Below are positions 1 to 64,000 of a stretch of DNA of 64,000 nucleotides, piece by piece. This DNA comes from an uncultured Actinomycetes bacterium (GTDB lineage Bacteria > Actinomycetota > Thermoleophilia > UBA2241). The translations under genes were made by a program, and so were the position numbers. The stretch is taken from the NCBI GenBank assembly GCA_963725665.1, contig CAVRZA010000004.1, forward strand, positions 160,001 to 224,000. The letters are read 5' to 3'. The notes beneath the pieces are model-generated. The model had not been told where the DNA came from and did not search any database. It saw only the letters and a program-made list of their open reading frames with translations. The number at the start of each line of letters is the position of its first letter. Positions within the stretch are counted from its first letter, which is position 1.

Positions 1-72
1 ACAACGATGGTCGTCGTCGAGGCGGACCCATCGTGTCGCCTGACGTCGTCGGGGTGGTGTCAGGCGCGCCGC

Positions 73-386
73 CTACGCCGCCGCGTCGGCGGTCTCGGGC
101 TCGTGCACGCAAGACGGGCCCAGCGATCGCAGCGAGAAGTTCAGGAAGATGTGGTGGCCGTCGAAGTCGAGCACCCGCATGTCGTCAGTCGTCCCGAGGT
201 CCCTCGTGATATCCCTGTAGCGTGACCGTACAGTTCGCGGCAGCGGTCGATCGGGATCTCGTAGGCGATGAACTTCTCGAGGCCCTTGGCATGGAGTCTC
301 TCGATGAGCTCGGGGTCATCGATGGTCGGATATGAGCCAAGGAGCAGCAGCGGTCCGCTGCCGCCGAAGACGAGGATCCCTTTCAT
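73..386 (-). CDS. Conserved small hypothetical cytosolic protein (one frameshift near 225)
   Basis: MKGILVFGGSGPLLLL...FIAYEIP in ORF 141..722 continues after a frame change as RDITRDLGTTDDMRVLDFDGHHIFLNFSL to TAG at 73-75. Confidence 0.6.
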
Positions 387-712
387 GTGCCGCCCCCTGC
401 CGCGCGCGGCGAGTACACGCAGGATCGTTCCCGGCTTCATCGCCACGGAATCCTTGGTCCGCGGCGGCGTCGTCGCACAGCCGACACGCGCGAGCATGCG
501 GGCCGCTAAGCTGTACTCTCTGACAGCCTCGTCGTGAGGGCCTCTGCGATGCGAGTCCGTCGTCGATGTGCTTCGTGGGCCCGTCCCCGGCCTCTGGCGC
601 TTGCCCGCCGACTGCGAGAGGATGCGACGTGACGGAAGCCGTGCATCCGCCTCCGCCCGAGGGTGCCGGCGAAGGACGGGTAGCACCGGGCCGAGCGGCA
701 AGGAGACCCACC

Positions 713-1524
713 GTGGAGCCAAGCTACGACGAGATCACGCAGCGCAACATCGGCGTGTTCACGCCCGAGGAACAGGCGCGGATGCAGCACGCTGGTCGTA
801 GCCGTCGGAGGGTGCGGTGCCATCGGCGCTCCGGCGGCCCATTATCCTGGCTCGCCTCGGTGTGGGCGAGATGCGGCTCGCCGACCCCGAAGAGTTCGAG
901 GCATCCAATCTGAACCGTCAGTACGGCAGCCTACGTCGACACTATCGGCGTCAACAAGGCAGAGGCAGTGGCGTCCGAACTGAGGAGGATCAACCCTGAG
1001 ACTCATGCTCGCAAACGTTCGCCGACGGCGTTTGCGAGGGCTCCATCGGCGCACTCCTCGACGGCGCCGATGCAGTCGTCGACGCTGTCGATTTCTGCGC
1101 CCTTGACGCCGAGCTCCTCCTGCATCGGGAGGCTCGACGACGCGGGCTGTGGGTGTTCGCCAGCCAGGGAGCCGTCGAGATCACAACGGTGACGTGCTTC
1201 GATCCGGCGCAGCCCGCCCTTGAGGACATGGTATGCGTGAATGGCCGCCCCTCGGTCGCCAAAGCGATCGAGTCGTTCATGCCTGTGCTGCCCAAGGCGG
1301 CGACGCCCGAGGCGCTTGCGCGAGCCGTCGTTGGAGAGCTGCCGAGTGTACCTTCAGACGCATTGTCGGCTCTCGATGCTGCGTTCGTCGTGGATGAACT
1401 CGTCCGCGTGCTCGTTCGCCGGCTGGCTCCGCACGTCGTCGCTCCCGACCTCTACGTGTTCGACCAGGACGAGCTCTGGCTGCGCTTCTGGGACGCACGC
1501 AGAAACGCGTGGCGCGCGGGATAA
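713..1524 (+). CDS. ThiF/MoeB/HesA-family adenylyltransferase (several frameshifts)
   Basis: AAGGAG RBS and GTG at 713. Pieces in shifted frames: RNIGVFTPEEQ, VAVGGCGAIG, LARLGVG..LADPEEFEASNLNRQ, GVNKAEAVASELRRINP. Confidence 0.8.
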
Positions 1525-1665
1525 CCAGGTCCACTCTCAACTGGGGTGCGCTGCCGTATCCAGCGCCCTACCCCGGCAGCGCTCCGACGTAGACGACCGT
1601 TCTATCGCCTCCCTCGCCCCATCCTTCGATGACTCCAACGAGGGTTCTCGACAGGGGGTGTCTCC

Positions 1666-2448
1666 TTGCGCATCGAGCGGGTCACGGACGAGAGAGAACT
1701 GGTTCGGCTCTACGCCTTCCGCTACCGCGTCTTCGTCGAAGAGCTGGGGTGGATGGCGCGCAAGGACCGCGGCGCTCACATCCTCGTCGACGAGTTCGAC
1801 GGTGAGGCGGCCGAATACGCCGCCTACGACAACACGGGAGAGGTCGTGGGGAGTGTACGCGCCGTCCCCGACGGCCCGCTCGGCCTGCCCCTTGAGCGGT
1901 GTCGCGTGCTCGACGGCTACCGCAAGGACAAGAGACTCGTGGAACTCTCGCGTCTGGCCGTAGCCCCTGCCTGGCGTTGCACCCTTCTTGCGGCCTTGCT
2001 CATGAAAGCCGGCTACCAGTGGGCGGAGCGGACGGGGGCGACGCATCTCGTTCTCGACACCTACGTCGGCAAAGGCGTCTCACCTGACCGTCTCTACATC
2101 AAGCTCGGTTTCGAGCAGCTGACTCGCCCGTACCAAGACCCCGACTACCTCTGGAAGCAGGGCGTGGTGACGTTCTCGCTCGACATCGATGGGGCGAAGC
2201 GTGACTGGCCGAGCCTGCGGCCCAGCCTGCATCATTTCTTCACTGCCGAAGACGAGCGCATCGACCACGCGCTACCCCGCCGTCCGGAGTTGTTCGCGGT
2301 GCCGCGGCCGCAGCCAGAGCCGGAGCGGCGACGCGGAGGGATCGGCGCGCGGCTGCGGCCGCGGCCGGCGGCTGCCGAAGCGGCTCGGGCCCGCGCCTCA
2401 GCGACGGGCCAGAAGCCGGCCGAGACTCGCGGCGTCGACGGGGCGTGA
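1666..2448 (+). CDS. GNAT-fold acyltransferase, LuxI / FeeM N-acyl amino acid synthase-like
   Basis: FRYRVFVEELGW...DEFD, GSVRAVP and VELSRLAV motifs. The Arg-rich C-terminal tail may be a frameshift artefact. Confidence 0.75.
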   Translation: MRIERVTDERELVRLYAFRYRVFVEELGWMARKDRGAHILVDEFDGEAAEYAAYDNTGEVVGSVRAVPDGPLGLPLERCRVLDGYRKDKRLVELSRLAVAPAWRCTLLAALLMKAGYQWAERTGATHLVLDTYVGKGVSPDRLYIKLGFEQLTRPYQDPDYLWKQGVVTFSLDIDGAKRDWPSLRPSLHHFFTAEDERIDHALPRRPELFAVPRPQPEPERRRGGIGARLRPRPAAAEAARARASATGQKPAETRGVDGA

Positions 2449-5112
2449 CGAGTAGAATCCCTGGCCCAGCTTGCAGCCTAACCGCCGCAGCTCGCGCATC
2501 TGCTGTTCCTGCTCGATGCCTTCGGCTACGACCTCGAGCTGGAGCGTCTCGCCCAGGGTGATGATGGCGCGCGCGAGCGCGGAGTGGTCCTCGCCGTCGG
2601 CCACGTGGTCGACGAACGGCTTGGCGATCTTCACACCGTCGACCGGGAACTGGCGCAGATAGCTTAGCGACGAGTAGCCGGTGCCGAAGTCGTCGATCGA
2701 CAGTCGTATGCCGAGCGCCTTGAGCTCCCTGAGCCTCGCCAGGGTGGTGTAGCTGTCCTCGACCAGCGCGGTCTCGGTGATCTCGAGCGTGAGATTGGCC
2801 GGGTCGATCCCGGAGGTCTCCAGCGCGGCGCTGACCTTCTCGACAAGGAGGGGGTCCTTGATCTGCCGCGGGGAGAGGTTGACCGACATGCGTAGCGGCG
2901 TGTCTTTGAAGCGGTCTCCCCACTGGCGGAGCTGACGACACGCCTGGTCGAGAACGAAGTCGCCGATGGGGATGATGAGCCCAGTCTCCTCGGCGACCTG
3001 GATGAACCAGCCCGGGAGCTTGAGGCCCTCGCGAGGATGTTCCCAGCGCACCAGTGCTTCGGTGCCCACGATGCACTGCGTCCTGATCTCGATGATCGGC
3101 TGGTAGAAGACGACGAACTCGTTGCGCTCGACCGCTCGGCGGAGTTCATTCGCCAGCTCGAGCCTTTCGTACACCGCCGCCTGCATGGCCGGCTCGAAGA
3201 CCTCGAGGCGATCCTTGCCGTGTGCTTTCGCCGAGTACATCGCGACGTCGGCGTCGCGCAGAAGCTCCTCCGCGGACGTGTGGGAGCCGTCAGACACGGC
3301 CACCCCAACGCTTACCGATATCGAGAGGTGCGTCGTATCGAGCGAGAAAGCTTCGTCGAACAGGTCGAGCACTCGCTGGGCGACCCGGCACGCCTCGTCG
3401 AGGTCGGTCGCCCCCTCGAGCAGAATGGCGAACTCATCCCCCCCGAGCCTTGCCGCGGTGTCGCTGGCTCTGAGCATGCCGCGCACCCGCTGGGCCACTT
3501 GCACCAGCAGGTTGTCGCCCAGCACGTGGCCGTAGCTGTCGTTGACGAGCTTGAAGTCGTCGATGTCCATGAACAGCACGGCGACATCGACCCCCGTTCT
3601 GGCGGCGTTAGCGAGCGCGTGCTCGACTCGGTCCTTGAAGAGCACGCGGTTCGCGAGTCCGGTCAGGGCATCGTGGAAGGCTTGGTGCTGGAGCTCGTTC
3701 TGAAAGCGGATACGTTCGCCGATGTCCCGCGAGGTGAACACGAGGCCGTGCACGTGAGGATCCTCGAGCAAGTTGGCTATGACCGTCTCCGTGAAATGCC
3801 ACGTTCCTTCATGGTCGCTCATACGCCACTCACCGCGCACGCTGCGCACCGGTTGGCTGGCGCAGTGCGCCACCAACGACAACATGGAGTTGCGGTCGTC
3901 GGGGTGCACCAGGTCGCTGAGCCGGTGTTCCGCGAGGTCCTCGGCGACGTAGCCGAGGACGCTCAGCGCGGACGGAGTGGCGTAGAGGATCGACGTCTCC
4001 TCGTCGGTCACGAGGATGGTGTCGGACGAGTTGGTGACGAGCGAGCGAAAACGCTCCTCCGTCTCGTGCGAGCCCTTGAGCTCGTGCAGGGTACCGCTCT
4101 CGCGTAGGGCCACGACCTGCCTCGCCAAGAGCAGCGGTGTCACGGCCACGGCGGCCAGGATCATCAAGCCGAGCGAAGTGTCGAGAATACCCACGGCGGC
4201 CAGCAGGAGGACCCCGAACCCGGCGGTGGCTGCCACGTAGGCTACGAGATAGGCGAACAGGTTCGGGATGACGATCTCGTGCTGGGGGCCTTCATCGGAT
4301 TTGTTCCGCAATCGCTCGTAGCCTGCCCAGGCAACGAGGATCCAGGACAGCGCGCCCATGCAACTCTGGAGGGTCGCGTTGCCGGTACCGCCATCGATGG
4401 TCTGGTAGCCGTAGATGAGGTCGCTGGCGAGCAGGAGCAGAAGCGCGGCTCCAAGCGCAACCATGCTCGCGTCGCGTGGTAGGGACCGCCGGCGCACGAT
4501 GAGCGATACGAGGCCGAAGACGAGGAGCACGTCGCCCAACGGGAAGGCGGCGGAGACGATCAGCGAAGGCAGGCTTCCTTGAGCCGACGCGAACGTCGGC
4601 ACGATCAGGGTGTAGGCGACGACCATGCCCGCGCCGAAGAGCACCGCCACGGCGTCGAGGGCGAAGCCGACAGCCTCGGCGCGCGTCGTAACGGCTTTGG
4701 GAAACTGCAGCAGCCCCGCCACCGAAAGCGGATAGAAGGCAAGAAAACAGACATCGGCCCACGAGGGCGACGGCACGTAGCCCAGCAGCGCCCCATAGGC
4801 GAAGGTGATCAGGCTGCCGAGCAGCACCGCGAACAGGCCAACGCTGACAAGGAGCCACGGCCTGCGCCACCTCCCGGGCTGCGCCAGCGCCGACAGGAAG
4901 AACAGCACGGTCGACAGGACGACCAGCGCCTCGAAGCTGAGGCTGCTCAGTGCACTGCCGTCGGCGAGCCCCCACCACGCGGAGACACTGGTGAGGATGC
5001 ACAGGCCGCCGACCACGTTGGCGGCTATCAGAAGAAGACGATGCGCATTCGAACGGAGCGTTGCGTGCCGCGATGCCGCTGGACGAGCAAGGGCGGTGTG
5101 CGCCACCGACAT
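2398..5112 (-). CDS. Membrane sensor PAS-GGDEF-EAL c-di-GMP enzyme
   Basis: ~9-10 hydrophobic helices, PAS, RLGGDEF, TEALVRW, IDDFGTGYSSL. Start taken at MSVAHT. Confidence 0.92.
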   Translation of the reverse strand: MSVAHTALARPAASRHATLRSNAHRLLLIAANVVGGLCILTSVSAWWGLADGSALSSLSFEALVVLSTVLFFLSALAQPGRWRRPWLLVSVGLFAVLLGSLITFAYGALLGYVPSPSWADVCFLAFYPLSVAGLLQFPKAVTTRAEAVGFALDAVAVLFGAGMVVAYTLIVPTFASAQGSLPSLIVSAAFPLGDVLLVFGLVSLIVRRRSLPRDASMVALGAALLLLLASDLIYGYQTIDGGTGNATLQSCMGALSWILVAWAGYERLRNKSDEGPQHEIVIPNLFAYLVAYVAATAGFGVLLLAAVGILDTSLGLMILAAVAVTPLLLARQVVALRESGTLHELKGSHETEERFRSLVTNSSDTILVTDEETSILYATPSALSVLGYVAEDLAEHRLSDLVHPDDRNSMLSLVAHCASQPVRSVRGEWRMSDHEGTWHFTETVIANLLEDPHVHGLVFTSRDIGERIRFQNELQHQAFHDALTGLANRVLFKDRVEHALANAARTGVDVAVLFMDIDDFKLVNDSYGHVLGDNLLVQVAQRVRGMLRASDTAARLGGDEFAILLEGATDLDEACRVAQRVLDLFDEAFSLDTTHLSISVSVGVAVSDGSHTSAEELLRDADVAMYSAKAHGKDRLEVFEPAMQAAVYERLELANELRRAVERNEFVVFYQPIIEIRTQCIVGTEALVRWEHPREGLKLPGWFIQVAEETGLIIPIGDFVLDQACRQLRQWGDRFKDTPLRMSVNLSPRQIKDPLLVEKVSAALETSGIDPANLTLEITETALVEDSYTTLARLRELKALGIRLSIDDFGTGYSSLSYLRQFPVDGVKIAKPFVDHVADGEDHSALARAIITLGETLQLEVVAEGIEQEQQMRELRRLGCKLGQGFYSSRPVDAASLGRLLARR

Positions 5113-5327
5113 GGACTCTCCCGCTTGACTCCGAGCTGGTGCGCGGCCGACACGCGCCCCAAGCATTTGCCGTAAGAGAGAGAGTCGGCACGCGGTAGCC
5201 TCCGCTTGAGGTGACTGCGTCGGCTGGGGAACCGGGGTGGGGGCGGGCATCGGGGCGCTGAGTACGGCGTCGGCCGTCTCGGCCGGACCGCGCCGCCACT
5301 GGGCTTGAGATGATGAGGCCGGGCCGT

Positions 5328-6437
5328 TCACTCGCGGTAGATCTTGACTCTGTTCTTGCCGGCGCCCTTCGCTTCGCAGAGCGCCTCCTCTGCGGCTGCC
5401 GCGAGCTCGTCGGCGTCGTCGCACTGGGCGGGAAGACCAGCTACGCCGGCGCTCAGCGTGAAGCGCCCCAGGTACTCGTCTTCGCCGGTCCTGAAGTCGG
5501 TGACCTCTAGCAAGTTGCGCATGCGCTCGGCGACCAGGGCGGCGCCTTCTTTGGTGCAAGGTGTGTTGGGGAGAAGGAGGGCGAACCTGGCCCCAGCGCA
5601 GCGGTAGGCGAGGTCGACCTTGTGCCGCATGCTTCCCTTGAGCAAGCGGCTCACCGCCCGGAGCAGGTACGTTCCCTTCGCTTGGCCTCGCTCCTCGACG
5701 AACTCTTCGAAGTCGTCGACTTCGAAGAGAATGGCCGACAGGGGCTGGCCGTAGCGGCGCGCACGTGCCGTCTCGGAGAGCAGTCGCTCGTGGAAGTGCC
5801 AGCCGCTGTAGAAGCCGGTGACGCTGTCCGTCATCGCTTCACTCCCGACGTTGCGCCTCAGGCAAGCGATCTCGAGGGCGGTGGCGGCGCTGTTGGCGAG
5901 TGCCTGCAGGTAGGCGGCTTCTTGCTCACCGGGCGGGTCCGATCGGTGGGCCTGCACGTTCACATAGCCCCACGGCTCGTTGCGCGACAGGAGCGGGATC
6001 ACGAGACGGATCTGTCCGCCGCGGCTGGCCCACGCCAGCCGGCGCCGCTGGAGCGCTTTCCCCACGAAGGGGTCGGTGGGTGCCGACTCGGGCTGCGTGC
6101 CGGCGGCGTTCTTCCGGGCGTGCGTATCCGTCGTGCGTCTCGCGGGCTTTGCCCGTCCCAGGCACACATCGACTTGGTGGTCGGTCTCCGCGAGCACGCG
6201 AGTGACCTCTGTCACGAGGATCTCGGAGATGTCGTGCATGTTCTTGGCTACGCTCATCGCGCTGATCGCTCGCAAGAGCGAGTCGAAGGTCGCCGTCTGT
6301 GGCGCTCCCGGACTTTCCGGTGAAGCGGTCCTCGCAGGCGCCCGGCGTGAGGCCGGCTTGCGCTCCGCCGCGTTGCCGTTGTCGCCTCCCCGACCAGGCA
6401 GGCCGACGGGTCCTTTGCGCCTTCTCTCGCTCGACAT
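5328..6437 (-). CDS. GAF + degenerate GGDEF-domain protein
   Basis: DSVTGFYS...VDDF framework, but the active-site loop reads RCAGARF instead of RxGGDEF. Confidence 0.85.
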   Translation of the reverse strand: MSSERRRKGPVGLPGRGGDNGNAAERKPASRRAPARTASPESPGAPQTATFDSLLRAISAMSVAKNMHDISEILVTEVTRVLAETDHQVDVCLGRAKPARRTTDTHARKNAAGTQPESAPTDPFVGKALQRRRLAWASRGGQIRLVIPLLSRNEPWGYVNVQAHRSDPPGEQEAAYLQALANSAATALEIACLRRNVGSEAMTDSVTGFYSGWHFHERLLSETARARRYGQPLSAILFEVDDFEEFVEERGQAKGTYLLRAVSRLLKGSMRHKVDLAYRCAGARFALLLPNTPCTKEGAALVAERMRNLLEVTDFRTGEDEYLGRFTLSAGVAGLPAQCDDADELAAAAEEALCEAKGAGKNRVKIYRE

Positions 6438-6506
6438 CGTGACCTCACGCCGGCTGACTGCCGCCACACGAGCCTCCAGCTGCTTGCCGGGTCCCTCCAT
6501 CGCTTG

Positions 6507-7607
6507 TCAGGTACTCGCCGCCGCCGTCGCCGCACTGAGTGCGCGAGGCCGTGCGTGCTTGACCTCGTACATGCGTGCATCCGCGCGAGCCAGGAGCGCG
6601 TCTATGCGGCCGAGCTCTTCCCACGTCGCAACGATGGTGCCGAAGCTCAGCGAGAGGTCATAGTCGTCCCCGAGCTCCGCGCGCTTGTCGGCCACGTTGT
6701 GCTCGAGGCGCGCAAGCATCGTCTGCTGATCGAGTCGCTCGTGGTCCCGGCCCAGGATGGCCAGGGCGACGAACTCGTCGCCGCCGATGCGCGCCAGGAT
6801 GTCGTCCTGTCGGAACGTGAGTCTCAGCGTGTCGGCGGCGGCGATGACGAGGACGTCACCCGCCGCATGGCCGAGACGATCGTTGACGTGCTTGAGGCCG
6901 TCGACGTCGAAGTACATCAGCAGGACTTGGGCGCTGAGGCGTCTCGCCCGCGGTCTGGCCTGATCGACCATGGCGAAGAAGCCCCTGCGATTGAGGAGCC
7001 CGGTCAGGTCGTCGCGGTGAGAGATGCCCAGCAGGCGCTCCTCTTCCTCTTTGCGCGTCGCGATGTCGCGGGCGATGGCGAGGTAGAGCGTCTGGCTGTG
7101 GATCTCGATCTGGCGAGCGCTCATCTCCACGGGCAGGCGCTCGTTGTCCCTCGTCAGGAGCGTGGTCTCGAAGACCAGGTGGTGTGCGTCGTGGAGGGTC
7201 TGCCAGTGCTGGTGGGTCGCGCGGCGCGCCTCTGGAGCGATGACCTCCTCGGCCGAGATCGCGAGGAGCTCCGGCCGAGAGTAGCCGAGGGTCATGCAGG
7301 CGGCTTCGTTCACCTCGGTGAAGACCGGAGCGGCTTCGTCGTCAGTCTGGCCTTGCACGAACAGGGCGTCGCTGCAGGCGTCGAAGAGCACCCTGTAGCG
7401 CCGCTCGCTCTCGAGTTGCTCTCGGTGAGCCGTCTCGAGCGAGTCGATCGTAGAGAGGAGAGCGCTGCGTTGTGAGAAGACCACGGCCACCGTGAGCGCG
7501 AGAAAGAGCAGGCTGAGGACGTACTGTGCCGTCTCGGGCAGGATCCACTGACCGGCGGCGACCGCGGCTGCGGCGAATACGAGCGCCATGGCCGTTCGGC
7601 GGTTCAT
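6507..7607 (-). CDS. Membrane-anchored PAS-GGDEF diguanylate cyclase
   Basis: Two N-terminal TM helices, PAS, DDLTGLLNR, RQDD I-site, RIGGDEF. Confidence 0.9.
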   Translation of the reverse strand: MNRRTAMALVFAAAAVAAGQWILPETAQYVLSLLFLALTVAVVFSQRSALLSTIDSLETAHREQLESERRYRVLFDACSDALFVQGQTDDEAAPVFTEVNEAACMTLGYSRPELLAISAEEVIAPEARRATHQHWQTLHDAHHLVFETTLLTRDNERLPVEMSARQIEIHSQTLYLAIARDIATRKEEEERLLGISHRDDLTGLLNRRGFFAMVDQARPRARRLSAQVLLMYFDVDGLKHVNDRLGHAAGDVLVIAAADTLRLTFRQDDILARIGGDEFVALAILGRDHERLDQQTMLARLEHNVADKRAELGDDYDLSLSFGTIVATWEELGRIDALLARADARMYEVKHARPRALSAATAAAST

Positions 7608-7767
7608 GCTTCGCCCTGCCTTGGGCGAGGGATCGCGCGGTCGATCAAGCTCGCACCCCGTTCCTGCCGGTCTTGGAGACAACCCACGTTAGGGGCATCG
7701 GTCGGCAGAGGGGCGGCGACAAGCCCTCCTAGACGGATATACTCCCCGCCTCCGGCAGCCTCGGGGG

Positions 7768-7822
7768 ACCGTCGGGGAGTCGTCTGGCAGCTGTCTGGTA
7801 GGTGTCTGGGGGTCGTCTGGGG
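7768..7822. repeat. 11-bp period tandem direct repeat (x5, degenerate)
   Basis: accgtcgggga gtcgtctggca gctgtctggta ggtgtctgggg gtcgtctgggg. Confidence 0.7.
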
Positions 7823-8011
7823 CTGCGCATGCGGACGATGCGGACCTCTTGCCACGTGCCGCTCTTGCCGCTCGCCGTCATGCCGGCGAAATCGCCCTTC
7901 ATCGTGCCGGAGGCCGAGAAGCACTGCACCGGCAGTCTCCTTCAGCGTCCTGCCCCAGCAAGGTGTACTTGAGGCCGCGTCTTGACGTCGGCGGAATGTC
8001 GCCGCGTCATG

Positions 8012-9246
8012 TCAAGGCAGCCACGCCGGCAGGCTCCCGGCGCCGAGCTGGGCGGCCGAAGTCGCAACCGCCGGATCGACCGTCCACAGGGTAGCTACGT
8101 CGTTCCCGGCCGTGAGGCTGCGCAGAGCGAAGCTGATCTGCGTCCCGTCGGGCGACCACGAGAGCCTGGTGACTGCCACCTTCGAGAACGGCCCGACCCA
8201 GCTGAGCTTGCGCGCCGAGATGTCGTAGACGTAGAGGCGCGTGGTCGTCATCGAACCCGCGGGCGGCATGCCCCAGAAAGCGACCTTTGCTACCCAGCGG
8301 TCGCCACCCCGTCGCGTCGCGTCCGGCGAGCGTCGTGGCCTTCGTGAAGAGGGCGTTGCCGGTCGTCACCCAGCGCACCATGTAGCTCACGGAGACGTCT
8401 GAGCCGGTGGTCGACGTGATGACGAAGCGGCCGCGGGGAGAGACGCGCGGGTCGCGGAAGCGCCGGATGTCGTACGAGCCGGAGTAGCGAGCGCGAGCGA
8501 TCACCCTCGGTGTGGTCCCCGAGGCGAGCTTGAGCGAGACCAGCTTCTCGCTGATCAGGCGCGAGCCGGGCTCGCTCGGGGCGGGCCCGGCGTCCGCCAG
8601 GCGGACGTAGACGAGCCTGGCCGCGGCCGGGGCCGCCGACGGCTCCGTGCCGCGCAGGTCGCGGAACGAGGCCGAGACGCCCGAGACGACGTTGAGGGAG
8701 TAGAGCCTGTCGCTCATGGGGTAGGCCACGCGCGTGGCTCTCGGCGACCCTGCGACGAGGAGCCTGGTGGAGGAGAGCCAGGTGAAGGAGTCGACCGACC
8801 TGACGCCGCGCGCGGCGAGCGACAGCGCTTTCACCGTCGCGTTGGCGACGTCGCAGACGTAGACCTTGGGACCTATGGCGGTGGGCAGCAGCGCCAGGCG
8901 GGCGCCGTCGGGCGACGCCTCGATGCGCGACGGCCTGAAGGCGAGGTCGACGAGCTTGGTCGCTGCGCCGTCGGTGGGCGCGACGCGCCACAGCGCGTCG
9001 CGCCCACCCTCCCTGCGCACGACGATGATCGATGATGGCTGCGCGTCGGCAGCGACGATCGAAGCGCTCGCCACCGAGCCCCGGGGCGATCGAGCGCGAG
9101 ACGCCCGCGTCGGCGCGGAGCGGGGTCGCGCCGGCGACGAGGAGCGCGCCGAGGAGGGCCAGGAGCCCCGCCAAGGCAGACAGAGCGACGACGGTCTTGC
9201 CCGCGCGCCGCCCGCCTCTTCCCAGTCCCGCAGTGACATCTACCAT
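8012..9246 (-). CDS. Secreted TolB-like beta-propeller protein (frameshifted)
   Basis: Signal-like N-terminus (ORF 8290..9354), SPDGARLA / SPRGRFV / WSPDGTQISF repeats spread over three frames. Confidence 0.7.
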
Positions 9247-9410
9247 GACTGCCTCTCTCCCTCGGCGGCCGGGCACGCGACAGGCGCCAGTCAGCGCCAT
9301 AAGAGCGCCGCTGCTCGCCCGCGAGACGCGGCTCGCGTTCTCTCGGCGTCGCACCGGCTCACGCCTTCCCGGCGTTGTGCTGGCGACGCGATCGTGGGGC
9401 GGCTTCGCTC

Positions 9411-9734
9411 CTAGGAGTCTGCCGCCAGGACCTCGTCGACCCAGCCGATCCCGGCGATCGCGGCCGGGAACCCGCAGGTCGTGATCGCCAGAAGGCCGAC
9501 GTGCCGGACCTCCTCGGAGCTCGCTCCGGCGGCCAGCGCCTTCCTGGCGTTCGAGCGCACCGCTCCCTCCGCCAACGCGCCGATGGCAAGCCCGAGCTTC
9601 ACCAGGCGCGCCGTACGCTCGTCGAGCGGCCCGGCACCGTCTACCGCCTCTCCCAACGCGTCGAGGGCGCTCGAGACGTCGGGATACCCGCTGCGGAACT
9701 TGAGATACACCTCTGGCAGATGCTCATCGATCAC
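9411..9734 (-). CDS. Carboxymuconolactone decarboxylase (CMD/AhpD-like) family protein
   Basis: GPLDERTARLVKLGLAIG...ALAAGASSEEV...TTCGFP. Confidence 0.85.
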   Translation of the reverse strand: MIDEHLPEVYLKFRSGYPDVSSALDALGEAVDGAGPLDERTARLVKLGLAIGALAEGAVRSNARKALAAGASSEEVRHVGLLAITTCGFPAAIAGIGWVDEVLAADS

Positions 9735-9829
9735 GGTGGGGCCTCCTGGTCGAGCCTGTCACGGCGTGGGGCCGCCCCTGGCGGTGTTGGCATTCTACCG
9801 CTGCGCAGCGGCGGGTAATCCGGGGATAC

Positions 9830-10141
9830 TCAGAGTGCAGCCTGGATCTCGGCGACCGTCTCCTCGCTGGGAAGGCCGCTCGACAGGGTGACGACCGCGA
9901 CCGTCGGCCCGAAGGACCTGGCGGCTGTGAAGGCCGCCCGCAGCGCCCGGAACATGGACTCCTCGTCCCCTCGCGCGAACGTGCTCAGCCTGCCCACCGT
10001 GAGGTCGACACCCTCGTCGGCGGCCGCCTTGACGGCGGCCCGGACCGCCGGGCCGACGTGAGGCTGCCGCAGGGGATAGACGGAGAGTTGCAGACCCATC
10101 TCGTCGTTTGTGTCTGCGAGAGAGTCGGACATCAGTCTCAT
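9830..10141 (-). CDS. YkoF / thiamine-binding-like small protein
   Basis: QLSVYPL...VGRLSTFARGD motif, ~100 aa. Confidence 0.7.
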   Translation of the reverse strand: MRLMSDSLADTNDEMGLQLSVYPLRQPHVGPAVRAAVKAAADEGVDLTVGRLSTFARGDEESMFRALRAAFTAARSFGPTVAVVTLSSGLPSEETVAEIQAAL

Positions 10142-10186
10142 CCTCCTTGTGCCTCGTCGGTCATGTGCTCCACGGGTGGGGCGGCC

Positions 10187-10477
10187 CTAGATGACATATG
10201 CACAGCCGTTCCAGAACGCCCTGATCTTCTGCGTTCGCCCGTGGACTTCAAGCACTAGTTCGTGGGGGACGCCACGGGCGCCTGCGTCGAGGTAGAGATC
10301 GAAACCGCCGGCGTCGATCGGGTCGGCTTGCTGCCTCCATCCCGGCGGGCGGATCGTGTCGGCGGCGAGAAGCGTGAGGCTCCCACTGCAGCAGCGGTGG
10401 CTGGTTGTCCACACGTAAAGGTGGCCGCCGTGCTCGCGGACGAACGCCCTGACCTGGTCTGACGCGAGTATCCTCAT
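10187..10477 (-). CDS. Small CC-motif hypothetical protein
   Basis: 96 aa, VREHGGHLYV...RCCSG, in operon context with AGGAGG RBS. Confidence 0.65.
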   Translation of the reverse strand: MRILASDQVRAFVREHGGHLYVWTTSHRCCSGSLTLLAADTIRPPGWRQQADPIDAGGFDLYLDAGARGVPHELVLEVHGRTQKIRAFWNGCAYVI

Positions 10478-10525
10478 CCCGACCTCCTGGGCGCCTGCCC
10501 GGGCAGCCTAGCGTCGTCGCCCAAG

Positions 10526-11647
10526 CTAGCCCCAGACTCGCTTCGCGGTCTCGACCACGAGCCTGAGCTTGGCCTTCTCTTCGTCGACGGTGAGCTCGTT
10601 TCCCACGAGCGAGGTGGCGAACCCACACTGCGGCGAGAGGGCCAGGCGATCGAGAGGAACGTAGCGCGCCGCCTCACGAATGCGCGCCTCGAGGTCGGCG
10701 CTCTTCTCCAGTCGGCCCGTCTTGGTCGTCACTAGTCCCAAGACGACGCTCATCTCCTCGGGCACCGTGCGCAAGGGCGCAAAGTCGCCCGAGCGCTCAT
10801 CGTCGTACTCGAGTAGCAGGCGCTGCACGGGAACGCGACCGAAGAGGCGGTCGGCGAGCCAGTCCCAACCGCCGGCGACAAGCCAGCGGCTCATCTGGTT
10901 CCCCTTGCAGAGGTGCATGGCGAAGGTCACACCGGGATGGTCGCCGACCACCAGCTTGTCGAGCTCGGCGCCCATCTCGATCCAGCGTTCCGCCGGCCAA
11001 CCGCGCTGCTCGTAGAACTCGCGGTAGCCGGGGTCGACGAACAACGGATAGTGTGGTGCGTCGAGCTGGATGTAGGTCGCGCCTAGACGCACGAGCTCGT
11101 CGACCTCTGCGCGCAGGATCTCGGCGACGTCACCCAAGAAGTCCTCGACCCGGGCGTAGGCGGCCGTCGAGCGCCTCGGATCCCAGAAGTTGGCGAAGAG
11201 GCTCGGGCTCGGCAGCGTCACCTTGAGGATGCGGTCGGTGCGGCGGCGCGCATAGGCGAACTCGGCCGCCGACAGGAAGCGGCGGGGGCGCAGCTTGTCG
11301 ACGACTGCGATCGCTGGGCGCTCCACCGTGCGTCGACCGAGCTCGTCGCTCTGCCACGTGCCCCACAGGAAGGCGTCGATGTCCCACTCGCCGAAGCCTT
11401 CGACGGCCTCAGTGAGCTGACTCTGGAAGGAGAGGCGACGCATCTCGCCATCGGTGAGGACGTCGAGGCCGGCCTCTTCTTGGAGCTGCAGTGCCCAGTC
11501 GACGGCGGCGTCCTCGGCGCGAGCCAGCTCCGCAAGGGCGAGCTCACCGCGGTCGTAGCGCGCCCTTGCCTCGAGGAGCTCGGGAGGACGCAAGAGGCTG
11601 CCGACGACGTCCGTCCTTGCCTGAGCGGGGTTCAAGGAATCGCTCAT
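10526..11647 (-). CDS. Cobalamin-independent methionine synthase II family (MetE catalytic-domain-only, YxjH-like)
   Basis: VVGSLLRP, TDGEMRR, IQLDAP, Zn ligands HLC...LEYD...SPQCGF. Single barrel of 373 aa. Confidence 0.9.
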   Translation of the reverse strand: MSDSLNPAQARTDVVGSLLRPPELLEARARYDRGELALAELARAEDAAVDWALQLQEEAGLDVLTDGEMRRLSFQSQLTEAVEGFGEWDIDAFLWGTWQSDELGRRTVERPAIAVVDKLRPRRFLSAAEFAYARRRTDRILKVTLPSPSLFANFWDPRRSTAAYARVEDFLGDVAEILRAEVDELVRLGATYIQLDAPHYPLFVDPGYREFYEQRGWPAERWIEMGAELDKLVVGDHPGVTFAMHLCKGNQMSRWLVAGGWDWLADRLFGRVPVQRLLLEYDDERSGDFAPLRTVPEEMSVVLGLVTTKTGRLEKSADLEARIREAARYVPLDRLALSPQCGFATSLVGNELTVDEEKAKLRLVVETAKRVWG

Positions 11648-11855
11648 GGCAATACTGATACCCGGATGGTTCGCGACTCAGTTGACGGCACACTGTTCGG
11701 CTTCGAGCGCCATGACGGCGTCGGGCGAGAAGGAGGGATCTGGTCGGCCGTGCCTCGTGGCAGGCAGGAGTCGGGCCGATCGTCTTCGTATTCCACACCA
11801 GCGCCACACGCGGGTCGGTGCGCGAGACGAGCTTTCGGCGCCGAAAGGCGGTGTC

Positions 11856-13964
11856 ATGGATAGAAGCGAGTTCCACGCTCCCGGTGCGGGCCGGGTCGTC
11901 ACGACGCGGGATGGCTACGCCGCGTTCGTGCCGGCACGCCTGCCGCCCAGGCTCACCATCACGAAGGAGCTCGCCCTGGCGCTATCGCGCGCCGACGCCG
12001 CCCTGGGGGAGCTCTCGGGCGTCGGCGGCGAGCTACCCGATCCGCAACTGCTCGACGCCCCGTTCAAGCGTCAGGAGGCGCTGTGCTCGTCGCGCATCGA
12101 AGGTGCCGAGGTGACCTTCTCCGATCTGCTGCTCGACCAGGTCTCGGCGGCGCGCCCGAGCGTTCCTCGCGATCATCTGCGCGAGGTGCGCGATTGCGTT
12201 GCGACGCTGCGCTACGGCGTCGCCCGACTCGAGGAGACGTCCCTCTCCCTCGACCTGGTGCGCGAGCTGCACGAGCGGCTGTTGCGCGGCGATATCGGCG
12301 ACTTCAGGGCGCCGGGCCAGTTCAGGACGTCGCAGAACTGGATCGGCCCGCCGGGCGCGACGCTGGCGACCGCGACCTACGTGCCGCCGCCCGTGCCGGA
12401 GATGCTGCAGGCACTCGAGGACTTCGGCGCCTTCCTGCAGGAGCGCGGACGGCTGCCCGACCTGATCCAGTGCGCCATGCTGCACGAGCAGTTCGAGGCC
12501 ATCCATCCGTTCGTCGGGGGCAACGGGCGTCTCGGGCGTCTGCTCATCACGCTGTTCCTGATCGATCGCGGGCGTCTCACCCGCCCCTTGCTGTATCTCT
12601 CCGCGTTCCTGGAGGGGCACCGCGACGAGTACTACGCCCTTCTCCAGCGCGTGCGCACGCATGGCGAGTGGGTACCCTGGCTGGTCTTCTTCGCGAACGG
12701 CGTCCGCGAGACGGCCGAGCGCGCGACGAAGCAGGCCCGCGCGCTCATCCGGCTCCACGCTCGCTTCAGCTCCGAGGTGAAAGGACGCGAGCGGACGCTC
12801 GCCCTCGAGTTGTTCCGCACCCCGTGCATGACGGCGCCCGAGGCCCGCCGCGTCCTGGGGATGGCCAAGGGGAAGGTGCGGCGGGTGATCGGTGAGCTCG
12901 AGACGAAGGGGCTGCTGGTGGAGTACGCCGAGCCCCGCAAGCCGCGCGTGTATCTTGCCGGCCCCGTCCTCGAAGCCGTCATGCACCCCCTCGAGGAGCT
13001 GCGACACCGGCCCGAGGTGGTCGCGCAAGGCGCCGCTATCAAGTCGGGGCCGCCTCCGGCCGGGGTGCCCGTGCGGCGCGCCGACCGCTTGATGAGGGAG
13101 GCGATGGCCATTGTCGACACCGCGAGGGAGCATGGGGCGCAGCTTCGCCTCGTCGGAGGTCTGGCCGTCCGGCGCTACTGCGTCGATCTCGACTTCATCG
13201 ACCGCGAATACTCGGACATCGATCTCGTGGGCCTCTCCGAGCAAGCCCGCGAGCTGGGCGAAACCTTCGCGGGCCTCGGCTACGTGGAGAACCGCTACGT
13301 CAGCCAGGCGACCGACTCCGGCCAGGTGCAGTTCATCAAGGCCGACGCGCTGAAGGCGGCGTCGGTGCCCGCGGCGGCGGCCGCCGCCGTGGGCGCCGAC
13401 GCCACCCCGACCGCGGCCGCGGCGGGCACCCAGTCGGTCGAGCCCCCCCTGGTCGACCACGTCGACATCTTCCTCGACGTGATGCGCATGGATCACGACA
13501 TCGACGTCAGCGGGCGGCTCGACATCGACGAGTACGCCGTCTCGCCGGTCGACGCCCTCATCGCCAAGCTGCAGATCGGCAGGATCAATCAGAAGGACGT
13601 GCACGATGTCATCGCGCTCCTGAAGGACCTGCCGGTGCGCGAGATCGTCGACGACGCGTCGCTCGACCTCTCCTATTTCGCCGACGTCTGCGCGCGTGAC
13701 TGGGGTCTCTACCAAGACATCAGGGCGAACCTCGATGTGGTGCTCGAGCGGCTTGGCGACTACGGCCTCTCCGAGGATGAGCGGGCGACGGTCCACGGTC
13801 GCCTTGCGGCGATCATCGCGGCCATCGAGGAGAAGGCCAAGTCGCTGCGCTGGCGGTTGCGCGCTCGCGTCGGCAAGCGGGTAGCCTGGCGGCGCGAGAT
13901 CGAGGACACGGAGGGCGCCATGGTCATCGCCCCCGAGTGGGATTGGCGGCGCGACCTGGGCTGA
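11856..13964 (+). CDS. Fic-domain protein fused to a C-terminal nucleotidyltransferase-like domain
   Basis: SSRIEG inhibitory motif, HPFVGGNGRLGR, HTH, then LRLVGGLAV...YSDIDLVG. Confidence 0.85.
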   Translation: MDRSEFHAPGAGRVVTTRDGYAAFVPARLPPRLTITKELALALSRADAALGELSGVGGELPDPQLLDAPFKRQEALCSSRIEGAEVTFSDLLLDQVSAARPSVPRDHLREVRDCVATLRYGVARLEETSLSLDLVRELHERLLRGDIGDFRAPGQFRTSQNWIGPPGATLATATYVPPPVPEMLQALEDFGAFLQERGRLPDLIQCAMLHEQFEAIHPFVGGNGRLGRLLITLFLIDRGRLTRPLLYLSAFLEGHRDEYYALLQRVRTHGEWVPWLVFFANGVRETAERATKQARALIRLHARFSSEVKGRERTLALELFRTPCMTAPEARRVLGMAKGKVRRVIGELETKGLLVEYAEPRKPRVYLAGPVLEAVMHPLEELRHRPEVVAQGAAIKSGPPPAGVPVRRADRLMREAMAIVDTAREHGAQLRLVGGLAVRRYCVDLDFIDREYSDIDLVGLSEQARELGETFAGLGYVENRYVSQATDSGQVQFIKADALKAASVPAAAAAAVGADATPTAAAAGTQSVEPPLVDHVDIFLDVMRMDHDIDVSGRLDIDEYAVSPVDALIAKLQIGRINQKDVHDVIALLKDLPVREIVDDASLDLSYFADVCARDWGLYQDIRANLDVVLERLGDYGLSEDERATVHGRLAAIIAAIEEKAKSLRWRLRARVGKRVAWRREIEDTEGAMVIAPEWDWRRDLG

Positions 13965-14255
13965 CGATGCCCTCGGCGAGCGTCGGCCCTCCGGGCTGTC
14001 GCTCGGCTGCCCGCGTCCACTCCGTCGCCCCACCGCACACTCTCGTTGCCGCGCGCCGCCCATTCCTCGTCACCTCGCCCCGGCCGATGCTCGACCTCGC
14101 GGAGTCGCGGTGGGTCTAGTACTCGCTCGCCGCCACGGTCCGCGTGCGGACAACGCTTCTTCTGCGATTTTCGGCGCCGAAACGTTCAAGCGCCTGCGTC
14201 GCGATGCCGATTGAGAGGGAGGTGAGAAACCCTGGCCTCTGGCGAGCCTGCGAGT

Positions 14256-15899
14256 GTGAGCGTGGATATCGAGAGCCTTCCCGACACCTTCCTTGACGAC
14301 CTCCGAAACGGCGAGCGCGATGCGTTCGTCCACCTCTACCAGCTGTACCGTCTGCCCGTCTACGACCTCGTCCGGCGCCTTGCGCACGGTAGTCAGGACG
14401 CTGTCGCCATCGTGCGTGAGGTCTTCGTCGCGGCCTACAGCCAGATTCTTCTGCACAACGGCCCGATCGACCCGCGACCCCTGATCTACAGAGTCGCCCT
14501 CGACACCTGTCACGATCACGCCGGCACCACCGATGGACGCGGCGAGCGAGCTCACCTTGTCGCCCTGCCACAACCCGGGGAACGCAAGCAGAACGAACTC
14601 GGCCGGCGCTTCGAGCTGGCGTTGGGGACGCTTGGCGAGCGTCAGTACACGGCGCTCCTTCTCCACGACGTTCACGGGCTGCGTCACGACGAGACGGCGG
14701 CGGTCCTCGGCCTGTCGATCGAGGCGACGCTTGCGCTGTTGTTCAGGGCGGGCGAGGAGTTCCGTCGCTCATTCGAGGATCTGTCGAGTGGCCAGCTCGA
14801 CGGGAGTTGCCGGCTGGCGGAGACGGCCGCCGCGAGCGCGGTGGGCCGGCGAACCTTGCAGGCCGACGAGGTGCGCAGGCTCCGCGAGCACGCCGGGTAC
14901 TGCCGCCAGTGCCGCATGACGATGGCGACGTGGGGTTCGGGCCCGGTCGGCTTGGCCCTCTTCCTCAAGGAGGCTTCGCTGCCAAAGGTGCTCCAGGCGG
15001 CGCCCGTGTTCGGGATCTTTGGCTCGGCCGGCGACGCCGGCGCGCCTGCACGCGGGGCCACCGGCCCCGCGAAGGCGAGCACCGGCGTCGCCGGCTCCAG
15101 CCTGACTCTGCTGGCTGTCGTCGGCCGGGCTCTGGCGAGCAAGACGGCGGCTTACGTCGTCGCCGCCGTCTGCCTCGGCGGCTTCATCGGCCTGGCCGCA
15201 TACGTATCGGGGCATGACTGGCCGCCGGCGCCGCCGGCCGCCGCTCCCGCCGCTCGCGCTGCGGCGGGATCGACGCGGCCGGTCGGAGCGGCGTCGCTCG
15301 CTCGCAGTGGGCGTAGCACTGTGGCGAGCAACCCGGTCGGCAACGCAACGACCGCCCATGCGCCCACGTTCGCCCGCGCGACGAGTGCGCTCAAAGTGGC
15401 GTCGCCGGCTCTGGCCCAGGTCGCGTTTGTCTCGACAAGCGATGCGCAGTCCGCTCAGCCGGAACGCTCCGCGGGTGGCGACACGTCGACTGGCGACGGA
15501 GCAAAGGGCGACACAGCAGAAGGCGGCGGATCGAGGGACGCCACGCAGGTCGGCCACGAGGAGGAGTGGGGCAGCGGCCCAGTGGTCATGGACTTCGGCG
15601 CGTGGCGCGGCGTCGCGCTGGTGTTCGGCGCCCGCCACGGCCACCGTTACAGCACCCGTGCCGGCCACGGCCATAGCAGTGGCGAGGCCGTGAAGCCCGC
15701 GACGCGGGCATGGTCGAGACCGTTCCCGCGCGGGGAGAAAGCCGAGAGACACCGGAAGACCGAGAAGAGCTGGAGAACTGAGCGGGTCGTGAAGGACGGG
15801 AGAGCTCACAAGGTCGACACACCCGACGAGCCCGACAAACCCCACAAGCACGACAGGTCCCACAGGCACGACAGGCACGACAAGTCCAACAAAGGCTAG
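14256..15899 (+). CDS. ECF sigma factor fused to a zinc-finger (ZAS-like) domain, TM helix and low-complexity tail
   Basis: Sigma region 2/4-like N-terminus (GERDAFVHLYQLYRLPVY; RQYTALLLHDVHGL), HAGYCRQC, hydrophobic helix, His/Lys/Asp-rich C-terminus. Confidence 0.75.
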   Translation: MSVDIESLPDTFLDDLRNGERDAFVHLYQLYRLPVYDLVRRLAHGSQDAVAIVREVFVAAYSQILLHNGPIDPRPLIYRVALDTCHDHAGTTDGRGERAHLVALPQPGERKQNELGRRFELALGTLGERQYTALLLHDVHGLRHDETAAVLGLSIEATLALLFRAGEEFRRSFEDLSSGQLDGSCRLAETAAASAVGRRTLQADEVRRLREHAGYCRQCRMTMATWGSGPVGLALFLKEASLPKVLQAAPVFGIFGSAGDAGAPARGATGPAKASTGVAGSSLTLLAVVGRALASKTAAYVVAAVCLGGFIGLAAYVSGHDWPPAPPAAAPAARAAAGSTRPVGAASLARSGRSTVASNPVGNATTAHAPTFARATSALKVASPALAQVAFVSTSDAQSAQPERSAGGDTSTGDGAKGDTAEGGGSRDATQVGHEEEWGSGPVVMDFGAWRGVALVFGARHGHRYSTRAGHGHSSGEAVKPATRAWSRPFPRGEKAERHRKTEKSWRTERVVKDGRAHKVDTPDEPDKPHKHDRSHRHDRHDKSNKG

Positions 15900-15952
15900 G
15901 GGGATCGGCCTCGCACCAGGACACCGGAGTCCCGTCCCGACCGACCCTCGAG

Positions 15953-17407
15953 GTGCAGAGCCCCGCGCAGGAGCTGATCACTCTGAACTCCACCGCCTTC
16001 TCGTCACTCGAGCTCGAGACCGTACTCAAAGCGGGGCTCGACCGGGTCGTGGGGATCCTCGGCGCCGACGGCGGCTGGATCGGCCTCGGCGACGAGCGCT
16101 TCCTCGAGGTAGTCTGCCGCTGTGGCGTCTTCGGCGACCGTGCCGAAGCGATCGTTGCGGTCGAGAACGACGTCGTCGGGCGCGCTCTCAGGGAATGGGA
16201 ACCAGTGCTCGTCCAAGACGCCGCGGCCAGCCCGTGGGCTCCTCGTCCCCTCCTGCGTGAGGGCGTCGCTACCCTTGTCGTCCTTCCGCTGCAAACGCAC
16301 GGCTCGGCGCTCGGCGTGCTGGTCGTGGCCAGCCGGCGGCCGCGGGACTACTCGTCCGGTGAGATCGACAGCGCGCGTGCGGCCGGGAACGAGCTGGCGT
16401 CGGCGATCGAGCGTGCCCTGGTCTTTCGTGGACAGCTCGATCGCATCGAGCGCCAGCGGCTCGTGCTCGAGGCGGCCGAGACGATCAACCGCAGCCTCGA
16501 CTCGTTCTCGCTCGAGTCCACCATCCTCGCCGAGGCGGCGCGCCTGGTGAGGGCTCCGAAGGCGGCGCTGCTCGCGGTCCGCGGCGACGTGCTCGTCGCA
16601 CAGGAGGTGTATGGGTTCGGCGACAAGTTCAAGCGCCTCTTCGTCGTGCCGCTCGAGGGCTCGCCCTTCGCCCGTGCGGTCCTCAGCGGCGAGACGGTGG
16701 CCGCTGAGGACGTCGACCCAGACGAGGTGGGCGAAATGGACATCGCCGGGAAGGAAGGCTACCGGGCGTTCCTCACGGCGCCCCTCCGGAGCCACAGAGG
16801 CACCTACGGCGTCCTCGCTCTCTTCTACGACACTCCCCGCTCTTTCGTCGACGACGAGAAGGTGGTGTTGCGCACCTTCGCGATTCAGGCCGCCATCGCG
16901 CTCGACAACCGGCGCCTCATGCGGGAGAAGGACCAGATGGCCGTGCGCGACGGGCTCACCGGCGCCCACAACCGCAGCTACCTGGAGTTGACGCTTGAGC
17001 GCGTCGGAAAGGAGCTGCGTCGCAACGGCGGTGTCGTGAGCATCCTCTTCGTCGACCTCGATGGCCTGAAGAAGGTCAACGACAACCACGGTCACCGGGC
17101 GGGTGACGAACTTCTTCGCCAGCTTGCGACCCTTCTGATGGAGAGTTGTCGCGCGACCGATATCGTCGCTCGCTACGGCGGTGATGAGTTCGTGGTGCTC
17201 ATGCCGGGAACGGACACCGAGGGCGCCGGGCACGTGGTCCTCAAGGTTCAGGAAGCGATCGCACGCTACAATGCCGCCGCAACCGGACCGCTGCGGCTGT
17301 CGGCGAGCATCGGCGTGCACACCGCCGGCGCCGACGAGGTCGCCGACCTCCTAAACGAGGCCGATCGCCGTATGTACGCGACAAAGCGGCGCCGCGCCCG
17401 CGGTTAG
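15953..17407 (+). CDS. GAF-GAF-GGDEF diguanylate cyclase
   Basis: Two GAF repeats, DGLTGAHNR, RATD I-site, RYGGDEF. Confidence 0.9.
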   Translation: MQSPAQELITLNSTAFSSLELETVLKAGLDRVVGILGADGGWIGLGDERFLEVVCRCGVFGDRAEAIVAVENDVVGRALREWEPVLVQDAAASPWAPRPLLREGVATLVVLPLQTHGSALGVLVVASRRPRDYSSGEIDSARAAGNELASAIERALVFRGQLDRIERQRLVLEAAETINRSLDSFSLESTILAEAARLVRAPKAALLAVRGDVLVAQEVYGFGDKFKRLFVVPLEGSPFARAVLSGETVAAEDVDPDEVGEMDIAGKEGYRAFLTAPLRSHRGTYGVLALFYDTPRSFVDDEKVVLRTFAIQAAIALDNRRLMREKDQMAVRDGLTGAHNRSYLELTLERVGKELRRNGGVVSILFVDLDGLKKVNDNHGHRAGDELLRQLATLLMESCRATDIVARYGGDEFVVLMPGTDTEGAGHVVLKVQEAIARYNAAATGPLRLSASIGVHTAGADEVADLLNEADRRMYATKRRRARG

Positions 17408-17556
17408 CTGCGGGGTGCGCCGGGCGCTCGGCTGGCTGCCATCGCGTCGGTCGCCCCCGGCCGTGCGGCGCGCGGCCCCGAGCAGTCTTGTCGTCCACCT
17501 CTCAGGCCACGGAGGAGGGACATGATGAGGGGATATGCTTGCAGGCGGAGCCATCG

Positions 17557-18219
17557 ATGACGCAGCGTGTCGTGACACACGAACAGGCGCGGCGCATCTA
17601 CGACGTCATCGGCCGGGGGCAGGACACGCGACCGCTGAGCGAGCGCCGCGCCCTCGACGAGCTGGCGCGGCGCTGCGCCTTCGAGGCGGCGACGGCCGTC
17701 GTTGAGTTCGGCTGCGGGACGGGACGCTACGCGGCCGAACTCCTCCGCACGCGTCTGTCCGCCGAGTGCCGCTACCTGGGCATCGACGTCAGCCCCAAGA
17801 TGGTCGGGCTCGCGAGCGAGAAGCTGGCACCCTGGGCGACGCGGGCCAGGGTCGTGCTGACGGACGGATCCCCGCGGCTGTCGGAGCCCGACGGCTCCTG
17901 CGACCGCTTCATCAGCACCTACGTGATCGATCTACTAAGCGGCGAGGAGACGGCGGTGGTCCTGGCGGAGGCGCACCGTGTGCTGCGCCCCGGTGGTCTC
18001 CTGGGGCTCGTCAGTCTGACATGTGGTGCGACCCTCTCGGCGCGGATGCTCACCGTGGCGTGGCAGCGACTGTGGGCGGTCCGCCCCTGGCTGCTCGGCG
18101 GCTGCCGCCCGATCGAGATCACGGGGTTTCTCTCGCCGGCCCAGTGGTCGCTGCGCGATGAGTCGAGCGTGGGCAAGTACGTCCTGACGTCCCAGGTCGT
18201 GGTGGCGGAGCGGATCTAA
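17557..18219 (+). CDS. Class I SAM-dependent methyltransferase
   Basis: VVEFGCGTG, GIDVSPKM, HRVLRPGG. Confidence 0.85.
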   Translation: MTQRVVTHEQARRIYDVIGRGQDTRPLSERRALDELARRCAFEAATAVVEFGCGTGRYAAELLRTRLSAECRYLGIDVSPKMVGLASEKLAPWATRARVVLTDGSPRLSEPDGSCDRFISTYVIDLLSGEETAVVLAEAHRVLRPGGLLGLVSLTCGATLSARMLTVAWQRLWAVRPWLLGGCRPIEITGFLSPAQWSLRDESSVGKYVLTSQVVVAERI

Positions 18220-18310
18220 GACGCAGCCGCCCCGGCCACCTGCCGGGCGGTGGCGAGGCGAGATACGGGAGGGACTCGGACTGGCCCCCCACGGGCGGCA
18301 AGAGGGCAGC

Positions 18311-18456
18311 AAAAAGCCCGCCGCACTATCTGCAGTTCGCCGCACGGGTCTCCTCTTTGCTTCTCGGGACCGAAGCCCCTTGGGAGTAGATCCCTTGCGG
18401 GGTCTGCTCCTCACGAAGAGGATCTCCGCCGCGTCCCACAAAACGTGACGGCGGGC
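18311..18456 (-). ncRNA. Putative structured small RNA (~146 nt), copy 1, family unknown
   Basis: 5' GCCCGCCG pairs with 3' CGGCGGGC followed by UUUUU. Internal hairpins with GCAA and C(UUCG)G loops. Promoter directly upstream. Confidence 0.7.
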
Positions 18457-18463
18457 AAGCGGC

Positions 18464-18492
18464 ACTCTAGTTGTCCGTCAACGGCGATGCAA
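18464..18492 (-). promoter_or_regulatory. Sigma70-type promoter TTGCAT-N17-TAGAGT
   Basis: -35 at 18492-18487 and -10 at 18469-18464, 7 nt before the paired RNA 5' end. Confidence 0.65.
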
Positions 18493-18749
18493 TACCAAAA
18501 GCCTCGGCCTCTCGCAGAGGGTTGGCTTTCGCCGCCGCCTGGGGGCGGGGCTCATGGTGGGGTCGAGATGGCGCGGGAGCAGCGAAGGTGCACGCACGGG
18601 TTCCGGGGTGGGCCGAGAGTGCGGGGCTCACCGGCGGCGCGTGTCCGCACTCGGGGCGTGGGTCCTCGTCAAGGGTGGTGTCTGCGGCGCGAGTGGTAGT
18701 TGCGGCGCGAGCGCTCTTGCGGCCGGGGCGCCGGTCCCGGCGCGCGCGG

Positions 18750-21638
18750 CTACTGTTTGCGCAGCGCCTCGAGCCGCGAGAGCGTCTTGCCCAGCGCCGT
18801 GATCTGCCGCCCGAACTCCACGAGATCGCCGGCCTTGAGAGCCTGTTGCGCGGCGCCGTACTGCGTGTTGGCGCGAGCGATCAACTGTGCCGCGGCGGCG
18901 GTGGGCGGTGCGCCGGTCGCGGGGCCGCTCGGCGGCCCCGCGGCCGGCGCACCGCCGAAGACCTCGGCCAGCGCGCCCTCGAGCGTGGGTGCCATGACGA
19001 CGTTCTGCTGCTGTCCGGTCGGGGGCAGATTCGTGGTTGCGGACGGCGCGCGGTAGAAGACGATGACTCGCTGCACCTGGGGTAGCTGCGTCTGCTCGGA
19101 CTCGAGGTACAGCGGTTGCACGTAGAGCAACGAATCCACGATCGGGACGACGATGAGGTTGCCGAAGATCACGCGCGACCCGTGCTGCCCCCAGAGCGTC
19201 CGCTGCGCGGAGATGGTGGGGTTCTGGTTCACCGCCGCCTCCACCTGCGCCGGCCCGTACACGTTAAGGCTCGACGGGAACTCGAAGCTCACGGCCTTAC
19301 CGTAGTTGGGGAGGTCGGACTCGGCGCCCAGCCAGCCGATCATGTTGCTGCGCCCGTTGGGCGTGAAGGGCAGGATGAGCACGAACTCCTCGCGCGTCTG
19401 GCCGGGCAGGCGCATGATCATGTAGTAGGGGTTCATCTGGCCGGCCCCGGTGATGGAGACGCCCGTCGGCACTTGCCACTGGTTGCCCTTGTTGTAGAGG
19501 AGGCTGGGGTCGGTCACGTGGTAGGTGGCGAAGAGCTCCGTCTGCGCGGTGAAGAAGTCCTGCGGGTAGCGCACGTGCGCGCGCAAGGTGGCGTCCATCG
19601 CCGCCATGGGCTTGAGCACCCCGGGGAAGACCTTCTCGTAGGTGCGGATGATCGGATCGGCGGGGTCGAAGACGTAGAGGGCCATGCTGCCGTTGTAGGC
19701 GTCGACGACGACCTTCACTGCGTTGCGGATGTAGTTCATGGAGTTGATGCCGGCGAGTGGCTGTGAGTATGGATAGCTGCTCGTGGTCGTGTAGGCGTCG
19801 GCGATCCAGTAGAGGCGCCCGTTCGCGATGACCATGTAGGGAGCGCGGTCGAAGGTGAGGAACGGGGCTGCCTTCGCCAGTCGTGTGCGGATGGCGTTGT
19901 AGATGATGACCCGGCTCTCGCTGGTGATCGCCGTCGTCGTGAAGAACTTGATGGTGCCGAAGCGCACGCAGAAGGCCAGCCGGCTGAAGAACGGATCGAT
20001 GGGGATGCCGCCGCTGCCGTCGTAGCTGTGATAGACGTCGCCGCTCGGGCCGGGGTAGTCGAACTCGGGGAACTTCGTCCTCACAAGCAGGTAGTCCGTG
20101 CCGTTCAGCCCGAAGTAGGTGCGCGGTTGGGTGACCGCCAGCGTGGGCGCGTCGGAGACGACGGGGACGTCCTGCACGAGGAAGTCCGGGGAGCCGCTGG
20201 AGGCCACCTGGTTCACCGCCGAGACGGCCACGCCGTAGCCGTGAGTGTAGGTGACGTGCTGGTTCACCCAGGTCTGGGCCTGGTCCGGCAGTCCGGAGAC
20301 GTTGAGCTCGCGAGGCGACAGCATCGTCTGGCGATAGTCGCCACCGACCTGGTAGCGATCGACGCTAACGGTGGTGAAGGCGTAGTAGGGCCTCAGCTGC
20401 TGTAGCTGGGTGTAACTGCGTTGCAGCGCCTCAGGGTCCCACAGGCGGATGTTGCCGATCGTCCCGGGGTTAGCCCTCAAGGCGGTCGCGGTCAGGTTCC
20501 CGGTGAGGGGATAGGACTTCTCGCTGACCGCGGTGAGGTCGTAGGCCGAGCGCGTCGCGGCGAGGTCGTAGGTGATGTAGGGGAGCTCCCGGCTGAGCTG
20601 GTTGGGATTGACGAAGAGCGACTGGAAGACGGCCGGCACGATGCCAAGCAAGACGATCAGGGCGGCGATCCACGCACCGATGGCGACCAGCGGCCATCGG
20701 GGACGCCGCGCGCGCACGGCATTGTAGACGAGCGCCCCGCCGAGGGCCAGAGCGACCACCATGAGGACGCGGATGATCGGCAGGCGCACGTGTACGTCCG
20801 TATACCCAGCGCCGAAGACGGCCCCCGAGCTGGAGAAGAGCAGGTTCCAAGCCTTCAGAAGGTAGCCGAGGCCGCCCACGATGAAGAGCGCGCCGAGGAG
20901 TGCGGAGAGGTGCGCGACGGCGCCGCTCTCGAGACGCGCGCTCCCGAGCCTGCGCACGCCGCGCGCCACCTGGAGCGGCGCTAGCCCGCCGGGTTCCGCC
21001 CTCGTGGTCGATTCGCGTTGCGGCAGCTCTATCCCCCCGAGCGACAGGTGAACGATGGTGGCGGCGACGAGGGCGACCACGATCGTCGCGAAGAGGAACC
21101 CATAGACGTACTGCCAGGCCGGCAGCGTGAACACATAGAACGAGAGATCGTGATGGAAGATCGGGTCCTTGGTGCCGAAGGGCACACCGTAGATGGCGCG
21201 TGCGAACGTGACCCACGATCCTGCCGCACTGAAGCCGACCATGACGGCGACGATCAGCGTGAGCACCAGACCGACCTGTCGCACGCGCCGCGACGCATTC
21301 TCGTGCACGTATTCGACGACGTCGATGCCCTCGAAGGCGCGGTACTTGGGCGCGATCCGGCGCGCGAGCGCGATGTTGCCGTAGACGATGGCGAAGAATG
21401 CGCCGCCGAACAGGGGGCCCAGCACCAGCCCCATCGTCACGCGTTTCCAGAAGACGTTCCGGAGGGCGACTTCGCCGAACCACAGCCAGTCGACGTAAAG
21501 GCGCGCGACGGTCTCGAGCGCGACGATGAAGACAACGACGGCCAAGACCGCGACGACCACGCGCCGGGCGCGAGACCGGCGCCTTCGACGCGGCGGTTCC
21601 TTCTTGTGACGCCCGCGAAAAGGGATCACTCTGCCCAC
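18750..21638 (-). CDS. UPF0182 family membrane protein
   Basis: DWLWF, DPIFHHDLSFYVF, NIRLWDP, YTHGYG, NYIRNAVKVVVDAYNG. Confidence 0.95.
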   Translation of the reverse strand: MGRVIPFRGRHKKEPPRRRRRSRARRVVVAVLAVVVFIVALETVARLYVDWLWFGEVALRNVFWKRVTMGLVLGPLFGGAFFAIVYGNIALARRIAPKYRAFEGIDVVEYVHENASRRVRQVGLVLTLIVAVMVGFSAAGSWVTFARAIYGVPFGTKDPIFHHDLSFYVFTLPAWQYVYGFLFATIVVALVAATIVHLSLGGIELPQRESTTRAEPGGLAPLQVARGVRRLGSARLESGAVAHLSALLGALFIVGGLGYLLKAWNLLFSSSGAVFGAGYTDVHVRLPIIRVLMVVALALGGALVYNAVRARRPRWPLVAIGAWIAALIVLLGIVPAVFQSLFVNPNQLSRELPYITYDLAATRSAYDLTAVSEKSYPLTGNLTATALRANPGTIGNIRLWDPEALQRSYTQLQQLRPYYAFTTVSVDRYQVGGDYRQTMLSPRELNVSGLPDQAQTWVNQHVTYTHGYGVAVSAVNQVASSGSPDFLVQDVPVVSDAPTLAVTQPRTYFGLNGTDYLLVRTKFPEFDYPGPSGDVYHSYDGSGGIPIDPFFSRLAFCVRFGTIKFFTTTAITSESRVIIYNAIRTRLAKAAPFLTFDRAPYMVIANGRLYWIADAYTTTSSYPYSQPLAGINSMNYIRNAVKVVVDAYNGSMALYVFDPADPIIRTYEKVFPGVLKPMAAMDATLRAHVRYPQDFFTAQTELFATYHVTDPSLLYNKGNQWQVPTGVSITGAGQMNPYYMIMRLPGQTREEFVLILPFTPNGRSNMIGWLGAESDLPNYGKAVSFEFPSSLNVYGPAQVEAAVNQNPTISAQRTLWGQHGSRVIFGNLIVVPIVDSLLYVQPLYLESEQTQLPQVQRVIVFYRAPSATTNLPPTGQQQNVVMAPTLEGALAEVFGGAPAAGPPSGPATGAPPTAAAAQLIARANTQYGAAQQALKAGDLVEFGRQITALGKTLSRLEALRKQ

Positions 21639-21788
21639 GCCTCTATTATGAGCGCGTCCAGCCTCACTGTCGTCGTTCTACGGGCGCTTCGGACGCTGCG
21701 CTGCTGTAGACGCCGTTTCGCAACGGACGCTGCCCTACCGCAACCGCCGTTCCACCGCAAACTTCGCACCGTGGACGGTGCTTGAACT

Positions 21789-21839
21789 CTGGCGCCTCTC
21801 CGACGCCGGCGCCTGTCCGACGCTGGCACCTCTCCGACG
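21789..21839. repeat. 17-bp tandem repeat x3
   Basis: ctggcgcctctccgacg ccggcgcctgtccgacg ctggcacctctccgacg. Confidence 0.8.
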
Positions 21840-21969
21840 CGGCGCGTCTCGCGCCCGCCGACGCTGTTCAGCGTGGGTGCCCTTTTAGCCCGGACGTTGT
21901 TCGACACAGGCCGGGGCGAGGGTAGAAACAGGATAGATTTACTCCGTTTTCAGTCGAAACGAGGTACAC

Positions 21970-22821
21970 ATGGCGGGAGTCAACGGCGCTAGAGCATTCC
22001 AGCTCTCGCCAGCAGCGCGTCTCCTCGACGCGCCCCGGTTCGAGGTCATACCGGTCGGCGGGGTAGAGGAACGAGTGTCCGTGCTCGTGCCCGGCACGAC
22101 CGTGACCGTCACTTGCTCGCAGCGGCACGGCGTCGATCGGACGCTCGAGGTCAGCGAACATCTCGCCCGTCGTGGTTACCGTGTCGTGCCTCACCTGGCG
22201 GCTCGCCTGGTGCGTGACCGCGACCATCTCGAGCAGATCGTCGCGCGACTTGAGGCTGCCGGCATAGGTGAGGCATTCGTCGTCGGCGGCGATGCCTCGA
22301 CCCCGGCCGGCAGCTATCGCGACGCGGGCGATCTGCTCGAGGCGCTCGACTCTCTCGCGGACTCTCCCGCGGTGGTCGGCGTGGCGGGATACCCGGAGGG
22401 GCATCCGTTCATCAGCGAGGCGCGGCTACTCGATGCCCTGCGGCGCGCGCAGCCGCACGCCGACCACGTCGTGACTCAGATCTGCTTCGAGGCGGATGCC
22501 CTCGTCCGCTGGATCCACCGCATCCGGCAGGCGGGGATAACGCTGCCCGTCATCGTGGGTCTGCCCGGCGTCGTCGAGCGCCGCAAGCTCGCCGAGATAT
22601 CACTGCAGGCCGGCGTCGGTCCCTCGCTGCGCTACGTCGCGAGGCACGGTCGGCAGCTCGCGTCGCTGGCGCGCTCGCGGCGCTACGATCCGACTCCCTT
22701 GACGCGCGCGATCGCGGCCCATATCGACGATCCGGGGCTGGGCATAGGAGGCGTGCACCTGTTCACCTTCAACCAGGTCGAGACGACGCAGGCCTGGCTG
22801 GCGCGCACAGGGTCGCCATAG
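21970..22821 (+). CDS. metF: Methylenetetrahydrofolate reductase family protein
   Basis: VVPHLAAR, FVVGGD, VAGYPEGHP, VTQICF, HLFTFN. Confidence 0.85.
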   Translation: MAGVNGARAFQLSPAARLLDAPRFEVIPVGGVEERVSVLVPGTTVTVTCSQRHGVDRTLEVSEHLARRGYRVVPHLAARLVRDRDHLEQIVARLEAAGIGEAFVVGGDASTPAGSYRDAGDLLEALDSLADSPAVVGVAGYPEGHPFISEARLLDALRRAQPHADHVVTQICFEADALVRWIHRIRQAGITLPVIVGLPGVVERRKLAEISLQAGVGPSLRYVARHGRQLASLARSRRYDPTPLTRAIAAHIDDPGLGIGGVHLFTFNQVETTQAWLARTGSP

Positions 22822-22881
22822 GTGTCGCATCGTCGCAGGAGGCCTGGTCGGGGAGGCCTGTGCGGGAGGCGGGAGGGTTCA

Positions 22882-23170
22882 GACTGGCCCCCCACGGGCG
22901 GCAAGAGGGCAGCAAAAAGCCCGCCGCACTATCTGCAGTTCGCCGCACGGGTCTCCTCTTTGCTTCTCGGGACCGAAGCCCCTTGGGAGTAGATCCCTTG
23001 CGGGGTCTGCTCCTCACGAAGAGGATCTCCGCCGCGTCCCACAAAACGTGACGGCGGGCAAGCGGCACTCTAGTTGTCCGTCGACGGCGATGCAATACCA
23101 AAAGCCTCGGCCTCTCGCAGAGGGTTGGCTTTCGCCGCCGCCTGGGGGCGGGGTTCATGGTGGGGTCGAG
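22882..23170. repeat. 289-bp direct repeat, copy 2
   Basis: Offset 4603 bp from copy 1, same orientation. Confidence 0.95.
22914..23059 (-). ncRNA. Putative structured small RNA, copy 2 (identical to copy 1)
   Basis: Same sequence as 18311..18456, with promoter TTGCAT-N17-TAGAGT at 23095-23067. Confidence 0.7.
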
Positions 23171-23236
23171 GGAAGGCTGAGCGAGCACCGGTGCGTGGCT
23201 GCTAGAATCGTGCTCCGCGATTCCGGAGGTAGGCCC

Positions 23237-23788
23237 ATGAACATCCTCGCCATCGGAGGGAGCGCTCGGCTCAACGGCAACAGCAACTCCCTCATGCGGA
23301 CAGCCGTCGAGAGCGCGGTCAAGAGGGGAGCCACGGCGGAGATCCTGTACGCGCGGAAGCTGGACGTGCAAGGTTGCCTCGGTTGTGACGGGTGCAAGCG
23401 CTCGGCCGACTCGACGTGCGTCGTCGACGACGACATGCACAGGGTCTACGCACTGCTGAAGGAGTGCGACGTCCTCGTCGTGGCGACTCCCGTCTATTTC
23501 TACTCCATGACCTCGTGGCTCAAGGCGATCGTCGATCGCTTCTACGGGCTGCTCGACCCAGACTCCGAACCGCGCCTCGAGAAGGGGAAGGGCTTCTACG
23601 CCATCACCAGCGAGGAGGAAGAGCGCGCCTACACGGGGCAACAGGTCATAGCGACGCTGATGCGCGGCCTGGCCTGGTTCGGGATGGACCTGCGCGGCGA
23701 GTTGGTCGCCGTCGACGTGGGCAAGGCCGGCGACTGGAAGAAGCGGCAGGATCTCATCCAGGCGGCGGAGCGTCTCATCGTGGTGTGA
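23237..23788 (+). CDS. Flavodoxin-like iron-sulfur flavoprotein / NADPH-dependent FMN reductase
   Basis: GSARLNGNS, CLGCDGC...C, ATPVYFY. GGAGG RBS. Confidence 0.88.
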   Translation: MNILAIGGSARLNGNSNSLMRTAVESAVKRGATAEILYARKLDVQGCLGCDGCKRSADSTCVVDDDMHRVYALLKECDVLVVATPVYFYSMTSWLKAIVDRFYGLLDPDSEPRLEKGKGFYAITSEEEERAYTGQQVIATLMRGLAWFGMDLRGELVAVDVGKAGDWKKRQDLIQAAERLIVV

Positions 23789-23949
23789 GTCTGTGCGTTC
23801 GGCGTCGGCCTCGGGGTGATAGGGCCTTCGGCCAAGTCTCTGACCCGAAGACCATCCCGCACCCGGTAGTGCCCCGGCCGTAGATTTGTGCGCTCACCTT
23901 GCGCTCCAGCGGGCATACTGCGCACAGTCCGGACCACGAAAGGAGAGGC

Positions 23950-24246
23950 ATGCCACCAATCACCGACCTGTTGACCGAGCACGCCCTGCTGCAGCTGGCG
24001 TCGCCGCGCGCGTTTCTCGACGGCGCCTCGACCGCCGAGCACGGCTCGGTCGAGCTCTACGAGTCGGGCGAGCAGCGCCTGCGCGCCCGTGTCGAGGACA
24101 CGGAGATCTACGAGACGGAGCTCCTCGTGACTAATGGTGAGCTCGCCTGGTCGTGCACCTGCGGGGAGGCCGGCGAGGCGCTGTGCCGTCACCTCGTGGC
24201 GACCGCGCTGGCCACGTGGCCCGACGAGGTGCCCGAGGAGCCCTGA
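23950..24246 (+). CDS. SWIM zinc-finger protein
   Basis: SCTC...LCRHLVA. Confidence 0.8.
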   Translation: MPPITDLLTEHALLQLASPRAFLDGASTAEHGSVELYESGEQRLRARVEDTEIYETELLVTNGELAWSCTCGEAGEALCRHLVATALATWPDEVPEEP

Positions 24247-24281
24247 GGCGTAGTGGCCGATCCAGGTCGGGGCGGGCGGCC

Positions 24282-24911
24282 TCAGCTGATGCGCAAGCTG
24301 CCGAGGCCGATGTCCTTGGGGACACGCTCGGGGGAGAGGAACTCTTTACCCAGGCGGCGTGCCCTGTCGAGGTGCGATGGCCGCGACTCCTCATCGTCGT
24401 CGACCTCGTAGAAGAACTCGGTCTGGACGTCGCGGATGCCGCAGTATCCGAGGATGCCGACGTCGATCTGCGTGCGCATGGCGGTGTCGTAGCCGTACTT
24501 GCGGTAGGTGGCCTCGCGTGACCCCGCCACGCAGAGCAGCAGCGTCGGCCGGTCTCGCAGCAGACCTCGGGAGCGACCAGGCGTGAACTCGTACGCCCAA
24601 CCTGAGGCGAAGACGCGGTCGATCCACCCTTTCAGCATCGCTGGCAGCGACCACCACCACACGGGGAACACGAGCGCCAGCGCGTCGGCGCGCTCGATGC
24701 GCGCCTGCTCGGCGAGTACGTCGGGCGGCATGGGAGTCCCTTCGAACTGGGCGTAGTCCTCGGGGCGCAGGCGGGGGTTGAAACCCTGCCTGTAGAGGTC
24801 GCCCACCTCGACTGTGTGTCCGGCCGCCGTCAGGCCAATGCAAAGACCGTCGAGGATCGCCCCCGAGAAGCTGTCGCGACGCGGATGAGCGAACATCACA
24901 AGAACGTTCAT
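24282..24911 (-). CDS. NAD(P)H-dependent (quinone) oxidoreductase, flavodoxin-2 fold
   Basis: AHPRRDSF, FPVWWWSLPAMLKGWIDRVF. Confidence 0.9.
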   Translation of the reverse strand: MNVLVMFAHPRRDSFSGAILDGLCIGLTAAGHTVEVGDLYRQGFNPRLRPEDYAQFEGTPMPPDVLAEQARIERADALALVFPVWWWSLPAMLKGWIDRVFASGWAYEFTPGRSRGLLRDRPTLLLCVAGSREATYRKYGYDTAMRTQIDVGILGYCGIRDVQTEFFYEVDDDEESRPSHLDRARRLGKEFLSPERVPKDIGLGSLRIS

Positions 24912-25876
24912 GTGCACTCCTTCGACCGGACGTCGGCTGCCACACTGCTTGCGGTTCCCGGCCCGCGCGTGTCTTCGGCCTCCTGGTAGCCCGCCAGCGG
25001 CGCCGACTCCGGTGGCAGGGCGGAGCGGCGCGTAGCGAGCACGGAGCCGACCAGGATGAGGGGGAGACCGGCGGCTATACCCAGCGTGAACGGTTCGCTC
25101 AGGACGACCACGCCGAGGAGCACGGCGACGAGCGGGTTGATGTACGTTATGACCGTTGCGCGCGCCGGTCCGACCTCGAGGATGAGCTCGAAGAACACGA
25201 GGAAGGCCAGGGCCGTGCAGATCAGCGCGAGGGCGACCACAGAGCCGATCGCCTCGACGGAGGCGCTCTGCGGGAGGTGCGTCAGGGCGACAGGGGCGTA
25301 GCCGATGGCGACGATCGTGATGGCGGCGGCCGTCACGCCGAGGCCCGGAAGATCGGCGAGACGCCGGCTGATGATCAGCGGTCCGATCGCATAGCAGAGC
25401 GCCACCACGATCACCTCGCCGACCGCAAAAAGGTTGGTCTGCCCGACGTCTATGCCGACCAGCACCGCAACGCCGGCGAACCCCACGATGAGGCCCGCAA
25501 GACGGCGCCCGTCCAAGCGTTCCATGCCCGGCACGAAGCCGTAGAGGACCGCTCCCATGAGCGGCACGGTGGCGATCAGGAGCCCCGTCATCGAGCTCGT
25601 GATGTGCTGCTCGGCGCGACCGATAAGGAGCCAGGGCAGGGCCAGTTCTACCCCGGTGAACGCCAGCACCCAGCGCCAGCGCGGGAGCAGCGCACGCAGA
25701 TGTCCCTTGCGCGCCGCCAGCGGCAGGAGCAGCAACGCCGCCGGCGCCGTGCGCAAGAAGACCAGCGTGGGCGGTGAGAAGTCGCGCACCGCAACGCGGA
25801 TGAGAAGATAGGGGATGCCCCAGATCAGGCACAGGGCCCCGAACAGGATCCAACCCTTGCGCGACAAGAGGTCCAC
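24908..25876 (-). CDS. EamA/DMT family transporter
   Basis: IWGIPYLLIR, ~10 TM helices, VGPARATVITYINP. Confidence 0.9.
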   Translation of the reverse strand: MDLLSRKGWILFGALCLIWGIPYLLIRVAVRDFSPPTLVFLRTAPAALLLLPLAARKGHLRALLPRWRWVLAFTGVELALPWLLIGRAEQHITSSMTGLLIATVPLMGAVLYGFVPGMERLDGRRLAGLIVGFAGVAVLVGIDVGQTNLFAVGEVIVVALCYAIGPLIISRRLADLPGLGVTAAAITIVAIGYAPVALTHLPQSASVEAIGSVVALALICTALAFLVFFELILEVGPARATVITYINPLVAVLLGVVVLSEPFTLGIAAGLPLILVGSVLATRRSALPPESAPLAGYQEAEDTRGPGTASSVAADVRSKECT

Positions 25877-25981
25877 CTCGCTCGACGATGGATCGACGGT
25901 CGACGCCGCCGGCTGTCTCAGGCCGGTGGCGGGCCATCATCTTACTGGAGACGGACCGGGCTGGGAGAGGGGCGAAGGTCG

Positions 25982-26497
25982 CTAGACGAGGCGCTGGCAG
26001 ACGACGACGTCGAGCCAGCGCCCGAACTTGCAGCCGACCTCACGCAAGACACCCACCCGCTCAAACCCGAGGCGCTCGGCGAGCGCCAGTCCGGCGACGT
26101 TCTCGGTGCAGATCTGCGCGATCACCACGTGCAGGCCGAGTCGTCGCGCGGCGTCGAGCGCGGCCGAGCCGAGCGCCAGGCCGAGTCCGGAGCGTTGCGC
26201 CGACGGGGCGATGTACACGGACGCTTCGACCGTGCGCTCGTACGCGCCGCGCTCCGACCAGCGCACGAGCGACGACCAGCCGCGCACGCTCCCGTCGATC
26301 TCGGCCACGAGCGCTGCGCGGGTCGTCGCGCTCACCAGCCAGCGGCGTCGAGCGTCCGCGGTCTCGGGCTCGAGATCGAACGTGGCCGTGGAGTTGAGGA
26401 CGGCGTGGCTGTAGATGGCGGCAATGTCGTCCGCGTCGCCGAGCGTCGCCGCCCTGACGCGGATCTCGTCTTGGGGCTTCGTGCGGTCTGTACTCAT
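25982..26497 (-). CDS. GNAT N-acetyltransferase (phosphinothricin acetyltransferase-like)
   Basis: TATFD, TVEASVY, GFERVG..REVGCKFGRWLD. Confidence 0.9.
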   Translation of the reverse strand: MSTDRTKPQDEIRVRAATLGDADDIAAIYSHAVLNSTATFDLEPETADARRRWLVSATTRAALVAEIDGSVRGWSSLVRWSERGAYERTVEASVYIAPSAQRSGLGLALGSAALDAARRLGLHVVIAQICTENVAGLALAERLGFERVGVLREVGCKFGRWLDVVVCQRLV

Positions 26498-26624
26498 GGT
26501 CGCTGCACCTCACCGACCCCATGTCGTCGGCCCAGCGGATCCTTCCTTCGCCGCAAAGCCTACCGCGAACCCCCATCCGGCCCTCACGCTCTGCCAATCC
26601 GGACACAGTCCAACAAATCCGCAC

Positions 26625-26680
26625 TTGACGTCGGGCTCACCCAACCTATGATGTCGTTCGATTCTGTTCGATTCGATTCG
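26625..26680 (+). promoter_or_regulatory. Promoter TTGACG-N16-TATGAT with an adjacent TTCGA repeat array (putative DeoR/GlpR-type operator)
   Basis: ttgacg 26625-30, tatgat 26647-52, then gtcgttcgattctgttcgattcgattcg. Confidence 0.55.
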
Positions 26681-26940
26681 CACCGGGGGTCGTCGGGGGT
26701 GGTGCTCGCTCGTCTGTCTCGTCCCGTTACACCGTTTGCGGCCCAACGCCCCTCCACTCGTCTCCGCTCAGGGCGGTCGCCGTCCGGCACAGGTCATCGC
26801 CATGTTCGGCGGTGACACTCCTCTCTCCGCGTCTCTGTGAGTATTATTACGAGTAGGGACGATCGAGTCGGCGACTACGCCCAGGGACCGTCGAGTCGGC
26901 GTATCGGCGTCGATGTGATTGCGACGAAAGGATTTGTGAG

Positions 26941-27888
26941 GTGAAGACGACCGTCTTCTTCGCCACGGACGTGCACGGGTCGGAGGTCTGCTGGCGCAAG
27001 TTCGTGAACTCCGCCAAGCACTACGAGGCCGACGTGCTCATCCTCGGCGGCGACATGACCGGCAAGGCCATCGTGCCCATCACCGCCGACGGGGCCGGTC
27101 ACTATCACTTCTCCATGCAGGACCAGCGGCACGAGGTCGAGGGTGACGAGGAGCTCGCGCAAGCCCAGAGGCTGATCCAGGACCACGGCTACTACCCCGT
27201 GCCCATGACGCGCGAGGAGTTGCAGGACTACACGGACCACCCGGAGCACCTCGACGACGTCTTCCGGCGGGAGATGCTGCGCACGGTCGAGCGCTGGATG
27301 GCCTTCGCCGACGAGCGCCTCACCGGCAGCGACATCCTGTGCATCGTCTGCCCCGGCAACGACGACAGCCACGAGATCGACCCCATCATCGACGCCACGA
27401 CGTCGATCACGGTGGGCGAGGGCAATGTGCTCGATCTCCCGGGCGGCTATCAGCTCGTCTCGAGCGGCTACACGAACCCCACGCCCTGGGACACCCACCG
27501 CGAGGAGGACGAGCCGGCGCTCAAGGCGCGCATCGAGGCTATCGTCAATCAGGCATCGGTCGGCCCGGAGCGCCTTGTCCTGGGTCTCCACGCGCCGCCC
27601 TACGACACCGTGCTCGACATCGCCCCGAAGATCGACTGGGAGTCGCTTACGGTGCAGGGACAGGACACGGCGCACGTGGGCTCGACGGCCGTGAGGGAGG
27701 TGATCGATGAGGTCCAGCCGGTGCTCTCCCTGCACGGCCACATCCACGAGAGCCGTGCGGCCATCCGCATGGGGCGCACCCTGGCGGTCAATCCCGGCAG
27801 CACCTACGTGGAGGGCACGTTGTCGGGCTGCCTGCTGCAGCTCGACGGCAAGGACAAGATCAAGCAGTACAGGCTGGTTTCTGGGTGA
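26941..27888 (+). CDS. Metallophosphoesterase (Icc-related, calcineurin-like)
   Basis: TDVHG, GGD, PGNDD, LHAPP, HGHIHE. Confidence 0.9.
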   Translation: MKTTVFFATDVHGSEVCWRKFVNSAKHYEADVLILGGDMTGKAIVPITADGAGHYHFSMQDQRHEVEGDEELAQAQRLIQDHGYYPVPMTREELQDYTDHPEHLDDVFRREMLRTVERWMAFADERLTGSDILCIVCPGNDDSHEIDPIIDATTSITVGEGNVLDLPGGYQLVSSGYTNPTPWDTHREEDEPALKARIEAIVNQASVGPERLVLGLHAPPYDTVLDIAPKIDWESLTVQGQDTAHVGSTAVREVIDEVQPVLSLHGHIHESRAAIRMGRTLAVNPGSTYVEGTLSGCLLQLDGKDKIKQYRLVSG

Positions 27889-27963
27889 GGACACCCGGAT
27901 CGGCGAGCTGACGGGGGCGGCCGATCGATGGTCGTCCACCGACTGTGATAGGAGGGGGAGCGA

Positions 27964-29605
27964 ATGGCAGACACGACAGCAGGCGCACCGATGGAGAAGA
28001 CGCTGTTCGTGCGCAAAGCGAGCGGCCTTGTCAAGGGCTGGTCGACGACAGACGGATTCAGGTACTCGTTCTTCTCCACCAACATCTTCCTCGGGATCTT
28101 CGGCTTCACCTACGCCGTCTTCATCCCCGGCGGCAGCCTCTTCTGGGCCGTCGTCATCACGACGGCCCTCGTGCTGCTCGAGGTCGTCGTGTACGCGGGG
28201 CTGATCTCGGCGATGCCACGTGCCGGCGGCGACTACGTGTGGCAGACGCGCGTGTTCCACAGCTCGGTCGGCTTCGTCCTTGGTGCGACCGGCTGGTGGT
28301 TCATCCTCTGGCTGTGGATCCCCCTGTACGCGGCGCTCTGCGTCAACCAGTTCATCATCCCGCTGCTAAGGATCGTGGGCTGGGGCAGCGCCGCCGACTG
28401 GCTGTTCACCAGCAACGGCATCTTCGTGGCGTCGCTGGCGACGATCGCCCTGGCGACCTACCTGGTCGCCATCGGCATGAAGTCCTACGCGACCTTCCAG
28501 AAGTGGGCCCTGTGGATCGGCTTGGCCGGCATGCTCGTGGGCGGCATCCTCCTGCTGGTCAACTCGAAGGCGAATTTCATCGCCGCCTTCAACCGCGAGA
28601 ACCTTCAGCTATACGGGGTCACAGGCGCGTACGGGAAGACGCTCGCCGCCGGCGGCGAGGGCATGCCCACGTCGATGTTCTCCGGTGCGGCGTGGGACAC
28701 GCTGAAGCTGATGCCCTTCATGCTGTTCTGGCTGCTTGTGGCCGAACTGGGGCGCTACCCTCTACGGCGAGGTCCGCGGCGCCAAGGACTTCCGCAAGAA
28801 CCTCTACCAGATGGGCGGCGGTCTCCTGGCGGCGGCTGCCATCGGACTTGTCTTCCTGGCGCTGGTCAGCAAGACGATGGGCTTCAAGTTCTTCATGGCC
28901 GGCAACAACGGCTACGAGGGCGTCATCTACGGCTACATCCCCGCGACGCCGCAGGGGGGCGAGTACCTCTCACCTACGGCGATGACGGCCTGGCTCGTCA
29001 ACAACTCGGCCTTCCAGGTCATCCTCATCGCGGCCATCTCCCTCCTTGTGTTCGGGTGGTGGGGGACGGTGTTCCTCTCGTCGACGCGCATGATCTTCGC
29101 GTCGGCCTTCGACCGCATCCTGCCGGAGCGGGCGGCGGCGGTCACAAAGGGCGGCGTGCCCTACGTGGCGCTGCTGCTCATGGCCATCCCGTCGGTCATC
29201 GTCTCGGCCTTCTACGCCTACGCGGACTGGTTCATCAAGCTCACCTACGACGCGACCCTGGTGATCGCCATCATGTTCCTCGGGTCCGGCCTCGCGTTCA
29301 TGATCATGCCGTGGCGCACCAAGGCTATCTGGGTGGCCTCAGCCCTGCCCAAGGCCAAGATCGCAGGCATCCCGGTGATGGCGATCGCCGCGGCCGGCTA
29401 CTCCGCGTTCCTCGCCTTCAACCTCTACCTGTGGTTCTACGATCCGACCAACACGTACGGCGTCGGCTACAAGAACAGCAACTCACTCATCTTCATGGCG
29501 ATCCTGTACGTCAGCGCGATCGTCATCTGGGTGGTCGCCTGGGTGGTGCGCAAACGCCAGGGCATGGCGCTCGAGGCGGTGGCGAAGGAGATCCCAGTCG
29601 AGTAA
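27964..29605 (+). CDS. APC-family amino acid/amine permease (one frameshift near 28735)
   Basis: LFVRKASGLVK, AMPRAGGDYVW, then a shifted frame with RMIFASAFDRILP. ~12 TM helices. Confidence 0.88.
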
Positions 29606-29699
29606 CTGAGACGGACTGGGGCCGCAGCGCCCCTCTGATCGTTGTGCGGGCGGCGGCTCGGCTGGTACAGCCGAGCCGCCGCCACGAGAAGGAGGTTGC

Positions 29700-31106
29700 A
29701 TGAAGATACTGACGAGGCTGGGCGACAACTCCAACGTCGAGCTGACGCGGGAGGAGTTGCGCAAGGAGCTCGAGGAGGGCACGCAGGCCGCGGCGACCAA
29801 GGCCAAGATCGCCCCGCTCACCGAGAACGAGCTCGACTACCTCGAGGAGATGTTCGTCTGTCCCAGCCGCATCTGGGGCGTCGAGCGCGGCCACGAGGTG
29901 GTCATGACCAAGGACGGCTGCGTCAACGCGCTCAACTCGTCGCGCATGTCGAGCGGCGTCGCGGCGCCCGTCAACCGCGAGGTGGGGGTGCGCCTCTTCG
30001 AGTCGATGCTGGGCTTCGACTCGATGGAAGTCTCGCACAACGACTACTCGGTCAAGCCGCAGCGCTTCCTCAAGGCGCTCGAGCAGGTGCATATGGAGCT
30101 CCTGCAGGAGACGACGATCTTTCCCCTGCTCTACGGCTTCATGCCGAACTTGGGCCTCTACTACCGGCCCGACGGCTCCTTCCCCAACCCCTCCGACCTG
30201 CTGCCGATGGGCAAGATCGACGAGGCTCGGCAGACGCAGGAAGAGGCCCTCGAGGCTTGCCAGGCGGACTGCATCGAGATGAGCGACTGCATGCTCGAGA
30301 TGGGTGCCGACGGCATCGACTACGACACCGTGGCGTCGACCGGCGACGCGGAGTTCCTGGCGGTGCTGCGCACGACCGAGCATGTGGCGAACGAGACGGG
30401 GCTGCCGGTCGAGATCGGCATGTCGGCCGAGATGGTGCTCGGCTTCCACGGCCAGCTCGAGTACGACGGCGTGCGCCTGGCCGGCCTGTGGCCGCACCAG
30501 CAGGTGCAGCTCTGCGAGAAGGCCGGCTGCACGATCTTCGGCCCGGTCGTCAACACCAACACGAGGAAGACCATCCCCTGGAACCTGTCGCGGGCCGTCA
30601 CCTTCGTCAAGGCCTGCACCGACATCGCCAAGATCCCCGTGCACGCCAACTGCGGCATGGGCGTCGGCGGCGTGGCCATGTTCGAAACGCCCGCCGTCGA
30701 CGTCGTGACGCGCGCCGGCGCGGCCATGGTCGAGATCGGCCGCGTCGACGGGTTGTAGGTGGGCACGGGCGACCCGGCCGGGATGCACACGGCGCATCTG
30801 TTGGCCTCGTCGATGGGTGGCATCAGGGCTGCCGGAGATCTGGTGGCGAGGATGCAGCTCAGCAAGAAGATGAGGATCGACGATGCCAAGCGGTACGTGG
30901 CCGACAAGCTCCATGTGAGCCCGCTCGACCTCTCCGACCCGACGGTGATGAGGCTCCTGCGCGAGGAGCTCGACATCGGCGTGGTCACGGCCGTCCCCGG
31001 CATCGCCAAGGGCATGGCGGCCAAGGTGCGCATCGCCGAGCTGCTCGACATCGAGATCAACTCGGTCGAGCAGTTCAAGAAGAAGACGGGCCTGCGCAGC
31101 GTGTAG
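29700..31106 (+). CDS. mtbB: Dimethylamine:corrinoid methyltransferase MtbB with in-frame TAG (pyrrolysine) at 30756-30758
   Basis: ORFs 29700..30758 and 30759..31106 are in the same frame, separated only by TAG. VDGL-[TAG]-VGTGDP...[10 protein letters not shown]...LREELDIG matches the MtbB VDG(I/V)-Pyl-IGVGDP context. Confidence 0.92.
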
Positions 31107-31114
31107 ACCGCAAG

Positions 31115-31272
31115 TGCGGCGAGACGTCGGCGCCCCTGCCGGGGCGCAAGCGCCGTTAGGCGAATGCAGAACGCGCGAGCGTGGGCGCGCGGGGTCGGGC
31201 TGCGGCGAGCGTCGGCGCCCCTTCCGCGGTGCACGCCGCCAGCCGAGTGCAGTTAGGCGAATGCAGAACGCG
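31115..31272. repeat. Degenerate two-unit direct repeat between convergent mtbB and tkt
   Basis: gttaggcgaatgcagaacgcg exact at 31155-75 and 31252-72. tgcggcgag(a)cgtcggcgcccct at 31115 and 31201. Confidence 0.75.
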
Positions 31273-31334
31273 GGAGGGGCCGGGCCGTACGGCGGCCCGG
31301 CCCCTCGCGCGGAATCGGCCTCGTGTGCCGGCTA

Positions 31335-33380
31335 TCAGCCGCCAACGGGAGCCGTCTGCGCCTTGCTCAGCAGAGCCTTGGCGCGCTGGTAGACGTTCTC
31401 GGCGGTGAAGCCGAGCTGCTCGAAGATCGTGCCGCCCGGCGCCGAGGCGCCGAAGCGGTCGAGGGTGATGAGCTCGCCCTCGTCACCGATCCAGCGGTGC
31501 CAGCCTAGGCTCGCTGCGGCCTCGACGGCGAGGCGGCGCCGGCAGGACGCGGGCAGGACGCTCTCGCGGTAAGCCTCGTCCTGGCGTGCGAACAGTGTGA
31601 ACGAGACCATGTTGACGAGGCGCGAGCGCACGCCCTCGGCCGCGAGTCGCTCGTGGGCGGCGAGAGCGTGCTGTACCTCGCTGCCGCTGGCGATGAGGAT
31701 GATGTCCGGTGTGCCTGCGCCGTCGGCGTCGGCGAGCACGTAGGCGCCGCGCGCCAAGCCGCTCGCCGGGGCGTAGACCGCGCGGTCGATGATGGGCAGG
31801 TTCTGCCGCGTCAGCATGAGCCCCGTGGGACCGTCGTTGCGCAGGGCGATCTTCCAGGCCTCTACCGTCTCGTTCGCGTCCGCGGGGCGGATGTCGGTGA
31901 AGCCGGGAGTCGCACGCATCATGGCGAGATGCTCGATCGGCTGGTGGGTGGGTCCGTCCTCGCCGAGGCCTACGCTGTCGTGCGTGAGCACGTAGACGAG
32001 CGGCTGCTTCATGATCGCCGAGAGGCGAAAGGCGGGCCGCATGTAGTCGGTGAAGACGAAGAAGGTGGCCACGTAGGGGCGCACGCCCCCGTGCAGGGCC
32101 ATGCCGTTGCCGATCGCCGCCATGGCGTGCTCGCGCACGCCGAAGTGGAAGTTGCGCCCCGCGGGCGTCGTCGCCTGCTGGTCGGGCACGTCCTTGATCA
32201 GGGTGTTGTTCGAGGGCGCGAGGTCGGCCGAGCCGCCGATCAAGGTGGGCAGACGCGGCGCCAGCGCGTTGATGACCTTGCCAGACGCCACGCGGGTCGC
32301 GACCGCGCCGTCCTCGGGCTTGAACAGCGGCAGGTCGGCGTCCCAGCCCTCAGGCAGGGTCCGCGACCAGGCATCCTGCCACGCCTTCGCCCGGGCGAGG
32401 TCGGACGCCCTCCACGCCTTGAGACGCTCGTTCCAGGCGGCGTGCGCGGCTGCGCCGCGTCGCGCCGCCTCCTCGTAGAACGCCCTAACCTCGTCGGGCA
32501 CCAAGAAGGTCGGCTCGAGGGGCCAGCCGAGGTTCTCCTTGGTCAGCTTGACCTCGTCGGCGCCGAGCGGCGCGCCGTGGGCGCCGGCGGAGTCCTGCTT
32601 GTTGGGCGAGCCGAAGGCGATGTGAGTGCGCACAGCGATGAACGACGGCCTGCCCGTCTCGGCCTTGGCCGCGGCGATCGCCGCGTCGATGGCCTCGAGG
32701 TCGTTGCCGTCGCCGACGCGCTGCACGTGCCAGCCGTAGGCGGCGAAGCGCGCACACACGTCCTCGGTGAAGGCGAGGTCGGTCGAGCCGTCGATGGTGA
32801 TGTGGTTGTCGTCGTAGATGACGATGAGCTTGCCGAGCTTCTGGTGGCCGGCGAACGACGCCGCCTCACTGCTCACGCCCTCCATCATGTCGCCGTCACC
32901 GGCGAGCACGTAGGTGAAGTGGTCCATCACCTGCGGCCCGTCGCCGTTGAACGTGGCGGCCAGGAAGCGCTCGGCGACGGCCATGCCGACGGCGTTGGCG
33001 AAACCCTGGCCCAGAGGGCCGGTCGTCGTCTCGACGCCGGCGGTGTGGCCGTACTCGGGGTGCCCCGGGGTCCTGCTGCCCCACTGTCTGAAGGCGCGCA
33101 GGTCGTCGAGCGTCACGTCGTAGCCCGTGAGGTGAAGCAGGGAGTAGAGCAGCATGCTGGCATGGCCGGCCGACAGCACGAAGCGGTCGCGGTTTGGCCA
33201 AGCCGGGTCGGCCGGGTCGAAGCGCAGGTGCCGCGTGAACAGCGTGTGCGCTACGGGCGCCGCGCCCATCGGCATGCCGGGATGCCCGGAGTTGGCTTTC
33301 TGCACTCCGTCGACGGCGAGGAATCGGATCGTGTCGATGCAGCGTTCTTCGAGACTCTGTGCACTCGCCACTGGGATCAT
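31335..33380 (-). CDS. tkt: Transketolase
   Basis: [38 protein letters not shown]. Confidence 0.97.
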
Positions 33381-33578
33381 CTGCGTCCTTTCGTCCCCGC
33401 CGTCACCAGGGCGATGCGGCGGACGCTCGTCCGCCTCGCCCCCACGGGCGGGATCGGGTGGGTGGTCGGCCGGACAGTGTTGCGCTCGCGGAGGCAGAGC
33501 CCGGCGGGCGCCCTCCCGCCCGAGGCGGGAGGGCGCCCGCCGTCAGCGGGCGCGTGTCTTGGTCGTGGCGCGTAGGGC

Positions 33579-34685
33579 CTAGCCGAAGTACTCGCGGACG
33601 AACTTGACGAAGCGCTCGTTCTCGGCGACCGTGCCCGGCGTGACCCTGAAGTAGCCCTCTTTGCCGTTGATCGGCTTGATGGTCTTGATGAGGACCTGGT
33701 AGCCCTCCTTGGCGGCGTCGACCATCTCCTGCGACGTCTTGCCGGTCACGCCGGCGTCGACGAGCATGTAGTTGCCGTGCGGCGGGTAGGGCTTGAGGCC
33801 CTTGGCCTTCAGCTCCTCGACAAAGCGGTCCATCCACTCGTTGTTGTACTTGACCTTCTCCTTGACCTCCTCGGGGTTATCGAGGATCGCCTCGGCGGCC
33901 GCCATCGCCATCAGGCTCACGTTCCAGGGCAGGTACATGCGGCTGAAGGCCTCGACGAGCTCGGGCACGGCGACGACGTAGCCGAAACGCACACCCGCGA
34001 GGCCGTAGGCCTTGGAGAGGGTGTGCGAGAGGAACACGTGCGGGTACTTCTCGACGAGGTCGATCTTGGCCTCGACCTGCGGATGGTAGTCGAGGTAGGC
34101 CTCATCGACGCAGAGCGGGATGCCCAGCTCGCAGAACTTGGCCAGGTCGGCGTCGTCGATGAAGATCCCCGTCGGGTTGTTGGGGTTGATGATGAGCATC
34201 AACTTGGTCTTCTCGTTGACGGCCGCCAGCATCCCCTCGACGTCGTACTGCAGGTCGGGCTCGCGCAGCGGGATCTGGACGTTCACGCCGCCGCACAGGC
34301 CGGCGCGCGAGGGGAACATCTCGAACGTCGGGATCGAGCAGAGGAACTCGTCGCCCGGCTTCATGAAGATGCGCATCATCGCGTCGATGGTCTCGGAGGA
34401 CCCGTTGGCCACCGCGATGTTGTCCGGGCTCACGCCGTGCAGGTTGGCCAACTTCGTGCGCAGCCGCAGCATCCGGTCCGGGTAGCGGTTGCCCTGCTTG
34501 ATGATGTTGGCGGCCGCGTTGACGACCTTGTCGGAGGGCGGCACGGGGTTCTCGTTGAGCATCATGCGGCCCAACTCCGGATGCGCCCATGCGACGTCGC
34601 AGACGGCGATGCTGTACTGGGGCGCCGTCATCACCCACGGCATGAACAGGTCCTCTACCGGCTTCTTGATCTGCGCCATTCTCAT
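33579..34685 (-). CDS. PLP-dependent aminotransferase class I/II (HisC-like)
   Basis: NENP, NPNNPTG, VDEAY, TLSKAYGLAGVRFGY. Confidence 0.9.
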   Translation of the reverse strand: MRMAQIKKPVEDLFMPWVMTAPQYSIAVCDVAWAHPELGRMMLNENPVPPSDKVVNAAANIIKQGNRYPDRMLRLRTKLANLHGVSPDNIAVANGSSETIDAMMRIFMKPGDEFLCSIPTFEMFPSRAGLCGGVNVQIPLREPDLQYDVEGMLAAVNEKTKLMLIINPNNPTGIFIDDADLAKFCELGIPLCVDEAYLDYHPQVEAKIDLVEKYPHVFLSHTLSKAYGLAGVRFGYVVAVPELVEAFSRMYLPWNVSLMAMAAAEAILDNPEEVKEKVKYNNEWMDRFVEELKAKGLKPYPPHGNYMLVDAGVTGKTSQEMVDAAKEGYQVLIKTIKPINGKEGYFRVTPGTVAENERFVKFVREYFG

Positions 34686-34712
34686 CCGTCCTTCCTCGTC
34701 AGGGGATCGTCG

Positions 34713-35936
34713 TCAAGCGGGTGTCGGAGCCGCGAAGCAGCTTCCTTCGAGGCACTTGCCTGCGAACTCGACCATGTCGTTGGTGGCCTTGCTGAACTGC
34801 TCCGCCGTCTTCACCAGCGCCGGGTGCGTGTTGTACTCGTCCCTGGTGTAGCCGTCCTCGCGGTAGGCGCGCTCGAAATAGGGCACGCGGAGCAGCTTGT
34901 CCATGACCTCCTCGGGGAAATCCTGCCAGATGCGCCCGCCGTCGTATGTGATGTCCTGGGGGGTGGGGAAGAAGAGCAGCTCGTCGATCAATCCCGGCGG
35001 GCAGGTGACGATGATGTCGCCGCCGGCCTTCTCCTCCAGGTGCCAGATGCGCGTCTTGCCGTCGACGGTCGGTCCCAGACGCAGCGAGCACGACAGCATC
35101 TTGCTCGGGTAGCCGCGCTCCTTGACCGTGCGGTAGGCCTTCTTGAAGATGGCCAGTTCCGCCGTGCGCACATCGGCCTCGGTGAGCTCGATGCCCTCCT
35201 CCTTGGCGAAGTCGCGCAGGCCGCCGAGGTCGCCGTAGCGGGCCTCCATGTGGGTGATCACGGAGCGCCACTTCGAGAGGTCGACGCCGTTGGCCTTGGC
35301 CTTCTCGAGACCCCGCACGACGGTCTTCGCGCAGTCCAGGAGCTGCGACAGGACGAAGGTGAGCGTGTTGTTGGTCGGTATGCCGCGCGAGGTGAGCTCC
35401 TCGATGAGCTGGTAGCCCTGCTTCGTGCCGGGGCACTTGACCATGACGTTCGGGTTGACGGCGTGGATCTCGAGCGCCTGGGCGAGCATCGCGTCGTAGT
35501 CGAAGCAGGAGCGCGGGTCGACCTGGCCCGAGAGGAAGCCCTCCTTGTAGCCGGAGGCCTCGAAGAGGGGCAAGAACATGTCCGATCCGGCCTTCACTAC
35601 CTCTTTGTAGAGCAGCCAGAAGAGCGACTCCTTGTCGAGACCGTCGTGCTCTTCCATAAGACGTTGAGCGACCTTCTCCCAGCGCGGCGGATCGTCCTTG
35701 ATCGCCTGCAAGGAGAGGGGCGGGTTGGTGGTGACCCCGCGGAACAGCTGGCCGAGGGGGTTGTCTCTGTCGTACATGCGCGCGAAATTGCGTCTCAGGG
35801 TCTCCTTGTCGCCCTCGTCCGCCTTGGCCAGCTCCGTCTTGGTGAAGTTCTCGAAGATCACCGGGGAGGAGTCCCACCAGATCTCCATGCCGGGACTCAC
35901 GGCGACCAGCGTCTCCATCAGGTTGTGTTCTTGCAT
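34713..35936 (-). CDS. Transaldolase-family protein (divergent, 407 aa)
   Basis: WWDS, GVTTNPP, SGQVDP, VMVKCPGT (Schiff-base Lys), NNTLTF. Confidence 0.85.
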   Translation of the reverse strand: MQEHNLMETLVAVSPGMEIWWDSSPVIFENFTKTELAKADEGDKETLRRNFARMYDRDNPLGQLFRGVTTNPPLSLQAIKDDPPRWEKVAQRLMEEHDGLDKESLFWLLYKEVVKAGSDMFLPLFEASGYKEGFLSGQVDPRSCFDYDAMLAQALEIHAVNPNVMVKCPGTKQGYQLIEELTSRGIPTNNTLTFVLSQLLDCAKTVVRGLEKAKANGVDLSKWRSVITHMEARYGDLGGLRDFAKEEGIELTEADVRTAELAIFKKAYRTVKERGYPSKMLSCSLRLGPTVDGKTRIWHLEEKAGGDIIVTCPPGLIDELLFFPTPQDITYDGGRIWQDFPEEVMDKLLRVPYFERAYREDGYTRDEYNTHPALVKTAEQFSKATNDMVEFAGKCLEGSCFAAPTPA

Positions 35937-36025
35937 GTCTCCTCCTAGCTTCTAGGCTGAAGTGGATAGGGCGCTTCCGGCCCAAACAGCGGGCTCTTGT
36001 GGCCGGCCCCCGGCCGGGCGCGCCC

Positions 36026-36979
36026 TCATTGGTCTGCGAGCCATTTCGGATAGTCGGGGTCGGCGAAGCCGCGCTCGGCGCGTCCGACGCGCTCCATGGC
36101 CCATTCCATGTAGTCGAAATCGATCTTCGACACCGTGTGCTGGATCATCGCCCACACGTCCCACCAGATGGCGGAGACGATCTTGTAGAGCATCATGCGG
36201 CCGAAGAGACGCTCGTCCATGTGGCCCAGGTAGACTTCGATGACGAGCCGCTCCTCCTCACGCGAGTACGGGTGCTCCATGACGTGGTCGCCGAGGTCGA
36301 AGTACGGGTCGGTCATGCCGCCGTACTCCCAGTCGATGATCCACATCTTGCCGTCGGCGTCGATGATGAAGTTCTCCGAGAGCAGGTCGTTCTGGCAAGC
36401 GACGTCGGGGACGGGGTTGCGCGCCGTCGCCTCTTCGATCTCGTCCATTCGCTTCAGCATCGCGGCGAGACGGTCCGGCATGGGAGTGTTGATCTCGCGC
36501 GAGACCTTCGTGTAGCGGCGTAGCATGTCGAAGATCTCGATCTTGTTGCTGAAGACGGCCTTGTCGTGGTACACGCGGACCGCCTCGACGGCCTGCTTGA
36601 TGCGCTCCGGGTGCCCGGCCATCGTGTCGGGGTGCATGACCTCGCCGTCGACGAAGTCGATGACCATGGCCTTCTCGGGCTCGATGACGTGGGCGACCTG
36701 GGGGGCCGTGCCGATCCTGGCCGCCTCGAGCATGCACTCGCGCTCGATGTCGCGGTCGATGAACATGTCGGTGCCGGCCCCGGGCACGCGCAGTACGTAC
36801 TTGCCGCCGCCGGGGTTGCCCCAGCCGCCGTTCACCCAGATGATGTAGTTGTGGTTGGTGATGCCGCCCGGGAGCTCCTCCCAGCGGATGTCCTTGCCCT
36901 TCCAGTCGTCGATGCGCGCCACGGCCTCTTCGGGAGTCAGTCCGTGTGCCTTGTGGGTCTCGGTCGTCTCGCCTCCCAT
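36026..36979 (-). CDS. Choline/ethanolamine kinase-family phosphotransferase
   Basis: GGITNHNY, VLRVPG, CQNDLLSENF, IIDWEYG, DPYFDLG. Confidence 0.88.
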   Translation of the reverse strand: MGGETTETHKAHGLTPEEAVARIDDWKGKDIRWEELPGGITNHNYIIWVNGGWGNPGGGKYVLRVPGAGTDMFIDRDIERECMLEAARIGTAPQVAHVIEPEKAMVIDFVDGEVMHPDTMAGHPERIKQAVEAVRVYHDKAVFSNKIEIFDMLRRYTKVSREINTPMPDRLAAMLKRMDEIEEATARNPVPDVACQNDLLSENFIIDADGKMWIIDWEYGGMTDPYFDLGDHVMEHPYSREEERLVIEVYLGHMDERLFGRMMLYKIVSAIWWDVWAMIQHTVSKIDFDYMEWAMERVGRAERGFADPDYPKWLADQ

Positions 36980-37060
36980 TCCCCCTCCTTCTCTCATCTG
37001 CCGGTTGCAGCGGTGGGAAAGCCTGGTCTTCCCCGTCGCGTAGGAACGTTGCGGATCATC

Positions 37061-38443
37061 TCAGGAGACCGGGACCTCGAGTCCCATGGCGGCAAGTTCG
37101 GAGCGAACCTCGTCCATCACCTTGAGGTAGTCATCATTGATGATCCGCTTGCTCTTCGGGTCGTAAACCTCCTGGAAAGTGAGTCCTTTCTCGGGATCCT
37201 TCAGCTTGTCGCCGAACAGTGGATAGAGCTTCTGCGCGATCGGCTCGGCCTGCGCGCGCGTCAGCTTGGCGGCGGCGAGGCCCATCTCGGCGTGGAACTT
37301 GTGGTCGTCGGGCACCAGCGAGTCGGACTGCACCGCCATCGCCGGGTGGCCGGAGAAGACGTTGCCGCCGGAGGTCACCACAGCGAGCAGGTAGCAGGCC
37401 ATCTCGTGGTGGTACTGCTTGGTCCCCGAGCCGCCGCCGAGGTAGGGCAGGTTGACCATCGGGTAGCGCATGTTGCGCCCGATGGCCGCGTTCGACATGG
37501 CGATCGCCCAGATCAGCGGCTTCGTCGATGAGAGGTGCAGCTTGCTGTGCAGCGGTGCGTTGTAGTGGTAGCTGCCGCGGAAGATCAGGTTGCCCATGAT
37601 CATGTAGCAGGTCGCCGTGACGGCCACGCCCTCGGCGCCGCCCGCGTAGCCCCCGAAGAGCGGCGTCGAGGTCGAGCCGATGTTGGCGCTGATGCTGTTG
37701 TAGAAGGCCACCTTCTGCAGCGCCTCGTAACCGACCACCATCTCGCTGAGGAAGTCGATGAGGAAGCCGTCGCTGGGGCGCAGGCCGAAGTCGGGATAGC
37801 TGGCGGCGAACATCGAAGCCGGCTGCGAGGCGGCCGAGATGCCGTTGATGATGGGCAGGCCGGCGCGGCCCGACCGGCGTATCCCCTCGCGCGCCAGGCG
37901 CACCGTCTTGCACGCGGCGAGGACCTCCTGCGGCGAGCGCACGCGCGCATCCCTGCCGCGGAGGTGCAGGATCGACGGGACGCTCACCGAGTCGACGATG
38001 CTGAAGGACGCCATCTTCTCGACGGTATCCATGTAGACCTGCTCGTCGGTGGTGTAGATGCCGCCGCCCACGTGCACCCACGGACGGTCGTCCGTGGTGT
38101 CGGGGCGGCGGCCGTACATCGTCTTGCGCTCACGTCCCTCGCCGAAGGTCGCGCCGGTGGGGCACTGTGCGCAGGCGGTGAGGATCTCGTCGCGCGTGAA
38201 CTCCATGACGCGGTTGGTCTCGGGGCAGTAGCCGCCGGCCTCGGCCAGCAGGTCGACGGCCGCCTGGAAGACCCGGTCCGTAAGGTCGTCGTCGGTGTTG
38301 ATGATGGTCTCTCTGTCCCACTTGATCTGATGGCGCACGATCAGCTCGGCGAGCTTGGGGACGTAGCGCTTCATGTAGTAGTCGATCTCCGAGGTGAGCG
38401 GACCAGTCTCGGCGCGATCGAATACCTCGATCAGGTCAATCAT
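37061..38443 (-). CDS. MtmB-family monomethylamine methyltransferase homologue, pyrrolysine-free
   Basis: DDDLTDRVFQAA, PLFGGYAGGAEG, KGLTFQEVYD. The Pyl-equivalent region (GRPGMGI-O) reads GRAGLPI-I. Confidence 0.88.
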   Translation of the reverse strand: MIDLIEVFDRAETGPLTSEIDYYMKRYVPKLAELIVRHQIKWDRETIINTDDDLTDRVFQAAVDLLAEAGGYCPETNRVMEFTRDEILTACAQCPTGATFGEGRERKTMYGRRPDTTDDRPWVHVGGGIYTTDEQVYMDTVEKMASFSIVDSVSVPSILHLRGRDARVRSPQEVLAACKTVRLAREGIRRSGRAGLPIINGISAASQPASMFAASYPDFGLRPSDGFLIDFLSEMVVGYEALQKVAFYNSISANIGSTSTPLFGGYAGGAEGVAVTATCYMIMGNLIFRGSYHYNAPLHSKLHLSSTKPLIWAIAMSNAAIGRNMRYPMVNLPYLGGGSGTKQYHHEMACYLLAVVTSGGNVFSGHPAMAVQSDSLVPDDHKFHAEMGLAAAKLTRAQAEPIAQKLYPLFGDKLKDPEKGLTFQEVYDPKSKRIINDDYLKVMDEVRSELAAMGLEVPVS

Positions 38444-38530
38444 TGAATGCTCCTTCAGGTCGGGCCGCCGTTGGCGCGGGGTTGCGGGTCGACGACGCCG
38501 TCATCGCGAAGTCGCTCTCGGCGCCCGTCG

Positions 38531-39175
38531 TCACGCGAGCTCCGTAGCCACCATCACGGCTTCGTAGGCCGAGGCCGCCCAGCCGTCGGCGCCGATCTGG
38601 TCGGCCCACGCCTGAGTGGTAGCCCCACCTCCGACCATGACCTGGTACTTGTCGCGCGTCCCTTGCTCCTTGAGCGCTTCGATCAGGTCGCGCTGCCCTA
38701 CCAGCGTAGTGGTCAGCAAGGCAGACATGGCGATGATGTCCGCGTCGACCTCCTTCGCCTTGTCGACGAACTTGAAGAGGTCGACGTCGATGCCCAGGTC
38801 CCAGACCTCGAAGCCCGACGTCTCGAAGAGGAGTCTGAGGATGTTCTTGCCGATCGAATGCAGGTCGCCCTTGACCGTGCCGAGGACGATCTTGCCCTTC
38901 TTGGGCCCCTCGCCGCCGCTCTCCCTGATCTTTGGCTCGAGGATCTCCATGGCCGCTTGAAAGGCCAGCGCGGCCTGCATCAGCTCGGGCAGGAAGATCT
39001 CCTCGCACTCGAACTGCTCGCCGATCACGTTGAGCCCGGGCAGAAGCCCCTGATCGATGATGGCTTTCGCCTCGACACCCTCGGCGAGGGCATCGTCGAC
39101 CGCCGCGAGGACCGCGTCCTGGTCCTGGTCGATGACCGCCTGCTTGAGCTTCTCAAAGACCTGTTCGTCTGTCAT
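38531..39175 (-). CDS. Methyltransferase cognate corrinoid protein (MtmC/MtbC/MttC-like)
   Basis: IFLPELM cap domain, GTVKGDLHSIGK (DxHxxG), SALLTTT, VGG. Confidence 0.93.
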   Translation of the reverse strand: MTDEQVFEKLKQAVIDQDQDAVLAAVDDALAEGVEAKAIIDQGLLPGLNVIGEQFECEEIFLPELMQAALAFQAAMEILEPKIRESGGEGPKKGKIVLGTVKGDLHSIGKNILRLLFETSGFEVWDLGIDVDLFKFVDKAKEVDADIIAMSALLTTTLVGQRDLIEALKEQGTRDKYQVMVGGGATTQAWADQIGADGWAASAYEAVMVATELA

Positions 39176-39253
39176 CTGGTGCGCTCCCTGTCCCTTCTTC
39201 AGCCTGCGCTGTTGTTCAGGCCGATCGTCGCCCGTGTCGTGGCCGCCGGGTCG

Positions 39254-40711
39254 TCACGCCCGCGCTTCTTCCAGGGGCACGGCGTCGCCGGCGACGATGC
39301 CGGGGAAGCGTTCCCTGATGGCATCGTCGAGGTCGGCGTCCCACACCGCCGGATTGGCCTGCGAAAGGATGCGCAGCGCCTCGGCGAGCGCGCGCGAGCG
39401 GATCTCGGGCCGTCCCGCATCCTCCCACTGGGGCCGCATGCCGCGGTCGGCCAGCCGCGGCAGCACCGCGGTGGTCCGCATGCGCGCCTTCGTGTGCTTG
39501 CGGCCCATGTAGCTGCCGCCGGGGCCGACCGCGGCGATCTCGTCGATGGCCAGGTTCTCGTCGCTGAACTCGAGGCCCCGCCAGACGCGCTTGTCCATGA
39601 GCGCGACCTCGTTGTCGATGACGCACTTGGCGAAGTCGAAGGCCATGAGCGAGCTCAGGAGGCCGCCCATGTTGAGCAGCGTCGCGCCGGCGGCGACGCC
39701 GAGGAGCGTGTTCATCCCCGTTTCAAAGCCCGACTGCGCGTCGTTGGCGTGCGCGTTGGTGAGGCCGATGTAGCCCCCGGAGGGCACGTCGTAGTAGCGC
39801 GCCATCTGCGCCACGCCAGCCAGGAGCATGCCGGTCTCGATGGCGCCGGGGGCGTAGGCGCCCGTGCGCATGTCCGCCACGGTGGGCAGGCTGGCGTAGA
39901 TCACCGGTGTGCCCTCGGCGACCATCTGCTGCAGCGCGGTGATTGCGAGGAACTCGGCATTGGCGACGACCAGACAGCCCAGCAGCGTCATCGGCGCCGT
40001 GAGCCCCGCGTTGGGCACCACCGTCGTGTAGACGGGCAGGCGCCGCTCCGTGAGCCACATGACCGCCTCGGTCGAGTCGACGTCCATCGTGAGTGGGCTG
40101 ACCATGGGGCAGTAGTGGTGGTTGATGATCGGGCGCTCACGGTAGGCATCCGCGCCCCCGGCGATGAGCTCGCCAAGCGCGATCACCTGGCGTAGGTCGT
40201 CCATGGTGGGCGTGTTGCTGCGCACCGGCTTGAGGCAGTTCTTCAGCGCGGGATAGAAGCGGCTCAGGCTGTGCTGCCCGGGCGGGGCGTCGTCGGCCAG
40301 CGTAGAGATGCTGAAGACGTCGAACCCGGGCAGCTCGTTGATGAGGTAGGCGATAGTGGCGATGTCGGTGGAAGTCGCGCGGCGTTCTACGCCGGTGACC
40401 GGGTCGACCACGTTGGGCGCCGAGGAGCCGGTGACGACGACGGGACCGTCGTCGGGGATGGTGCGGTCGAACCCGGGGTCGCGGCCGCGGAACGTGAAGC
40501 TGCCCGGCGCCATCGTGCGATATCTCTCCACGACGGCGCCGGGCAGCTTCACGAGGCCGGTCTCGTCGTCGACGAGGCACCCATGCTGGGCGAGTATCTC
40601 TCTCGCGCGCGCGTTGTGCGCGAGGACGCCGACCGACTCGAGGACCTCGAGCGAGGCCTCGTGGGTGCGCTCGACCTCCTCCGGCGTGAGCAGTTCGAAG
40701 AACGCTGCCAT
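39254..40711 (-). CDS. MttB-superfamily methyltransferase, pyrrolysine-free
   Basis: EASLEVLESVGV, SPL, APMTLLG, DMRTG, DAQSGFE. The Pyl site is occupied by Leu (YIG-L-TNAH). Confidence 0.92.
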   Translation of the reverse strand: MAAFFELLTPEEVERTHEASLEVLESVGVLAHNARAREILAQHGCLVDDETGLVKLPGAVVERYRTMAPGSFTFRGRDPGFDRTIPDDGPVVVTGSSAPNVVDPVTGVERRATSTDIATIAYLINELPGFDVFSISTLADDAPPGQHSLSRFYPALKNCLKPVRSNTPTMDDLRQVIALGELIAGGADAYRERPIINHHYCPMVSPLTMDVDSTEAVMWLTERRLPVYTTVVPNAGLTAPMTLLGCLVVANAEFLAITALQQMVAEGTPVIYASLPTVADMRTGAYAPGAIETGMLLAGVAQMARYYDVPSGGYIGLTNAHANDAQSGFETGMNTLLGVAAGATLLNMGGLLSSLMAFDFAKCVIDNEVALMDKRVWRGLEFSDENLAIDEIAAVGPGGSYMGRKHTKARMRTTAVLPRLADRGMRPQWEDAGRPEIRSRALAEALRILSQANPAVWDADLDDAIRERFPGIVAGDAVPLEEARA

Positions 40712-40716
40712 CAGGC

Positions 40717-42006
40717 CTACACCTCACTCTCGCCGGCGGGGGCCGGGGTGGCGGGGGACTGGGCACGGGCGGGATCCGAGCCAGCGACGACGGCCGCCGA
40801 CGCGGCGATCTCGGCCAGCTCTGCAATGTGGCTCTCAATGAACTCAATCAACTTCACCTGATGCTCGAGGTACATGAGGTACTCGTCGTCGTTGCGCGCT
40901 GTCTTGTCCTCGTAGTAGGCGGTGACGTCCCAGTTGAGTACGTACAGGTTGCCGTTGGCGATCATGCGCGGCAGCAGCGCCAGCTCGGCCGCCGACATGG
41001 GACCGGGCTCGTCGTGCCTGGCAGCCTCGTCCTGGTAGGCGCGCACGAAGATGGCGGTCTTGTCGAGCCACAGCTCACCGCTGTCCGGCCCCTCCCAGGA
41101 GCTGCAGAAGTACGCCAGGGCGAGGCCCAGGTCAAAGAGGCGGTAGTCGAGCTTCGACCAGTCGAAGTCGAAGAAGCCGGTGCACGAGGACCCAGACCAC
41201 TCCACGGGGCGCATCGCGACGGCCTCCTGGTCGACCCACTTGAGGTTGCCGGGGTGGAAGTCGCAGTGCACTGGGATGAAGGGCATCCCCAGCAGCTGTG
41301 GCTCGATCGCGGTCCCCTTCTCGATGACCTCGAGGATCGCCGGCAGCTTGGCGAGGAAGTATTCGTCACTGCGCGTGTCGGTCGCTTGGGTCGCGCAGTC
41401 CTTGAAGGTGGCCGGAAGGCTGCGCAGCAGGTCCATGATCGGCGGCTGTTCGCGGGCGAGGCCTCGCGGATCGAAGTCGTGAGCGCAATAGTGGAAGTCG
41501 GACAGCACGCGCGCCGCGCTGTCAAGCTCTCTGTCGGTGCAGCGGTTCTTGACCCACGTGTACCTGTCCGCGCCGCTGAGCATCTCGTAGACGGCGAAGA
41601 AACGCACGAGCGTTCCGCCGTCGAGGACCTCCTCCCGAGTGACGAACGTGCCCGCGGCTTTGGTCGGGAAGACCTGCGCCGCCAAGTGGAAGCCTTTGCG
41701 GTTGATGTGACTCACGAGCGCGTGCTCGAAGCGGACTTCGCGCTCGGTGATGGCGCGGTTGTACTTGCGCACGAAGTAGCGGCGCTCACCGCTGCCGTCG
41801 TCGGCCCAGATGGCGAAGCTCAGGTTGACGTAGCCGCCGGTGATCTGTTCGATGCGCACGAACGCGCCCAGGTCGTAGTCGGTGGTGAAGACCTCGACGA
41901 GCTGCCCGGCGAGGAACTCCCATTCCAGCACGTCGCGCAGATGCGTGGTCTCCGCGACGAGGCTCTTCGTCAGCTCGAACAGCTCGTTCGCTCGCCGTAT
42001 GTCCAC
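40717..42006 (-). CDS. APH / homoserine kinase type II-like phosphotransferase
   Basis: GGYVN, FVRKY, HCDFHPGN, FDFDW. Confidence 0.88.
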   Translation of the reverse strand: MDIRRANELFELTKSLVAETTHLRDVLEWEFLAGQLVEVFTTDYDLGAFVRIEQITGGYVNLSFAIWADDGSGERRYFVRKYNRAITEREVRFEHALVSHINRKGFHLAAQVFPTKAAGTFVTREEVLDGGTLVRFFAVYEMLSGADRYTWVKNRCTDRELDSAARVLSDFHYCAHDFDPRGLAREQPPIMDLLRSLPATFKDCATQATDTRSDEYFLAKLPAILEVIEKGTAIEPQLLGMPFIPVHCDFHPGNLKWVDQEAVAMRPVEWSGSSCTGFFDFDWSKLDYRLFDLGLALAYFCSSWEGPDSGELWLDKTAIFVRAYQDEAARHDEPGPMSAAELALLPRMIANGNLYVLNWDVTAYYEDKTARNDDEYLMYLEHQVKLIEFIESHIAELAEIAASAAVVAGSDPARAQSPATPAPAGESEV

Positions 42007-42031
42007 AGCGCTCCCCCTCAGATCCGTGCCT

Positions 42032-42844
42032 TCACGCGACGACGCACCGCATCCCCGCGCGCTCTATCTGCTCGCGCGCGGGCTCCTCGACGCTGTCGTC
42101 TATCACGACCACGTCGACCTGGTCCGCGCGACAGATCACCACGTCGGCGACCACGCCGATCTTGCTGCGGTCGGCGAGCACGATCACCTCGCCGCGCGTG
42201 TGGTCGATCATCGCGCCTTCGATGCTGGCCATGGCGAGGCTCGGTGTGGTCACGCCCTCTTCGAGGTCGAACCCGTCGGCGCCGATCAACGTCTTGCCGG
42301 CGCGGAAGCGTTCCAGGTGCTCGAGGGCCGGCGGACCCTCGACCGCGTTCGTGCGCGGGCTGTAGAACCCGCCCAGCAGGATGAGCTCGAGGCGCAAGCC
42401 TTGGGCCTCGGTCACGGCGCCGACGTTGTGCGTGATCACCCGCGCCTGGAGCGCGGGATCGACGTGGCGCAGAACGCGTGCCGCCGTGGTGCCGTTGCTC
42501 AGGAACACCGTCTCGCCGGGCTGGATCATGGCCGCCGCCGCCTTGGCGATGCGCCCTTTCTCCTCCGTGTGCGCCGCCGCGCGCTCGACGTAGAGCGGCT
42601 CTTCGAGCATATGGCGCTTGAGGATCGCGCCGCCGTGGGTGCGCAACAGCATGCCCTCGGCTTCGAGCCGCTCGAGGTCCCTGCGGATGGTCATCTCCGA
42701 GACGCCGAGATCCTCGCTCAGCGACGAGACGCGCACCTCGCGCCGCTCGTTGAGGATCTCGACGATGCGCACGCGGCGCCCGGCTGGGATCATCTCACGG
42801 ACCTCAGGGACTCCTGTCGGTGACACTGGTTCCCTTGTGCTCAT
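42032..42844 (-). CDS. DeoR/GlpR-family transcriptional regulator
   Basis: VSEMTIRRDL, RTHGGA, GTT, LADRSK. Confidence 0.93.
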   Translation of the reverse strand: MSTREPVSPTGVPEVREMIPAGRRVRIVEILNERREVRVSSLSEDLGVSEMTIRRDLERLEAEGMLLRTHGGAILKRHMLEEPLYVERAAAHTEEKGRIAKAAAAMIQPGETVFLSNGTTAARVLRHVDPALQARVITHNVGAVTEAQGLRLELILLGGFYSPRTNAVEGPPALEHLERFRAGKTLIGADGFDLEEGVTTPSLAMASIEGAMIDHTRGEVIVLADRSKIGVVADVVICRADQVDVVVIDDSVEEPAREQIERAGMRCVVA

Positions 42845-42862
42845 GGTTGCCGCCCGGCGATT

Positions 42863-42889
42863 CCGAACATAGTCGCACACATCATAGCA
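42863..42889 (-). promoter_or_regulatory. Extended -10 promoter (TGCTATGAT) with downstream ATGTTCG box
   Basis: Minus strand tgctatgatgtgtgcgactatgttcgg just upstream of the deoR start. Confidence 0.5.
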
Positions 42890-43046
42890 CTCGCCGACCG
42901 GATTCAAGCTGTGCAGTTCTGGGAGATGTTGGGCGGCCCTGCCGGGTGTTGAGAGTGGCAGACTAGTCGAAAAGTCTTGACATCATAGGAGCCGAGGAAG
43001 AAGGTTGCGCCGACAGGTTTGGCCATGCTGAGCATTGGGGGTCTCT

Positions 43047-44690
43047 ATGGCAGACGCCATGTCCACACCACCGACCGGCAGCGGTCCTCCGGGGGGCGCG
43101 CCAGTCCTCGACGAAGACACCAAGCAGCTCCACGAAATGGGCTACGCCCAGGAGCTCGACCGCCGCATGAGCGGCTTCTCCAACTTCGCGATCTCTTTCA
43201 CCATCATCTCGATTCTGTCGGGCTGCCTCACCGTCTACTCCTTCGGTCTGCAACACGGCGGCCCGCCGGTCATCAACTGGGGCTGGCTGGGCGTCGGCAC
43301 CATCGTGTGCTTCGTCGGCCTGTCGATGGCCGAGATCTGCTCGTCCTACCCGACGGCCGGTGGCCTCTACTACTGGTCGGCCAAGCTGGCGCCCGGCAAG
43401 AGCGGGCCTTGGTGGTCGTGGTTCACCGGCTGGTTCAACCTGCTGGGGCAGGTCGCCGTCACGGCCGGCATCAGCTTCGGCTGCGCCTTCTCGTTCGCGG
43501 CCTTCCTCGCCGAGTACACCAACCAGAGCTACTGGCTGTCGCCGGGGCACGTCCTCGCCGTCCTGTTCGTCGTCCTCGCGTTCCAGGGCCTGTTGAACAC
43601 CTTCAGCATCCGCCTGGTGGCCCTCCTGAACGACATCTCGGTCTGGTGGCACCTCATCGGTGTGGCGGTCATCGTCTTTATCCTGTTCTGGGGGCCCGCG
43701 AAGACGGCAAACGCCAACTCGTTCTCGTTCATGTTCGGCAGCGAGGGGTGGAACGCGTTCGCGGGGCTCTCTGGATTCACGATGCCCGTCTACGTGGCGC
43801 TGCTCGGCCTTCTGAACGCGCAGTACACGTTCACCGGCTACGACGCCTCGGCCCACGTCTCCGAGGAGACGATCAAGGCGAACGTCGCCGCCGCGAAAGG
43901 CATCTTCAACTCCATCTGGGTCTCGCTCATCGCCGGCTTCATCCTGCTCGTCGGCGTGAGCTACGCGATCCCGGACTTCTCGCACCCGGTCAAGTTCGCG
44001 GGGTCGGTGATGACGGACTATGCCTCGTTCGCCGTGGTGTACCCCTGCTGGGCGGCGACCTTCGTTGACGCGGCCGGCAGGTCGGCGGCCCTGCTACTCA
44101 TCCTGGTGGTCGGCGTGGCGCAGTTCTACTGCGGCATGTCGTCGGTCACGGCCAACTCGCGCATGATCTACGCGTTCTCACGCGACGGCGCCGTCCCCGG
44201 TCATCGCCTCTGGCACACGGTGAGCAAGAAGCGGCGCGTCCCCGTCGCCTCGGCCTGGTTCGGCGCCGTGGGAGCGTTCCTCATCTCCATCCCCTACCTG
44301 TGGAACTACACCGCCTACAACGCGGTGGTGGCCACGGCCGTCGTCGGCCTCTACATCGCCTACATGATCCCGGTGATTCTGCGCCGCATCAACTCCAAGG
44401 CGTTCGTGCCGGGCCCGTACAAGCTGAACCCGACGTTCAGCTTCGTGATCAACTGGATCGCCATCATCTGGGTGGTGTTCATCTGCATCGTGTTCCTGCT
44501 GCCGCAGTGGTCACCGATCACTGTCAAAACGTTCAACTACTCGCCTGTCATTGTGGCGGCCGTCATCGGGTTCGCCGGCATCTACTGGTTGGTGAGCGCT
44601 CGCAAGTGGTTCAAGGGACCGAAGGTCCAGGGCACGGCCGAAGAACTCGCCAGGATCGAGCGCGAGCTCACCGAGTTCGACGTAACGTAA
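43047..44690 (+). CDS. APC-family amino acid/amine permease (GABA/choline-type)
   Basis: MGYAQELDR, FSNFAISF, AEICSSYPTAGGLY, GYDASAH, SRMIYAFSRDG. Confidence 0.93.
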   Translation: MADAMSTPPTGSGPPGGAPVLDEDTKQLHEMGYAQELDRRMSGFSNFAISFTIISILSGCLTVYSFGLQHGGPPVINWGWLGVGTIVCFVGLSMAEICSSYPTAGGLYYWSAKLAPGKSGPWWSWFTGWFNLLGQVAVTAGISFGCAFSFAAFLAEYTNQSYWLSPGHVLAVLFVVLAFQGLLNTFSIRLVALLNDISVWWHLIGVAVIVFILFWGPAKTANANSFSFMFGSEGWNAFAGLSGFTMPVYVALLGLLNAQYTFTGYDASAHVSEETIKANVAAAKGIFNSIWVSLIAGFILLVGVSYAIPDFSHPVKFAGSVMTDYASFAVVYPCWAATFVDAAGRSAALLLILVVGVAQFYCGMSSVTANSRMIYAFSRDGAVPGHRLWHTVSKKRRVPVASAWFGAVGAFLISIPYLWNYTAYNAVVATAVVGLYIAYMIPVILRRINSKAFVPGPYKLNPTFSFVINWIAIIWVVFICIVFLLPQWSPITVKTFNYSPVIVAAVIGFAGIYWLVSARKWFKGPKVQGTAEELARIERELTEFDVT

Positions 44691-44835
44691 GTCATCCAAT
44701 TGCCGTGTGAGCAGACCTCACCCGACAGCCCCGAGTGTGCGGACGGGCGGCGCGGCAGCGCCGCCCGTCCGCTTTGTTTTGCAGCTTGGGCGGCGGTATC
44801 GTAGCCTGCGCGACGCTGAGAGCCGAGGAGGGGTC

Positions 44836-45456
44836 ATGACCGAGCCGCGCGAGATCGCCGACACCGCCAAGGAGGTCGTCCCCGGCCTCTTCCACTGGCA
44901 GATCCGCAACAGCAGCATCGGGGGCGGCATATCGAGCTCCCACGCCCTGCAGGTCGACGGGGAGAGCGTGTTCATCGACCCGGTGCGGCTCGGTAACGAC
45001 GCTCTGGCCGCCTTACCCCGGCCCAGGGCCGTCCTCCTCACCGCGAGATGTCACCAGCGCTCGGCGTGGCGCTACCGTAAGCACTTCGGGCTGGAGGTCT
45101 GGCTGCCCGAAGACGCGTCGGCCGCCGACGAGGAGCCCGACCGCCGCTACGCGGAGGGCGATGTGCTGCCCGGCGGGCTGCTGGTAGTGCGGACGCCGGG
45201 CCCCGAATGGCCGCACTACTCGTTCGTGCGGCAGGACGAGCCCGGCGTCCTTTTCTGCTCCGACCTCATCTCTCACGATGGCGCGGGGGAGCTGCGCTTC
45301 ATCCCCTTCGAGTACCACGAGGATCCCGCCGCGACGCGGCGCAGTGTCGGGAAGCTCCTCGACCTACAGTTCTCGATCCTTTGCCTGGACCATGGCGAGC
45401 CGCTCGTCGACGAGCCCAAAGAGGCTCTGCGGCGGCTGCTCGAGGAGACGGCCTGA
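44836..45456 (+). CDS. Metallo-beta-lactamase-fold protein
   Basis: VFIDP, LLT..CHQR, RTPG, LFCSD, LDHGEP. Confidence 0.7.
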   Translation: MTEPREIADTAKEVVPGLFHWQIRNSSIGGGISSSHALQVDGESVFIDPVRLGNDALAALPRPRAVLLTARCHQRSAWRYRKHFGLEVWLPEDASAADEEPDRRYAEGDVLPGGLLVVRTPGPEWPHYSFVRQDEPGVLFCSDLISHDGAGELRFIPFEYHEDPAATRRSVGKLLDLQFSILCLDHGEPLVDEPKEALRRLLEETA

Positions 45457-45519
45457 CCGCCCTCCTGAGCTGCCGCCCGGAGCCTAGTGCGGCCCGGATC
45501 GCCGCCTCCTTGACCTGAC

Positions 45520-45744
45520 TTAGCCACCCCCGATGGGCGGGAAGAGGGCTACCGTGTCGCCGTCGTGCAACTCGTCGCTGAGTTCGGCGTGACGGCCGTT
45601 GACGAAGCGCAGGAGAGCCTGCTCTGGGCCGATGCCTAGGTCGGCAATGAGGTATGCCAGCGACGACCCGTGGGGGAGGTCGCGCGCCTGAGTCTCGAAA
45701 CGACCGTCACGCAGGGTGGCGTGGAGCTTGATCGTGACCCGCAC
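45520..45744 (-). CDS. MoaD/ThiS sulfur carrier
   Basis: VNG...LHDGDTVALFPPIGGG C-terminal GG. Confidence 0.85.
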   Translation of the reverse strand: MRVTIKLHATLRDGRFETQARDLPHGSSLAYLIADLGIGPEQALLRFVNGRHAELSDELHDGDTVALFPPIGGG

Positions 45745-46402
45745 GGGCCCCTCCGGTGCTTTCGCCTCGCGAAGATGAGGCCGGTGCGGCTCGTGCCACG
45801 AGCCGCACCGGCCCCTCGGGCAGCATGTCGGCGAGGCCGGCGTCGAGGGGGAGGCGGAGCGCCCGCCCGCCGAGCTCGACACGGCGGGCGCTCCGCCAGA
45901 AGCGCTCTGGTCTTGCGTTGAGGAACGCGACCAGATCGTCAGACTCCACCGACACGCCTCGCGCGAGCAGGCGTTCGCCCAGCAGCGGCAGAACGGTGTT
46001 GAAGAGGCACACCTTCACGGCCCCCCGGCCGGCGCCCTGACCATCCCGTTGAGGGCCCGATCGGTCGCCCTGCGGCAGGGTGATGCTCTGCCGCATGGTA
46101 GCCAACACGCCACCCCGCCGCAGGCAGGCGCCCGCCAGGCCGGGCAGCGCTCCCGAGAGAGCGAGACGCGACCCGGCGTCGAGAAAGCAGCCGTCGAGGT
46201 CGTCGACCGGGTGACCGTCGACGCAGACCGTCTTCACGCGCCGCTCGATCTCGTCGACCGACAGTCCCAACCGCCCGTGCAGGAACTCCCGCGGCGTACA
46301 TGGCTCCGCGACCGCTACGCCGACCCCCGTCATCAGCAGGGGCAGGAACTCGGCGACGGGCACCGCCTCGAAGACGAGCAGCAGCTCGGCCCGCTCCTCC
46401 AT
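45707..46402 (-). CDS. Conserved hypothetical protein in the AOR operon (C-terminus uncertain)
   Basis: VDGHPVDDLD...LALSGALPGLAGA, lying between aor and the moaD-like gene. Confidence 0.6.
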   Translation of the reverse strand: MEERAELLLVFEAVPVAEFLPLLMTGVGVAVAEPCTPREFLHGRLGLSVDEIERRVKTVCVDGHPVDDLDGCFLDAGSRLALSGALPGLAGACLRRGGVLATMRQSITLPQGDRSGPQRDGQGAGRGAVKVCLFNTVLPLLGERLLARGVSVESDDLVAFLNARPERFWRSARRVELGGRALRLPLDAGLADMLPEGPVRLVARAAPASSSRGESTGGARAGHDQAPRHPA

Positions 46403-46448
46403 GGGCCTCCTCCGCAGCGACGTGGCCTGCTCGACCCGGTCGTCCCTC

Positions 46449-48185
46449 CTACCAGCTCATGACCGCGTCGAGATCCTCGTCGGTCACTTCGAAGGTCAGG
46501 TCGTGCGGCGCCAACGGCTCTTTGGAGAAGAACGCCGGCAGCCGGTCGTCGGCCGACGTGAAGCCGGCCCGCCGGTTGAAGTCGCGCTCCGTCTCGAGGA
46601 TCTTCTTGCCCAGCGCCGTGACGTCGTCGCCGCTGACGGTCGTCCCGCTGAACGCTCCCAGCAGCTCGAGCAAAGCGTCGAAGGTCTCTGGCTGATCGAG
46701 GACGGCAAACGCGATGAACAGGCACATGCCCGTCGCATCGATGGCCGCCGTGGCGATCTGCAGGCTGCGCGAGAGGTCGGCCTGCCCCTCCGGCTTGAGC
46801 GGGTCGACGAACCCTCCGACCTTCAGGATGTTGGTGGCTATGGCGTAGCCGGCCGTATGGTCAGCGCCCATCGGGCTGGTCGCGTAGGTGACGCCGATCC
46901 CCTGGATGGCCCGCGGGTCGTAGGCCGGCAACGCCTGCCCCTTGACCACGGGCACGTGTTCGACGCCGAGCACCCGGCCGGTGACGGCCGCGCCGCTGCC
47001 GATGATGCGGCCGAGCGGCGTGCCCTCGCCGACCTGCTTGAGCAGGTCGATCGCGCCCGGACCGTCGCCGAACTCGAGCAGCCCGGCGTCCATGGCGACG
47101 GCGATGGTCGTGCCCATCTCGATGGTGTCCAGGCCGATGTCGTCGTCGAGCCGGTCGAGCTGGGCGATGATGTCGAGGTCGTCGATGCCGCAGTCGGCGC
47201 CGTGCGCCCACACGGTCTCGTACTCGGGCTGCTTGGTGACGTAGTTGCCGTCCTTGTCGTTGAAGATGCCCGAGCAGCGGATGACGCAGCCGCTGTTGCA
47301 GGCGTGGGTGGCCAGCCCGCCGCGCTCGATCTCGAGGGCGGCTTCGGCCTCACCGCTGACCCGGGCGGTGCCGGCGAACACGCCGACGCGGAAGTTGTCG
47401 GTGGGATAGCCGCCAGCCTCGTTGATGATGTTGGCCAGGACGTTCGTGCCGTAGGCCGGCAGGCCCTCGCCTGTGACCGGATGCTTCTTCAGCCCCTCGA
47501 TCCAGGCCTTGTTCGCGGCCGCGAAGCGCTCCGGCTCCTTGGGTTGGCGACGCGTGGTGCCGGTGGCATCGAGGACGATCGCCTTGACTCCCTTGGCGCC
47601 CATGACCGCACCGACGCCGCCGCGCCCGGCATGACGCGTCGGATGCAGCTCCATGTCGGTGCAGGCGATCGATGCGGCGCTCAGGCGCATCTCGCCGGCC
47701 TGGCCGATGCACATGGCGGCGATCTTCTCGCCGAACTCCTGCTTGAGGCGCTCGACGGTGTCGTAGGTGCCGAGGCCGCGCAGATAGTCGGCCGGGCGCA
47801 CCTGCACGCCGTCGCGCGACACGATGATCAGGAACAGCGAGCCCTGGGCGGGTTTGCCCTCGAGGACGATGGCGGCATAGCCGAGCTTGGCCAGGGCGTC
47901 GGCCACCTCGCCACCTGCGTTCGATTCCTTGATGCCCCCGGTGAGCGGGCTCTTGCAGCCGACGGACAGGCGCCCGGACATGGCCGCCGTGCTCCCGCTC
48001 AGCATGCCGGGGGCGATGACGAGCTTGTTGTCGGCGCCCAAGGGATGAGCGTCGGGTGGGACTTCGCGGGCGACGACGGTCGAGGTCATGCCTCGGCCTC
48101 CCAGACCGTCGTAGTCACCAGGGGGCGCTGTACGCGCGCGGGGCCCTCCTTCGGCGGACATGTCGATCCTCAGAACCGTGTCCAT
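46449..48185 (-). CDS. aor: Tungsten-type aldehyde:ferredoxin oxidoreductase
   Basis: KSPLTGGIKESNAGG, AGRGGVGAVMGAK, CNSGCVIRC, PEYET, DDIGLDTI, YDPR. Start MDTVLRID with GGAGG RBS. Confidence 0.93.
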   Translation of the reverse strand: MDTVLRIDMSAEGGPRARTAPPGDYDGLGGRGMTSTVVAREVPPDAHPLGADNKLVIAPGMLSGSTAAMSGRLSVGCKSPLTGGIKESNAGGEVADALAKLGYAAIVLEGKPAQGSLFLIIVSRDGVQVRPADYLRGLGTYDTVERLKQEFGEKIAAMCIGQAGEMRLSAASIACTDMELHPTRHAGRGGVGAVMGAKGVKAIVLDATGTTRRQPKEPERFAAANKAWIEGLKKHPVTGEGLPAYGTNVLANIINEAGGYPTDNFRVGVFAGTARVSGEAEAALEIERGGLATHACNSGCVIRCSGIFNDKDGNYVTKQPEYETVWAHGADCGIDDLDIIAQLDRLDDDIGLDTIEMGTTIAVAMDAGLLEFGDGPGAIDLLKQVGEGTPLGRIIGSGAAVTGRVLGVEHVPVVKGQALPAYDPRAIQGIGVTYATSPMGADHTAGYAIATNILKVGGFVDPLKPEGQADLSRSLQIATAAIDATGMCLFIAFAVLDQPETFDALLELLGAFSGTTVSGDDVTALGKKILETERDFNRRAGFTSADDRLPAFFSKEPLAPHDLTFEVTDEDLDAVMSW

Positions 48186-48439
48186 GGGCACCTCCCGTGA
48201 ACGGTGGACCACCCGGCGGCGGCTCCGGTCCCGGCTCCTGCCGAGAAGTAGGAGCGCCGGAGGACGGTTCACGACGGACCCGCATATGTTAGTAATCCTC
48301 AGACTACTCCCTGGGCCGTTCATCGGGAAGCGTTCTCGCGTGCTACGGCGCCCTGCAGGTGGGGTGCTAGGATGAGCGCGTAGGCGGCCCCGGCGCCAAG
48401 GGCGCCGGGGCCGCCGGTTCGCCAAGAGGGGAGGGTGAC

Positions 48440-49238
48440 GTGGCCGAGCGTAAGAGCGAGGCCGACCGTCGGGGCGAGGCCGAACACGTGCGCCGCAACA
48501 GGGCGGCCTGGGCCGAGTGGGCGAGCGACTTCGTCGGCCCAGGCGAGCGCGCGTGGGCCAGTGAGGAGCCGTACTGGGGCATCTGGGCCATCCCCGACTC
48601 CGAGCTGCACGTGCTTCCCGCTCGAGCTCGCCGGCAAGGAGGTCGTCGAGCTCGGCTGCGGCACGGGCTACGTGTCGGCGTGGCTTGCCCGTCGCGGCGC
48701 GCGACCCGTCGGCGTTGATGTCTCCCCGGAGCAACTTGCGACGGCCCGGCGTCTGCAGGAGGAGCACGGCCTCTCCTTCCCCTTGCTCGAGGTCAGCGCC
48801 GAGCAGCTTCCCTTCCCCGATGCTAGCTTCGATTTGGCCATCTCCGAGTACGGGGCGAGCATCTGGGCCGATCCCTACCGGTGGGTCCCCGAGGCGTCGC
48901 GGGTGCTTCGCGTCGGAGGGCAGCTCATCTTCCTCGTGAACGGCACCATCATGATGCTCTGCACCCCCGACGACGCCGACGCGCTGCCGTCGGATCGTCT
49001 CGTGTGCGACTACTTCGGCATGCATCGCTTCGAGTGGCCCGGTTGGCCCTCGGTCGAGTTCCACCTCGGCTACGGCGACTGGATCAGGCTCCTGCGCGCC
49101 AACGGGTTCGAGGTCGAGGACCTGCTCGAGTTGCGTCCAGCAGAGAACGCGACCACCGATTTCGACGACATCGTGAGCCTCGAGTGGGCGCGGCGCTGGC
49201 CCTGCGAGGAGGTCTGGAGGGCGCGCAAGCGGGGTTGA
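48440..49238 (+). CDS. Class I SAM-dependent methyltransferase (frameshift near 48620)
   Basis: N-terminus in ORF 48440..48718, then VVELGCGTG, FDLAISEYGA. Confidence 0.8.
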
Positions 49239-49279
49239 GGGAGTGGGGCGCGGCGGCCGATGGCCGCCGCGCCCCAACG

Positions 49280-49324
49280 AAAAGGGCGCCCGCGGGGCCG
49301 GCATTGCCGGCCCCGCGGGCGCCC
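49280..49324 (-). terminator. Intrinsic terminator of the cold-shock gene
   Basis: Perfect ~19-bp GC stem (49284-49324) followed by TTTT on the minus strand. A second hairpin lies at ~49244-49276. Confidence 0.75.
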
Positions 49325-49337
49325 GTGAATCCGTGCC

Positions 49338-49535
49338 TCAGACGGGCCGGACGTTGACCGCCTGAGGTCCCTTGCGGCCCTCGGTCACGTCGAACTCGAC
49401 GGTCTGGTTCTCAGACAGGGTGGCTACGCCGGGAGCGAGGCCGTTGACGTGCACGAACACGTCCTCGCCCTCTTCCTGCTCGATGAACCCATAGCCCTTC
49501 TGGCCGCTGAACCACTTCACTTTGCCCTGCGTCAA
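49338..49535 (-). CDS. Cold-shock protein
   Basis: GKVKWF, KGYGFI, DVFVH, KGPQAVNV. TTG start with AGGAG RBS. Confidence 0.95.
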   Translation of the reverse strand: MTQGKVKWFSGQKGYGFIEQEEGEDVFVHVNGLAPGVATLSENQTVEFDVTEGRKGPQAVNVRPV

Positions 49536-49832
49536 CTTCTACTCCTCGTCTCGTGAGCGTGTCCGCGGCGACGTGTCGAACCAACGATGCGCGCTCGTCA
49601 CTATGGGCGCTGCCTACGATCGCGGGTGCGCCGCAAACAGGCGGCTCACTATACCGTGTTCCCGGCGGCGAGGAAACCGGGGGCCGTCAAGACGGTCGCT
49701 GCCTAAGGCACGGGAGCGTGGTCATCGAGGCGCGCGCAACGCAAAGCGCACTTGCGTAGAGAGCCTCGTCCAGCCATGCTTACACGTCTTGGATAGAATC
49801 CCGCGGGCGGACCGCGATGAGAAAGGAACTGC

Positions 49833-50132
49833 ATGCCGAGCGTGAGAAGACGAACCGAGAAGAAGCGGACCGGGCCGGGCGTCGGCTCGCGCCGGCGCTA
49901 CTGCCACTTCTGCAAAGAGAAGATCGACGTGATCGACTACAAGGAGTTCGGGGCGCTGCGCAAGTTCATCAGCGACAGGGGCAAGATCAAGTCGCCGCGC
50001 ACCACCGGGACCTGCCGGCGCCACCAGCGCCAGGTGGCCGTCGCCGTCAAGCGGGCCCGCGAGATGGCCCTTCTTCCCTACGTCTTCGCGGCCCCGGACG
50101 CGGAGAGGGGCGGTCGTCGGCGCCCTCGCTGA
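49833..50132 (+). CDS. rpsR: 30S ribosomal protein S18
   Basis: [40 protein letters not shown]. Confidence 0.95.
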
Positions 50133-50174
50133 CCGTCGCCTCTCTGAGCCACTGACGTCGGGCAGGTCGCTGCC

Positions 50175-51608
50175 ATGAAGGTCCGCCTCATCGAGCCCGC
50201 GCCGCGGGGCATGAACACGTTCAGCATGATCCTGCTCCCCCGCCTCGGTCTGCCCATTATCGCCACGACGCTCAGGCAGCAGGGGCACGACGCGAAGATC
50301 TACGCCCCTCAGATGGCGCCGGTCGTCTGGTCCGACGTCTACGACGCCGACCTGGTCGGGATCACGACGACCACCTCGACGGTGACCGACGCCTACCGGT
50401 TCGCCGACGACGTGCGCTCCCGCGGGATCCCGGTCGTCATGGGCGGCTCGCACGTGACGTTCATGGCCGATGAGGCTCTCGAGCACGCCGACTACGTCGG
50501 GCGCGGCGAGGGAGGCGAGCAGCTCATGCCCGAGCTGATCGAGGCGCTTGGCGGAGACCGTGAGCTGGAGAGCATCAAGGGCCTGTCGTTCCGCCGTGAC
50601 GGCGAGGCCGTGCACAACGAGCCGCGCGGCTTCTGCACGAAGCTCGAGGATCTGCCGTTCCCCGACATGACGCTGATCCACGGCCACGAGAACCTGCACA
50701 CGACGCCGATGATGACGAGCTGGGGATGTCCCTTCAACTGCCACTTCTGCTCGGTCACGGCGCTGTTCGGCAGGAAGTACCGCTATCGCAGCGCGGACAG
50801 TGTGCTCGCCGAGCTGCGCGAGAAGCGGCCGCGCAAGGTGTTCTTCTACGACGACAACCTGGCCGCCAACAAGCGCCGGCTCAAGGAGCTTCTGCGCAGG
50901 ATGATCGCCGAGGACCTGGTCACGCCGTGGTCGGCGCAGGTGCGCGTCGACGTCGCCAGGGACGAGGAGCTGCTCGAGCTGATGCGCGACTCGGGCTGCG
51001 TGATGGTGTACCTCGGTCTGGAGTCGGTGAACCAGGAGACGCTGGACAGTTACGACAAGCACCAGACCGTCCAGGACATCGTCGACGGCGTGCGGGCGCT
51101 GCATCGCTACGGCATCATGAGCCACGGCATGTTCGTCGTGGGGGCCGACTCCGACACGCGCCAGACCATCCAGGATACCGTCGACTTCGCCAAGAAGAAC
51201 GGCATCGACACGATCATGTTGAGCGCGCTCACGCCGCTTCCCGGCACCACGACCTTCCGCGAGCTCGACGAGCAGGGCCGCATCTTCGACAAGCGCTGGG
51301 AGTTCTACGACTCCCACCACGTCGTCTTCCATCCCGCCACGATGTCGGCCCACGAGCTGCAGCTCGAAGCCCTGAAGGCCTATCGTCGCTTCTACTCCAG
51401 GGGGCAGTGGCTCAAGTACCTTCTGACCTTCCGCTTCACGAGGCTCCTCTTTCAGACCTGGGGGATGTACATCAGGGCGAACTGGCTCCGGAACGAGGAC
51501 AACAAGGCTTTCATGACGTCGGTGCAGGAGGCCTCCGCCCGGCGTGCGCTGGCGCCCGCTCGGGCTCCGGACACTCCCGAGCCGGCGGCTCCCGGCTCCC
51601 CTTCCTGA
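50175..51608 (+). CDS. B12-binding-domain radical SAM protein
   Basis: PRLGL, VMGGSHVT, GEGG, GCPFNCHFC, FYDDN, LGLES. Confidence 0.92.
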   Translation: MKVRLIEPAPRGMNTFSMILLPRLGLPIIATTLRQQGHDAKIYAPQMAPVVWSDVYDADLVGITTTTSTVTDAYRFADDVRSRGIPVVMGGSHVTFMADEALEHADYVGRGEGGEQLMPELIEALGGDRELESIKGLSFRRDGEAVHNEPRGFCTKLEDLPFPDMTLIHGHENLHTTPMMTSWGCPFNCHFCSVTALFGRKYRYRSADSVLAELREKRPRKVFFYDDNLAANKRRLKELLRRMIAEDLVTPWSAQVRVDVARDEELLELMRDSGCVMVYLGLESVNQETLDSYDKHQTVQDIVDGVRALHRYGIMSHGMFVVGADSDTRQTIQDTVDFAKKNGIDTIMLSALTPLPGTTTFRELDEQGRIFDKRWEFYDSHHVVFHPATMSAHELQLEALKAYRRFYSRGQWLKYLLTFRFTRLLFQTWGMYIRANWLRNEDNKAFMTSVQEASARRALAPARAPDTPEPAAPGSPS

Positions 51609-51797
51609 GGTCCACCGGGCCGGCGCGGCGCAGCCTTCGCGACGGCTGCTTCCGCTTCTTCCTACCGCTCTCGCCGCTGCTCGCCACCGCTCTGCGCTCT
51701 CGCCACCGCTCCCGCCGCTGCTCTTCGCCACCGCTCCTGCCCGCCTTGGGGTATCGTTGCCGGCGGATCCCGCGCAGGCTTCGCTTGGAGGTAGACG

Positions 51798-52307
51798 ATG
51801 GACGTCCTCGATTGCATCGCGCAGCGCTACAGCGCGCGCGGCTATCGCTCCGACCCGGTGGACGAAGAGGCACTCGACAAGGTGCTCGAGGCGGCGCGTC
51901 TGGCGCCGACCGCCGCCAACCGGCAGCCGTTTCGCGTGCTGGTCATCCACACGGCAGGCAGGGAAAAGGAGCTCGCGCGCATCTATGGCCGGCCGTGGTT
52001 CGTCCAGGCGCCCCTCGTGCTGGCGGTCGTGGCGGTGCCGGGCGAGGCGTGGCGCCGCATGGACGACAAGCCCTACGACGAGGTCGACGCAACGATCGCC
52101 ATGGACCACCTGATCCTCGCCGCTGCCAGCCTCGGCCTGGGCACGTGCTGGGTCGCCGCCTTCGATCCGGCCGTGGCGCGTGATGTGCTTGGTCTGCCCG
52201 ACGATGTCGAGCCGCTCGCGTTCACGCCGCTCGGCTACGCGACGACGCCGCCAAAGGAGAAGAAGCGGCGGCCGCTCGCGGAGCTCGTCAAGTACGAACG
52301 CTGGTGA
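51798..52307 (+). CDS. Nitroreductase family protein
   Basis: RYSARGY, APTAANRQP, GLGTCW. Confidence 0.92.
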   Translation: MDVLDCIAQRYSARGYRSDPVDEEALDKVLEAARLAPTAANRQPFRVLVIHTAGREKELARIYGRPWFVQAPLVLAVVAVPGEAWRRMDDKPYDEVDATIAMDHLILAAASLGLGTCWVAAFDPAVARDVLGLPDDVEPLAFTPLGYATTPPKEKKRRPLAELVKYERW

Positions 52308-53673
52308 GCGCGTCGAGCAGCTCGTTCCAGGCGTCGAGATAGGCGTCGACGTCGTCGTCGACCGCCGGGATGGGGACCACGGGTCCGGCGCCTACGATCG
52401 CCTCCCACACGCTACGGTTCGCCAGCCAGATGCGGATCAGGCGCGCGAGCAAGTCGTCATGGCAGGCGCGCGCCTCGGCGGCGTCGCGGACCGGCGTCGG
52501 GCGGAACGTGTAGCCGGAGCGCGGCCCGAGATGGTGGATGTGCCAGGGCAGGCCGGTGCGCTCGACGCCGGCACGCATGCCTGCGGCGAGGCGCGCGCCC
52601 AGCCGCTGTGTGTGCGCGTAGGCCTCGGGCGTGAGCACCTCCAGCATGATCGCTTTCGCCGCCGCCATAGAGAGGGCGTTGCCGAAGAGCGTGCCACCGG
52701 TGGCGACCAGGTCGGAGCGCTCGCCGTCGGAGCCCTTCGCCTGCGTCAGTACCTCCGCGACTTCGTCGGTCATGCCCCAGGCACCGAACGGCACTCCGCC
52801 GGCGATCGACTTGCCGCTGGTCACGAGGTCGGGCGCGAGCCCCCACATCTTTGTCAGCCCACCCGGACCGACGACTTGAGTGTGCGTCTCGTCGAACGCC
52901 AGGAGGGTGCCGGTCTCGCGCGTGACCGCCCGCAAGGCGTCGTTGAAGCCCGGCTCGGGGAGGATCAGGCCGAAGTTGTTCGTCAGCGCTGGCTCGGTGA
53001 GCACGAGGGCCACCTCGTGGCCCTCGAGAGCCCGAGCCAGCGCCTCGGGGTCGTTGAAGGGCACGATGACCGTCTGCTCGATCACGCTCCTGGGCAGGCC
53101 CTTCTCCTCGGGAACAAGCTTGCCGTCGGCCTTGAGCTCGACGAGTGTCTGGTCGAAGTGCCCGTGGTAGTGGCCGTCGAACATGAGCACCTTCTCGCGC
53201 CCGGTCACGACGCGGGCGACGCGGATCGCCTCGGTGTTGGCTTGCGACGCCGACAGCGTGTACTGCCACTTCGGCAGGCTGTAGCGGCGGCCGAGCTCCT
53301 CAGAGACGACGATCGCGTCCTCCGTCGGGAGGAGGAACTGGTTGCCGCGCGCGATCCTCTCGGAAACAGCCCGCACGAGCGGCTCGGGCGCGTAGCCGCA
53401 GAACATCGACATGTCGGCGATGTTGAAGTCGCTGTAGGTATGTCCGTCGACGTCCGTGAAGCGGGCGCCGCGTCCCTCGACGACCCAGAGCGGTGGGTGG
53501 TGGTAGCTGCCGACGAGCCAGGCCATGGGTACGCCGTTCGGCATGACGCGGCGCCCGCGCTCCAACAGCTCTACGGAGCGTGGGTGAGCGTCGCGGAAAC
53601 GCGCGTCTTCCCGATTCTTCAACTCGCGCACAAGGGCGCGCTCGACGGTGAACACGGGGTCGATGGTCGTCAT
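52288..53673 (-). CDS. Class III PLP aminotransferase (GSA-aminomutase-like)
   Basis: DVDGH, YHG, FDETH, SGKSIAGG, GGTLFGN. Confidence 0.9.
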   Translation of the reverse strand: MTTIDPVFTVERALVRELKNREDARFRDAHPRSVELLERGRRVMPNGVPMAWLVGSYHHPPLWVVEGRGARFTDVDGHTYSDFNIADMSMFCGYAPEPLVRAVSERIARGNQFLLPTEDAIVVSEELGRRYSLPKWQYTLSASQANTEAIRVARVVTGREKVLMFDGHYHGHFDQTLVELKADGKLVPEEKGLPRSVIEQTVIVPFNDPEALARALEGHEVALVLTEPALTNNFGLILPEPGFNDALRAVTRETGTLLAFDETHTQVVGPGGLTKMWGLAPDLVTSGKSIAGGVPFGAWGMTDEVAEVLTQAKGSDGERSDLVATGGTLFGNALSMAAAKAIMLEVLTPEAYAHTQRLGARLAAGMRAGVERTGLPWHIHHLGPRSGYTFRPTPVRDAAEARACHDDLLARLIRIWLANRSVWEAIVGAGPVVPIPAVDDDVDAYLDAWNELLDALTSVRT

Positions 53674-53921
53674 GGAGCGACTCCTCCTCGTCGATCGAAG
53701 CCGGCGTCGCCGGCGGCCGTCACGGCAGGTCGCGGCCGCCGGCCCATAGGAGCATTCGCCGCCGCCACTCCCTCGTCAAGTCAGCCCGACGGTATGCTTG
53801 TCGCTGATCAGTGCGCCGGAGTGGGGTGCTGGTCGGGATCATGGAGGCTGCCGGCTTGTTCTCGGGGCGGCGTCCCGGAGTGCGTGTGGGTGCGCGCTCC
53901 GGTGTCAGGAAGGGGCTGCGT

Positions 53922-55358
53922 GTGAAGGCAGAGTTGCGAGTCTTGAGCCCGGCCGAGCGCGAGCAAGTGCACGAGCGCACGCTGCACGTCCTCGCCACCA
54001 AGGGCATGCGCGTCGACACGGCCCAGGGACGTGTGATCCTCCGCGAAGCCGGGGGGCAGGTCGACGAAGAGACGCGCGGTGTCCGCTTCCCCGAGGAGCT
54101 CGTCGAGCGGTCGATCGACATGGCGACCAAGGAGTTCGCGCTCGGCGGTCGCCGAGCCGATTGGAGCTTCGCGCTGAACGCCGGCGGCTTCTCGCTCTGT
54201 GCAGACGGCGGCAGCAACGTGTTGCTCGACCGGCGCACGGGCGAGCGCCGCGATTCGACATTCGAGGATTGGCTCGAGATGACGCGCGTCCTCGACGCCA
54301 TCGAGGACGTCGGGATGTACTGGTGCATGATCGACGGCGGTCTCGACTGGTCGACGCCCGTCGGCATGGTCGAGTACCTGACGCACCTGTTCGGCACGTT
54401 CGGGCGCCACGTGCAGGACTCCTACGACACGCCGCGGGTCATGCCCTGGGTCACGCGTGCGCTCGAGGTCGTCTTCGGCAGCCGCGAGGAGGTGCGTCGC
54501 CGGCATCCGTTCTCGTTTCTGATCACGCCGGCCTCGCCCCTGATCATCGAGGAGCACTACACCGAGTCCTGGCTCGCCTCACGCGGCTACGATATTCCCG
54601 TCGCCGTGATGCCGATGCCGCTCATGGGCGCCACCGCGCCCGGGAGCCGCATCGCCACGCTGGTGCAGGCGAACTGCGAGGTCCTGGGCACGCTCTGCCT
54701 GGTGCAGGCGGCCGACCCGGGGGTGCCGTTCATCTACGCGCCCGTCGTCGCTAGCATGGACCCGCGCAGCGGGCGCTACAGCGGCGGCGCCATGGAGCAC
54801 TACGTGCTCGGCGCCGCCGCGACCGAGATGGCCCGTCACTACGGCTTTCCAGTGCTTGCCAGCGGCTGCGGCACCGACCATTTCGTGCCCTCGCTGCAGG
54901 CGGCCTACGAAAAGGCGATGAGCGCTCTGCTCGTTACCCTCTCGTGGCCCGACTTGCTAGTTGGCCCCGGCATGCTCGGCGGCGCCTCGGTCATGAGCTT
55001 CGAGCAGCTCGTCATGGACGTCGAGGTCTTCCGCGCCGCGCGCGCCGCGCACGAGGGCATCACGGTGAGCGATGAGTCATGGCTGGATGAAGCTGTGGCG
55101 CACGTCGACTTCGGCGGCAGCTTCCTGTTCGAGAGATCGACCAAGGAGAACGTGCGCCGCGGCGAGTGGGCGATGAGCCGCTTCGGCCTGCACGACACGC
55201 GCGGCGCCTGGGAGCGCGGCGGCTCGCCGACGACGCTCCAGCAGGCGCGCGACGAGGTAGAGCGGCTCCTCGCCTCGCACGAGCCGGAGCCGCTCCCCGA
55301 GGACGTCGCGCGCGCGCTGCGAGATCTGCGTCGTGAGGCGGCCGCGGCGTCCTCCTGA
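53922..55358 (+). CDS. MttB-superfamily methyltransferase, pyrrolysine-free (second copy)
   Basis: VHERTLHVL, SPL, GATAP, MDPRSG, QAAYEK. The Pyl site is occupied by Gly (SGC-G-TDH). Confidence 0.88.
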   Translation: MKAELRVLSPAEREQVHERTLHVLATKGMRVDTAQGRVILREAGGQVDEETRGVRFPEELVERSIDMATKEFALGGRRADWSFALNAGGFSLCADGGSNVLLDRRTGERRDSTFEDWLEMTRVLDAIEDVGMYWCMIDGGLDWSTPVGMVEYLTHLFGTFGRHVQDSYDTPRVMPWVTRALEVVFGSREEVRRRHPFSFLITPASPLIIEEHYTESWLASRGYDIPVAVMPMPLMGATAPGSRIATLVQANCEVLGTLCLVQAADPGVPFIYAPVVASMDPRSGRYSGGAMEHYVLGAAATEMARHYGFPVLASGCGTDHFVPSLQAAYEKAMSALLVTLSWPDLLVGPGMLGGASVMSFEQLVMDVEVFRAARAAHEGITVSDESWLDEAVAHVDFGGSFLFERSTKENVRRGEWAMSRFGLHDTRGAWERGGSPTTLQQARDEVERLLASHEPEPLPEDVARALRDLRREAAAASS

Positions 55359-55465
55359 GAGTCCACCGGCTTGGCGTTGGCGGTGCGGGGGCAGAATCCC
55401 CTCTGTCTTCGGGCTTTTCCCGAGGGCGTCGCGGTGCTCAGATCAGAAGGACGGGCCGGGTCGCA

Positions 55466-55675
55466 GTGTGGAGGTCCAAGTCATGGTGGCTCTTCGTCGG
55501 CTTGCTTGCCGCTGCGTTGACGGCCGTCGTGGTCATCGCGTTCGTGACCTCGAGCCCCTTGACGAGCTACGGCGGCAGGGCGCCGCGTCCCGCCGGCCTG
55601 AGCGCGCCTGCGGCGCCGTATCCATCCCTGCACCCGGGCGCCGGCTCCGCCTCGGTGTCCGGCGCGTCGCAGTGA
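55466..55675 (+). CDS. Small membrane-anchored hypothetical protein
   Basis: 69 aa with one hydrophobic helix. Confidence 0.4.
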   Translation: MWRSKSWWLFVGLLAAALTAVVVIAFVTSSPLTSYGGRAPRPAGLSAPAAPYPSLHPGAGSASVSGASQ

Positions 55676-55688
55676 CCGTGGCCATCTG

Positions 55689-56396
55689 ATGGCTACGCTC
55701 TACACAGGCACCTCGGGGTTCGCTTACCCGGCGTGGAAGCCGGGCTTCTACCCGTCCACGGTGCCCGCCGCGAAGTTCCTTGAGTACTACGCTACGCGGC
55801 TCAATTGCGTCGAGATCAACTACACCTTCAGGCGCATGCCCGCCGCATCCACACTGCAGTCGTGGGTCGACCTCACCCCCGAGGGGTTTGCCTTCGCCGT
55901 CAAGGCGCACCAGCAGATCACGCACTTTCGCCGCCTCAAAGACGCCGGCGAGCCCACGCAGGCATTCCTCGCCGCCCTGGAGCCGCTGCGCGCCGCCGGC
56001 AGGCTTGGTCCCGTGCTGTTCCAGCTTCCGCCGCACCTGAAGGTCGACGTGGAGCGGCTCGATGCCTTTCTCGAGCTGCTGCCGCCCGACTCGAGATACG
56101 CCTTCGAGTTCCGCGACGCCTCGTGGTTCGTCGACGACGTGTACTCGCTGCTCGGCGAGTACGGCGTGTCGCTGTGCGTGGCCGAGTCCGACAAGCTGGA
56201 AGTACCCGATGTCGTCACCGGCGGCTTCGTCTACTACCGCTTGAGGAAGCCGACCTACGACGAGGCCGACCTCGACGGCGTCGTCGCTCGCTCGCGGCAG
56301 GTGCTGGCCGGCGGGCGCGACGTGTACGTGCTGTTCAAGCACGAAGACGACCCGACGGGAGCCCTCTACGCGGAGCGCGTGCTCGCGGCGGCGTAG
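55689..56396 (+). CDS. DUF72 family protein
   Basis: GTSGF.Y..W, VEINYTF, LFQLPP, FEFR..SW. Confidence 0.92.
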   Translation: MATLYTGTSGFAYPAWKPGFYPSTVPAAKFLEYYATRLNCVEINYTFRRMPAASTLQSWVDLTPEGFAFAVKAHQQITHFRRLKDAGEPTQAFLAALEPLRAAGRLGPVLFQLPPHLKVDVERLDAFLELLPPDSRYAFEFRDASWFVDDVYSLLGEYGVSLCVAESDKLEVPDVVTGGFVYYRLRKPTYDEADLDGVVARSRQVLAGGRDVYVLFKHEDDPTGALYAERVLAAA

Positions 56397-56524
56397 CCGC
56401 GGGTGGCTTGCGCCGTCGGCAGCCGAGCCCGCGTCGGCTTGCACTGGCGCGCTTCGGCGGTAGTGTTAGCGGACCGCGAATCGACCTCGTCGTGGCGTCG
56501 TGCGGCGAGGGGAAGGAGAGGCCC

Positions 56525-58049
56525 GTGTCCATCGTCCTTGACGGCAGCTCGCTGACGATCGAGAAGCTGGCGGCCATCGCCCGTGACGGCGAGGCGGTCG
56601 TGCTCGACGCGGCGGCTCTCGAGCGCATCCGTCGCTGCCGCGAGATGCTCGAAGAGAAGCTCGCGGCAGGCGAGATCATGTACGGCACCAACACCGGCAT
56701 CGGCGAGTTCTCCGAGGTCGTGCTCAACGACCAGCAGGTGCAGGAGTTCCAGCGCTCGCTCATCTACAACCACGCCGCCGGCATCGGCGAGCCGGCCCCC
56801 GAGGAAGTCGTGCGCGCCGCCATGGCGAGCCGTGTCAACGTGCTCGCCCGCGGGCACTCCGGCATCCGCGCCGAGATCCCGCTCACCCTGGTGAAGATGC
56901 TCAACGGCGGCGTCACGCCGGTGATCTGCCAGAAGGGCTCCGTAGGCGCCTCCGGCGACCTCGCCCCGATGGCGCAGATGGCGCTGCTCATGATGGGCGA
57001 GGGCGAGGCCTTCTACCAGGGCGAGCGCCTGCCCGGGCGAGCGGCCATGGAGCGGGCCGGCATCCCGGTGCCGGGCCTGCATGCCCGCGACGGCCTGGCG
57101 ATCATCAACGGCTCCAACGTGCTTACCGCCATGAGCGCCCTGCTGCTCGTCGACGTCGAGCGCTGGCTGCGCCAGGCGGAGATCGCCTGCGCCATGAGCC
57201 TCGAGGCGCTGCTGGCGAACCTCAAGCCCTACGACGTGCGCCTGCACGAGCTGCGCGGCTTCGCCGGCGCGGTCCGCAGCGCCCGGACCATCATGCGCTG
57301 CATCGAGGGCAGCGACCTGGCCACGGGCAAGATCAAGACCAAGGTCCAGGACGCTTACTCGATGCGCTCATCGCCGCAGGTGATCGGGGCGGCGCACGAC
57401 GCCGTCGCCTTCGCTCGCTCGCAGGTCGAGATCGAGCTCAACGGGGTCGGCGACAACCCCATCTTCCTGCCCGACGAGAGGCTCACGCTCACCGGCGCCA
57501 ACTTCCAGGGCACGCCCGTCTCACTGCCCATGGAGCTGGTCGGTCAGGCAATCACGATGGTCTGCGTGTTGAGTGAGCGGCGCCTGAACCGCCTCGAGAA
57601 CCCCGCCCTCAGCCAGGGGCTGCCCGACTTCTTAACGCCCGACCCCGGCTTCTACTCGGGCCTGATGCTCAGCCAGTACACCGCCGACACGCTGATCGTC
57701 GAGCAGCGCCTCCTCTCCGCCCCCGCCTCGACGATGTCGATCCCCGCCGCGGCCGACCAGGAGGACTTCGTCTCCATGGGCATGAACACGGCCCTCAAGA
57801 ACCGGCAGATCCTCGAGAACGCGTGCGGGGTGCTGGGCATCGAGTTCATGGCGGCGGCGCAGGCGCTCGACTTTCGCGACTTCACGCCCGGGAAGGGGCG
57901 TGCGGGTCGCGCACGACGTCATCCGGCGGCACGTGGCGCACCTGGATGAGGACCGGCCTCTCTACCCAGACCACAACGCGATGATGGCTCTCGTGCGCTC
58001 TGGCGAGATCCTCGCGGCGGTCGAGGAGGCCGTGGGACCGCTGGCGTGA
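56525..58049 (+). CDS. MIO-dependent aromatic amino acid ammonia-lyase (HAL/PAL family; frameshift near 57895)
   Basis: YGTNTG, GSVGASGDLAP (ASG MIO), QDAYSMR, DNP, QEDFVSMG. The C-terminus continues in a shifted frame (VAHLDEDRPLYPD) to TGA 58047-49. Confidence 0.88.
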
Positions 58050-58162
58050 GGCTGTGGTACGTATTTCACAGTGGTTGAGCAGCGAGTATTCTGTCTTGCT
58101 TGCAAGGGGTCGCGCGCTTCCGGGAGCCACGACGCGTGACGAAGACAAAGGGGAGGAAGACT

Positions 58163-59188
58163 ATGCGTGACTTGTCCACAAGGTCGAGGGTCCTGAGCCT
58201 CGCCACCATCCTCGGGCTGGTCGGGCTGGCGCTGCTCGTCGCCGGCTGCGGGAGCAGCACCACGACGAGCAGCGCCAGCCCCAGCGCCAGCCCGAGCGCG
58301 ACTTCCACCGCGGCCGCGCCGTGGACCGCCGCCGACCTCGCCGCGATCACGACCGACAGCTCACTCACGGCCTTGCTGCCGGCCGACATCCAGAGCAGCG
58401 GCGTGATCAAGTGCCTGAGCGACATCCCGTACCCGCCGTGGGAGTACTTCGACCCGCCGACCAGCACCAATCCGGCCGGCTTCGACTTCGACATGTCCCA
58501 GGCGCTGGGAAAGAAGCTCGGCGTCGAGGTCAAGTTCATCGACAGTACGTTCGAGTCCATCCTGCTCAAGATCAAAGGCGGCCAAGGCGACATGGCCTTG
58601 TCGGCGATGTACGACAACGAGGAGCGTCAGAAGGCCGGCTACAGCTTTGTCGACTACACGTTCGACGGCACAGGCATCCTGGTCGCCAAGGGCAACCCCA
58701 ACGGGATCACCGGCCTGGACAGCCTCGCGGGTAAGACGGTCGCCGTCGAGAGTGGCGCGACACAGGTGGTTGTGCTTCAGGAACTGAACAAGGACTTTCA
58801 GAGCGCCGGCGAGTCGCAGATGCAGATCCTGAGCCTCCCGGACCAGCCCGCGGCGCTGCTCGCGGTCAAGAGCAATCGGGCCGTCGCCGACCTGACCGAC
58901 TTCTCCACAGCCGTGGACATCGCCACGACGAACGACGGCAACACCTTCGAGGTGGTCCGCGATCCGGCGGCGCCCTACGAGCCGCAGATGAACGGTATGG
59001 CCGTGCTCGCCACGAACACGCAGCTCGTGGACGCCCTCCAGAAGGCGCTGCAGGCCCTGATCGACGAGGGTTCCTACCAGAAGCTGGTCGCGGCGTGGGG
59101 CTTCGTCCCTGTCGAGTCGGCGCAGGTGAACCAGGGTCCGGCCTACGCCGCGAGCCACGCAGGTCTCCCCGTGAGCCCCTCGCCGTAA
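58163..59188 (+). CDS. Polar amino acid ABC transporter substrate-binding lipoprotein
   Basis: Lipobox LVAGC, YPPWEY, GFDFD, SAMYDNEER. Confidence 0.9.
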   Translation: MRDLSTRSRVLSLATILGLVGLALLVAGCGSSTTTSSASPSASPSATSTAAAPWTAADLAAITTDSSLTALLPADIQSSGVIKCLSDIPYPPWEYFDPPTSTNPAGFDFDMSQALGKKLGVEVKFIDSTFESILLKIKGGQGDMALSAMYDNEERQKAGYSFVDYTFDGTGILVAKGNPNGITGLDSLAGKTVAVESGATQVVVLQELNKDFQSAGESQMQILSLPDQPAALLAVKSNRAVADLTDFSTAVDIATTNDGNTFEVVRDPAAPYEPQMNGMAVLATNTQLVDALQKALQALIDEGSYQKLVAAWGFVPVESAQVNQGPAYAASHAGLPVSPSP

Positions 59189-59192
59189 CACC

Positions 59193-60170
59193 ATGACGGT
59201 TGTGGGACCTTCTGGCCAGCTTGAAGGAGGTGCGGCGGCGCCCGGGGCGGGCTTGCCCGCCCCGGGCGCCGCGCGCCCGGAGGCGATAAAGGCGATCCCG
59301 GTCCGTCACTGGGGCCGCTGGATCGGCGCCGCTATCGTCATCTACCTGGTTGTGGCTCTCGCGTACTCGTTCGTCAAGAACAGCAACGTGGAGTGGCCGG
59401 TGGTATGGGAGTACCTGTTCAAGCCGCTGACGCTGCGCGGCCTGTTGCTCACGATCGAGCTGACGTTCGTCTCGATGGTGATCGGCGCGGCCGGCGGAGT
59501 CCTTCTGGCTGTGATGCGGCTCTCCGACAACTACGTGCTCTCGGGTATCGCCTGGGTCTACATCTGGTTCTTCCGTGGCACCCCGGTCTACGTGCAGATC
59601 ATCATCTGGGCCAACCTGGGTGTGTTTTATCCGAATGTCATCGCGGGGCTGCCGTTCACCGGTGTCGTGTTCGGCTCCACCGACAGCGGCACACTCGTGG
59701 CGCGCATCATCGTGCCCGCCATCCTCGCCCTCGGTCTGAACGAGGCGGCCTACGCCGCCGAGCTGGTGCGGGCCGGCATCATCTCCGTCGAGGCGGGTCA
59801 GACCGAAGCGGCGCTGTCGCTGGGCATGTCGCCCACGCTCACCATGCGCCGGGTCGTGTTGCCGCAGGCGATGCGTGTGATCATCCCCACGTTCGGCAAC
59901 GAGACGATCAGCATGCTCAAGACAACGTCGCTGATCGCCGCCATCGGCGGCCTCGAGATGTTCGGCCGCCTGCAGTCGGTCTACTCACAGACCTACCAGA
60001 TCATCCCGCTGCTCGTCGTGGCCTGCATCTGGTATCTCTTCCTCACGTCGGTCCTGACCATCGGCCAGGGCTACCTCGAGGCGTATTTTGGGAAGGGCTT
60101 CGGGGAGAAAGAGGCCGAGGCCGCGGAGAAGCGGGCCGTGAAGCGAGCAGCGAGGGCGCCGCATGTCTGA
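59193..60170 (+). CDS. Polar amino acid ABC transporter permease
   Basis: [34 protein letters not shown]. Confidence 0.93.
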
Positions 60171-60981
60171 CGAGAGCGGACATATTGTCTCGCCGACCGT
60201 CTCGGGGGTGTCGGCCGGCCAGCCCATGGTCAAGGCCGAGCAGGTCTGGAAGAGCTTCGGCAAGCTCGACGTGCTCAAAGGCATCGATCTCGAGGTCATG
60301 CCCCAGGAGACCTACGTCCTCCTCGGTCCGTCGGGCGGCGGCAAGTCGACGCTCCTGCGCTGCATCAACCATCTCGAGAAGATCAACGCCGGGCGGCTGT
60401 GGGTCGGCGGCGAGCTCATGGGCTATCGCCAGAGGGGCGATGTCCTGCATGAGATGCGGGCGAAGGACGTCGCGCGTCAGCGCTCTGAGGTGGGCATGGT
60501 CTTCCAGCGCTTCAACCTCTTCCCGCACATGACCGCCATCGAGAACGTGATGGAGTCGCCGATCAAGGTGCAGCACGTGCCTCGCCAGCGAGCCGAGAAC
60601 GAGGCCGAGGAGCTGCTGACCAGGGTGGGCCTGAAGGAGAAACTCGACGTGTACCCGGCTCAGCTCTCGGGTGGCCAGCAGCAGCGCGTCGCCATCGCCC
60701 GGGCCCTGGCCATGAAGCCCAAGCTGATGCTCTTCGACGAGCCCACCTCGGCGCTCGACCCCGAACTGGTGGGCGAGGTGCTCGACGTGATGAAGCAGCT
60801 TGCCCGCGACGGCATGACCATGGTCGTCGTGACACACGAGATGGGCTTCGCCAAGGAGGTCGCCGACGGCGTGGCGCTGATAGACGGCGGCGTCATTGTC
60901 GAGAATGGTCCGCCGCTCGAGGTTCTCGTCAACCCGAAGGAAGAGCGCACGAAGCTCTTTCTGTCGAAGGTGCTCTCCTAG
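60163..60981 (+). CDS. Polar amino acid ABC transporter ATP-binding protein
   Basis: [22 protein letters not shown]. Confidence 0.95.
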
Positions 60982-61143
60982 GGGCATCGTCAATGACCCG
61001 GGCAGAGAGAGGCTCTGCTCGCGGCATCGTCCAGTCGGCCGCGACGTCGCGAACCAGCAGTCGCGCACCGCGTCCCCGCGGCCGAGTGTCGCGCCAGGGT
61101 CCATAGAATCGCCGCAACCAAGCCACGGGAGGAAGGTCCGCTC

Positions 61144-61803
61144 ATGTCGACCACCGAGAAGCTCATCCTGGCCGTGCAGGACGGTGACGGCGAACAAGCC
61201 GCCGCCCTTGCCCGTCAGGCCCTCGACGAGGGCGCCGAAGCGGCAGCCCTCGTCGACGCGCTGACGGGCTGCATACGCGAGATCGGCGATCGCTTCGGCA
61301 CCGGCGAGATCTTCCTGCCCGAGCTGATGCTGGCTGGGCGCGCGATGCAGGGCGCGATGAGCGTCCTCGAGCCGGAACTTGTGAGGTCGTCGGCCGCCCT
61401 GCGGAAGCGCGGCACCATCGTGATCGGCACCGTGAAGGGCGACGTGCACGAGATCGGCAAGGATATCGCCACCACCATGCTCAAGGCGGCGGGGTTCGAT
61501 GTGCACGACCTCGGTCGGGACGTGAGCTCGTTCGACTTCGTGCGCCGGGCCGAGGAGGTGCACGCCGACATCATCGGCGCCTCCGCCCTGATGACCACGA
61601 CGATGCCGGCGCAGAAGGAGATCATCGACGTCCTCGAGGCGAAGGGCCTGCGCGCGAAGTACCACGTGATCATCGGCGGCGCCCCGGTCACCAGCGAGTG
61701 GGTCGCCGAGGCGGGCGCCGACAGCTGGGGCGAGGACGCCGGTAAGGCCGTGAAGATCCTCGAGCAGGTGATGGCCGAGAAGGCCGGGAAGCTGGAGGGC
61801 TGA
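61144..61803 (+). CDS. Methyltransferase cognate corrinoid protein (second)
   Basis: IFLPELM, GTVKGDVHEIGK, SALMTTT, IGGAP. Confidence 0.93.
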   Translation: MSTTEKLILAVQDGDGEQAAALARQALDEGAEAAALVDALTGCIREIGDRFGTGEIFLPELMLAGRAMQGAMSVLEPELVRSSAALRKRGTIVIGTVKGDVHEIGKDIATTMLKAAGFDVHDLGRDVSSFDFVRRAEEVHADIIGASALMTTTMPAQKEIIDVLEAKGLRAKYHVIIGGAPVTSEWVAEAGADSWGEDAGKAVKILEQVMAEKAGKLEG

Positions 61804-61807
61804 CGAC

Positions 61808-63193
61808 ATGCCGCACCTGAAGATGTGGGAGATCATGCAGCGGGCCGCCGAGGGCCCCTTCTGCGAAGACGACACCTTCCTCTACGAGGTCTTCCTGCCG
61901 ACGATGAAGCAGGTCCTGCGCAAGTACGAGATCAGGTTCGACCCGGCCTCACCGGTGCCCGCAGACGACGATCTCGCCGACCGCGTCTGGCGAGGCCGCC
62001 GTCGAGCTGTTCCTCGAGGTCGGCGTGCACAACGTCGACACGCAGCGGCGCATCATGATCAGCGAGGCCGAGCTGAACGAGGCGCTCTACCTCGCGCCCC
62101 GAGCAGCACATCGTCGGGGCGGGCCACGAGACGCGCTGGTGGAGGCCGCGTCGTGTCGAGGACGAGCGCGCGCCGTTCTGCATCTTCAGCCCCGACATCA
62201 CCTACGACGAGGACATCTTCCTGCAGGCCTCGATGGCCTACGTGCAGGAGCCTCTGGCCGACGGTGTGTGCGGTCCTATCCTCGAGGAGAGCATCGGCGC
62301 GCAACATCGTCTCGGGCACGCCCTCGGAGATGGCCGGCGTGATGGAGCACGCCATGTTGCTGCGCAACGCGGCGAAGCTGGTCGGCCGGCCGGGGCTCTT
62401 CTTGGTCGCGGTGGGCACCGCCCAGTCCGACACGGGTCAGGTCGCCGTCAGCAACGACGAGTGGGGTGTGCGCGCGAGCGATGGTCGCCTCATCGGCGTG
62501 CTTACCGAGATGAAGACCGACAACGAGCTTCTGAACAAGGTCGCTCACTGCAAGCAGTACGGCTGCGCCATCGGCTGCCTGACGGGCGCCATCTACGGCG
62601 GCTACGCCGGTGGCGCCGAGGGCACCGCCGTGCTCGAGACCGCCCATCACCTGGTGGGCCTGACCGTCTACCAGCACAACTTCAACAACAGCTTCCCGTT
62701 CCACCTGCAGTACACGTCCAACAGCGGGCGGGAGATGCTGTGGGTGGTCAGCATGGTGCACCAGGCGCTGGCGCGCAACAGCCGCATCCTGTCGACCTCG
62801 CAACGGCTTCTTCAACGCCGGACCGGGGACCGACATGCTCCTCTACGAAGCGGCCGCGCACGCCATCGCCAGCACCGTGTCCGGAGGCGACCTGTGGACG
62901 GCGGCGCCGCGGCACAACAAGTACCGCAACTACGCGACGCCGCTCGAGGCGCGTCTCGCCTGCGAGGCCGCCCACGCTGTGGCGCGGCAGGGGATGACGC
63001 GCGCGCAGGCCAACGAGATCGTCGTACAAGCTCCTCGGCGAGTACGAGGAGACGATCGCCGACGCCCCGGCCGGCAAGCCCTTCCAGGAGTGCTACGACG
63101 TCATGAAGGTGCGGCCGAAAGAGCTGGTACCTCGACATGTACAAAGCCGCCAAGGAGAAGCTACACGGCCTGGGCGTCGAGTTTCCCTATTGA
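61808..63193 (+). CDS. MtmB-family methyltransferase homologue, pyrrolysine-free (multiple frameshifts, probably sequencing errors; pseudogene not excluded)
   Basis: DDDLADRVW, GRPGLFL-V-AVGT at the Pyl position, IYGGYAGGAEG, shifted-frame GPGTDMLLYEAAA and AGKPFQECYDV, ends LGVEFPY-TGA. Confidence 0.8.
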
Positions 63194-63211
63194 GGCTGGC
63201 GCTGCCCGGCG

Positions 63212-64000
63212 TTACGGCCCGTCCACGCGCGGGGAGGCGACCGCCGTCGTCTGGTAGAGACCGGCGGCGACCTCGCGGCTGCCTCCGTGGAGCTGAGAAA
63301 GCGTCAGACGCTGCAGGCTGAGCGAGAGCAGTCCCGCGCCCACGGCCACCACAAGCTGCATCGCCTGGAAGCCGAGGGCGAAGGCGATGGCCGGTCCGCT
63401 CTCGATGCCGTAGACGGCGAGCGCCGCGACCGCAGCGGCCTGGAAGGTCCCCACGTTGCCCGGCGTGGCGGGGATGAGCCCGATGATGTTGGTCAGCACG
63501 AGCACGAGCGCAGCGCCACGCAATCCGGCGCCCTCGAGGTGGAAGGCGTGGAGCGCCGCGAACGCCGCCGCCACCTGCACCAGCCAGGCGAGCGCCTGCA
63601 CGCCGAGCTCCGACAGGGCCGACGAGGGCCTGCCCATGATGCGCTGGCTCTCGGCAAGCTCCGGCAGGTAATGGCCGACCCTCTGCCGCAGCCGCGACGC
63701 GCGGCCCGAAGGGAACCGAGGCAGGCGCAGCTCGAGACGCCGCGGGTACCCCTTGCGTTCGCTCTCGCGACGCTCACGCTGGCGCTCGAGGATCACGAGG
63801 CCGCCCAGGCACGCGCACGAGAACACGGCTCCGAAGACGAGCACCTCGACAGCCCACGACGGTGCGGAGAGAGTCGACACGATCGCCAGTGCGAGCGCCA
63901 CGAAGCTGACGGTGGCGAAGAGCCGCTCGGTGAGGCTCATGCCGAGCGCCGTCGCGAAGTGCACCGTCGCGCGTCGCCGGCGCAGCAGGATCGACAGCAC
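63212..64000 (-). CDS. Lysylphosphatidylglycerol synthase TM-domain (UPF0104 flippase-like) protein, 5' part outside the window
   Basis: TERLF, PATPGNVGTFQ, hydrophobic helices. Confidence 0.8.
   Translation of the reverse strand: MLSILLRRRRATVHFATALGMSLTERLFATVSFVALALAIVSTLSAPSWAVEVLVFGAVFSCACLGGLVILERQRERRESERKGYPRRLELRLPRFPSGRASRLRQRVGHYLPELAESQRIMGRPSSALSELGVQALAWLVQVAAAFAALHAFHLEGAGLRGAALVLVLTNIIGLIPATPGNVGTFQAAAVAALAVYGIESGPAIAFALGFQAMQLVVAVGAGLLSLSLQRLTLSQLHGGSREVAAGLYQTTAVASPRVDGP

What the first reader, a model, noticed from the sequence alone, without database searches (positions are those of the whole stretch)
18279..23170. Duplicated promoter-RNA-terminator cassette encoding an unrecognised ~146-nt structured RNA
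Seen: a 289-bp direct repeat 4603 bp apart with only two substitutions, both outside the putative RNA (one in the promoter spacer, one upstream). On the minus strand each copy reads: a hairpin with T-run (18529-18497), then TTGCAT-N17-TAGAGT, then 7 nt, then the RNA. The RNA 5' GCCCGCCG pairs with its 3' CGGCGGGC-UUUUU. A long imperfect closing stem with G-U pairs (UUUGUGG/CUGCAGA) supports hairpins UCCUC-uucgu-GAGGA, AGA.CCC-GCAA-GGG.UCU and GGGGC-UUCG-GUCCC. The next gene downstream of each copy is convergent, so a cis riboswitch role is unlikely. Inference: a trans-acting small RNA kept in two identical copies. It lacks hallmark motifs of tRNA, SRP, 6C or tmRNA. A divergent 6S-like RNA or a GGA-rich protein sponge are open options.
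Basis: partly seen in the sequence, partly recalled or inferred. Interest (0 to 1): 0.8.

Follow-up and report, generated by a model that had tools for sequence, protein, structure and literature searches.

The report
Novel multicopy structured small RNA gene
A tightly folded RNA of about 140 nucleotides, absent from RNA family catalogues and carrying its own promoter, sits in three identical copies in this uncultured actinobacterial genome and appears as a discrete short RNA in environmental RNA libraries, but its function is still unknown.

Summary
A 292-nt direct repeat (18276-18567 and 22879-23170, 2 substitutions) carries a promoter, a 141-nt RNA and a U-run on the minus strand. A third copy with an identical RNA lies on another contig.

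No Rfam 15 family matches the RNA or its homologues.

Covariance models found 12 more copies, in 4 related genomes and 6 metagenome contigs. Across 14 distinct sequences, 95% of cells pair and 10 of 44 pairs show compensatory changes.

The TTGC-type -35 box and TAnnGT -10 box are conserved. Contigs from four metatranscriptome studies cover only 18315-18454. Adapter letters abut them at 18316 and 18454, the predicted RNA ends.

- **Cis leader:** unlikely. 8 of 13 downstream genes are convergent, and the one co-directional UPF0182 has its own conserved promoter.
- **6S, Y RNA, CsrA sponge:** rejected. A canonical 6S lies elsewhere, and no TROVE, CsrA or Hfq gene was found.
- **Distribution:** narrow and patchy, with no conserved neighbours. 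Paralogues are diverged in relatives but identical here.

Best reading: a new family of stand-alone, compact, trans-acting small RNAs, probably binding a protein or ligand. The function is inferred, not shown.

The parts
18276..18567 (-). Repeat unit, copy 1: upstream block, promoter, RNA, U-run and about 35 nt of tail
   Evidence: the repeat finder; alignment; blastn against the own genome
22879..23170 (-). Repeat unit, copy 2: 99% identical to copy 1, RNA part 100% identical
18316..18456 (-). Small RNA, copy 1: 141 nt, with the 5' G at 18456 and the 3' end at the base of the closing helix
   Evidence: CM hits of 170-183 bits. Helix map. RNA-library contigs end at 18454 and at 18315/18316 with adapter letters abutting
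22919..23059 (-). Small RNA, copy 2: identical sequence
18464..18492 (-). Promoter of copy 1: -35 TTGCAT (18492-18487), 17-nt spacer, -10 TAGAGT (18469-18464). The copy 2 equivalent is 23067-23095
   Evidence: Read. TTGC-type -35 and TAnnGT-type -10 boxes are aligned in all 14 upstream regions compared. The consensus scanner does not flag it because only 7 of 12 positions match
18497..18529 (-). Upstream hairpin (CCTCT-GCG-AGAGG inside AAAGCC/GGCTTT) with T-run. It lies outside the stable RNA and may be an insulating or bidirectional terminator. The copy 2 equivalent is 23100-23132
   Evidence: The terminator-like scan flags it on the + strand at 18508-18520 and 23111-23123. It is conserved in the own clade only. 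RNA-library contigs do not cover it
18311..18315 (-). U-run after the closing helix (copy 2: 22914-22918)
18436..18456 (-). Helix H1, 5' strand of the closing rod, pairing with 18316-18335 (17 pairs). The outer 10 pairs are almost invariant in sequence
   Evidence: the count of structure pairs: 96.2% of cells paired, 2 pairs with compensatory change; map
18416..18422 (-). Helix H4, 5' strand (UCCUCUU), pairing with 18351-18357 (AAGAGGA). It closes the three-way junction
   Evidence: 4 of 7 pairs show compensatory changes
18381..18413 (-). Arm A of the junction: H5 (GAGGAG/CUCC) plus the apical H6 (CCC/GGG) with a mostly NCAA tetraloop
   Evidence: pair 68:97 is G-C in 8 sequences and A-U in 6, with none broken
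18366..18379 (-). Arm B of the junction: H7 hairpin GGGGC-UUCG-GUCCC, followed by the conserved junction strand GAGAAGC (18358-18365)
   Evidence: 97.1% of cells paired, 1 compensatory pair, loop UUCG or CAAG; conservation
18750..21638 (-). UPF0182 membrane-protein gene lying between the two RNA copies. It has its own promoter-like site at 21673-21645
   Evidence: Pfam PF03699, 922 bits; promoter scan; promoter conserved in L148
21970..22821 (+). MTHFR-like gene, convergent with RNA copy 2. It is absent from the homologous interval of L148
   Evidence: Pfam PF02219
17488..18219 (+). SAM-dependent methyltransferase gene, convergent with RNA copy 1
   Evidence: Pfam Methyltransf_25/11

Best explanation
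Each repeat is a self-contained gene for a small non-coding RNA of about 141 nt. A sigma-A-type promoter (TTGCAT-N17-TAGAGT) starts transcription at or near G18456 (G23059 in copy 2). The transcript folds into a nearly fully paired rod, closed by the GC-rich helix GCCCGCCG/CGGCGGGC. The rod is interrupted by conserved internal loops and capped by a three-way junction with two short hairpins and a conserved purine-rich junction strand (GAGAAGC). The closing helix plus U-run ends the transcript, and the mature RNA is trimmed to a blunt end (18316). The RNA belongs to a new, fast-evolving, often multicopy ('sibling') family. I found this family only in one family of uncultured Actinomycetota. In this genome the three copies have been homogenised, most likely by gene conversion. 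It acts in trans. I infer that it more likely binds a protein or small ligand through the junction and internal loops than pairs with mRNAs over a long stretch, because it offers no long single-stranded conserved segment. Shown: the repeat, the fold with covariation, promoter conservation, the absence from Rfam, a discrete short RNA in RNA libraries, and independence from neighbouring genes. Inferred: trans action and the protein- or ligand-binding mode.
For: Three identical RNA copies in the genome. Homologues found with covariance models: 9 copies in 5 of 89 genomes of the family, and 7 copies on 6 of 6 metagenome contigs picked by a motif pattern. Structure, on 14 distinct sequences: 95.1% of 609 cells pair, 10 of 44 pairs have compensatory changes, and 0 of 500 shuffles reach the observed values. 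Slid controls pair at only 44-51%. 58 of 609 cells are G-U, and the reverse strand scores 16-27 bits against 170-183 bits, so the RNA is on the minus strand. The -35 and -10 boxes are aligned in all 14 upstream regions. Contigs from four RNA libraries of four studies cover only 18315-18454. Loose letters that I recognise (from recall) as Illumina adapter abut at 18316 (X16, X18), 18321 and 18454 (X15). There is no cover on 18100-18291 or 18460-18800. It is not a leader: 8 of 13 downstream genes are convergent, and UPF0182 keeps its own conserved promoter in both the window and L148. It is not coding: homologues differ by 1- and 2-nt indels throughout. Predicted unpaired and conserved stretches are 5 nt or shorter. 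Paralogues in relatives are diverged (82% between the two L148 copies; 78% in G027) yet keep the fold, so both copies are maintained.
Against: No partner protein or ligand is identified. There is no conserved neighbouring gene across clades. Hfq, CsrA and TROVE genes were not found in the genome. The expression evidence comes from assembled contigs of relatives (95-99% alike). It shows neither strand nor level, no DNA run was laid beside the RNA runs, and the adapter identity is recalled. The promoter is below the consensus scanner's threshold. The alignment was fitted to the model and holds only about 5 clades, so covariation counts lean towards the structure, and related sequences can beat shuffles without structure (tool caveat). 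The outer closing helix is almost invariant, so it gives no covariation support. The patchy distribution (4 of 30 well-assembled genomes of the sister genus) argues against a core cellular role.
Confidence: 0.6

Rival explanations
1. The RNA is a classical base-pairing regulator (a sibling-sRNA set like Qrr or PrrF). It anneals to target mRNAs through a short exposed segment, such as the junction strand GAGAAGC or the SD-like GAGGAG.
For: Independent promoter and terminator, multiple near-identical or diverged copies, and an intergenic position. These features are typical of sibling sRNAs (established knowledge, recalled).
Against: No conserved single-stranded stretch longer than 5 nt is predicted. 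The conserved exposed strand is purine-rich, so it would not target Shine-Dalgarno regions. No Hfq gene was found. The strong sequence conservation inside helices and internal loops is not what a seed-only constraint predicts. No target search was done.
Confidence: 0.2
2. The element acts in cis. It could be a leader or riboswitch of a downstream gene, or a ligand-controlled terminator whose read-through makes antisense RNA against the convergent downstream gene (excludon-like or AspocR-like).
For: In L148 one copy lies about 150 nt upstream of UPF0182 on the same strand. 8 of 13 copies face a convergent gene 30-290 nt away. The aptamer-like junction is closed by a helix that doubles as a terminator.
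Against: UPF0182 has its own conserved promoter just before its start, in both the window and L148. The downstream genes have unrelated functions: methyltransferase, MTHFR-like, MFS, DUF6325, protease. 8 of 13 convergent is not far from chance. RNA-library contigs stop at the terminator.
Confidence: 0.1
3. The element works at the DNA level. It would be a REP/MITE-like palindromic repeat or a bidirectional terminator/insulator cassette spread by recombination, and the RNA would be incidental.
For: The termini are almost invariant 12-bp inverted repeats. The element is multicopy, patchy and non-syntenic. Copy 3 lies beside a truncated transposase-like ORF. In G107 the RNA lies in a 1.7-kb interval that G027 lacks.
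Against: G-U pairs (58 of 609 cells) and the large score gap between strands show selection on one RNA strand. A promoter is conserved. There are no fixed element ends: the three copies share 292 or 252 nt, and relatives share only the RNA. I looked for target-site duplications only by eye and saw none. No match was found in the plasmid, phage or IMG/VR collections.
Confidence: 0.06
4. It is a divergent member of a known RNA family (6S, SRP, Y RNA, CsrB-type sponge) that Rfam models miss.
For: It has a rod-like shape closed by its 5' and 3' ends, as 6S, SRP and Y RNAs do. It carries several GGA motifs.
Against: There are no Rfam hits for the window copy or for diverged homologues, even at E<=10. 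A canonical 6S is present in this genome and in 5 of 5 relatives tested. No TROVE/Ro gene and no CsrA gene was found. There is no central bubble, and the GGA motifs sit in helices.
Confidence: 0.03
5. The duplication is an assembly artefact.
For: Exact repeats can be collapsed or duplicated in MAG assemblies. No reads were laid across both copies.
Against: Both copies have unique flanks. An independent metagenome contig (L148) has RNA-UPF0182-RNA in the same order. L143, L146 and L147 each join the RNA to the window's unique flanks.
Confidence: 0.01

Closest known systems
Sibling (multicopy) trans-acting sRNAs, e.g. Qrr1-5, PrrF1/2, OmrA/B (recalled, not tested)
   Same: Stand-alone genes with their own promoter and a Rho-independent-type end. 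Several paralogous copies per genome, sometimes adjacent. Copies either diverge or are kept identical.
   Different: Those RNAs expose a conserved single-stranded seed and usually depend on Hfq. This RNA is almost fully paired, and no Hfq gene was found.
6S RNA (Rfam RF00013)
   Same: An abundant, stable, rod-like RNA closed by its own ends and made from its own promoter.
   Different: A canonical 6S exists elsewhere in the genome. This RNA has no central bubble and carries a three-way junction. It is patchy, whereas 6S was found in 5 of 5 relatives tested. Within the sister genus it diverges much faster than 6S: 54-70% against 84-93% identity.
Bacterial Y RNAs with Ro/Rsr (recalled)
   Same: A conserved stem formed by the 5' and 3' ends, patchy distribution, and often several paralogues.
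   Different: No TROVE-domain gene was found in the genome. There is no tRNA-like module and no Rfam Y RNA or YrlA match.
CsrB/RsmZ-type protein sponges (recalled)
   Same: Multicopy, with repeated GGA-containing motifs.
   Different: No CsrA gene was found. The GGA motifs lie inside helices, not in hairpin loops.
Orphan structured ncRNAs found by comparative genomics (e.g. the raiA motif and other Rfam 'Gene; sRNA' motifs; recalled)
   Same: A complex conserved fold with covariation, tetraloop-capped hairpins, no coding potential and unknown biochemical function.
   Different: None of the 4227 Rfam 15 models matches. The range is much narrower (one family of uncultured Actinomycetota), and the RNA is multicopy with its promoter conserved.
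Riboswitch-controlled antisense RNAs (e.g. the B12-controlled AspocR of Listeria; recalled)
   Same: A structured RNA ending in a terminator and facing a convergent gene.
   Different: The convergent genes are functionally unrelated between loci. No ligand or read-through has been shown.

Membership tests
Any Rfam 15 family | Covariance-model score at or above the family's gathering threshold | tested here: not met
   The window scan gave no hit at the locus. At E<=10 there were only three unrelated matches of 11.6-15.5 bits. 11 homologue loci gave 0 gathering hits. Diverged homologues gave no recurrent weak family.
6S RNA | Match to RF00013; a rod with a large central bubble; typically one conserved housekeeping copy | tested here: not met
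   The genome's 6S is at C3:174454-174607 (63.1 bits). This RNA has small internal loops and a three-way junction. It occurs in 5 of 89 family genomes.
Y RNA / Ro RNP | A Ro (TROVE-domain) protein encoded in the genome, usually near the RNA | tested here: not met
   PF05731 gave 0 matches in the own genome (97.5% complete); the control genomes were detected.
CsrB/RsmZ-type sponge | A CsrA/RsmA protein present; GGA motifs exposed in hairpin loops | tested here: not met
   PF02599 gave 0 matches. The GGA motifs are in paired columns.
Hfq-dependent base-pairing sRNA | Hfq present; a conserved single-stranded seed; a terminator hairpin with U-tail | tested here: not met
   PF17209 gave 0 matches. 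No conserved unpaired stretch exceeds 5 nt. The U-run is present.
Cis-regulatory leader / riboswitch | Lies in the 5' UTR of a co-directional gene, with related genes downstream across species | tested here: not met
   8 of 13 downstream genes are convergent. The co-directional UPF0182 has its own conserved promoter. Downstream genes are unrelated.
Stand-alone structured sRNA gene (generic kind) | Own promoter, defined 5' and 3' ends, a conserved secondary structure with covariation, and no coding potential | tested here: met
   Promoter conservation; ends; covariation; frame-breaking indels.
Stand-alone structured sRNA gene (generic kind) | Transcript of the predicted strand and size detected in the organism itself | tested here: inconclusive
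   Short adapter-bounded contigs in 4 RNA libraries match the predicted ends. They are contigs of close relatives, give no strand information, and had no DNA control laid beside them.
MITE/REP-like DNA repeat | Fixed element ends with terminal inverted repeats and target-site duplications; strand-symmetric conservation | tested here: not met
   The shared length differs between copies: 292 against 252 nt. Conservation is strand-specific, with G-U pairs and a 170 against 27 bit gap between strands. Target-site duplications were checked only by eye.

The most novel reading that the evidence does not exclude
This is the RNA subunit or sensor of a regulatory complex that has not yet been described. 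It would be a compact three-way-junction RNA that binds a specific protein or metabolite through its invariant closing helix, its GCGAAC/GACGCG internal loop and its GAGAAGC junction. It is abundant enough to assemble from soil, sediment and groundwater metatranscriptomes. It evolves by birth and death of paralogues in an uncultured anaerobic Actinomycetota lineage that also decodes pyrrolysine.
Probability: 0.3. Interest if true: 0.7.

Novelty: new variant of a known kind. Interest (0 to 1): 0.55.

Why it matters
Structured RNAs with complex folds and conserved junctions have repeatedly turned out to be riboswitches, ribozymes or cores of RNA-protein complexes. This one matches none of the 4227 Rfam 15 families searched. 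It has covariation support and a conserved promoter, and it is recovered as a discrete short RNA from four independent environmental RNA libraries. It therefore offers a well-defined entry point into RNA-based regulation in a lineage of Actinomycetota that has no cultured member and no genetic tools. Its behaviour also makes it a useful case for how small RNA genes spread and are maintained. Paralogues are diverged in relatives but identical here. Distribution is patchy, neighbours are not conserved, and it diverges faster than 6S RNA. The limits are clear: the function is unknown, the range is narrow, and new sRNA families are not rare.

Tried and rejected
**Known families.** The 6S, Y RNA and CsrA-sponge readings were tested and rejected. 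Hfq dependence was rejected as well.

It can form in 97% of cells, but 0 of its 5 pairs covary. The partner helix it would require is only 85.5% paired. I kept the three-way junction instead.

**Coding potential.**
- A 25-codon ORF starts at the conserved ATGAG of the upstream block. It loses its stop in copy 2 and its ATG in L148.
- The 148-aa ORF upstream of the RNA in L020 is Arg/Gly-rich junk with no Pfam hit.

**Conserved neighbours or partner protein.** None was found.

**tRNA or integration-site link.** None was found.

**Upstream motif as a regulon signal.** The genome-wide motif search was uninformative. The 8-mer is common in GC-rich coding DNA, and one of my regular expressions missed even the true copies.

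**Wider searches.**
- BLAST of the RNA in 60 relatives gave one real hit, G027. The other five matches were 19-36 nt at E 0.003-0.008, which I treat as chance.
- The genome-contig scan used a pattern that was too loose. It returned 120 stretches, and 0 of the 80 loci I received match the model. That scan was wasted, so I have no organism names for carriers.
- IMG/VR: the strict pattern found 0 stretches. The loose pattern found 22, and 0 of those 22 were confirmed.
- Plasmid and phage BLAST gave no match.
- Two weak model hits in G094 and G018 (25 and 23.5 bits, about 60 nt) were treated as noise.

**Sequencing runs not laid.** 14 DNA-type runs hold 12-26% of the sampled words, and 2 further RNA runs hold 6%. 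I draw no conclusion on habitat or abundance from these. Parts of the stretch without cover are likewise not evidence of silence, because the contigs come from relatives whose flanks may differ.

**Literature.** Two full-text searches were run and I saw search listings only. They returned general motif surveys and unrelated papers, and nothing on this RNA. I opened no paper and saw no supplements. The motif surveys listed are, to my recollection, represented in Rfam, which I searched directly.

**Not attempted.** I ran no mRNA target prediction, because I judged it too speculative with only one complete genome.
Full report
**Observation.** The window holds a 292-nt direct repeat, 18276-18567 and 22879-23170, 4603 bp apart and 99% identical. 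The alignment shows two substitutions. One is 95 nt upstream of the RNA (18551). The other is in the promoter spacer (18480). Neither touches the RNA.

On the minus strand each copy reads as follows:
- a hairpin with T-run (18529-18497);
- TTGCAT (18492-18487), a 17-nt spacer, then TAGAGT (18469-18464);
- seven bases;
- an RNA that starts GCCCGCCG at 18456 and ends CGGCGGGC at 18316, followed by UUUUU.

The RNA folds at -75.9 kcal/mol with z = -3.5. A third copy with a 100% identical RNA lies on another contig, G000:C2:392375-392530. It shares 252 nt of the unit at 99.6%. The genome is 68.4% G+C and the RNA 64%.

**Not a catalogued RNA.** A gathering-threshold scan of the whole window against Rfam 15 gave only an unrelated PYLIS_2 hit at 30756-30855. 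A permissive scan of the locus at E<=10 gave three unrelated matches of 11.6-15.5 bits. Eleven homologue loci gave no gathering hit. Permissive scans of diverged homologues gave no recurring family.

**Homologues and distribution.**
- BLAST in 60 relatives found one real homologue, G027, at 73% identity.
- A covariance model built from the two sequences found copies in 5 of 89 genomes of the family: the own genome plus 4 of 54 genomes of genus g10. Two of those genomes carry two copies.
- A rebuilt model found nothing in 125 genomes of ten other families of the class.
- It found nothing further among 30 g10 genomes at least 85% complete. Four are strong carriers; two hits of about 25 bits I treat as noise.
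- The third model found nothing in 150 other genomes sampled from the phylum.
- A motif pattern found six metagenome contigs. All six were confirmed at 115-161 bits and carry seven copies.
- Viral contigs, plasmids and phages gave nothing.
- My genome-contig scan used too loose a pattern and returned only chance matches: 0 of 80 loci were confirmed.
- The organism is probably an uncultured member of Actinomycetota, because the UPF0182 protein's nearest atlas clusters are from that phylum.

**Structure.** On 15 aligned copies (14 distinct), the model structure has 44 pairs in 7 helices.
- 95.1% of 609 cells form standard pairs.
- 10 pairs carry compensatory changes, in 26 cells.
- 0 of 500 column shuffles reach these values.
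- Sliding the 3' partners by 1-3 columns drops pairing to 44-51%.

The fold is a long rod (H1-H3) closed by the 5' and 3' ends. H4 (CCUCUU/AAGAGG, 4 of 7 pairs compensatory) closes a three-way junction. Arm A is H5 GAGGAG/CUCC, where pair 68:97 is G-C in 8 sequences and A-U in 6, plus an apical H6 with a mostly NCAA loop. Arm B is H7, GGGGC-UUCG-GUCCC. The junction strand GAGAAGC is conserved.

G-U pairs make up 58 of 609 cells. The opposite strand scores 16-27 bits against 170-183 bits. The functional strand is therefore the minus strand.

The caveats are these. The alignment was fitted to the model, it holds only about five clades, and the outer ten pairs of the closing helix hardly vary.

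**Transcription unit.** In all 14 upstream regions compared, a TTGC-type -35 box and a TAnnGT-type -10 box align at a fixed distance from the RNA start. The simple consensus scanner does not flag the site, because only 7 of 12 positions match. It does flag the U-run end with a local hairpin, and the upstream hairpin on the plus strand.

In the own clade and two g10 clades, further blocks are conserved from about -105 to -35. RNA-library contigs do not cover these blocks, so I read them as regulatory or insulating DNA. That reading is an inference.

**Expression.** Of 24 public runs listed for 18100-18800, six are metatranscriptomes that hold 6-7% of the sampled words. I laid four of them, from four studies labelled metagenome, groundwater, sediment and soil. 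Each gave one or two short contigs of 80-166 nt, 90-99% alike (only one of the five below 95%). They cover only 18315-18454.

Loose letters abut at 18316 (X16, X18), and at 18321 and 18454 (X15). I recognise these letters, from recall, as Illumina adapter. No contig covers 18100-18291 or 18460-18800.

The inserts therefore ended at the predicted RNA ends in independent libraries. That fits a discrete, stable RNA of about 140 nt. It is not proof, for three reasons:
- these are contigs of close relatives;
- they give neither strand nor level;
- I laid no DNA run beside them.

**Not cis-acting, not coding, not an artefact.** A GC3-based gene call around all 13 copies shows a convergent downstream gene in 8 of them. 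The one clear co-directional case is the upstream copy on L148, about 150 nt before UPF0182. It is followed by UPF0182's own promoter-like site, which is conserved between L148 and the window (ACGACA-17-CATAAT at 21673-21645).

Neighbouring genes are unrelated between clades. They include methyltransferase, MTHFR-like, FMN reductase, protease, FUSC, MFS, nitroreductase, DUF6325 and MazF-like genes. No neighbour is shared across clades.

Homologues differ by 1- and 2-nt indels, which excludes a conserved reading frame.

L148 is from a relative whose UPF0182 is 83% identical in tblastx. It has the order RNA-UPF0182-RNA. L143, L146 and L147 join the RNA to the window's unique flanks. The duplication is therefore real.

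**Evolution.**
- On L148 the two copies are only 82% identical.
- In G027 they are 78% identical and lie 4.1 kb apart around FUSC and MFS genes.
- In G088 they sit in a 2329-bp tandem duplication and are 98% identical.
- In this genome all three RNAs are identical, while the flanks beyond 252-292 nt differ. I infer recent homogenisation, most likely gene conversion, of an older paralogue set.
- Between this genome and g10, the RNA is 59-72% identical, much like 6S RNA at 66-70%. Within g10 it is only 54-70% identical, where 6S is 84-93%. It also sits at different loci; for example, it lies in a 1.7-kb interval of G107 that G027 lacks.

This is a birth-and-death, accessory pattern, not a housekeeping one.

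**Mechanism.**
- A canonical 6S RNA is present in this genome (63.1 bits) and in 5 of 5 relatives tested.
- No TROVE/Ro, CsrA or Hfq gene was found in a genome that is 97.5% complete.
- Partition-function folding of all 14 sequences leaves no conserved unpaired stretch longer than 5 nt.
- Sequence is strongly conserved inside the closing helix, the GACGCG/GCGAAC internal loop and the junction.

I therefore favour a compact trans-acting RNA that is recognised by a protein or small ligand. A seed-pairing regulator is the main rival, followed by a cis or antisense role, and then a DNA-level repeat. No partner is identified, and this step is inference only.

**Novelty and verdict.** It needs three corrections:
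- there are three copies, not two;
- the RNA is neither 6S-like nor a CsrA-type sponge.

It is a new RNA family of a known general kind, the stand-alone structured small RNA. It has an unusual evolutionary behaviour and decent indirect evidence of expression.

Two full-text literature searches (listings only) showed nothing on it. Supplements were not consulted.

I score interest at 0.55. It is a solid, well-delimited new ncRNA, but its function is unknown and its range is narrow.

Noticed in passing
window 29700-31100 (+), in-frame TAG near 30765; Rfam hit 30756-30855; own genome C6:343702-343774: There is an MtbB-like dimethylamine methyltransferase gene with a single in-frame TAG. The TAG sits exactly where a PYLIS_2 element scores 63.6 bits. 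A tRNA-Pyl (anticodon CUA) is encoded elsewhere in the genome. This suggests that an uncultured Actinomycetota-like genome decodes pyrrolysine. I did not search for the pylSBCD genes.
   Followed up: partly
own genome C11:550041-550138: ARAGORN calls a tRNA-Sec (anticodon UCA), so the organism probably also uses selenocysteine.
   Followed up: no
window 18497-18567 and 23100-23170; loci L146-L148, L019, L020, L144, L145: Conserved DNA blocks lie upstream of the RNA promoter: CCTCGACC(A/C)C..GAG near -105, and CTCTG..GAG.G.CGAGG near -55 to -35. They are shared by three clades but lie outside the stable RNA. They may be a regulator site or a bidirectional terminator. A genome-wide motif search was uninformative.
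   Followed up: partly
L020 (G088:C12) 5723-10500: A 2329-bp tandem duplication, 98-100% identical, carries the RNA gene plus part of a 478-498-aa ORF that has no Pfam match and no homologue in the window's genome.
   Followed up: partly
window 21645-21673 (-) and L148 about 4880-4920: UPF0182 has a conserved promoter-like site (ACGACA-17-CATAAT) only a few bases before its GTG start. This suggests a leaderless or very short-leader mRNA.
   Followed up: no
L003 1988-2728 (-) = own genome C2, just upstream of RNA copy 3: A truncated transposase-like ORF has only N-terminal HTH domains in Pfam (HTH_7, HTH_23, HTH_38). By my reading (recalled) it resembles IS21 IstA. It is the only mobile-element trace next to any copy.
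   Followed up: no
window 23048-23788 (+): The longest FMN-reductase ORF (246 aa, GTG start) overlaps RNA copy 2 and its promoter. The homologue on L146 is 210 aa, and similarity starts near 23213, so the true start is probably downstream of the repeat.
   Followed up: partly
own genome C4:167-1514 and C6:1528-2310 (contig ends): Homologues of the FUSC and MFS genes that lie between the two RNA copies of G027 sit at two contig ends of this assembly. A further, unassembled RNA copy at that break cannot be excluded. No RNA sequence is present at those ends.
   Followed up: no
L145 826-1411 (-): A PemK/MazF-like toxin gene, preceded by a small ORF, lies directly downstream of the RNA in one metagenome contig only.
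   Followed up: no

What the first reader, a model, noticed from the sequence alone, without database searches (positions are those of the whole stretch)
29700..31106. Pyrrolysine-encoding mtbB (in-frame TAG) in a high-GC, probably actinobacterial genome
Seen: two same-frame ORFs are joined by a single TAG (30756-30758), and both halves are MtbB-like, with context [20 protein letters not shown]. Established: MtbB dimethylamine methyltransferases carry catalytic pyrrolysine at this position (VDG.-Pyl-IGVGDP), encoded by UAG. Inference: this organism uses a 22-amino-acid code. Bacterial Pyl is best known from Firmicutes and Deltaproteobacteria, so an Actinomycetota-like host would be notable. 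The TAG is a clean in-frame codon at the homologous site, unlike the indel-type errors elsewhere in the window.
Basis: partly seen in the sequence, partly recalled or inferred. Interest (0 to 1): 0.9.

Follow-up and report, generated by a model that had tools for sequence, protein, structure and literature searches.

The report
Pyrrolysine-coding mtbB in a Thermoleophilia genome
This is a real gene for a dimethylamine-type methyltransferase whose internal TAG stop codon is read as the rare 22nd amino acid pyrrolysine, in a soil/wetland actinobacterium that carries the full pyrrolysine machinery; the trait has already been reported for this bacterial group, but its scale here (14 such genes) is striking.

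Summary
ORF 29700-31106 (+) has one in-frame TAG at 30756-30758, and the read-through product is a full-length MtbB (PF09505 E 1.5e-186; TIGR02368 equivalog 523.6 bits against a cut-off of 369). The TAG sits at the family's pyrrolysine site. Rfam PYLIS_2 (mtbB) matches 30756-30855 from model position 1, and the same TAG motif occurs in 64 of 64 related loci.

The genome encodes pylT (CUA), pylSc, pylSn and pylBCD, all above curated cut-offs, so the 22-amino-acid reading is supported. Relatives are MAGs titled Thermoleophilia, Actinomycetes or Actinomycetota.

The novelty claim is weaker. PylRS in a Thermoleophilia MAG (Guo 2022) and expressed Pyl-mtbB/mttB in Actinobacteriota MAGs (Ellenbogen 2023) are already in print.

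Points I did not find in print:
- The genome has 8 mtbB, 5 mttB and 1 mtmB with the TAG.
- PylSc is near-universal in its family (73 of 79) and absent from the rest of the phylum sample.
- TAG still ends about 39% of ORFs, and RF1 is present.
- This mtbB clade sits beside a permease, phosphoesterase, phosphatase and choline-kinase-like genes. This hints at a substrate other than dimethylamine.

The parts
26857..27888 (+). Metallophosphoesterase-like gene, first gene of the conserved neighbourhood
   Evidence: Coding-like ORF. Only weak family matches: NF006988 24 bits; the orthologue in L036 matches Pfam Metallophos_3 at 28.8 bits. A homologue lies upstream of mtbB in 32 of 64 related loci.
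27964..29605 (+). APC-superfamily (amino-acid/amine) permease of about 545 aa, interrupted by a frameshift near 28733-28737
   Evidence: tblastn of the intact L036 orthologue maps residues 4-258 to 27973-28737 in one frame and residues 257-543 to 28733-29602 in another. The orthologues match PF13520 AA_permease_2. The gene lies upstream of mtbB in 45 of 64 loci.
29690..29695 (+). Shine-Dalgarno-like AGGAGG, 4 nt before the ATG
   Evidence: Read directly from the sequence.
29700..31106 (+). mtbB-family gene: 468 codons including one in-frame TAG; terminator TAG at 31104-31106
   Evidence: PF09505 E 1.5e-186, protein 5-462 on profile 5-463 of 463. TIGR02368 equivalog 523.6 bits against a cut-off of 369.1. 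AlphaFold2 model with pLDDT 81.3, pTM 0.87 and eight beta strands.
30756..30758 (+). Pyrrolysine codon (UAG), residue 353
   Evidence: The column is invariant in the 22-sequence alignment A2. The motif is present in 64 of 64 loci. In the model it lies in the last barrel strand, 351-354.
30756..30855 (+). PYLIS_2 region (Rfam RF02509), including a hairpin at 30828-30847
   Evidence: 63.6 bits against a gathering score of 36, model positions 1-100 of 100. The hairpin (alignment columns 73-80 with 85-92) has two pairs with compensatory third-position changes, in 23 and 35 of 55 sequences. The 120-nt fold has z = -3.1.

Best explanation
Window 29700-31106 is a functional mtbB-family gene for a corrinoid-dependent methylamine methyltransferase. 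Its codon 353 (UAG, 30756-30758) is translated as pyrrolysine.

Shown here:
- The genome encodes a CUA-anticodon tRNA-Pyl directly downstream of pylB-pylC-pylD, and a split PylRS (pylSc and pylSn) about 45 kb away on the same contig.
- The TAG is conserved at one column in all relatives and paralogues.
- RF1 is present, and TAG ends about 39% of gene-like ORFs.

Inferred from established knowledge of the Pyl system (recalled, not from a call):
- PylB, PylC and PylD make pyrrolysine from two lysines, and PylSc/PylSn charge it onto tRNA-Pyl.
- The charged tRNA competes with RF1 at UAG, so read-through is partial or conditional, not a genome-wide reassignment.
- The downstream PYLIS_2 region may raise read-through efficiency.

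The full-length protein is predicted to be a TIM barrel with Pyl at the end of the last strand. By analogy with MtmB and MttB, Pyl binds the amine and presents its methyl group to a Co(I) corrinoid protein. The methyl group would then go to tetrahydrofolate through a pterin-binding methyltransferase. RamA-type activases would repair oxidised corrinoid, and the methyl group would feed a Wood-Ljungdahl pathway. Genes for all of these are in the genome.

The default substrate is dimethylamine. That is inferred from family membership only.
For: - Family: (curated cut-offs passed end to end).
- Site. PYLIS_2 starts at the TAG in the window and in the 7 other mtbB paralogues; PYLIS_3 starts at the TAG of the 5 mttB genes.
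- Conservation of the TAG. Present in 64 of 64 loci, including 4 Bacillota loci at 47-50% identity.
- Database homologues: all 120 listed cover at most 75% of the query and none exceeds 391 aa. In the 1.84-billion-representative search, N-terminal pieces end at query residue 352 and C-terminal pieces begin at 355-357.
- Machinery: PylSc 314.6 bits, PylSn 119.9, PylB 448.3, PylC 338.7 and PylD 211.6, all above NCBIfam cut-offs.
- tRNA: tRNA-Pyl(cta) at C6 343702-343774 is the only CUA tRNA among 52. It has a 6-bp anticodon stem, a 3-nt variable loop and a short D arm.
- Lineage: PylSc is found in 73 of 79 genomes of the same family. MtbB is found in 38 of 40 family genomes that are at least 90% complete, and all 150 listed matches have exactly one TAG.
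- Downstream pathway: 2 RamA-like genes, 4 pterin-binding genes, ACS and FTHFS. A paralogue is followed directly by a corrinoid protein, and a Pyl-mtmB by a corrinoid protein and an Amt transporter.
- Literature: Actinobacteriota MAGs express Pyl-encoding mtbB (PMC10805028, passages).
Against: - There is no protein-level evidence for Pyl in this organism.
- TAG is not depleted. It ends 622 of 1551 or 39% of 2145 gene-like ORFs, and RF1 is present. Efficient read-through would therefore extend many proteins. mtbB itself ends in TAG, and read-through there would add 49 residues.
- No corrinoid-protein gene lies next to this copy. The nearest is at 38531-39253, in another operon.
- The permease just upstream is frameshifted in this assembly.
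- The assembly's own reads could not be examined. The best public run holds only 0.29 of the sampled words.
- Alignment to an experimentally characterised archaeal MtbB was indirect, through profile and covariance models only.
Confidence: 0.93

Rival explanations
1. The decoding is the same (Pyl at UAG), but this clade is not a dimethylamine enzyme. It would be a Pyl-dependent demethylase of another non-quaternary methylated amine linked to phospho-ester metabolism, such as N,N-dimethylaminoethanol or its phosphate. That compound is the end product of the phosphocholine demethylation pathway described in Eubacterium limosum.
For: - The window's orthologue clade is separate, with 100/100 support and a long stem, and is only 58-62% and 49-50% identical to the other paralogues.
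- Its neighbourhood is conserved. An APC permease lies upstream in 45 of 64 loci and a metallophosphoesterase-like gene in 32. A HAD-family hydrolase lies downstream in 31 and a choline/ethanolamine-kinase-like gene in 17. Many loci have cut flanks, so these are lower bounds.
- It has no adjacent corrinoid protein, whereas paralogue C3_259 has the canonical mtbB-corrinoid pair.
- About 5 kb away in the window lies a cluster of DeoR, APH kinase, non-Pyl MttB, corrinoid protein, non-Pyl MtmB homologue and a choline-kinase-like gene. This resembles the MthK/MthB/MthC system, which converts phosphocholine to DMAE phosphate and stops there (PMC12155760: abstract, section 10 and passages).
Against: - The protein passes the NCBIfam equivalog cut-off for dimethylamine methyltransferase.
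- Gene neighbourhood alone is weak evidence.
- No residue-level or biochemical comparison of substrate pockets was possible, because no MtbB structure is in the PDB by sequence.
- The permease and phosphatase could serve unrelated functions.
Confidence: 0.2
2. The gene is a pseudogene or a naturally split gene. TAG would be a true stop, and only a 352-residue fragment would be made, perhaps with a separate 115-residue product.
For: TAG is a common terminator in this genome and RF1 is present. Gene callers list homologues as 352/353-residue proteins.
Against: - The TAG is fixed at one column in 64 of 64 loci and in 8 paralogues that are only 48-71% identical to each other.
- The downstream 115 codons keep frame, coding-type composition and conservation.
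- In the model the stop falls inside the last barrel strand.
- The full pyl gene set and pylT are present.
Confidence: 0.03
3. The TAG is a sequencing or assembly error in an indel-prone assembly.
For: Frameshifts exist in the window and genome: the permease near 28735, MtmB-like pieces at about 62297-63123, and the mtbB paralogue C2:503975-505331, which lies in two frames.
Against: Those errors are indels, not substitutions. The same TAG is present in 63 other independent assemblies and in all paralogues. None of the 40 listed differences in the laid contigs lies at 30756-30758, but 255 further rows were not shown.
Confidence: 0.01
4. TAG is reassigned genome-wide to pyrrolysine, as recently described for some archaea, or a different suppressor inserts a standard amino acid.
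For: The tRNA-Pyl and its synthetase are present. The archaeal precedent is Kivenson et al. 2025, which I saw only as cited in PMC13695967.
Against: - TAG ends about 39% of gene-like ORFs, no less than the 23-29% in three Pyl-lacking relatives (n = 60-78 each; crude ORF calls).
- RF1 is present above its cut-off.
- No other tRNA has a CUA anticodon.
Confidence: 0.02

Closest known systems
MtbB1-3, dimethylamine:corrinoid methyltransferases of Methanosarcina (PF09505 / TIGR02368)
   Same: Full-length match above the equivalog cut-off, a single in-frame UAG, and the PYLIS_2 region starting at the UAG. Length is 468 aa with Pyl at residue 353. The archaeal values of about 467 aa and Pyl 356 are recalled, not from a call.
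   Different: The host is bacterial (Actinomycetota) and high-GC. The methyl acceptor pathway is presumably THF and Wood-Ljungdahl, not coenzyme M. This copy has no adjacent mtbC. It is one of 8 diverged paralogues, against the three I recall for Methanosarcina. TAG is a frequent stop codon here.
Bacterial Pyl systems with split PylRS (Desulfitobacterium, Acetohalobium, Bilophila, deltaproteobacterial symbionts)
   Same: PylSn and PylSc are separate genes, as in all bacterial cases surveyed (PMC9630628, passage). Pyl is used in methylamine methyltransferases. TAG is kept as a stop codon.
   Different: The gene order is unusual. pylB-pylC-pylD-pylT form one unit, and pylSc and pylSn lie about 45 kb away, on opposite strands and separated by a corrinoid-protein gene and a radical-SAM gene. 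The canonical pylTScBCDSn order is recalled, not from a call. The mtbB expansion is large, at 1-13 copies per genome across the family.
Actinobacteriota MAGs of a thawing-permafrost mire expressing Pyl-mtbB/mttB (Ellenbogen et al. 2023, PMC10805028) and the Thermoleophilia PylSc listed by Guo et al. 2022 (PMC9630628 supplement)
   Same: Same phylum and class label, same gene families and same truncation at the amber codon. One related locus (L013, 87% identical) comes from a MAG whose isolate name resembles a genus named in that paper. By eye, the PylSc here shares the conserved blocks of the listed Thermoleophilia sequence; I did not align them.
   Different: In the passages I read, those papers identify Pyl genes by truncation or list the synthetase only. 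I did not see the full pylTSnScBCD set, the family-wide distribution, the paralogue counts, stop-codon usage or the conserved neighbourhood described there. I did not read the supplements of PMC10805028.
MthK/MthB/MthC phosphocholine demethylation system of Eubacterium limosum (PMC12155760)
   Same: Kinase, MttB-superfamily and corrinoid-protein genes are co-located in the window (36026-42063), and choline-kinase-like genes lie beside the mtbB orthologues.
   Different: MthB lacks Pyl and acts on a quaternary amine. The gene studied here is a Pyl enzyme of a different family (MtbB). Any link is by neighbourhood only.

Membership tests
MtbB (Dimeth_PyL, PF09505 / TIGR02368 equivalog) | Full-length sequence match above the curated cut-offs | tested here: met
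   PF09505 621 bits (cut-off 25), profile 5-463 of 463. TIGR02368 523.6 bits (cut-off 369.1), profile 7-465 of 466.
MtbB (Dimeth_PyL, PF09505 / TIGR02368 equivalog) | A single in-frame UAG at the family's conserved pyrrolysine position | tested here: met
   Rfam PYLIS_2 model position 1 (the UAG) aligns to 30756. The column is invariant in A2, including the Bacillota homologues, and the motif is in 64 of 64 loci. Direct alignment to Methanosarcina MtbB was not possible with the sequences available.
MtbB (Dimeth_PyL, PF09505 / TIGR02368 equivalog) | Cognate corrinoid protein (MtbC) encoded alongside | tested here: not met
   No B12-binding gene is adjacent to the window copy, and the nearest (38531-39253) lies in another operon. 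The feature is met for paralogue C3:259391-260764, which is followed by a B12-binding protein. Adjacency is usual but does not define the enzyme family.
MtbB (Dimeth_PyL, PF09505 / TIGR02368 equivalog) | Dimethylamine-specific methylation of Co(I) corrinoid | not testable with these tools
   This needs an enzyme assay. The neighbourhood hints at another amine substrate.
MtbB (Dimeth_PyL, PF09505 / TIGR02368 equivalog) | TIM-barrel fold with Pyl at the barrel mouth | tested here: inconclusive
   The AF2 model (pLDDT 81.3, pTM 0.87) has eight strands, with residue 353 in the last one. Foldseek against the PDB returns only TIM-barrel proteins, but weakly (best E 1.9e-4, TM at most 0.37 on the query). 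No MtbB structure is in the PDB by sequence. Residues 357-371 have pLDDT below 50.
Pyrrolysine genetic-code expansion (pylT, pylS, pylBCD) | tRNA-Pyl with a CUA anticodon and atypical architecture | tested here: met
   ARAGORN calls tRNA-Pyl(cta), 73 nt, at C6 343702-343774, with a 6-bp anticodon stem, a 3-nt variable loop and a short D arm. Rfam gave no tRNA match there at gathering score.
Pyrrolysine genetic-code expansion (pylT, pylS, pylBCD) | Pyrrolysyl-tRNA synthetase (PylSc plus PylSn in bacteria) | tested here: met
   TIGR02367 314.6 bits (cut-off 178). TIGR03912 119.9 bits (cut-off 51).
Pyrrolysine genetic-code expansion (pylT, pylS, pylBCD) | Biosynthesis genes pylB, pylC and pylD | tested here: met
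   448.3, 338.7 and 211.6 bits, all above cut-off, contiguous on C6 343844-347001.
Pyrrolysine genetic-code expansion (pylT, pylS, pylBCD) | Pyl residue detected in the protein | not testable with these tools
   This needs mass spectrometry.
Genome-wide TAG-to-Pyl code (archaeal type) | TAG no longer used as a terminator, and release factor for UAG lost | tested here: not met
   TAG ends 622 of 1551 ORFs, or 39% of 2145. prfA scores 489.9 bits, above its cut-off.
PYLIS_2 (Rfam RF02509) | Covariance-model score above gathering, starting at the UAG | tested here: met
   63.6 bits against 36. The paralogues score 60.7-89.3 bits. Whether the element promotes Pyl insertion is not testable here, and the literature calls its role unclear (PMC3639795, passages).

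The most novel reading that the evidence does not exclude
A whole family of soil and wetland Thermoleophilia has turned pyrrolysine into a general tool. They hold up to 13 diverged Pyl-MtbB paralogues per genome. The clade in this window is conserved next to a permease and to phosphoesterase, phosphatase and choline-kinase-like genes. It would demethylate dimethylaminoethanol (or its phosphate, or a similar secondary or tertiary amino alcohol), not dimethylamine. That would complete choline and phosphocholine demethylation past the point where non-Pyl systems stop. It would be the first Pyl enzyme with a substrate outside mono-, di- and trimethylamine.
Probability: 0.2. Interest if true: 0.75.

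Novelty: new member of a known kind. Interest (0 to 1): 0.45.

Why it matters
The basic finding is that this gene and genome use pyrrolysine. It adds a well-documented case, with all machinery on long contigs, to a bacterial phylum where Pyl has so far been noted only in passing. It also shows that gene callers systematically truncate these genes.

The wider picture is more interesting.
- Pyl is near-universal in one Thermoleophilia family and was not found in the rest of the phylum sample.
- Each genome carries many diverged Pyl-mtbB copies.
- TAG remains a very common stop codon, and RF1 is kept.

This makes the lineage a natural system for asking how a bacterium tolerates an ambiguous stop codon at scale. 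It also raises the question of whether Pyl enzymes have diversified to new amine substrates. Ecologically, such bacteria compete with methylotrophic methanogens for methylamines in peat and wetlands, which bears on methane budgets.

Tried and rejected
- Public reads. No run holds more than 0.29 of the sampled words, so the source reads were not available. Contigs from two DNA and two RNA-library runs were laid at 85% likeness or more and cover the gene patchily. One RNA-library contig spans 30665-30927. None of the 40 listed differences is at 30756-30758, but 255 rows were not shown. With 8 paralogues and many relatives, the contigs cannot be assigned to this gene. I draw no conclusion on expression or on the base call from this.
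- Direct alignment to Methanosarcina MtbB. No named archaeal sequence was obtainable. One search lists only close, unnamed homologues. One search found no PDB chain. The original 2000 paper (PMC111316) is not held. PMC1242214 gave gene lists but no codon positions. I used the Rfam and curated protein models instead.
- Fold search. It gave only weak, generic TIM-barrel matches, with no match to MtmB or MttB structures among those listed.
- Donor of the Pyl genes. The 22-row tree is unrooted and has only 4 non-actinobacterial rows, which group with paralogue group B. No direction of transfer can be inferred. The pattern-based locus search is biased towards close relatives.
- The C1:36714-38156 mttB-family match flagged '1 TAG'. 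That TAG lies upstream of the conserved region, not at the Pyl column, so I did not count it.
- Representatives crossing the Pyl column. Short fragments show Q, L or S there, and several are visibly frameshifted. Without their DNA I could not tell alternate-code gene calling from real sense codons.
Full report
**1. Observation**

The sequence at 30750-30770 reads GGG TTG TAG GTG GGC ACG GGC in the frame opened by the ATG at 29700. That ATG is preceded by AGGAGG at 29690-29695. The ORF table lists 29700-30758 (352 aa) and 30759-31106 (115 aa) in one frame. Reading TAG as O gives 468 residues with [18 protein letters not shown], and the terminator at 31104-31106 is also TAG. Both pieces have a third-position G+C of 0.94.

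**2. What the gene is**

The read-through protein matches Pfam Dimeth_Pyl (PF09505) at E 1.5e-186 over profile positions 5-463 of 463. It matches the NCBIfam equivalog TIGR02368, [dimethylamine--corrinoid protein] Co-methyltransferase, at 523.6 bits against a cut-off of 369.1. No PDB chain matches by sequence.

An AlphaFold2 model built on a 22-sequence alignment has pLDDT 81.3 and pTM 0.87. It shows eight beta strands alternating with helices, and residue 353 lies in the last strand, 351-354. Foldseek returns only TIM-barrel proteins, and weakly. A product ending at residue 352 would therefore lack the end of the barrel and the C-terminal helices.

**3. Is the TAG at the pyrrolysine site?**

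Four lines of evidence agree.
- Rfam's only gathering-level match in the 64-kb window is RF02509, 'PYLIS_2, pyrrolysine insertion sequence mtbB'. It covers 30756-30855, model positions 1-100 of 100, at 63.6 bits against 36, and the model's initial UAG lies on the window's TAG. The paper on PYLIS regions defines them as the 100 bases from the in-frame UAG of known Pyl genes (PMC3639795, passages). I did not confirm that the Rfam model derives from that paper.
- 64 related loci were fetched from one-genome-per-species collections. The motif GAYGGN-YTN-TAG-GTN-GGN occurs exactly once in each of the 64. A plain in-frame read found it in 62, and the other two have indels upstream. Four of these loci are Bacillota or Syntrophomonadaceae MAGs at 47-50% identity.
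- In the word-indexed protein database, all 120 listed homologues cover at most 75% of the query and none exceeds 391 aa. In the exhaustive representative search, N-terminal pieces end at query residue 352 and C-terminal pieces begin at 355-357.
- The column is invariant in alignment A2.

I could not align directly to Methanosarcina MtbB. The review passage states that amber placement is conserved within each methyltransferase class.

**4. Does the organism have the machinery?**

The window is C4:160001-224000 of a 3.73-Mb, 12-contig genome that is 97.5% complete with 5% contamination. Six-frame scans find all five protein genes above their curated cut-offs:
- PylSc, C6:296347-297081, 314.6 bits
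- PylSn, C6:298938-299198, 119.9 bits
- PylB, C6:345979-347001, 448.3 bits
- PylC, C6:344775-345908, 338.7 bits
- PylD, C6:343844-344635, 211.6 bits

ARAGORN finds tRNA-Pyl(cta) at C6 343702-343774, directly downstream of pylD. It is the only CUA anticodon among 52 tRNAs. It has a 6-bp anticodon stem, a 3-nt variable loop and a short D arm.

The layout is pylB-pylC-pylD-pylT on one strand. pylSc and pylSn lie about 45 kb away, on opposite strands and separated by a corrinoid-protein gene and a radical-SAM gene. The contigs have uniform G+C of 0.67-0.71, and TAG-bearing methyltransferase genes lie on C1, C2, C3 and C4. I therefore see no sign that the pyl contig is foreign.

**5. Scale in this genome**

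PF09505 matches eight places, each with exactly one TAG; one of them (C2:503975-505331) is also frameshifted. The paralogues are 48-71% identical to each other and all carry DG[LY]-TAG-VGxGD. All match PYLIS_2.

PF06253 (MTTB) matches 31 places. Six are flagged with a TAG, and five of those carry it in one column, AG[AL]-TAG-GD[ST]K. The sixth is upstream of the gene. The five match PYLIS_3.

PF05369 finds one Pyl-mtmB (630.7 bits, 1 TAG), followed by a corrinoid protein and an Amt transporter. It also finds non-Pyl homologues. That makes 14 candidate Pyl genes.

Downstream components are present: two RamA-type activases, four pterin-binding proteins, acetyl-CoA synthase and formate-THF ligase. 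A tRNA-Sec is also present.

**6. Host and distribution**

Of the 64 loci, 60 come from MAGs titled Thermoleophilia, Actinomycetes or Actinomycetota, at 76-90% identity.
- In a sample of the class, PylSc is found in 83 of 401 genomes. By family this is 73 of 79 in the window's own family, 9 of 61 in a second family and 0 of 260 in ten others.
- In a phylum-wide sample it is found in 2 of 401 genomes: the window's genome and one from that second family.
- MtbB is found in 38 of 40 family genomes that are at least 90% complete, with 1-13 matches each. All 150 listed matches have one TAG, and 130 more were not listed.
- The two genomes without MtbB are 1.7-1.8 Mb and also lack PylSc.

**7. How UAG is handled**

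In a crude set of gene-like ORFs, TAG ends 622 of 1551 (40%), TGA 855 and TAA 74. A looser filter gives 39% of 2145. In samples from three Pyl-lacking relatives, TAG ends 29% (n=62), 26% (n=78) and 23% (n=60). RF1 is present at 489.9 bits.

TAG is therefore not depleted, and this is not a genome-wide reassignment. Decoding must be competitive or conditional, as inferred for other Pyl bacteria (recalled). Several pyl ORFs (pylSc, pylSn, pylD) and mtbB itself end in TAG. Read-through of the mtbB terminator would add 49 residues.

The region after the UAG folds better than shuffles (z = -3.1). In 55 orthologues the hairpin at 30828-30847 keeps pairing through compensatory third-position changes at two pairs, in 23 and 35 sequences. 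99.3% of cells are paired, and 0 of 500 shuffles reach the covariation score. The stem lies on the conserved AAGDLVA motif and also pairs in the paralogues. The shuffle control does not remove relatedness, so I treat this as consistent with the Rfam model, not as proof of function.

**8. Neighbourhood and substrate**

Upstream of mtbB lie a metallophosphoesterase-like gene (26857-27888) and an APC-family permease (27964-29605, frameshifted near 28735). Across the 64 loci the permease is present in 45, the phosphoesterase in 32, a HAD hydrolase downstream in 31 and a choline/ethanolamine-kinase-like gene in 17. None of these occurs in the four Bacillota loci, and many flanks are cut.

The window clade is distinct in the tree, with 100/100 support. 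Unlike paralogue C3_259, it has no adjacent corrinoid gene. About 5 kb downstream, the window holds DeoR, APH kinase, non-Pyl MttB, corrinoid protein, a non-Pyl MtmB homologue and a choline-kinase-like gene.

This recalls the MthK/MthB/MthC phosphocholine pathway, whose product is dimethylaminoethanol (phosphate) (PMC12155760). It also recalls the first functional non-Pyl MtmB homologue, MtqB (PMC13044021, abstract). I therefore keep open, at about 0.2, that this clade acts on a phospho- or hydroxyethyl-methylamine and not on dimethylamine.

**9. Comparison with what is in print**

- Guo et al. 2022 count 81 bacterial PylRS genomes including 'two Actinobacteria' (main-text passage). Their supplement lists an 'Actinobacteria bacterium' and a 'Thermoleophilia bacterium' PylSc.
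- Ellenbogen et al. [quoted passage not shown]
- I ran searches for pyrrolysine with Thermoleophilia, Actinobacteria, Actinomycetota and Actinobacteriota; for RBG-16-64-13 with methylamine; and for Thermoleophilia with mttB, dimethylamine and corrinoid. In the held library they returned no paper describing the family-wide distribution, the paralogue expansion, the stop-codon usage or the conserved neighbourhood.
- I did not read the supplements of PMC10805028, and subscription-only papers are not covered.

**10. Verdict**

This is a genuine pyrrolysine-encoding mtbB-family gene in a Thermoleophilia-type actinobacterium with a complete Pyl system (confidence 0.93). The wider pattern merits moderate interest (0.45): it comprises a Pyl-rich family, many diverged mtbB copies, abundant TAG stops and a phospho-ester neighbourhood.

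Noticed in passing
window 36026-42982 (- strand): A cluster of DeoR regulator (42032-42982), APH-family kinase (40717-42063), MttB-family gene with no in-frame stop (39254-40723), B12-binding corrinoid protein (38531-39253), MtmB-family gene with no in-frame stop (37061-38500, 226.8 bits) and a choline/ethanolamine-kinase-like gene (36026-37060). It resembles the published MthK/MthB/MthC phosphocholine demethylation system and includes a non-Pyl MtmB homologue. Only one member of that protein class has a demonstrated function (PMC13044021).
   Followed up: partly
window about 62297-63123 (+) and 53919-55340 (+): An MtmB-like stretch is spread over three reading frames (G000:C4:222297-223123), so it is either frameshifted or an assembly error. 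A further non-Pyl MttB-family gene lies at C4:213919-215340.
   Followed up: no
window 28733-28737: There is a frameshift in the APC permease directly upstream of mtbB. The intact orthologue maps in two frames that meet here. Whether this is an assembly error or a real pseudogene is not resolved.
   Followed up: partly
window 31156-31175 and 31253-31272: A 20-nt exact direct repeat lies 97 nt apart in the intergenic region after mtbB. These are the only two copies in the genome. The second copy overlaps the next in-frame TAG (31254) that would end a read-through product.
   Followed up: partly
G000:C6:296200-299348 and C6:343702-347040: The pyl gene layout is unusual. pylSc and pylSn are convergent or divergent around a corrinoid-protein gene and a radical-SAM gene. 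pylB-pylC-pylD-pylT lie about 45 kb away, preceded by a nitroreductase gene. The pylSc, pylSn and pylD ORFs end in TAG.
   Followed up: partly
G000:C11:550041-550138: A tRNA-Sec (tca) is present, so the genome may expand both UGA and UAG. I did not look for selA, selB or selenoprotein genes. One RamA-like match has a single in-frame TGA.
   Followed up: no
G002 and G014 (same family): Two small genomes (1.7-1.8 Mb, 98% complete, 1-2 contigs) in the Pyl-rich family lack both PylSc and MtbB. This suggests loss of the trait in a reduced-genome branch.
   Followed up: no
protein P0125 (463 aa, 40% identical): This is the only listed representative that spans the whole query. It has W in the Pyl column, in ...VDML-W-ATTGDP.... 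It may be a non-Pyl MtbB homologue or a product of alternate-code gene calling.
   Followed up: partly
L071 and L074 (Bacillota / Syntrophomonadaceae MAGs): A PYLIS_3 (mttB) match lies about 1.3 kb downstream of the PYLIS_2 (mtbB) match, so Pyl-mtbB and Pyl-mttB are adjacent there. This differs from the actinobacterial loci.
   Followed up: no
G000:C2:493945-513908: Four mtbB paralogues (group B) cluster within 20 kb, together with a long MttB-family gene, solute-binding and ABC-transporter genes, a DAO-family oxidoreductase, an adenosine-deaminase-family gene and a phage-type integrase.
   Followed up: partly

Follow-up and report, generated by a model that had tools for sequence, protein, structure and literature searches.

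A predicted choline catabolic island in Thermoleophilia that may extend phosphocholine demethylation towards xylulose 5-phosphate

Corrinoid-dependent demethylation of choline has been described in Eubacterium limosum (E. limosum), in which the kinase MthK phosphorylates choline and the methyltransferase MthB takes only phosphocholine, with phosphorylation preceding demethylation and the route ending at dimethylethanolamine (PMC12155760). This 2025 JBC paper also lists Sporomusa malonica as a choline grower with co-localised mthK and mthB homologues. Choline is also linked to the MtmB family, as MtqB, a Pyl-free MtmB of the methanogen Methanococcoides methylutens Q3c published in 2026, uses tetramethylammonium and choline and is encoded beside the corrinoid protein MtqC (PMC13044021). 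Here we analysed a stretch of 64,000 nucleotides (the window) from the genome of an uncultured member of the Thermoleophilia. The window carries a gene island that we read, with a probability of about 45%, as catabolic for choline or a close relative and as encoding a complete route to xylulose 5-phosphate. The first steps of such a route have a precedent in a gut bacterium; the later ones would be new. To the kinase-MttB system, Thermoleophilia newly add an MtmB without Pyl, another kinase of the choline type and a Pyl-encoding MtbB.

ORF and profile analysis places nine genes, all on the minus strand, between 31335 and 42907, arranged as described by an earlier reading made from the letters of the DNA (the sequence-only reading). 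Coordinates, strand and intergenic gaps of 5-198 bp agree with its description of nine co-oriented, closely spaced genes. Each gene has a GC3 of 0.88-0.97, which matches the expectation for real genes in a genome of 68% GC. A consensus scan listed no minus-strand terminator-like sites in the region 26500-45000. The carrier of the island is a soil actinobacterium. The first gene of the operon (42032-42907, minus strand) encodes a DeoR-family regulator (PF00455, 128 bits, plus PF08220) whose start is uncertain, as 43 residues precede the HTH domain and translation may in fact begin further downstream than 42907. A DeoR gene is found upstream of the kinase in every one of the 37 actinobacterial loci whose flank downstream of the kinase spans 5 kb or more, the set on which the synteny counts below are based. 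In the choline reading, this single DeoR would sense one phosphorylated intermediate.

The next three genes encode a predicted choline kinase of the MthK-like type with an APH fold (40717-42006, minus; PF01636), an MthB-like Pyl-free MttB homologue, a predicted phosphocholine:corrinoid methyltransferase, in an uninterrupted ORF that starts 5 bp past the kinase gene (39254-40711, minus; PF06253, 273 bits) and its putative cognate corrinoid protein, MthC-like (38531-39175, minus; PF02310 and PF02607). The kinase, present as a single copy in the host genome, belongs to a small family (348 cluster representatives at E<=0.001 among 1.84 billion) whose alignment shows HxDxxxxN and FDFD without variation, and its full-length identity is 39-43% to the MttB-adjoining kinases of S. 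malonica, S. acidovorans and Desulfosporosinus. The MttB homologue is 58-68% identical to the kinase-adjoining MttB in 14 of 24 loci from other phyla and at most 36.5% identical to its roughly 30 paralogues in the host genome. The corrinoid protein, which matches the NCBIfam MtgC and MtbC-type models under their cut-offs, has orthologues of 76-85% identity at the equivalent place of related loci. In Sporomusa and Desulfosporosinus the related kinase and MttB genes lie side by side and precede a corrinoid protein gene, to which the S. malonica cluster adds a Pterin_bind methyltransferase. The S. malonica cluster has the same make-up as the MthK/MthB/MthC/MthA choline:tetrahydrofolate methyltransferase system, with which the window operon shares an APH-fold kinase gene beside genes for a Pyl-free MttB and a corrinoid protein. 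The window operon differs in lacking an MthA-type gene and an EamA transporter gene, and its kinase gene is co-directional whereas that of E. limosum is divergent (PMC12155760). Candidate methylcorrinoid:tetrahydrofolate methyltransferases are encoded elsewhere in the host genome. Six Desulfobacter-type loci, in which the kinase is present and the MttB gene is absent from the flank, speak against the choline reading.

On the uptake side, an APC permease of the TIGR00907 subfamily (43035-44690, plus; PF13520, 190 bits; TIGR00907, 383 bits, under the cut-off) is encoded divergently from the operon and is followed by a terminator-like hairpin at 44739-44772; its orthologues, 64-72% identical, adjoin the second kinase in loci L036, L039, L042, L078 and L102. 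This permease would import the amino alcohol, the MthK-like kinase would convert choline to phosphocholine, and the MttB homologue would transfer a single methyl group onto the corrinoid protein in its Co(I) form, leaving N,N-dimethylethanolamine phosphate, with the methyl group then accepted by the methylcorrinoid:tetrahydrofolate methyltransferases encoded elsewhere. Homology and synteny make import, phosphorylation and first demethylation quite probable, and the kinase and MttB part of the choline reading is well supported. Since the kinase and MttB are related to the S. malonica pairs, and S. malonica is a reported choline grower (PMC12155760), choline or phosphocholine is the likely substrate rather than an N-methylated amino sugar or polyol. 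The latter had been the proposal of the sequence-only reading, by which phosphorylation and demethylation of such a compound would be followed by transamination, and the transaldolase-like enzyme and the transketolase of the operon would cleave or rearrange the resulting keto sugar phosphate. The DeoR type of the regulator fits that proposal, but the second kinase belongs to the choline/ethanolamine kinase family and the operon contains no sugar-specific transporter, isomerase or dehydrogenase.

Beyond the endpoint described for E. limosum (PMC12155760), the window adds further enzymes, namely methyltransferases of two types, a second kinase, an aminotransferase, a transaldolase-like enzyme and a transketolase. 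The remark of the sequence-only reading that it knew of no described pathway with this layout is superseded as regards phosphorylation before demethylation, which was already published. Directly after the corrinoid protein gene lies that of a Pyl-free MtmB homologue (37061-38443, minus; PF05369, 227 bits, full length), a predicted second N-demethylase without internal stop and with Ile aligned to Pyl202 of M. barkeri MtmB. Orthologues with 85-92% identity occur immediately 3' of the gene for the corrinoid protein in 30 of those 37 loci and in none of 17 loci from other phyla. The sequence-only reading knew of no established substrate for Pyl-free MtmB proteins, a statement superseded by MtqB (PMC13044021). 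MtqB acts on free tetramethylammonium or choline in a methanogen, whereas the window homologue belongs to a bacterium in which its gene comes after those for an MthB-type enzyme and kinases; an amine that carries a phosphate and has already lost some of its methyl groups may therefore be its substrate. That the one characterised Pyl-free MtmB uses quaternary amines, and not a tertiary amine phosphate, counts against this step.

The second kinase (36026-36997, minus; PF01633, 88.9 bits over the full profile) is encoded next in the operon, and the third methyltransferase in a convergent gene (29700-31159, plus; PF09505, 429 bits up to a TAG codon). This mtbB is not Pyl-free: it has an in-frame TAG at 30756-30758, past which both the frame and the Dimeth_Pyl profile continue, and PylS is present in the host genome, which therefore encodes pyrrolysine. 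Family, conserved TAG position and PylS are shared with the Pyl-dependent MtbB of methanogens; the difference is that the orthologue group of the window gene, one of eight MtbB paralogues in the host genome, travels with choline genes, suggesting a secondary or tertiary amino alcohol, or its phosphate, as substrate and not free dimethylamine. In many relatives mtbB shares its strand with the choline module or with the transaldolase-like/HisC-like/transketolase triad, and its distribution across genomes makes it part of the gene set of the island. In the choline reading, the MtmB homologue and the Pyl-MtbB would use the same corrinoid protein to take the second and third methyl groups, yielding phosphoethanolamine, and the second kinase would capture free partly demethylated amino alcohols or ethanolamine; we give these steps about even odds. 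Overall, the phosphorylation-then-demethylation logic of the sequence-only reading stands, and it needed correction on substrate, novelty and mtbB.

The sequence-only reading had proposed looking for the gene combination in other genomes, and it does recur across relatives, in 12 of 41 related genomes (the host, G000, included) and among the 37 actinobacterial loci. The kinase and the MtmB orthologue are found in exactly the same 12 genomes, which are also the only ones with members of the second kinase family at 47% identity or more. MtbB orthologues of at least 74% identity are present in 11 of these 12, while the best match in the other 29 genomes reaches 67%. Among the 37 loci, the MttB homologue is present in 30, the corrinoid protein in 31, the MtmB homologue in 30, the second kinase in 24, the phosphoesterase in 31 and MtbB in 16. 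Such repeated co-occurrence in many relatives goes beyond a chance arrangement.

The last three genes of the operon form the triad. The first encodes a long transaldolase-fold protein of the TAL_FSA family (34713-35936, minus; PF00923, 103.7 bits), modelled at pLDDT 90, with transaldolases as best PDB folds (TM 0.68-0.79). It shares with transaldolase and FSA the TIM-barrel fold, the Schiff-base Lys, Asp, the N-x-T motif and the phosphate-binding Arg. It differs from transaldolase in its length of about 400 residues, in Gln for the catalytic Glu96, as in FSA and engineered TalB E96Q entries, and in Met for Phe178, where neither Phe nor Tyr is found; this Met is flanked by orthologue-specific His and Glu within a T-H-M-E-A-R motif. 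The second is a HisC-like class I/II aminotransferase (33579-34685, minus; PF00155, 178 bits), which has the fold and conserved PLP lysine motif of HisC and subfamily I-beta (157 bits against plant HISN6) and scores 260.9 with TIGR01141, under the equivalog cut-off of 276.55. A separate HisC at C11:269718-270770 scores 342 bits, above the cut-off, and by these scores the operon enzyme is not the housekeeping HisC. The third is a transketolase (31335-33380, minus; TIGR00232, 900 bits, cut-off 682), which follows the aminotransferase gene in seven of eight orthologous loci examined.

In the choline reading, the HisC-like enzyme would turn phosphoethanolamine into glycolaldehyde phosphate, to which the Gln-type transaldolase-fold enzyme would add a dihydroxyacetone unit. 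The resulting xylulose 5-phosphate would enter central metabolism through the transketolase, so that the phosphate installed by the kinase would be retained. As the aminotransferase needs a primary amine, it would act only once all three methyl groups are removed. HisC relatives are known to bind amino-alcohol phosphates such as histidinol phosphate (PMC4703992). The route from phosphoethanolamine onwards is less likely than not. Against it, the transaldolase-like enzyme lacks the catalytic Glu. The proposed substrate of the HisC-like enzyme carries a terminal amine, while HisC-type enzymes normally act on a C2 amine. Such action at C2, beside a phosphorylated C1, would instead give a product like a ketose 1-phosphate and so favours the amino sugar or polyol proposal, as does the clade of long Gln-type transaldolase-like proteins, which is encoded in sugar or polyol gene clusters alongside FGGY kinases, split transketolases, RpiB and IolD/IolE-like genes; homologues at 39-43% identity in other Actinomycetota lie in sugar or polyol clusters. 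Set against the grouping of the kinase and MttB with pairs from reported choline users, that proposal is very improbable.

The triad might also be metabolically unlinked to its neighbours, a pentose-phosphate or amino-acid supply operon that happens to adjoin a methyltransferase module which demethylates (phospho)choline and releases dimethylethanolamine, methylethanolamine or ethanolamine. In favour of two such units, the triad is self-contained and fixed in order, and in several genomes a separate DeoR accompanies it. In G019 some 150 kb separate it from the choline module, and the transaldolase-like query did not find it in four of the 12 kinase-bearing genomes (completeness 81-95%). Its transketolase may be a plain housekeeping enzyme, being the only one-piece copy found in G000, G019 and G021, and the second-best solved relative of its aminotransferase is an aromatic aminotransferase (4r2n). 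However, transaldolase-like orthologues of at least 72% identity, and the triad in its fixed order, occur in eight of the 12 kinase-bearing genomes, the orthologue in none of the 29 without the kinase, and the triad only in genomes with all three kinds of methyltransferase. Its distance from the kinase or from genes of the choline module is about 25 kb or less in most genomes whose contigs allow judgement (G000, G020, G021, G022 and G023; loci L046, L055, L069, L074, L077, L078 and L080). Six such loci show an operon TAL-HisC-TK-DeoR-X-phosphoesterase-permease-DeoR-kinase that ends with the only MthK-like kinase of its genome. In the window the triad and the choline genes are joined under one DeoR, and in L078 it is co-linear, on the same strand, with the choline module. 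The housekeeping HisC and a short TAL_FSA protein are encoded elsewhere in the host genome, and G022 has a second one-piece transketolase of 66% identity besides the triad copy. Two unlinked units are an unlikely account.

A third possibility is that methyl groups pass through tetrahydrofolate to serine, and that serine or phosphoserine is the substrate of the HisC-like aminotransferase, whose product, (phospho)hydroxypyruvate, is reduced and phosphorylated to phosphoglycerate or used as a two-carbon donor by the transketolase. Hydroxypyruvate is a classical transketolase donor. In two of eight triad loci (L017 and L021), a 2-hydroxyacid dehydrogenase, with glyoxylate/hydroxypyruvate reductases as best NCBIfam matches under the cut-off, and a glycerate 2-kinase are encoded directly upstream, a hint of hydroxypyruvate or glycerate chemistry, and neither TIGR01366 nor TIGR01364 found a SerC in G000. 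These two genes are, however, outside the window operon and absent from the other six loci; SerC (TIGR01366) was found in none of 25 genomes of the host family, with or without the HisC-like gene, which is thus no general replacement for SerC, and the two kinases and the link between kinase and triad would be left unexplained. We consider this route distinctly unlikely.

The sequence-only reading had also noted a divergent APC permease and a convergent phosphoesterase-permease-mtbB set, and both are present, the latter at 26941-31159. Its metallophosphoesterase (26941-27888, plus; weak calcineurin-like matches) is kept beside the permease in the 31 loci that have it. The convergent APC-type permease (27964-29605, plus) carries one frameshift near 28734-28739, where the GC3 frame switches; its first and second halves correspond to the N-terminal and C-terminal portions of AA_permease profiles, residues 10-303 of an intact orthologue align to one frame and residues 305-590 to a second, and one base is absent at 28734 in the DNA contig of a relative.

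Nine closely spaced genes lie on the minus strand of the window, and ORF calls combined with Pfam/NCBIfam profiles bear out the layout that had been listed in a sequence-only reading of this DNA. They encode, in order, a DeoR regulator (42907-42032), an APH-fold kinase of 429 residues (42006-40717; PF01636 at 73.7 bits), an MttB homologue in a 485-residue uninterrupted ORF (40711-39254; PF06253 at 273 bits), a corrinoid protein (39175-38531), an MtmB homologue with no internal stop (38443-37061; PF05369 at 227 bits), a choline/ethanolamine-kinase family protein (ChoK, the second kinase; 36997-36026), a TAL_FSA family protein (TAL-like; 35936-34713), a HisC-like aminotransferase (34685-33579) and a bona fide transketolase (33380-31335). 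As third-position GC is 0.88-0.97 in all nine, in a genome of 68% GC, the genes can be regarded as real. The intergenic gaps measure 5-198 bp; a simple consensus scan lists zero minus-strand terminator-like sites in 26500-45000, and a promoter/terminator scan within the operon gives no signal above chance. Convergent to the operon is mtbB (29700-31159), which is recognized by the Dimeth_Pyl profile and carries an in-frame TAG at 30756-30758. Its Pfam match ends at profile position 353 of 463, and the frame continues for 132 residues past the TAG, being 52-72% identical there to the post-stop regions of other MtbB paralogues of the same genome. The permease gene upstream of mtbB (27964-29605) contains a single frameshift near 28734-28739, beside a G run. 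This frameshift may be an assembly slip or mark a pseudogene, the former since the DNA contig of a relative has one base missing at 28734, inside the frameshift site. Neither the TAG nor the frameshift was visible to the sequence-only reading. Short RNA contigs, drawn from a single RNA-seq library plus two of doubtful nature, are located within the mtbB, aminotransferase, second kinase, MtmB, MttB and DeoR genes; they are mostly 88-95% alike to the window and therefore derive from relatives. None of the contigs from these three libraries spans a joint transcript, and the share in RNA runs containing the region is at most 0.23.

The genome to which the window belongs measures 3.73 Mb in 12 contigs. 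In it, tblastn with the window proteins as queries finds about 30 MttB-family, 8 MtbB and 4 MtmB-like paralogues along with about 13 corrinoid proteins, and the PylS C-terminal domain is matched at 314.6 bits against a cut-off of 178. Candidates for a methylcorrinoid:tetrahydrofolate methyltransferase are found outside the operon, as three Pterin_bind genes at 66-75 bits. The closest public relatives of the kinase gene are in metagenome-assembled genomes of Thermoleophilia or Actinomycetota. The accessible text of a Stordalen Mire study describes some Actinobacteriota genomes as versatile methylotrophs that express pyrrolysine (Pyl)-encoding mttB and mtbB.

The first enzymes of the operon have counterparts in a recently described choline route. 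According to the accessible part of PMC12155760 (2025), MthK of Eubacterium limosum phosphorylates choline, the MttB-superfamily protein MthB accepts only phosphocholine for methylating the corrinoid protein MthC, tetrahydrofolate then receives the methyl group by way of MthA, and dimethylethanolamine is excreted. An MthK-type kinase has choline kinase and DMAE-P:choline phosphotransferase activity. The same text calls the HxDxxxxN phosphotransferase motif the "Brenner motif", lists Sporomusa malonica among choline growers with co-localised mthK/mthB homologues, and names, in the portion available, only Firmicutes and delta-proteobacteria as carrying such homologues. The motif residues H247, D249 and N254 of the window kinase are invariant in a 20-sequence family alignment, and a mass of about 48 kDa for MthK, calculated from the kinetic constants in the accessible source, is consistent with its 429 residues. 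The kinase family is small (348 cluster representatives at E<=0.001 among 1.84 billion). A scan of species-representative genomes with the 20-sequence alignment gave 406 matching stretches; 362 proved to be relatives, from which the best 80 were taken. Among these best 80 of 362, 24 loci, all in other phyla (Sporomusa, Desulfosporosinus, Desulfobacterales and others), encode kinases 37-43% identical to that of the window. Identity to the Sporomusa kinases is 39-40%, and it is only via these relatives that the comparison reaches E. limosum MthK (WP_052237066.1). In 14 of the 24 other-phyla loci the kinase gene is directly followed by one for an MttB homologue with 58-68% identity to that of the window; for S. 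malonica the value is 65%, and its gene order is kinase, MttB, corrinoid protein and Pterin_bind methyltransferase, with an EamA transporter close by. The gap between kinase and MttB is 5 bp in the window and has a median of 71 bp in the 57 loci, among the best 80 of 362, with an MttB match of at least 55% identity. The window MttB homologue is pyrrolysine-free, its PF06253 match spanning profile positions 30-490, and its closest solved structures are MtgB and MttB.

Judged by similarity, the MttB homologue is an orthologue of the MttB proteins encoded beside MthK homologues in Firmicutes that use choline. Together with the kinase and the corrinoid protein it is thus read as a putative MthK/MthB/MthC-type phosphocholine demethylase, given the S. 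malonica cluster and choline growth, the 58-68% MttB identity across phyla and an identity of at most 36.5% between the window protein and its paralogues in the same genome. An N-methylated amino-sugar or amino-polyol had been proposed from the sequence as the substrate of the pathway at 31335..42844; it is less likely than choline, to which the relatives of the kinase and the MttB homologue point, while the second kinase is of the choline-kinase family. The principle of phosphorylation followed by demethylation, with its first three proteins, is already known, so that the statement that no such pathway had been described does not hold for this part (PMC12155760, accessible text).

The E. limosum route, the only corrinoid route known for choline, removes one methyl group and excretes dimethylethanolamine, whereas the window adds two further methyltransferase types and the triad of TAL-like protein, aminotransferase and transketolase. 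The distribution of the added methyltransferases and of the second kinase follows that of the first kinase. Among the best 80 of 362 kinase relatives, 56 loci form an actinobacterial set with a kinase at least 45% identical, and 37 of these extend at least 5 kb downstream. DeoR is present in all 37 evaluable loci, the corrinoid protein and a metallophosphoesterase each in 31, the MttB homologue and an MtmB orthologue (>=80% identity) each in 30, a ChoK-family gene in 24 and an MtbB orthologue in 16; MtmB, ChoK and MtbB genes are found in 0 of the 17 evaluable other-phyla loci drawn from the same best 80. A common order, exemplified by locus L034, places DeoR, kinase, MttB, corrinoid protein, MtmB, ChoK, phosphoesterase, permease and MtbB on one strand. 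At the level of genomes, the kinase occurs in 12 of 41 related genomes (that of the window included), and exactly these 12 have the MtmB orthologue (85-91% identity) and ChoK-family genes at >=47% identity. The MtbB orthologue is present at >=74% identity in 11 of the 12, the best match in the twelfth being 70% and that in the 29 kinase-free genomes 67%. This joint distribution across the 41 genomes means that the two kinases, the corrinoid protein and the three methyltransferases co-occur as a set, and the neighbourhood singled out from the sequence is conserved, as seen for the MtmB orthologue both by locus and by genome. The MtmB homologue, free of stops, matches PF05369 over profile positions 1-450; in the alignment an Ile takes the place of pyrrolysine 202 of Methanosarcina barkeri MtmB (1L2Q), and ESM Atlas matches comprise generic MtmB clusters only. 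The earlier view that pyrrolysine-free MtmB homologues have no established substrate is outdated since 2026: the accessible text of PMC13044021 reports tetramethylammonium and choline as the compounds that MtqB, a pyrrolysine-free MtmB of Methanococcoides methylutens, demethylates, and describes an MtqB clade with a conserved Met/Cys/aromatic site. Actinomycetota that combine genes of the MthB, MtmB and Pyl-MtbB types with two kinases are undescribed in the literature searched, and the conserved gene set, with its link to the triad, was found in no searched paper.

The triad is present in a subset of the kinase-bearing genomes. Eight of the 12 kinase-bearing genomes and 0 of the 29 others encode a TAL-like orthologue (72-78% identity). 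Of 8 orthologous loci examined in relatives, 7 keep the order TAL-like, aminotransferase, transketolase; the remaining one, on a contig of 7.6 kb, has TAL-like and aminotransferase genes followed by a KdpD-domain gene. The position relative to the choline genes varies. In two relatives (G020, G023) the genes from kinase to MtbB stand on one strand within about 21 kb with the triad in between, in a third (G022) the triad is divergent from and adjacent to the choline genes, in a fourth (G019) it is about 150 kb away, and in locus L078 the choline module is co-linear with it. Six further loci (L046, L055, L069, L074, L077, L080) share the order TAL-like, aminotransferase, transketolase, DeoR, unknown protein, phosphoesterase, permease, DeoR, kinase. 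The kinase of this operon is the sole family member in all five genomes searched among those six loci; in four of these genomes it shares a contig with the MtmB orthologue, at a distance of about 19-24 kb, and in the fifth the orthologue is on another contig. An association of an aminotransferase/Gln-type transaldolase/transketolase triad with choline demethylation is undescribed in the literature searched. Between the DeoR gene and the phosphoesterase-permease pair, relatives and a paralogous locus in the window's genome have a conserved gene whose product is about 270 residues long (L046:5288-6121, L019:6170-6985, L027:6619-7428); this protein has no Pfam/NCBIfam match and is absent from the window.

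The predicted model of the TAL-like protein (pLDDT 90) has transaldolases as all of its top PDB matches (TM 0.68-0.79). The Schiff-base Lys, Asp, N-x-T motif and Arg are retained, with the Lys of V-K-x-P invariant, while an invariant Gln occupies the position of the catalytic Glu and a Met that of Phe178 of TalB. We take the residues concerned to be Glu96 and Phe178 in TalB numbering, which PDB entry titles support. In view of the replacement of Glu by Gln and of Phe by Met, the classification of the protein goes no further than the TAL_FSA superfamily. The Met lies inside a T-H-M-E-A-R motif displayed by the triad orthologues only. The possibility that this gene is the sole transaldolase of the organism was rejected, as a short TAL_FSA gene is present at C2:19905-20501 (contig C2 of the same genome). 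Of 400 other genomes in the phylum, 13 encode full-length homologues at 39-43% identity, including 12 of 28 of one family, and the six loci examined place the gene in sugar/polyol contexts, near genes for FGGY kinases, split transketolases, E1-type thiamine enzymes and RpiB. In three loci of other Actinomycetota with 28-46% GC (L110, L112, L114), Gln-type TAL-fold homologues (39-41%) directly follow an E1_dh and Transket_pyr/C pair; the clusters of L110 and L114 also include a split transketolase, RpiB, a SorC-type regulator and a class II FBP aldolase, with an FGGY kinase in L114, and in L110 a LacI-type regulator gene, then a corrinoid protein and an MttB homologue, come after the TAL-like cluster. 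A 33%-identical TAL-like paralogue in another relative (L024, G008:C15) follows genes for an IolD-like thiamine enzyme, an IolE-like xylose-isomerase-like barrel and GFO/IDH/MocA proteins, as if it were the aldolase of an inositol-type pathway.

The HisC-like aminotransferase scores 260.9 bits with TIGR01141, below the cut-off of 276.55, and a separate HisC at C11:269718-270770 scores 342 bits. A serine/hydroxypyruvate role for the triad is worth keeping alive, since in 2 of the 8 triad loci it stands behind genes for a glyoxylate/hydroxypyruvate-reductase-like protein and a glycerate 2-kinase. The HisC-like gene is unlikely to be a housekeeping phosphoserine aminotransferase, as SerC (TIGR01366) is detected in 0 of 25 genomes of the window's family, whether the gene is present or absent. 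TIGR01364 likewise has no match in the window's genome. The transketolase comprises Transketolase_N, Transket_pyr and the C-terminal domain and reaches 900 bits with TIGR00232 against a cut-off of 682. It may be a housekeeping enzyme, because the triad copy is the only one-piece transketolase in the window's genome and in the relatives G019 and G021; G022 has a second one. In triad-free genomes the transketolase usually adjoins a canonical transaldolase.

The genes suggest a possible route from choline to the pentose phosphate pathway, the first part of which is supported by homology and synteny. In this part, choline would be phosphorylated after import by the MthK-like kinase and would lose one methyl group to the corrinoid protein through the MthB-like enzyme. 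The methyl group would be passed on by the methylcorrinoid:tetrahydrofolate methyltransferase candidates encoded elsewhere in the genome. The MtmB homologue and Pyl-MtbB could then take the remaining methyl groups off dimethyl- and monomethyl-ethanolamine phosphate, the secondary amine presumably being handled by Pyl-MtbB, by analogy with dimethylamine, and the second kinase may capture free intermediates or ethanolamine. The HisC-like aminotransferase, to which only the primary amine would be accessible, might convert phosphoethanolamine to glycolaldehyde phosphate. With this aldehyde as acceptor and a dihydroxyacetone unit, the TAL-like enzyme could form xylulose 5-phosphate, a substrate of transketolase; the products of a transaldolase-type reaction would have the stereochemistry of xylulose 5-phosphate. 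If right, the route would explain why the triad occurs only where all three methyltransferase types do, and why no phosphate-recycling trick, as with MthK in E. limosum, is needed. The joint claim is that soil and peat Thermoleophilia fully mineralise choline anaerobically without release of trimethylamine, with a pyrrolysine-free MttB, a pyrrolysine-free MtmB and a Pyl-MtbB demethylating phosphocholine on one corrinoid protein, and with phosphoethanolamine passing through glycolaldehyde phosphate to xylulose 5-phosphate, so that the ATP spent by the kinase is conserved in a sugar phosphate. We hold this tentatively, at odds of a little over one in four. For the extended choline-to-pentose-phosphate pathway no description exists in the literature searched. 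Choline is a major methylated nitrogen compound of soils, peat and guts, and its anaerobic fate sets the amount of trimethylamine, and hence of methane, that is formed. If true, the claim would account for the use of the other two choline methyl groups and of the carbon skeleton, offer candidate substrates for two large sets of orphan enzymes, bacterial pyrrolysine-free MtmB homologues and the numerous bacterial Pyl-MtbB paralogues, and add a new two-carbon-phosphate entry to the pentose phosphate pathway. Each of the steps can be examined directly with purified proteins and commercial substrates.

Related genes are found elsewhere in the window and in its genome. Metallophosphoesterase paralogues (37-41%) are located at C2:298000-314000 (L028), near another Pyl-MtbB, and at C6:372000-386000 (L027), beside a similar permease, which suggests a recurring phosphoesterase-permease-methyltransferase module. 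At 52288-63106 lies a second methyltransferase neighbourhood. It comprises a class-III aminotransferase (52288-53673, minus strand) and another pyrrolysine-free MttB homologue (53811-55358); further along come a 714-residue member of the aromatic-amino-acid-lyase family (55805-57949), an ABC transporter (58100-60981) and a corrinoid protein (61144-61803). The last ORF (61808-63106) is MtmB-like, with a Pfam match limited to profile positions 160-327. Possible one-carbon/corrinoid helpers are a short MetE-like (Meth_synt_2) protein (10526-11647), an MTHFR-like protein (21970-22821) and a B12-binding radical SAM protein (50175-51608). An aldehyde:ferredoxin oxidoreductase (46449-49304, minus strand) carries about 375 additional N-terminal residues with no Pfam match, and about ten further paralogues exist in the genome. 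The window also encodes a Fic-domain protein of 772 residues (11646-13964) and four GGDEF-domain proteins (2398-7682 and 15953-17407), of which one also contains EAL, two PAS and one GAF.
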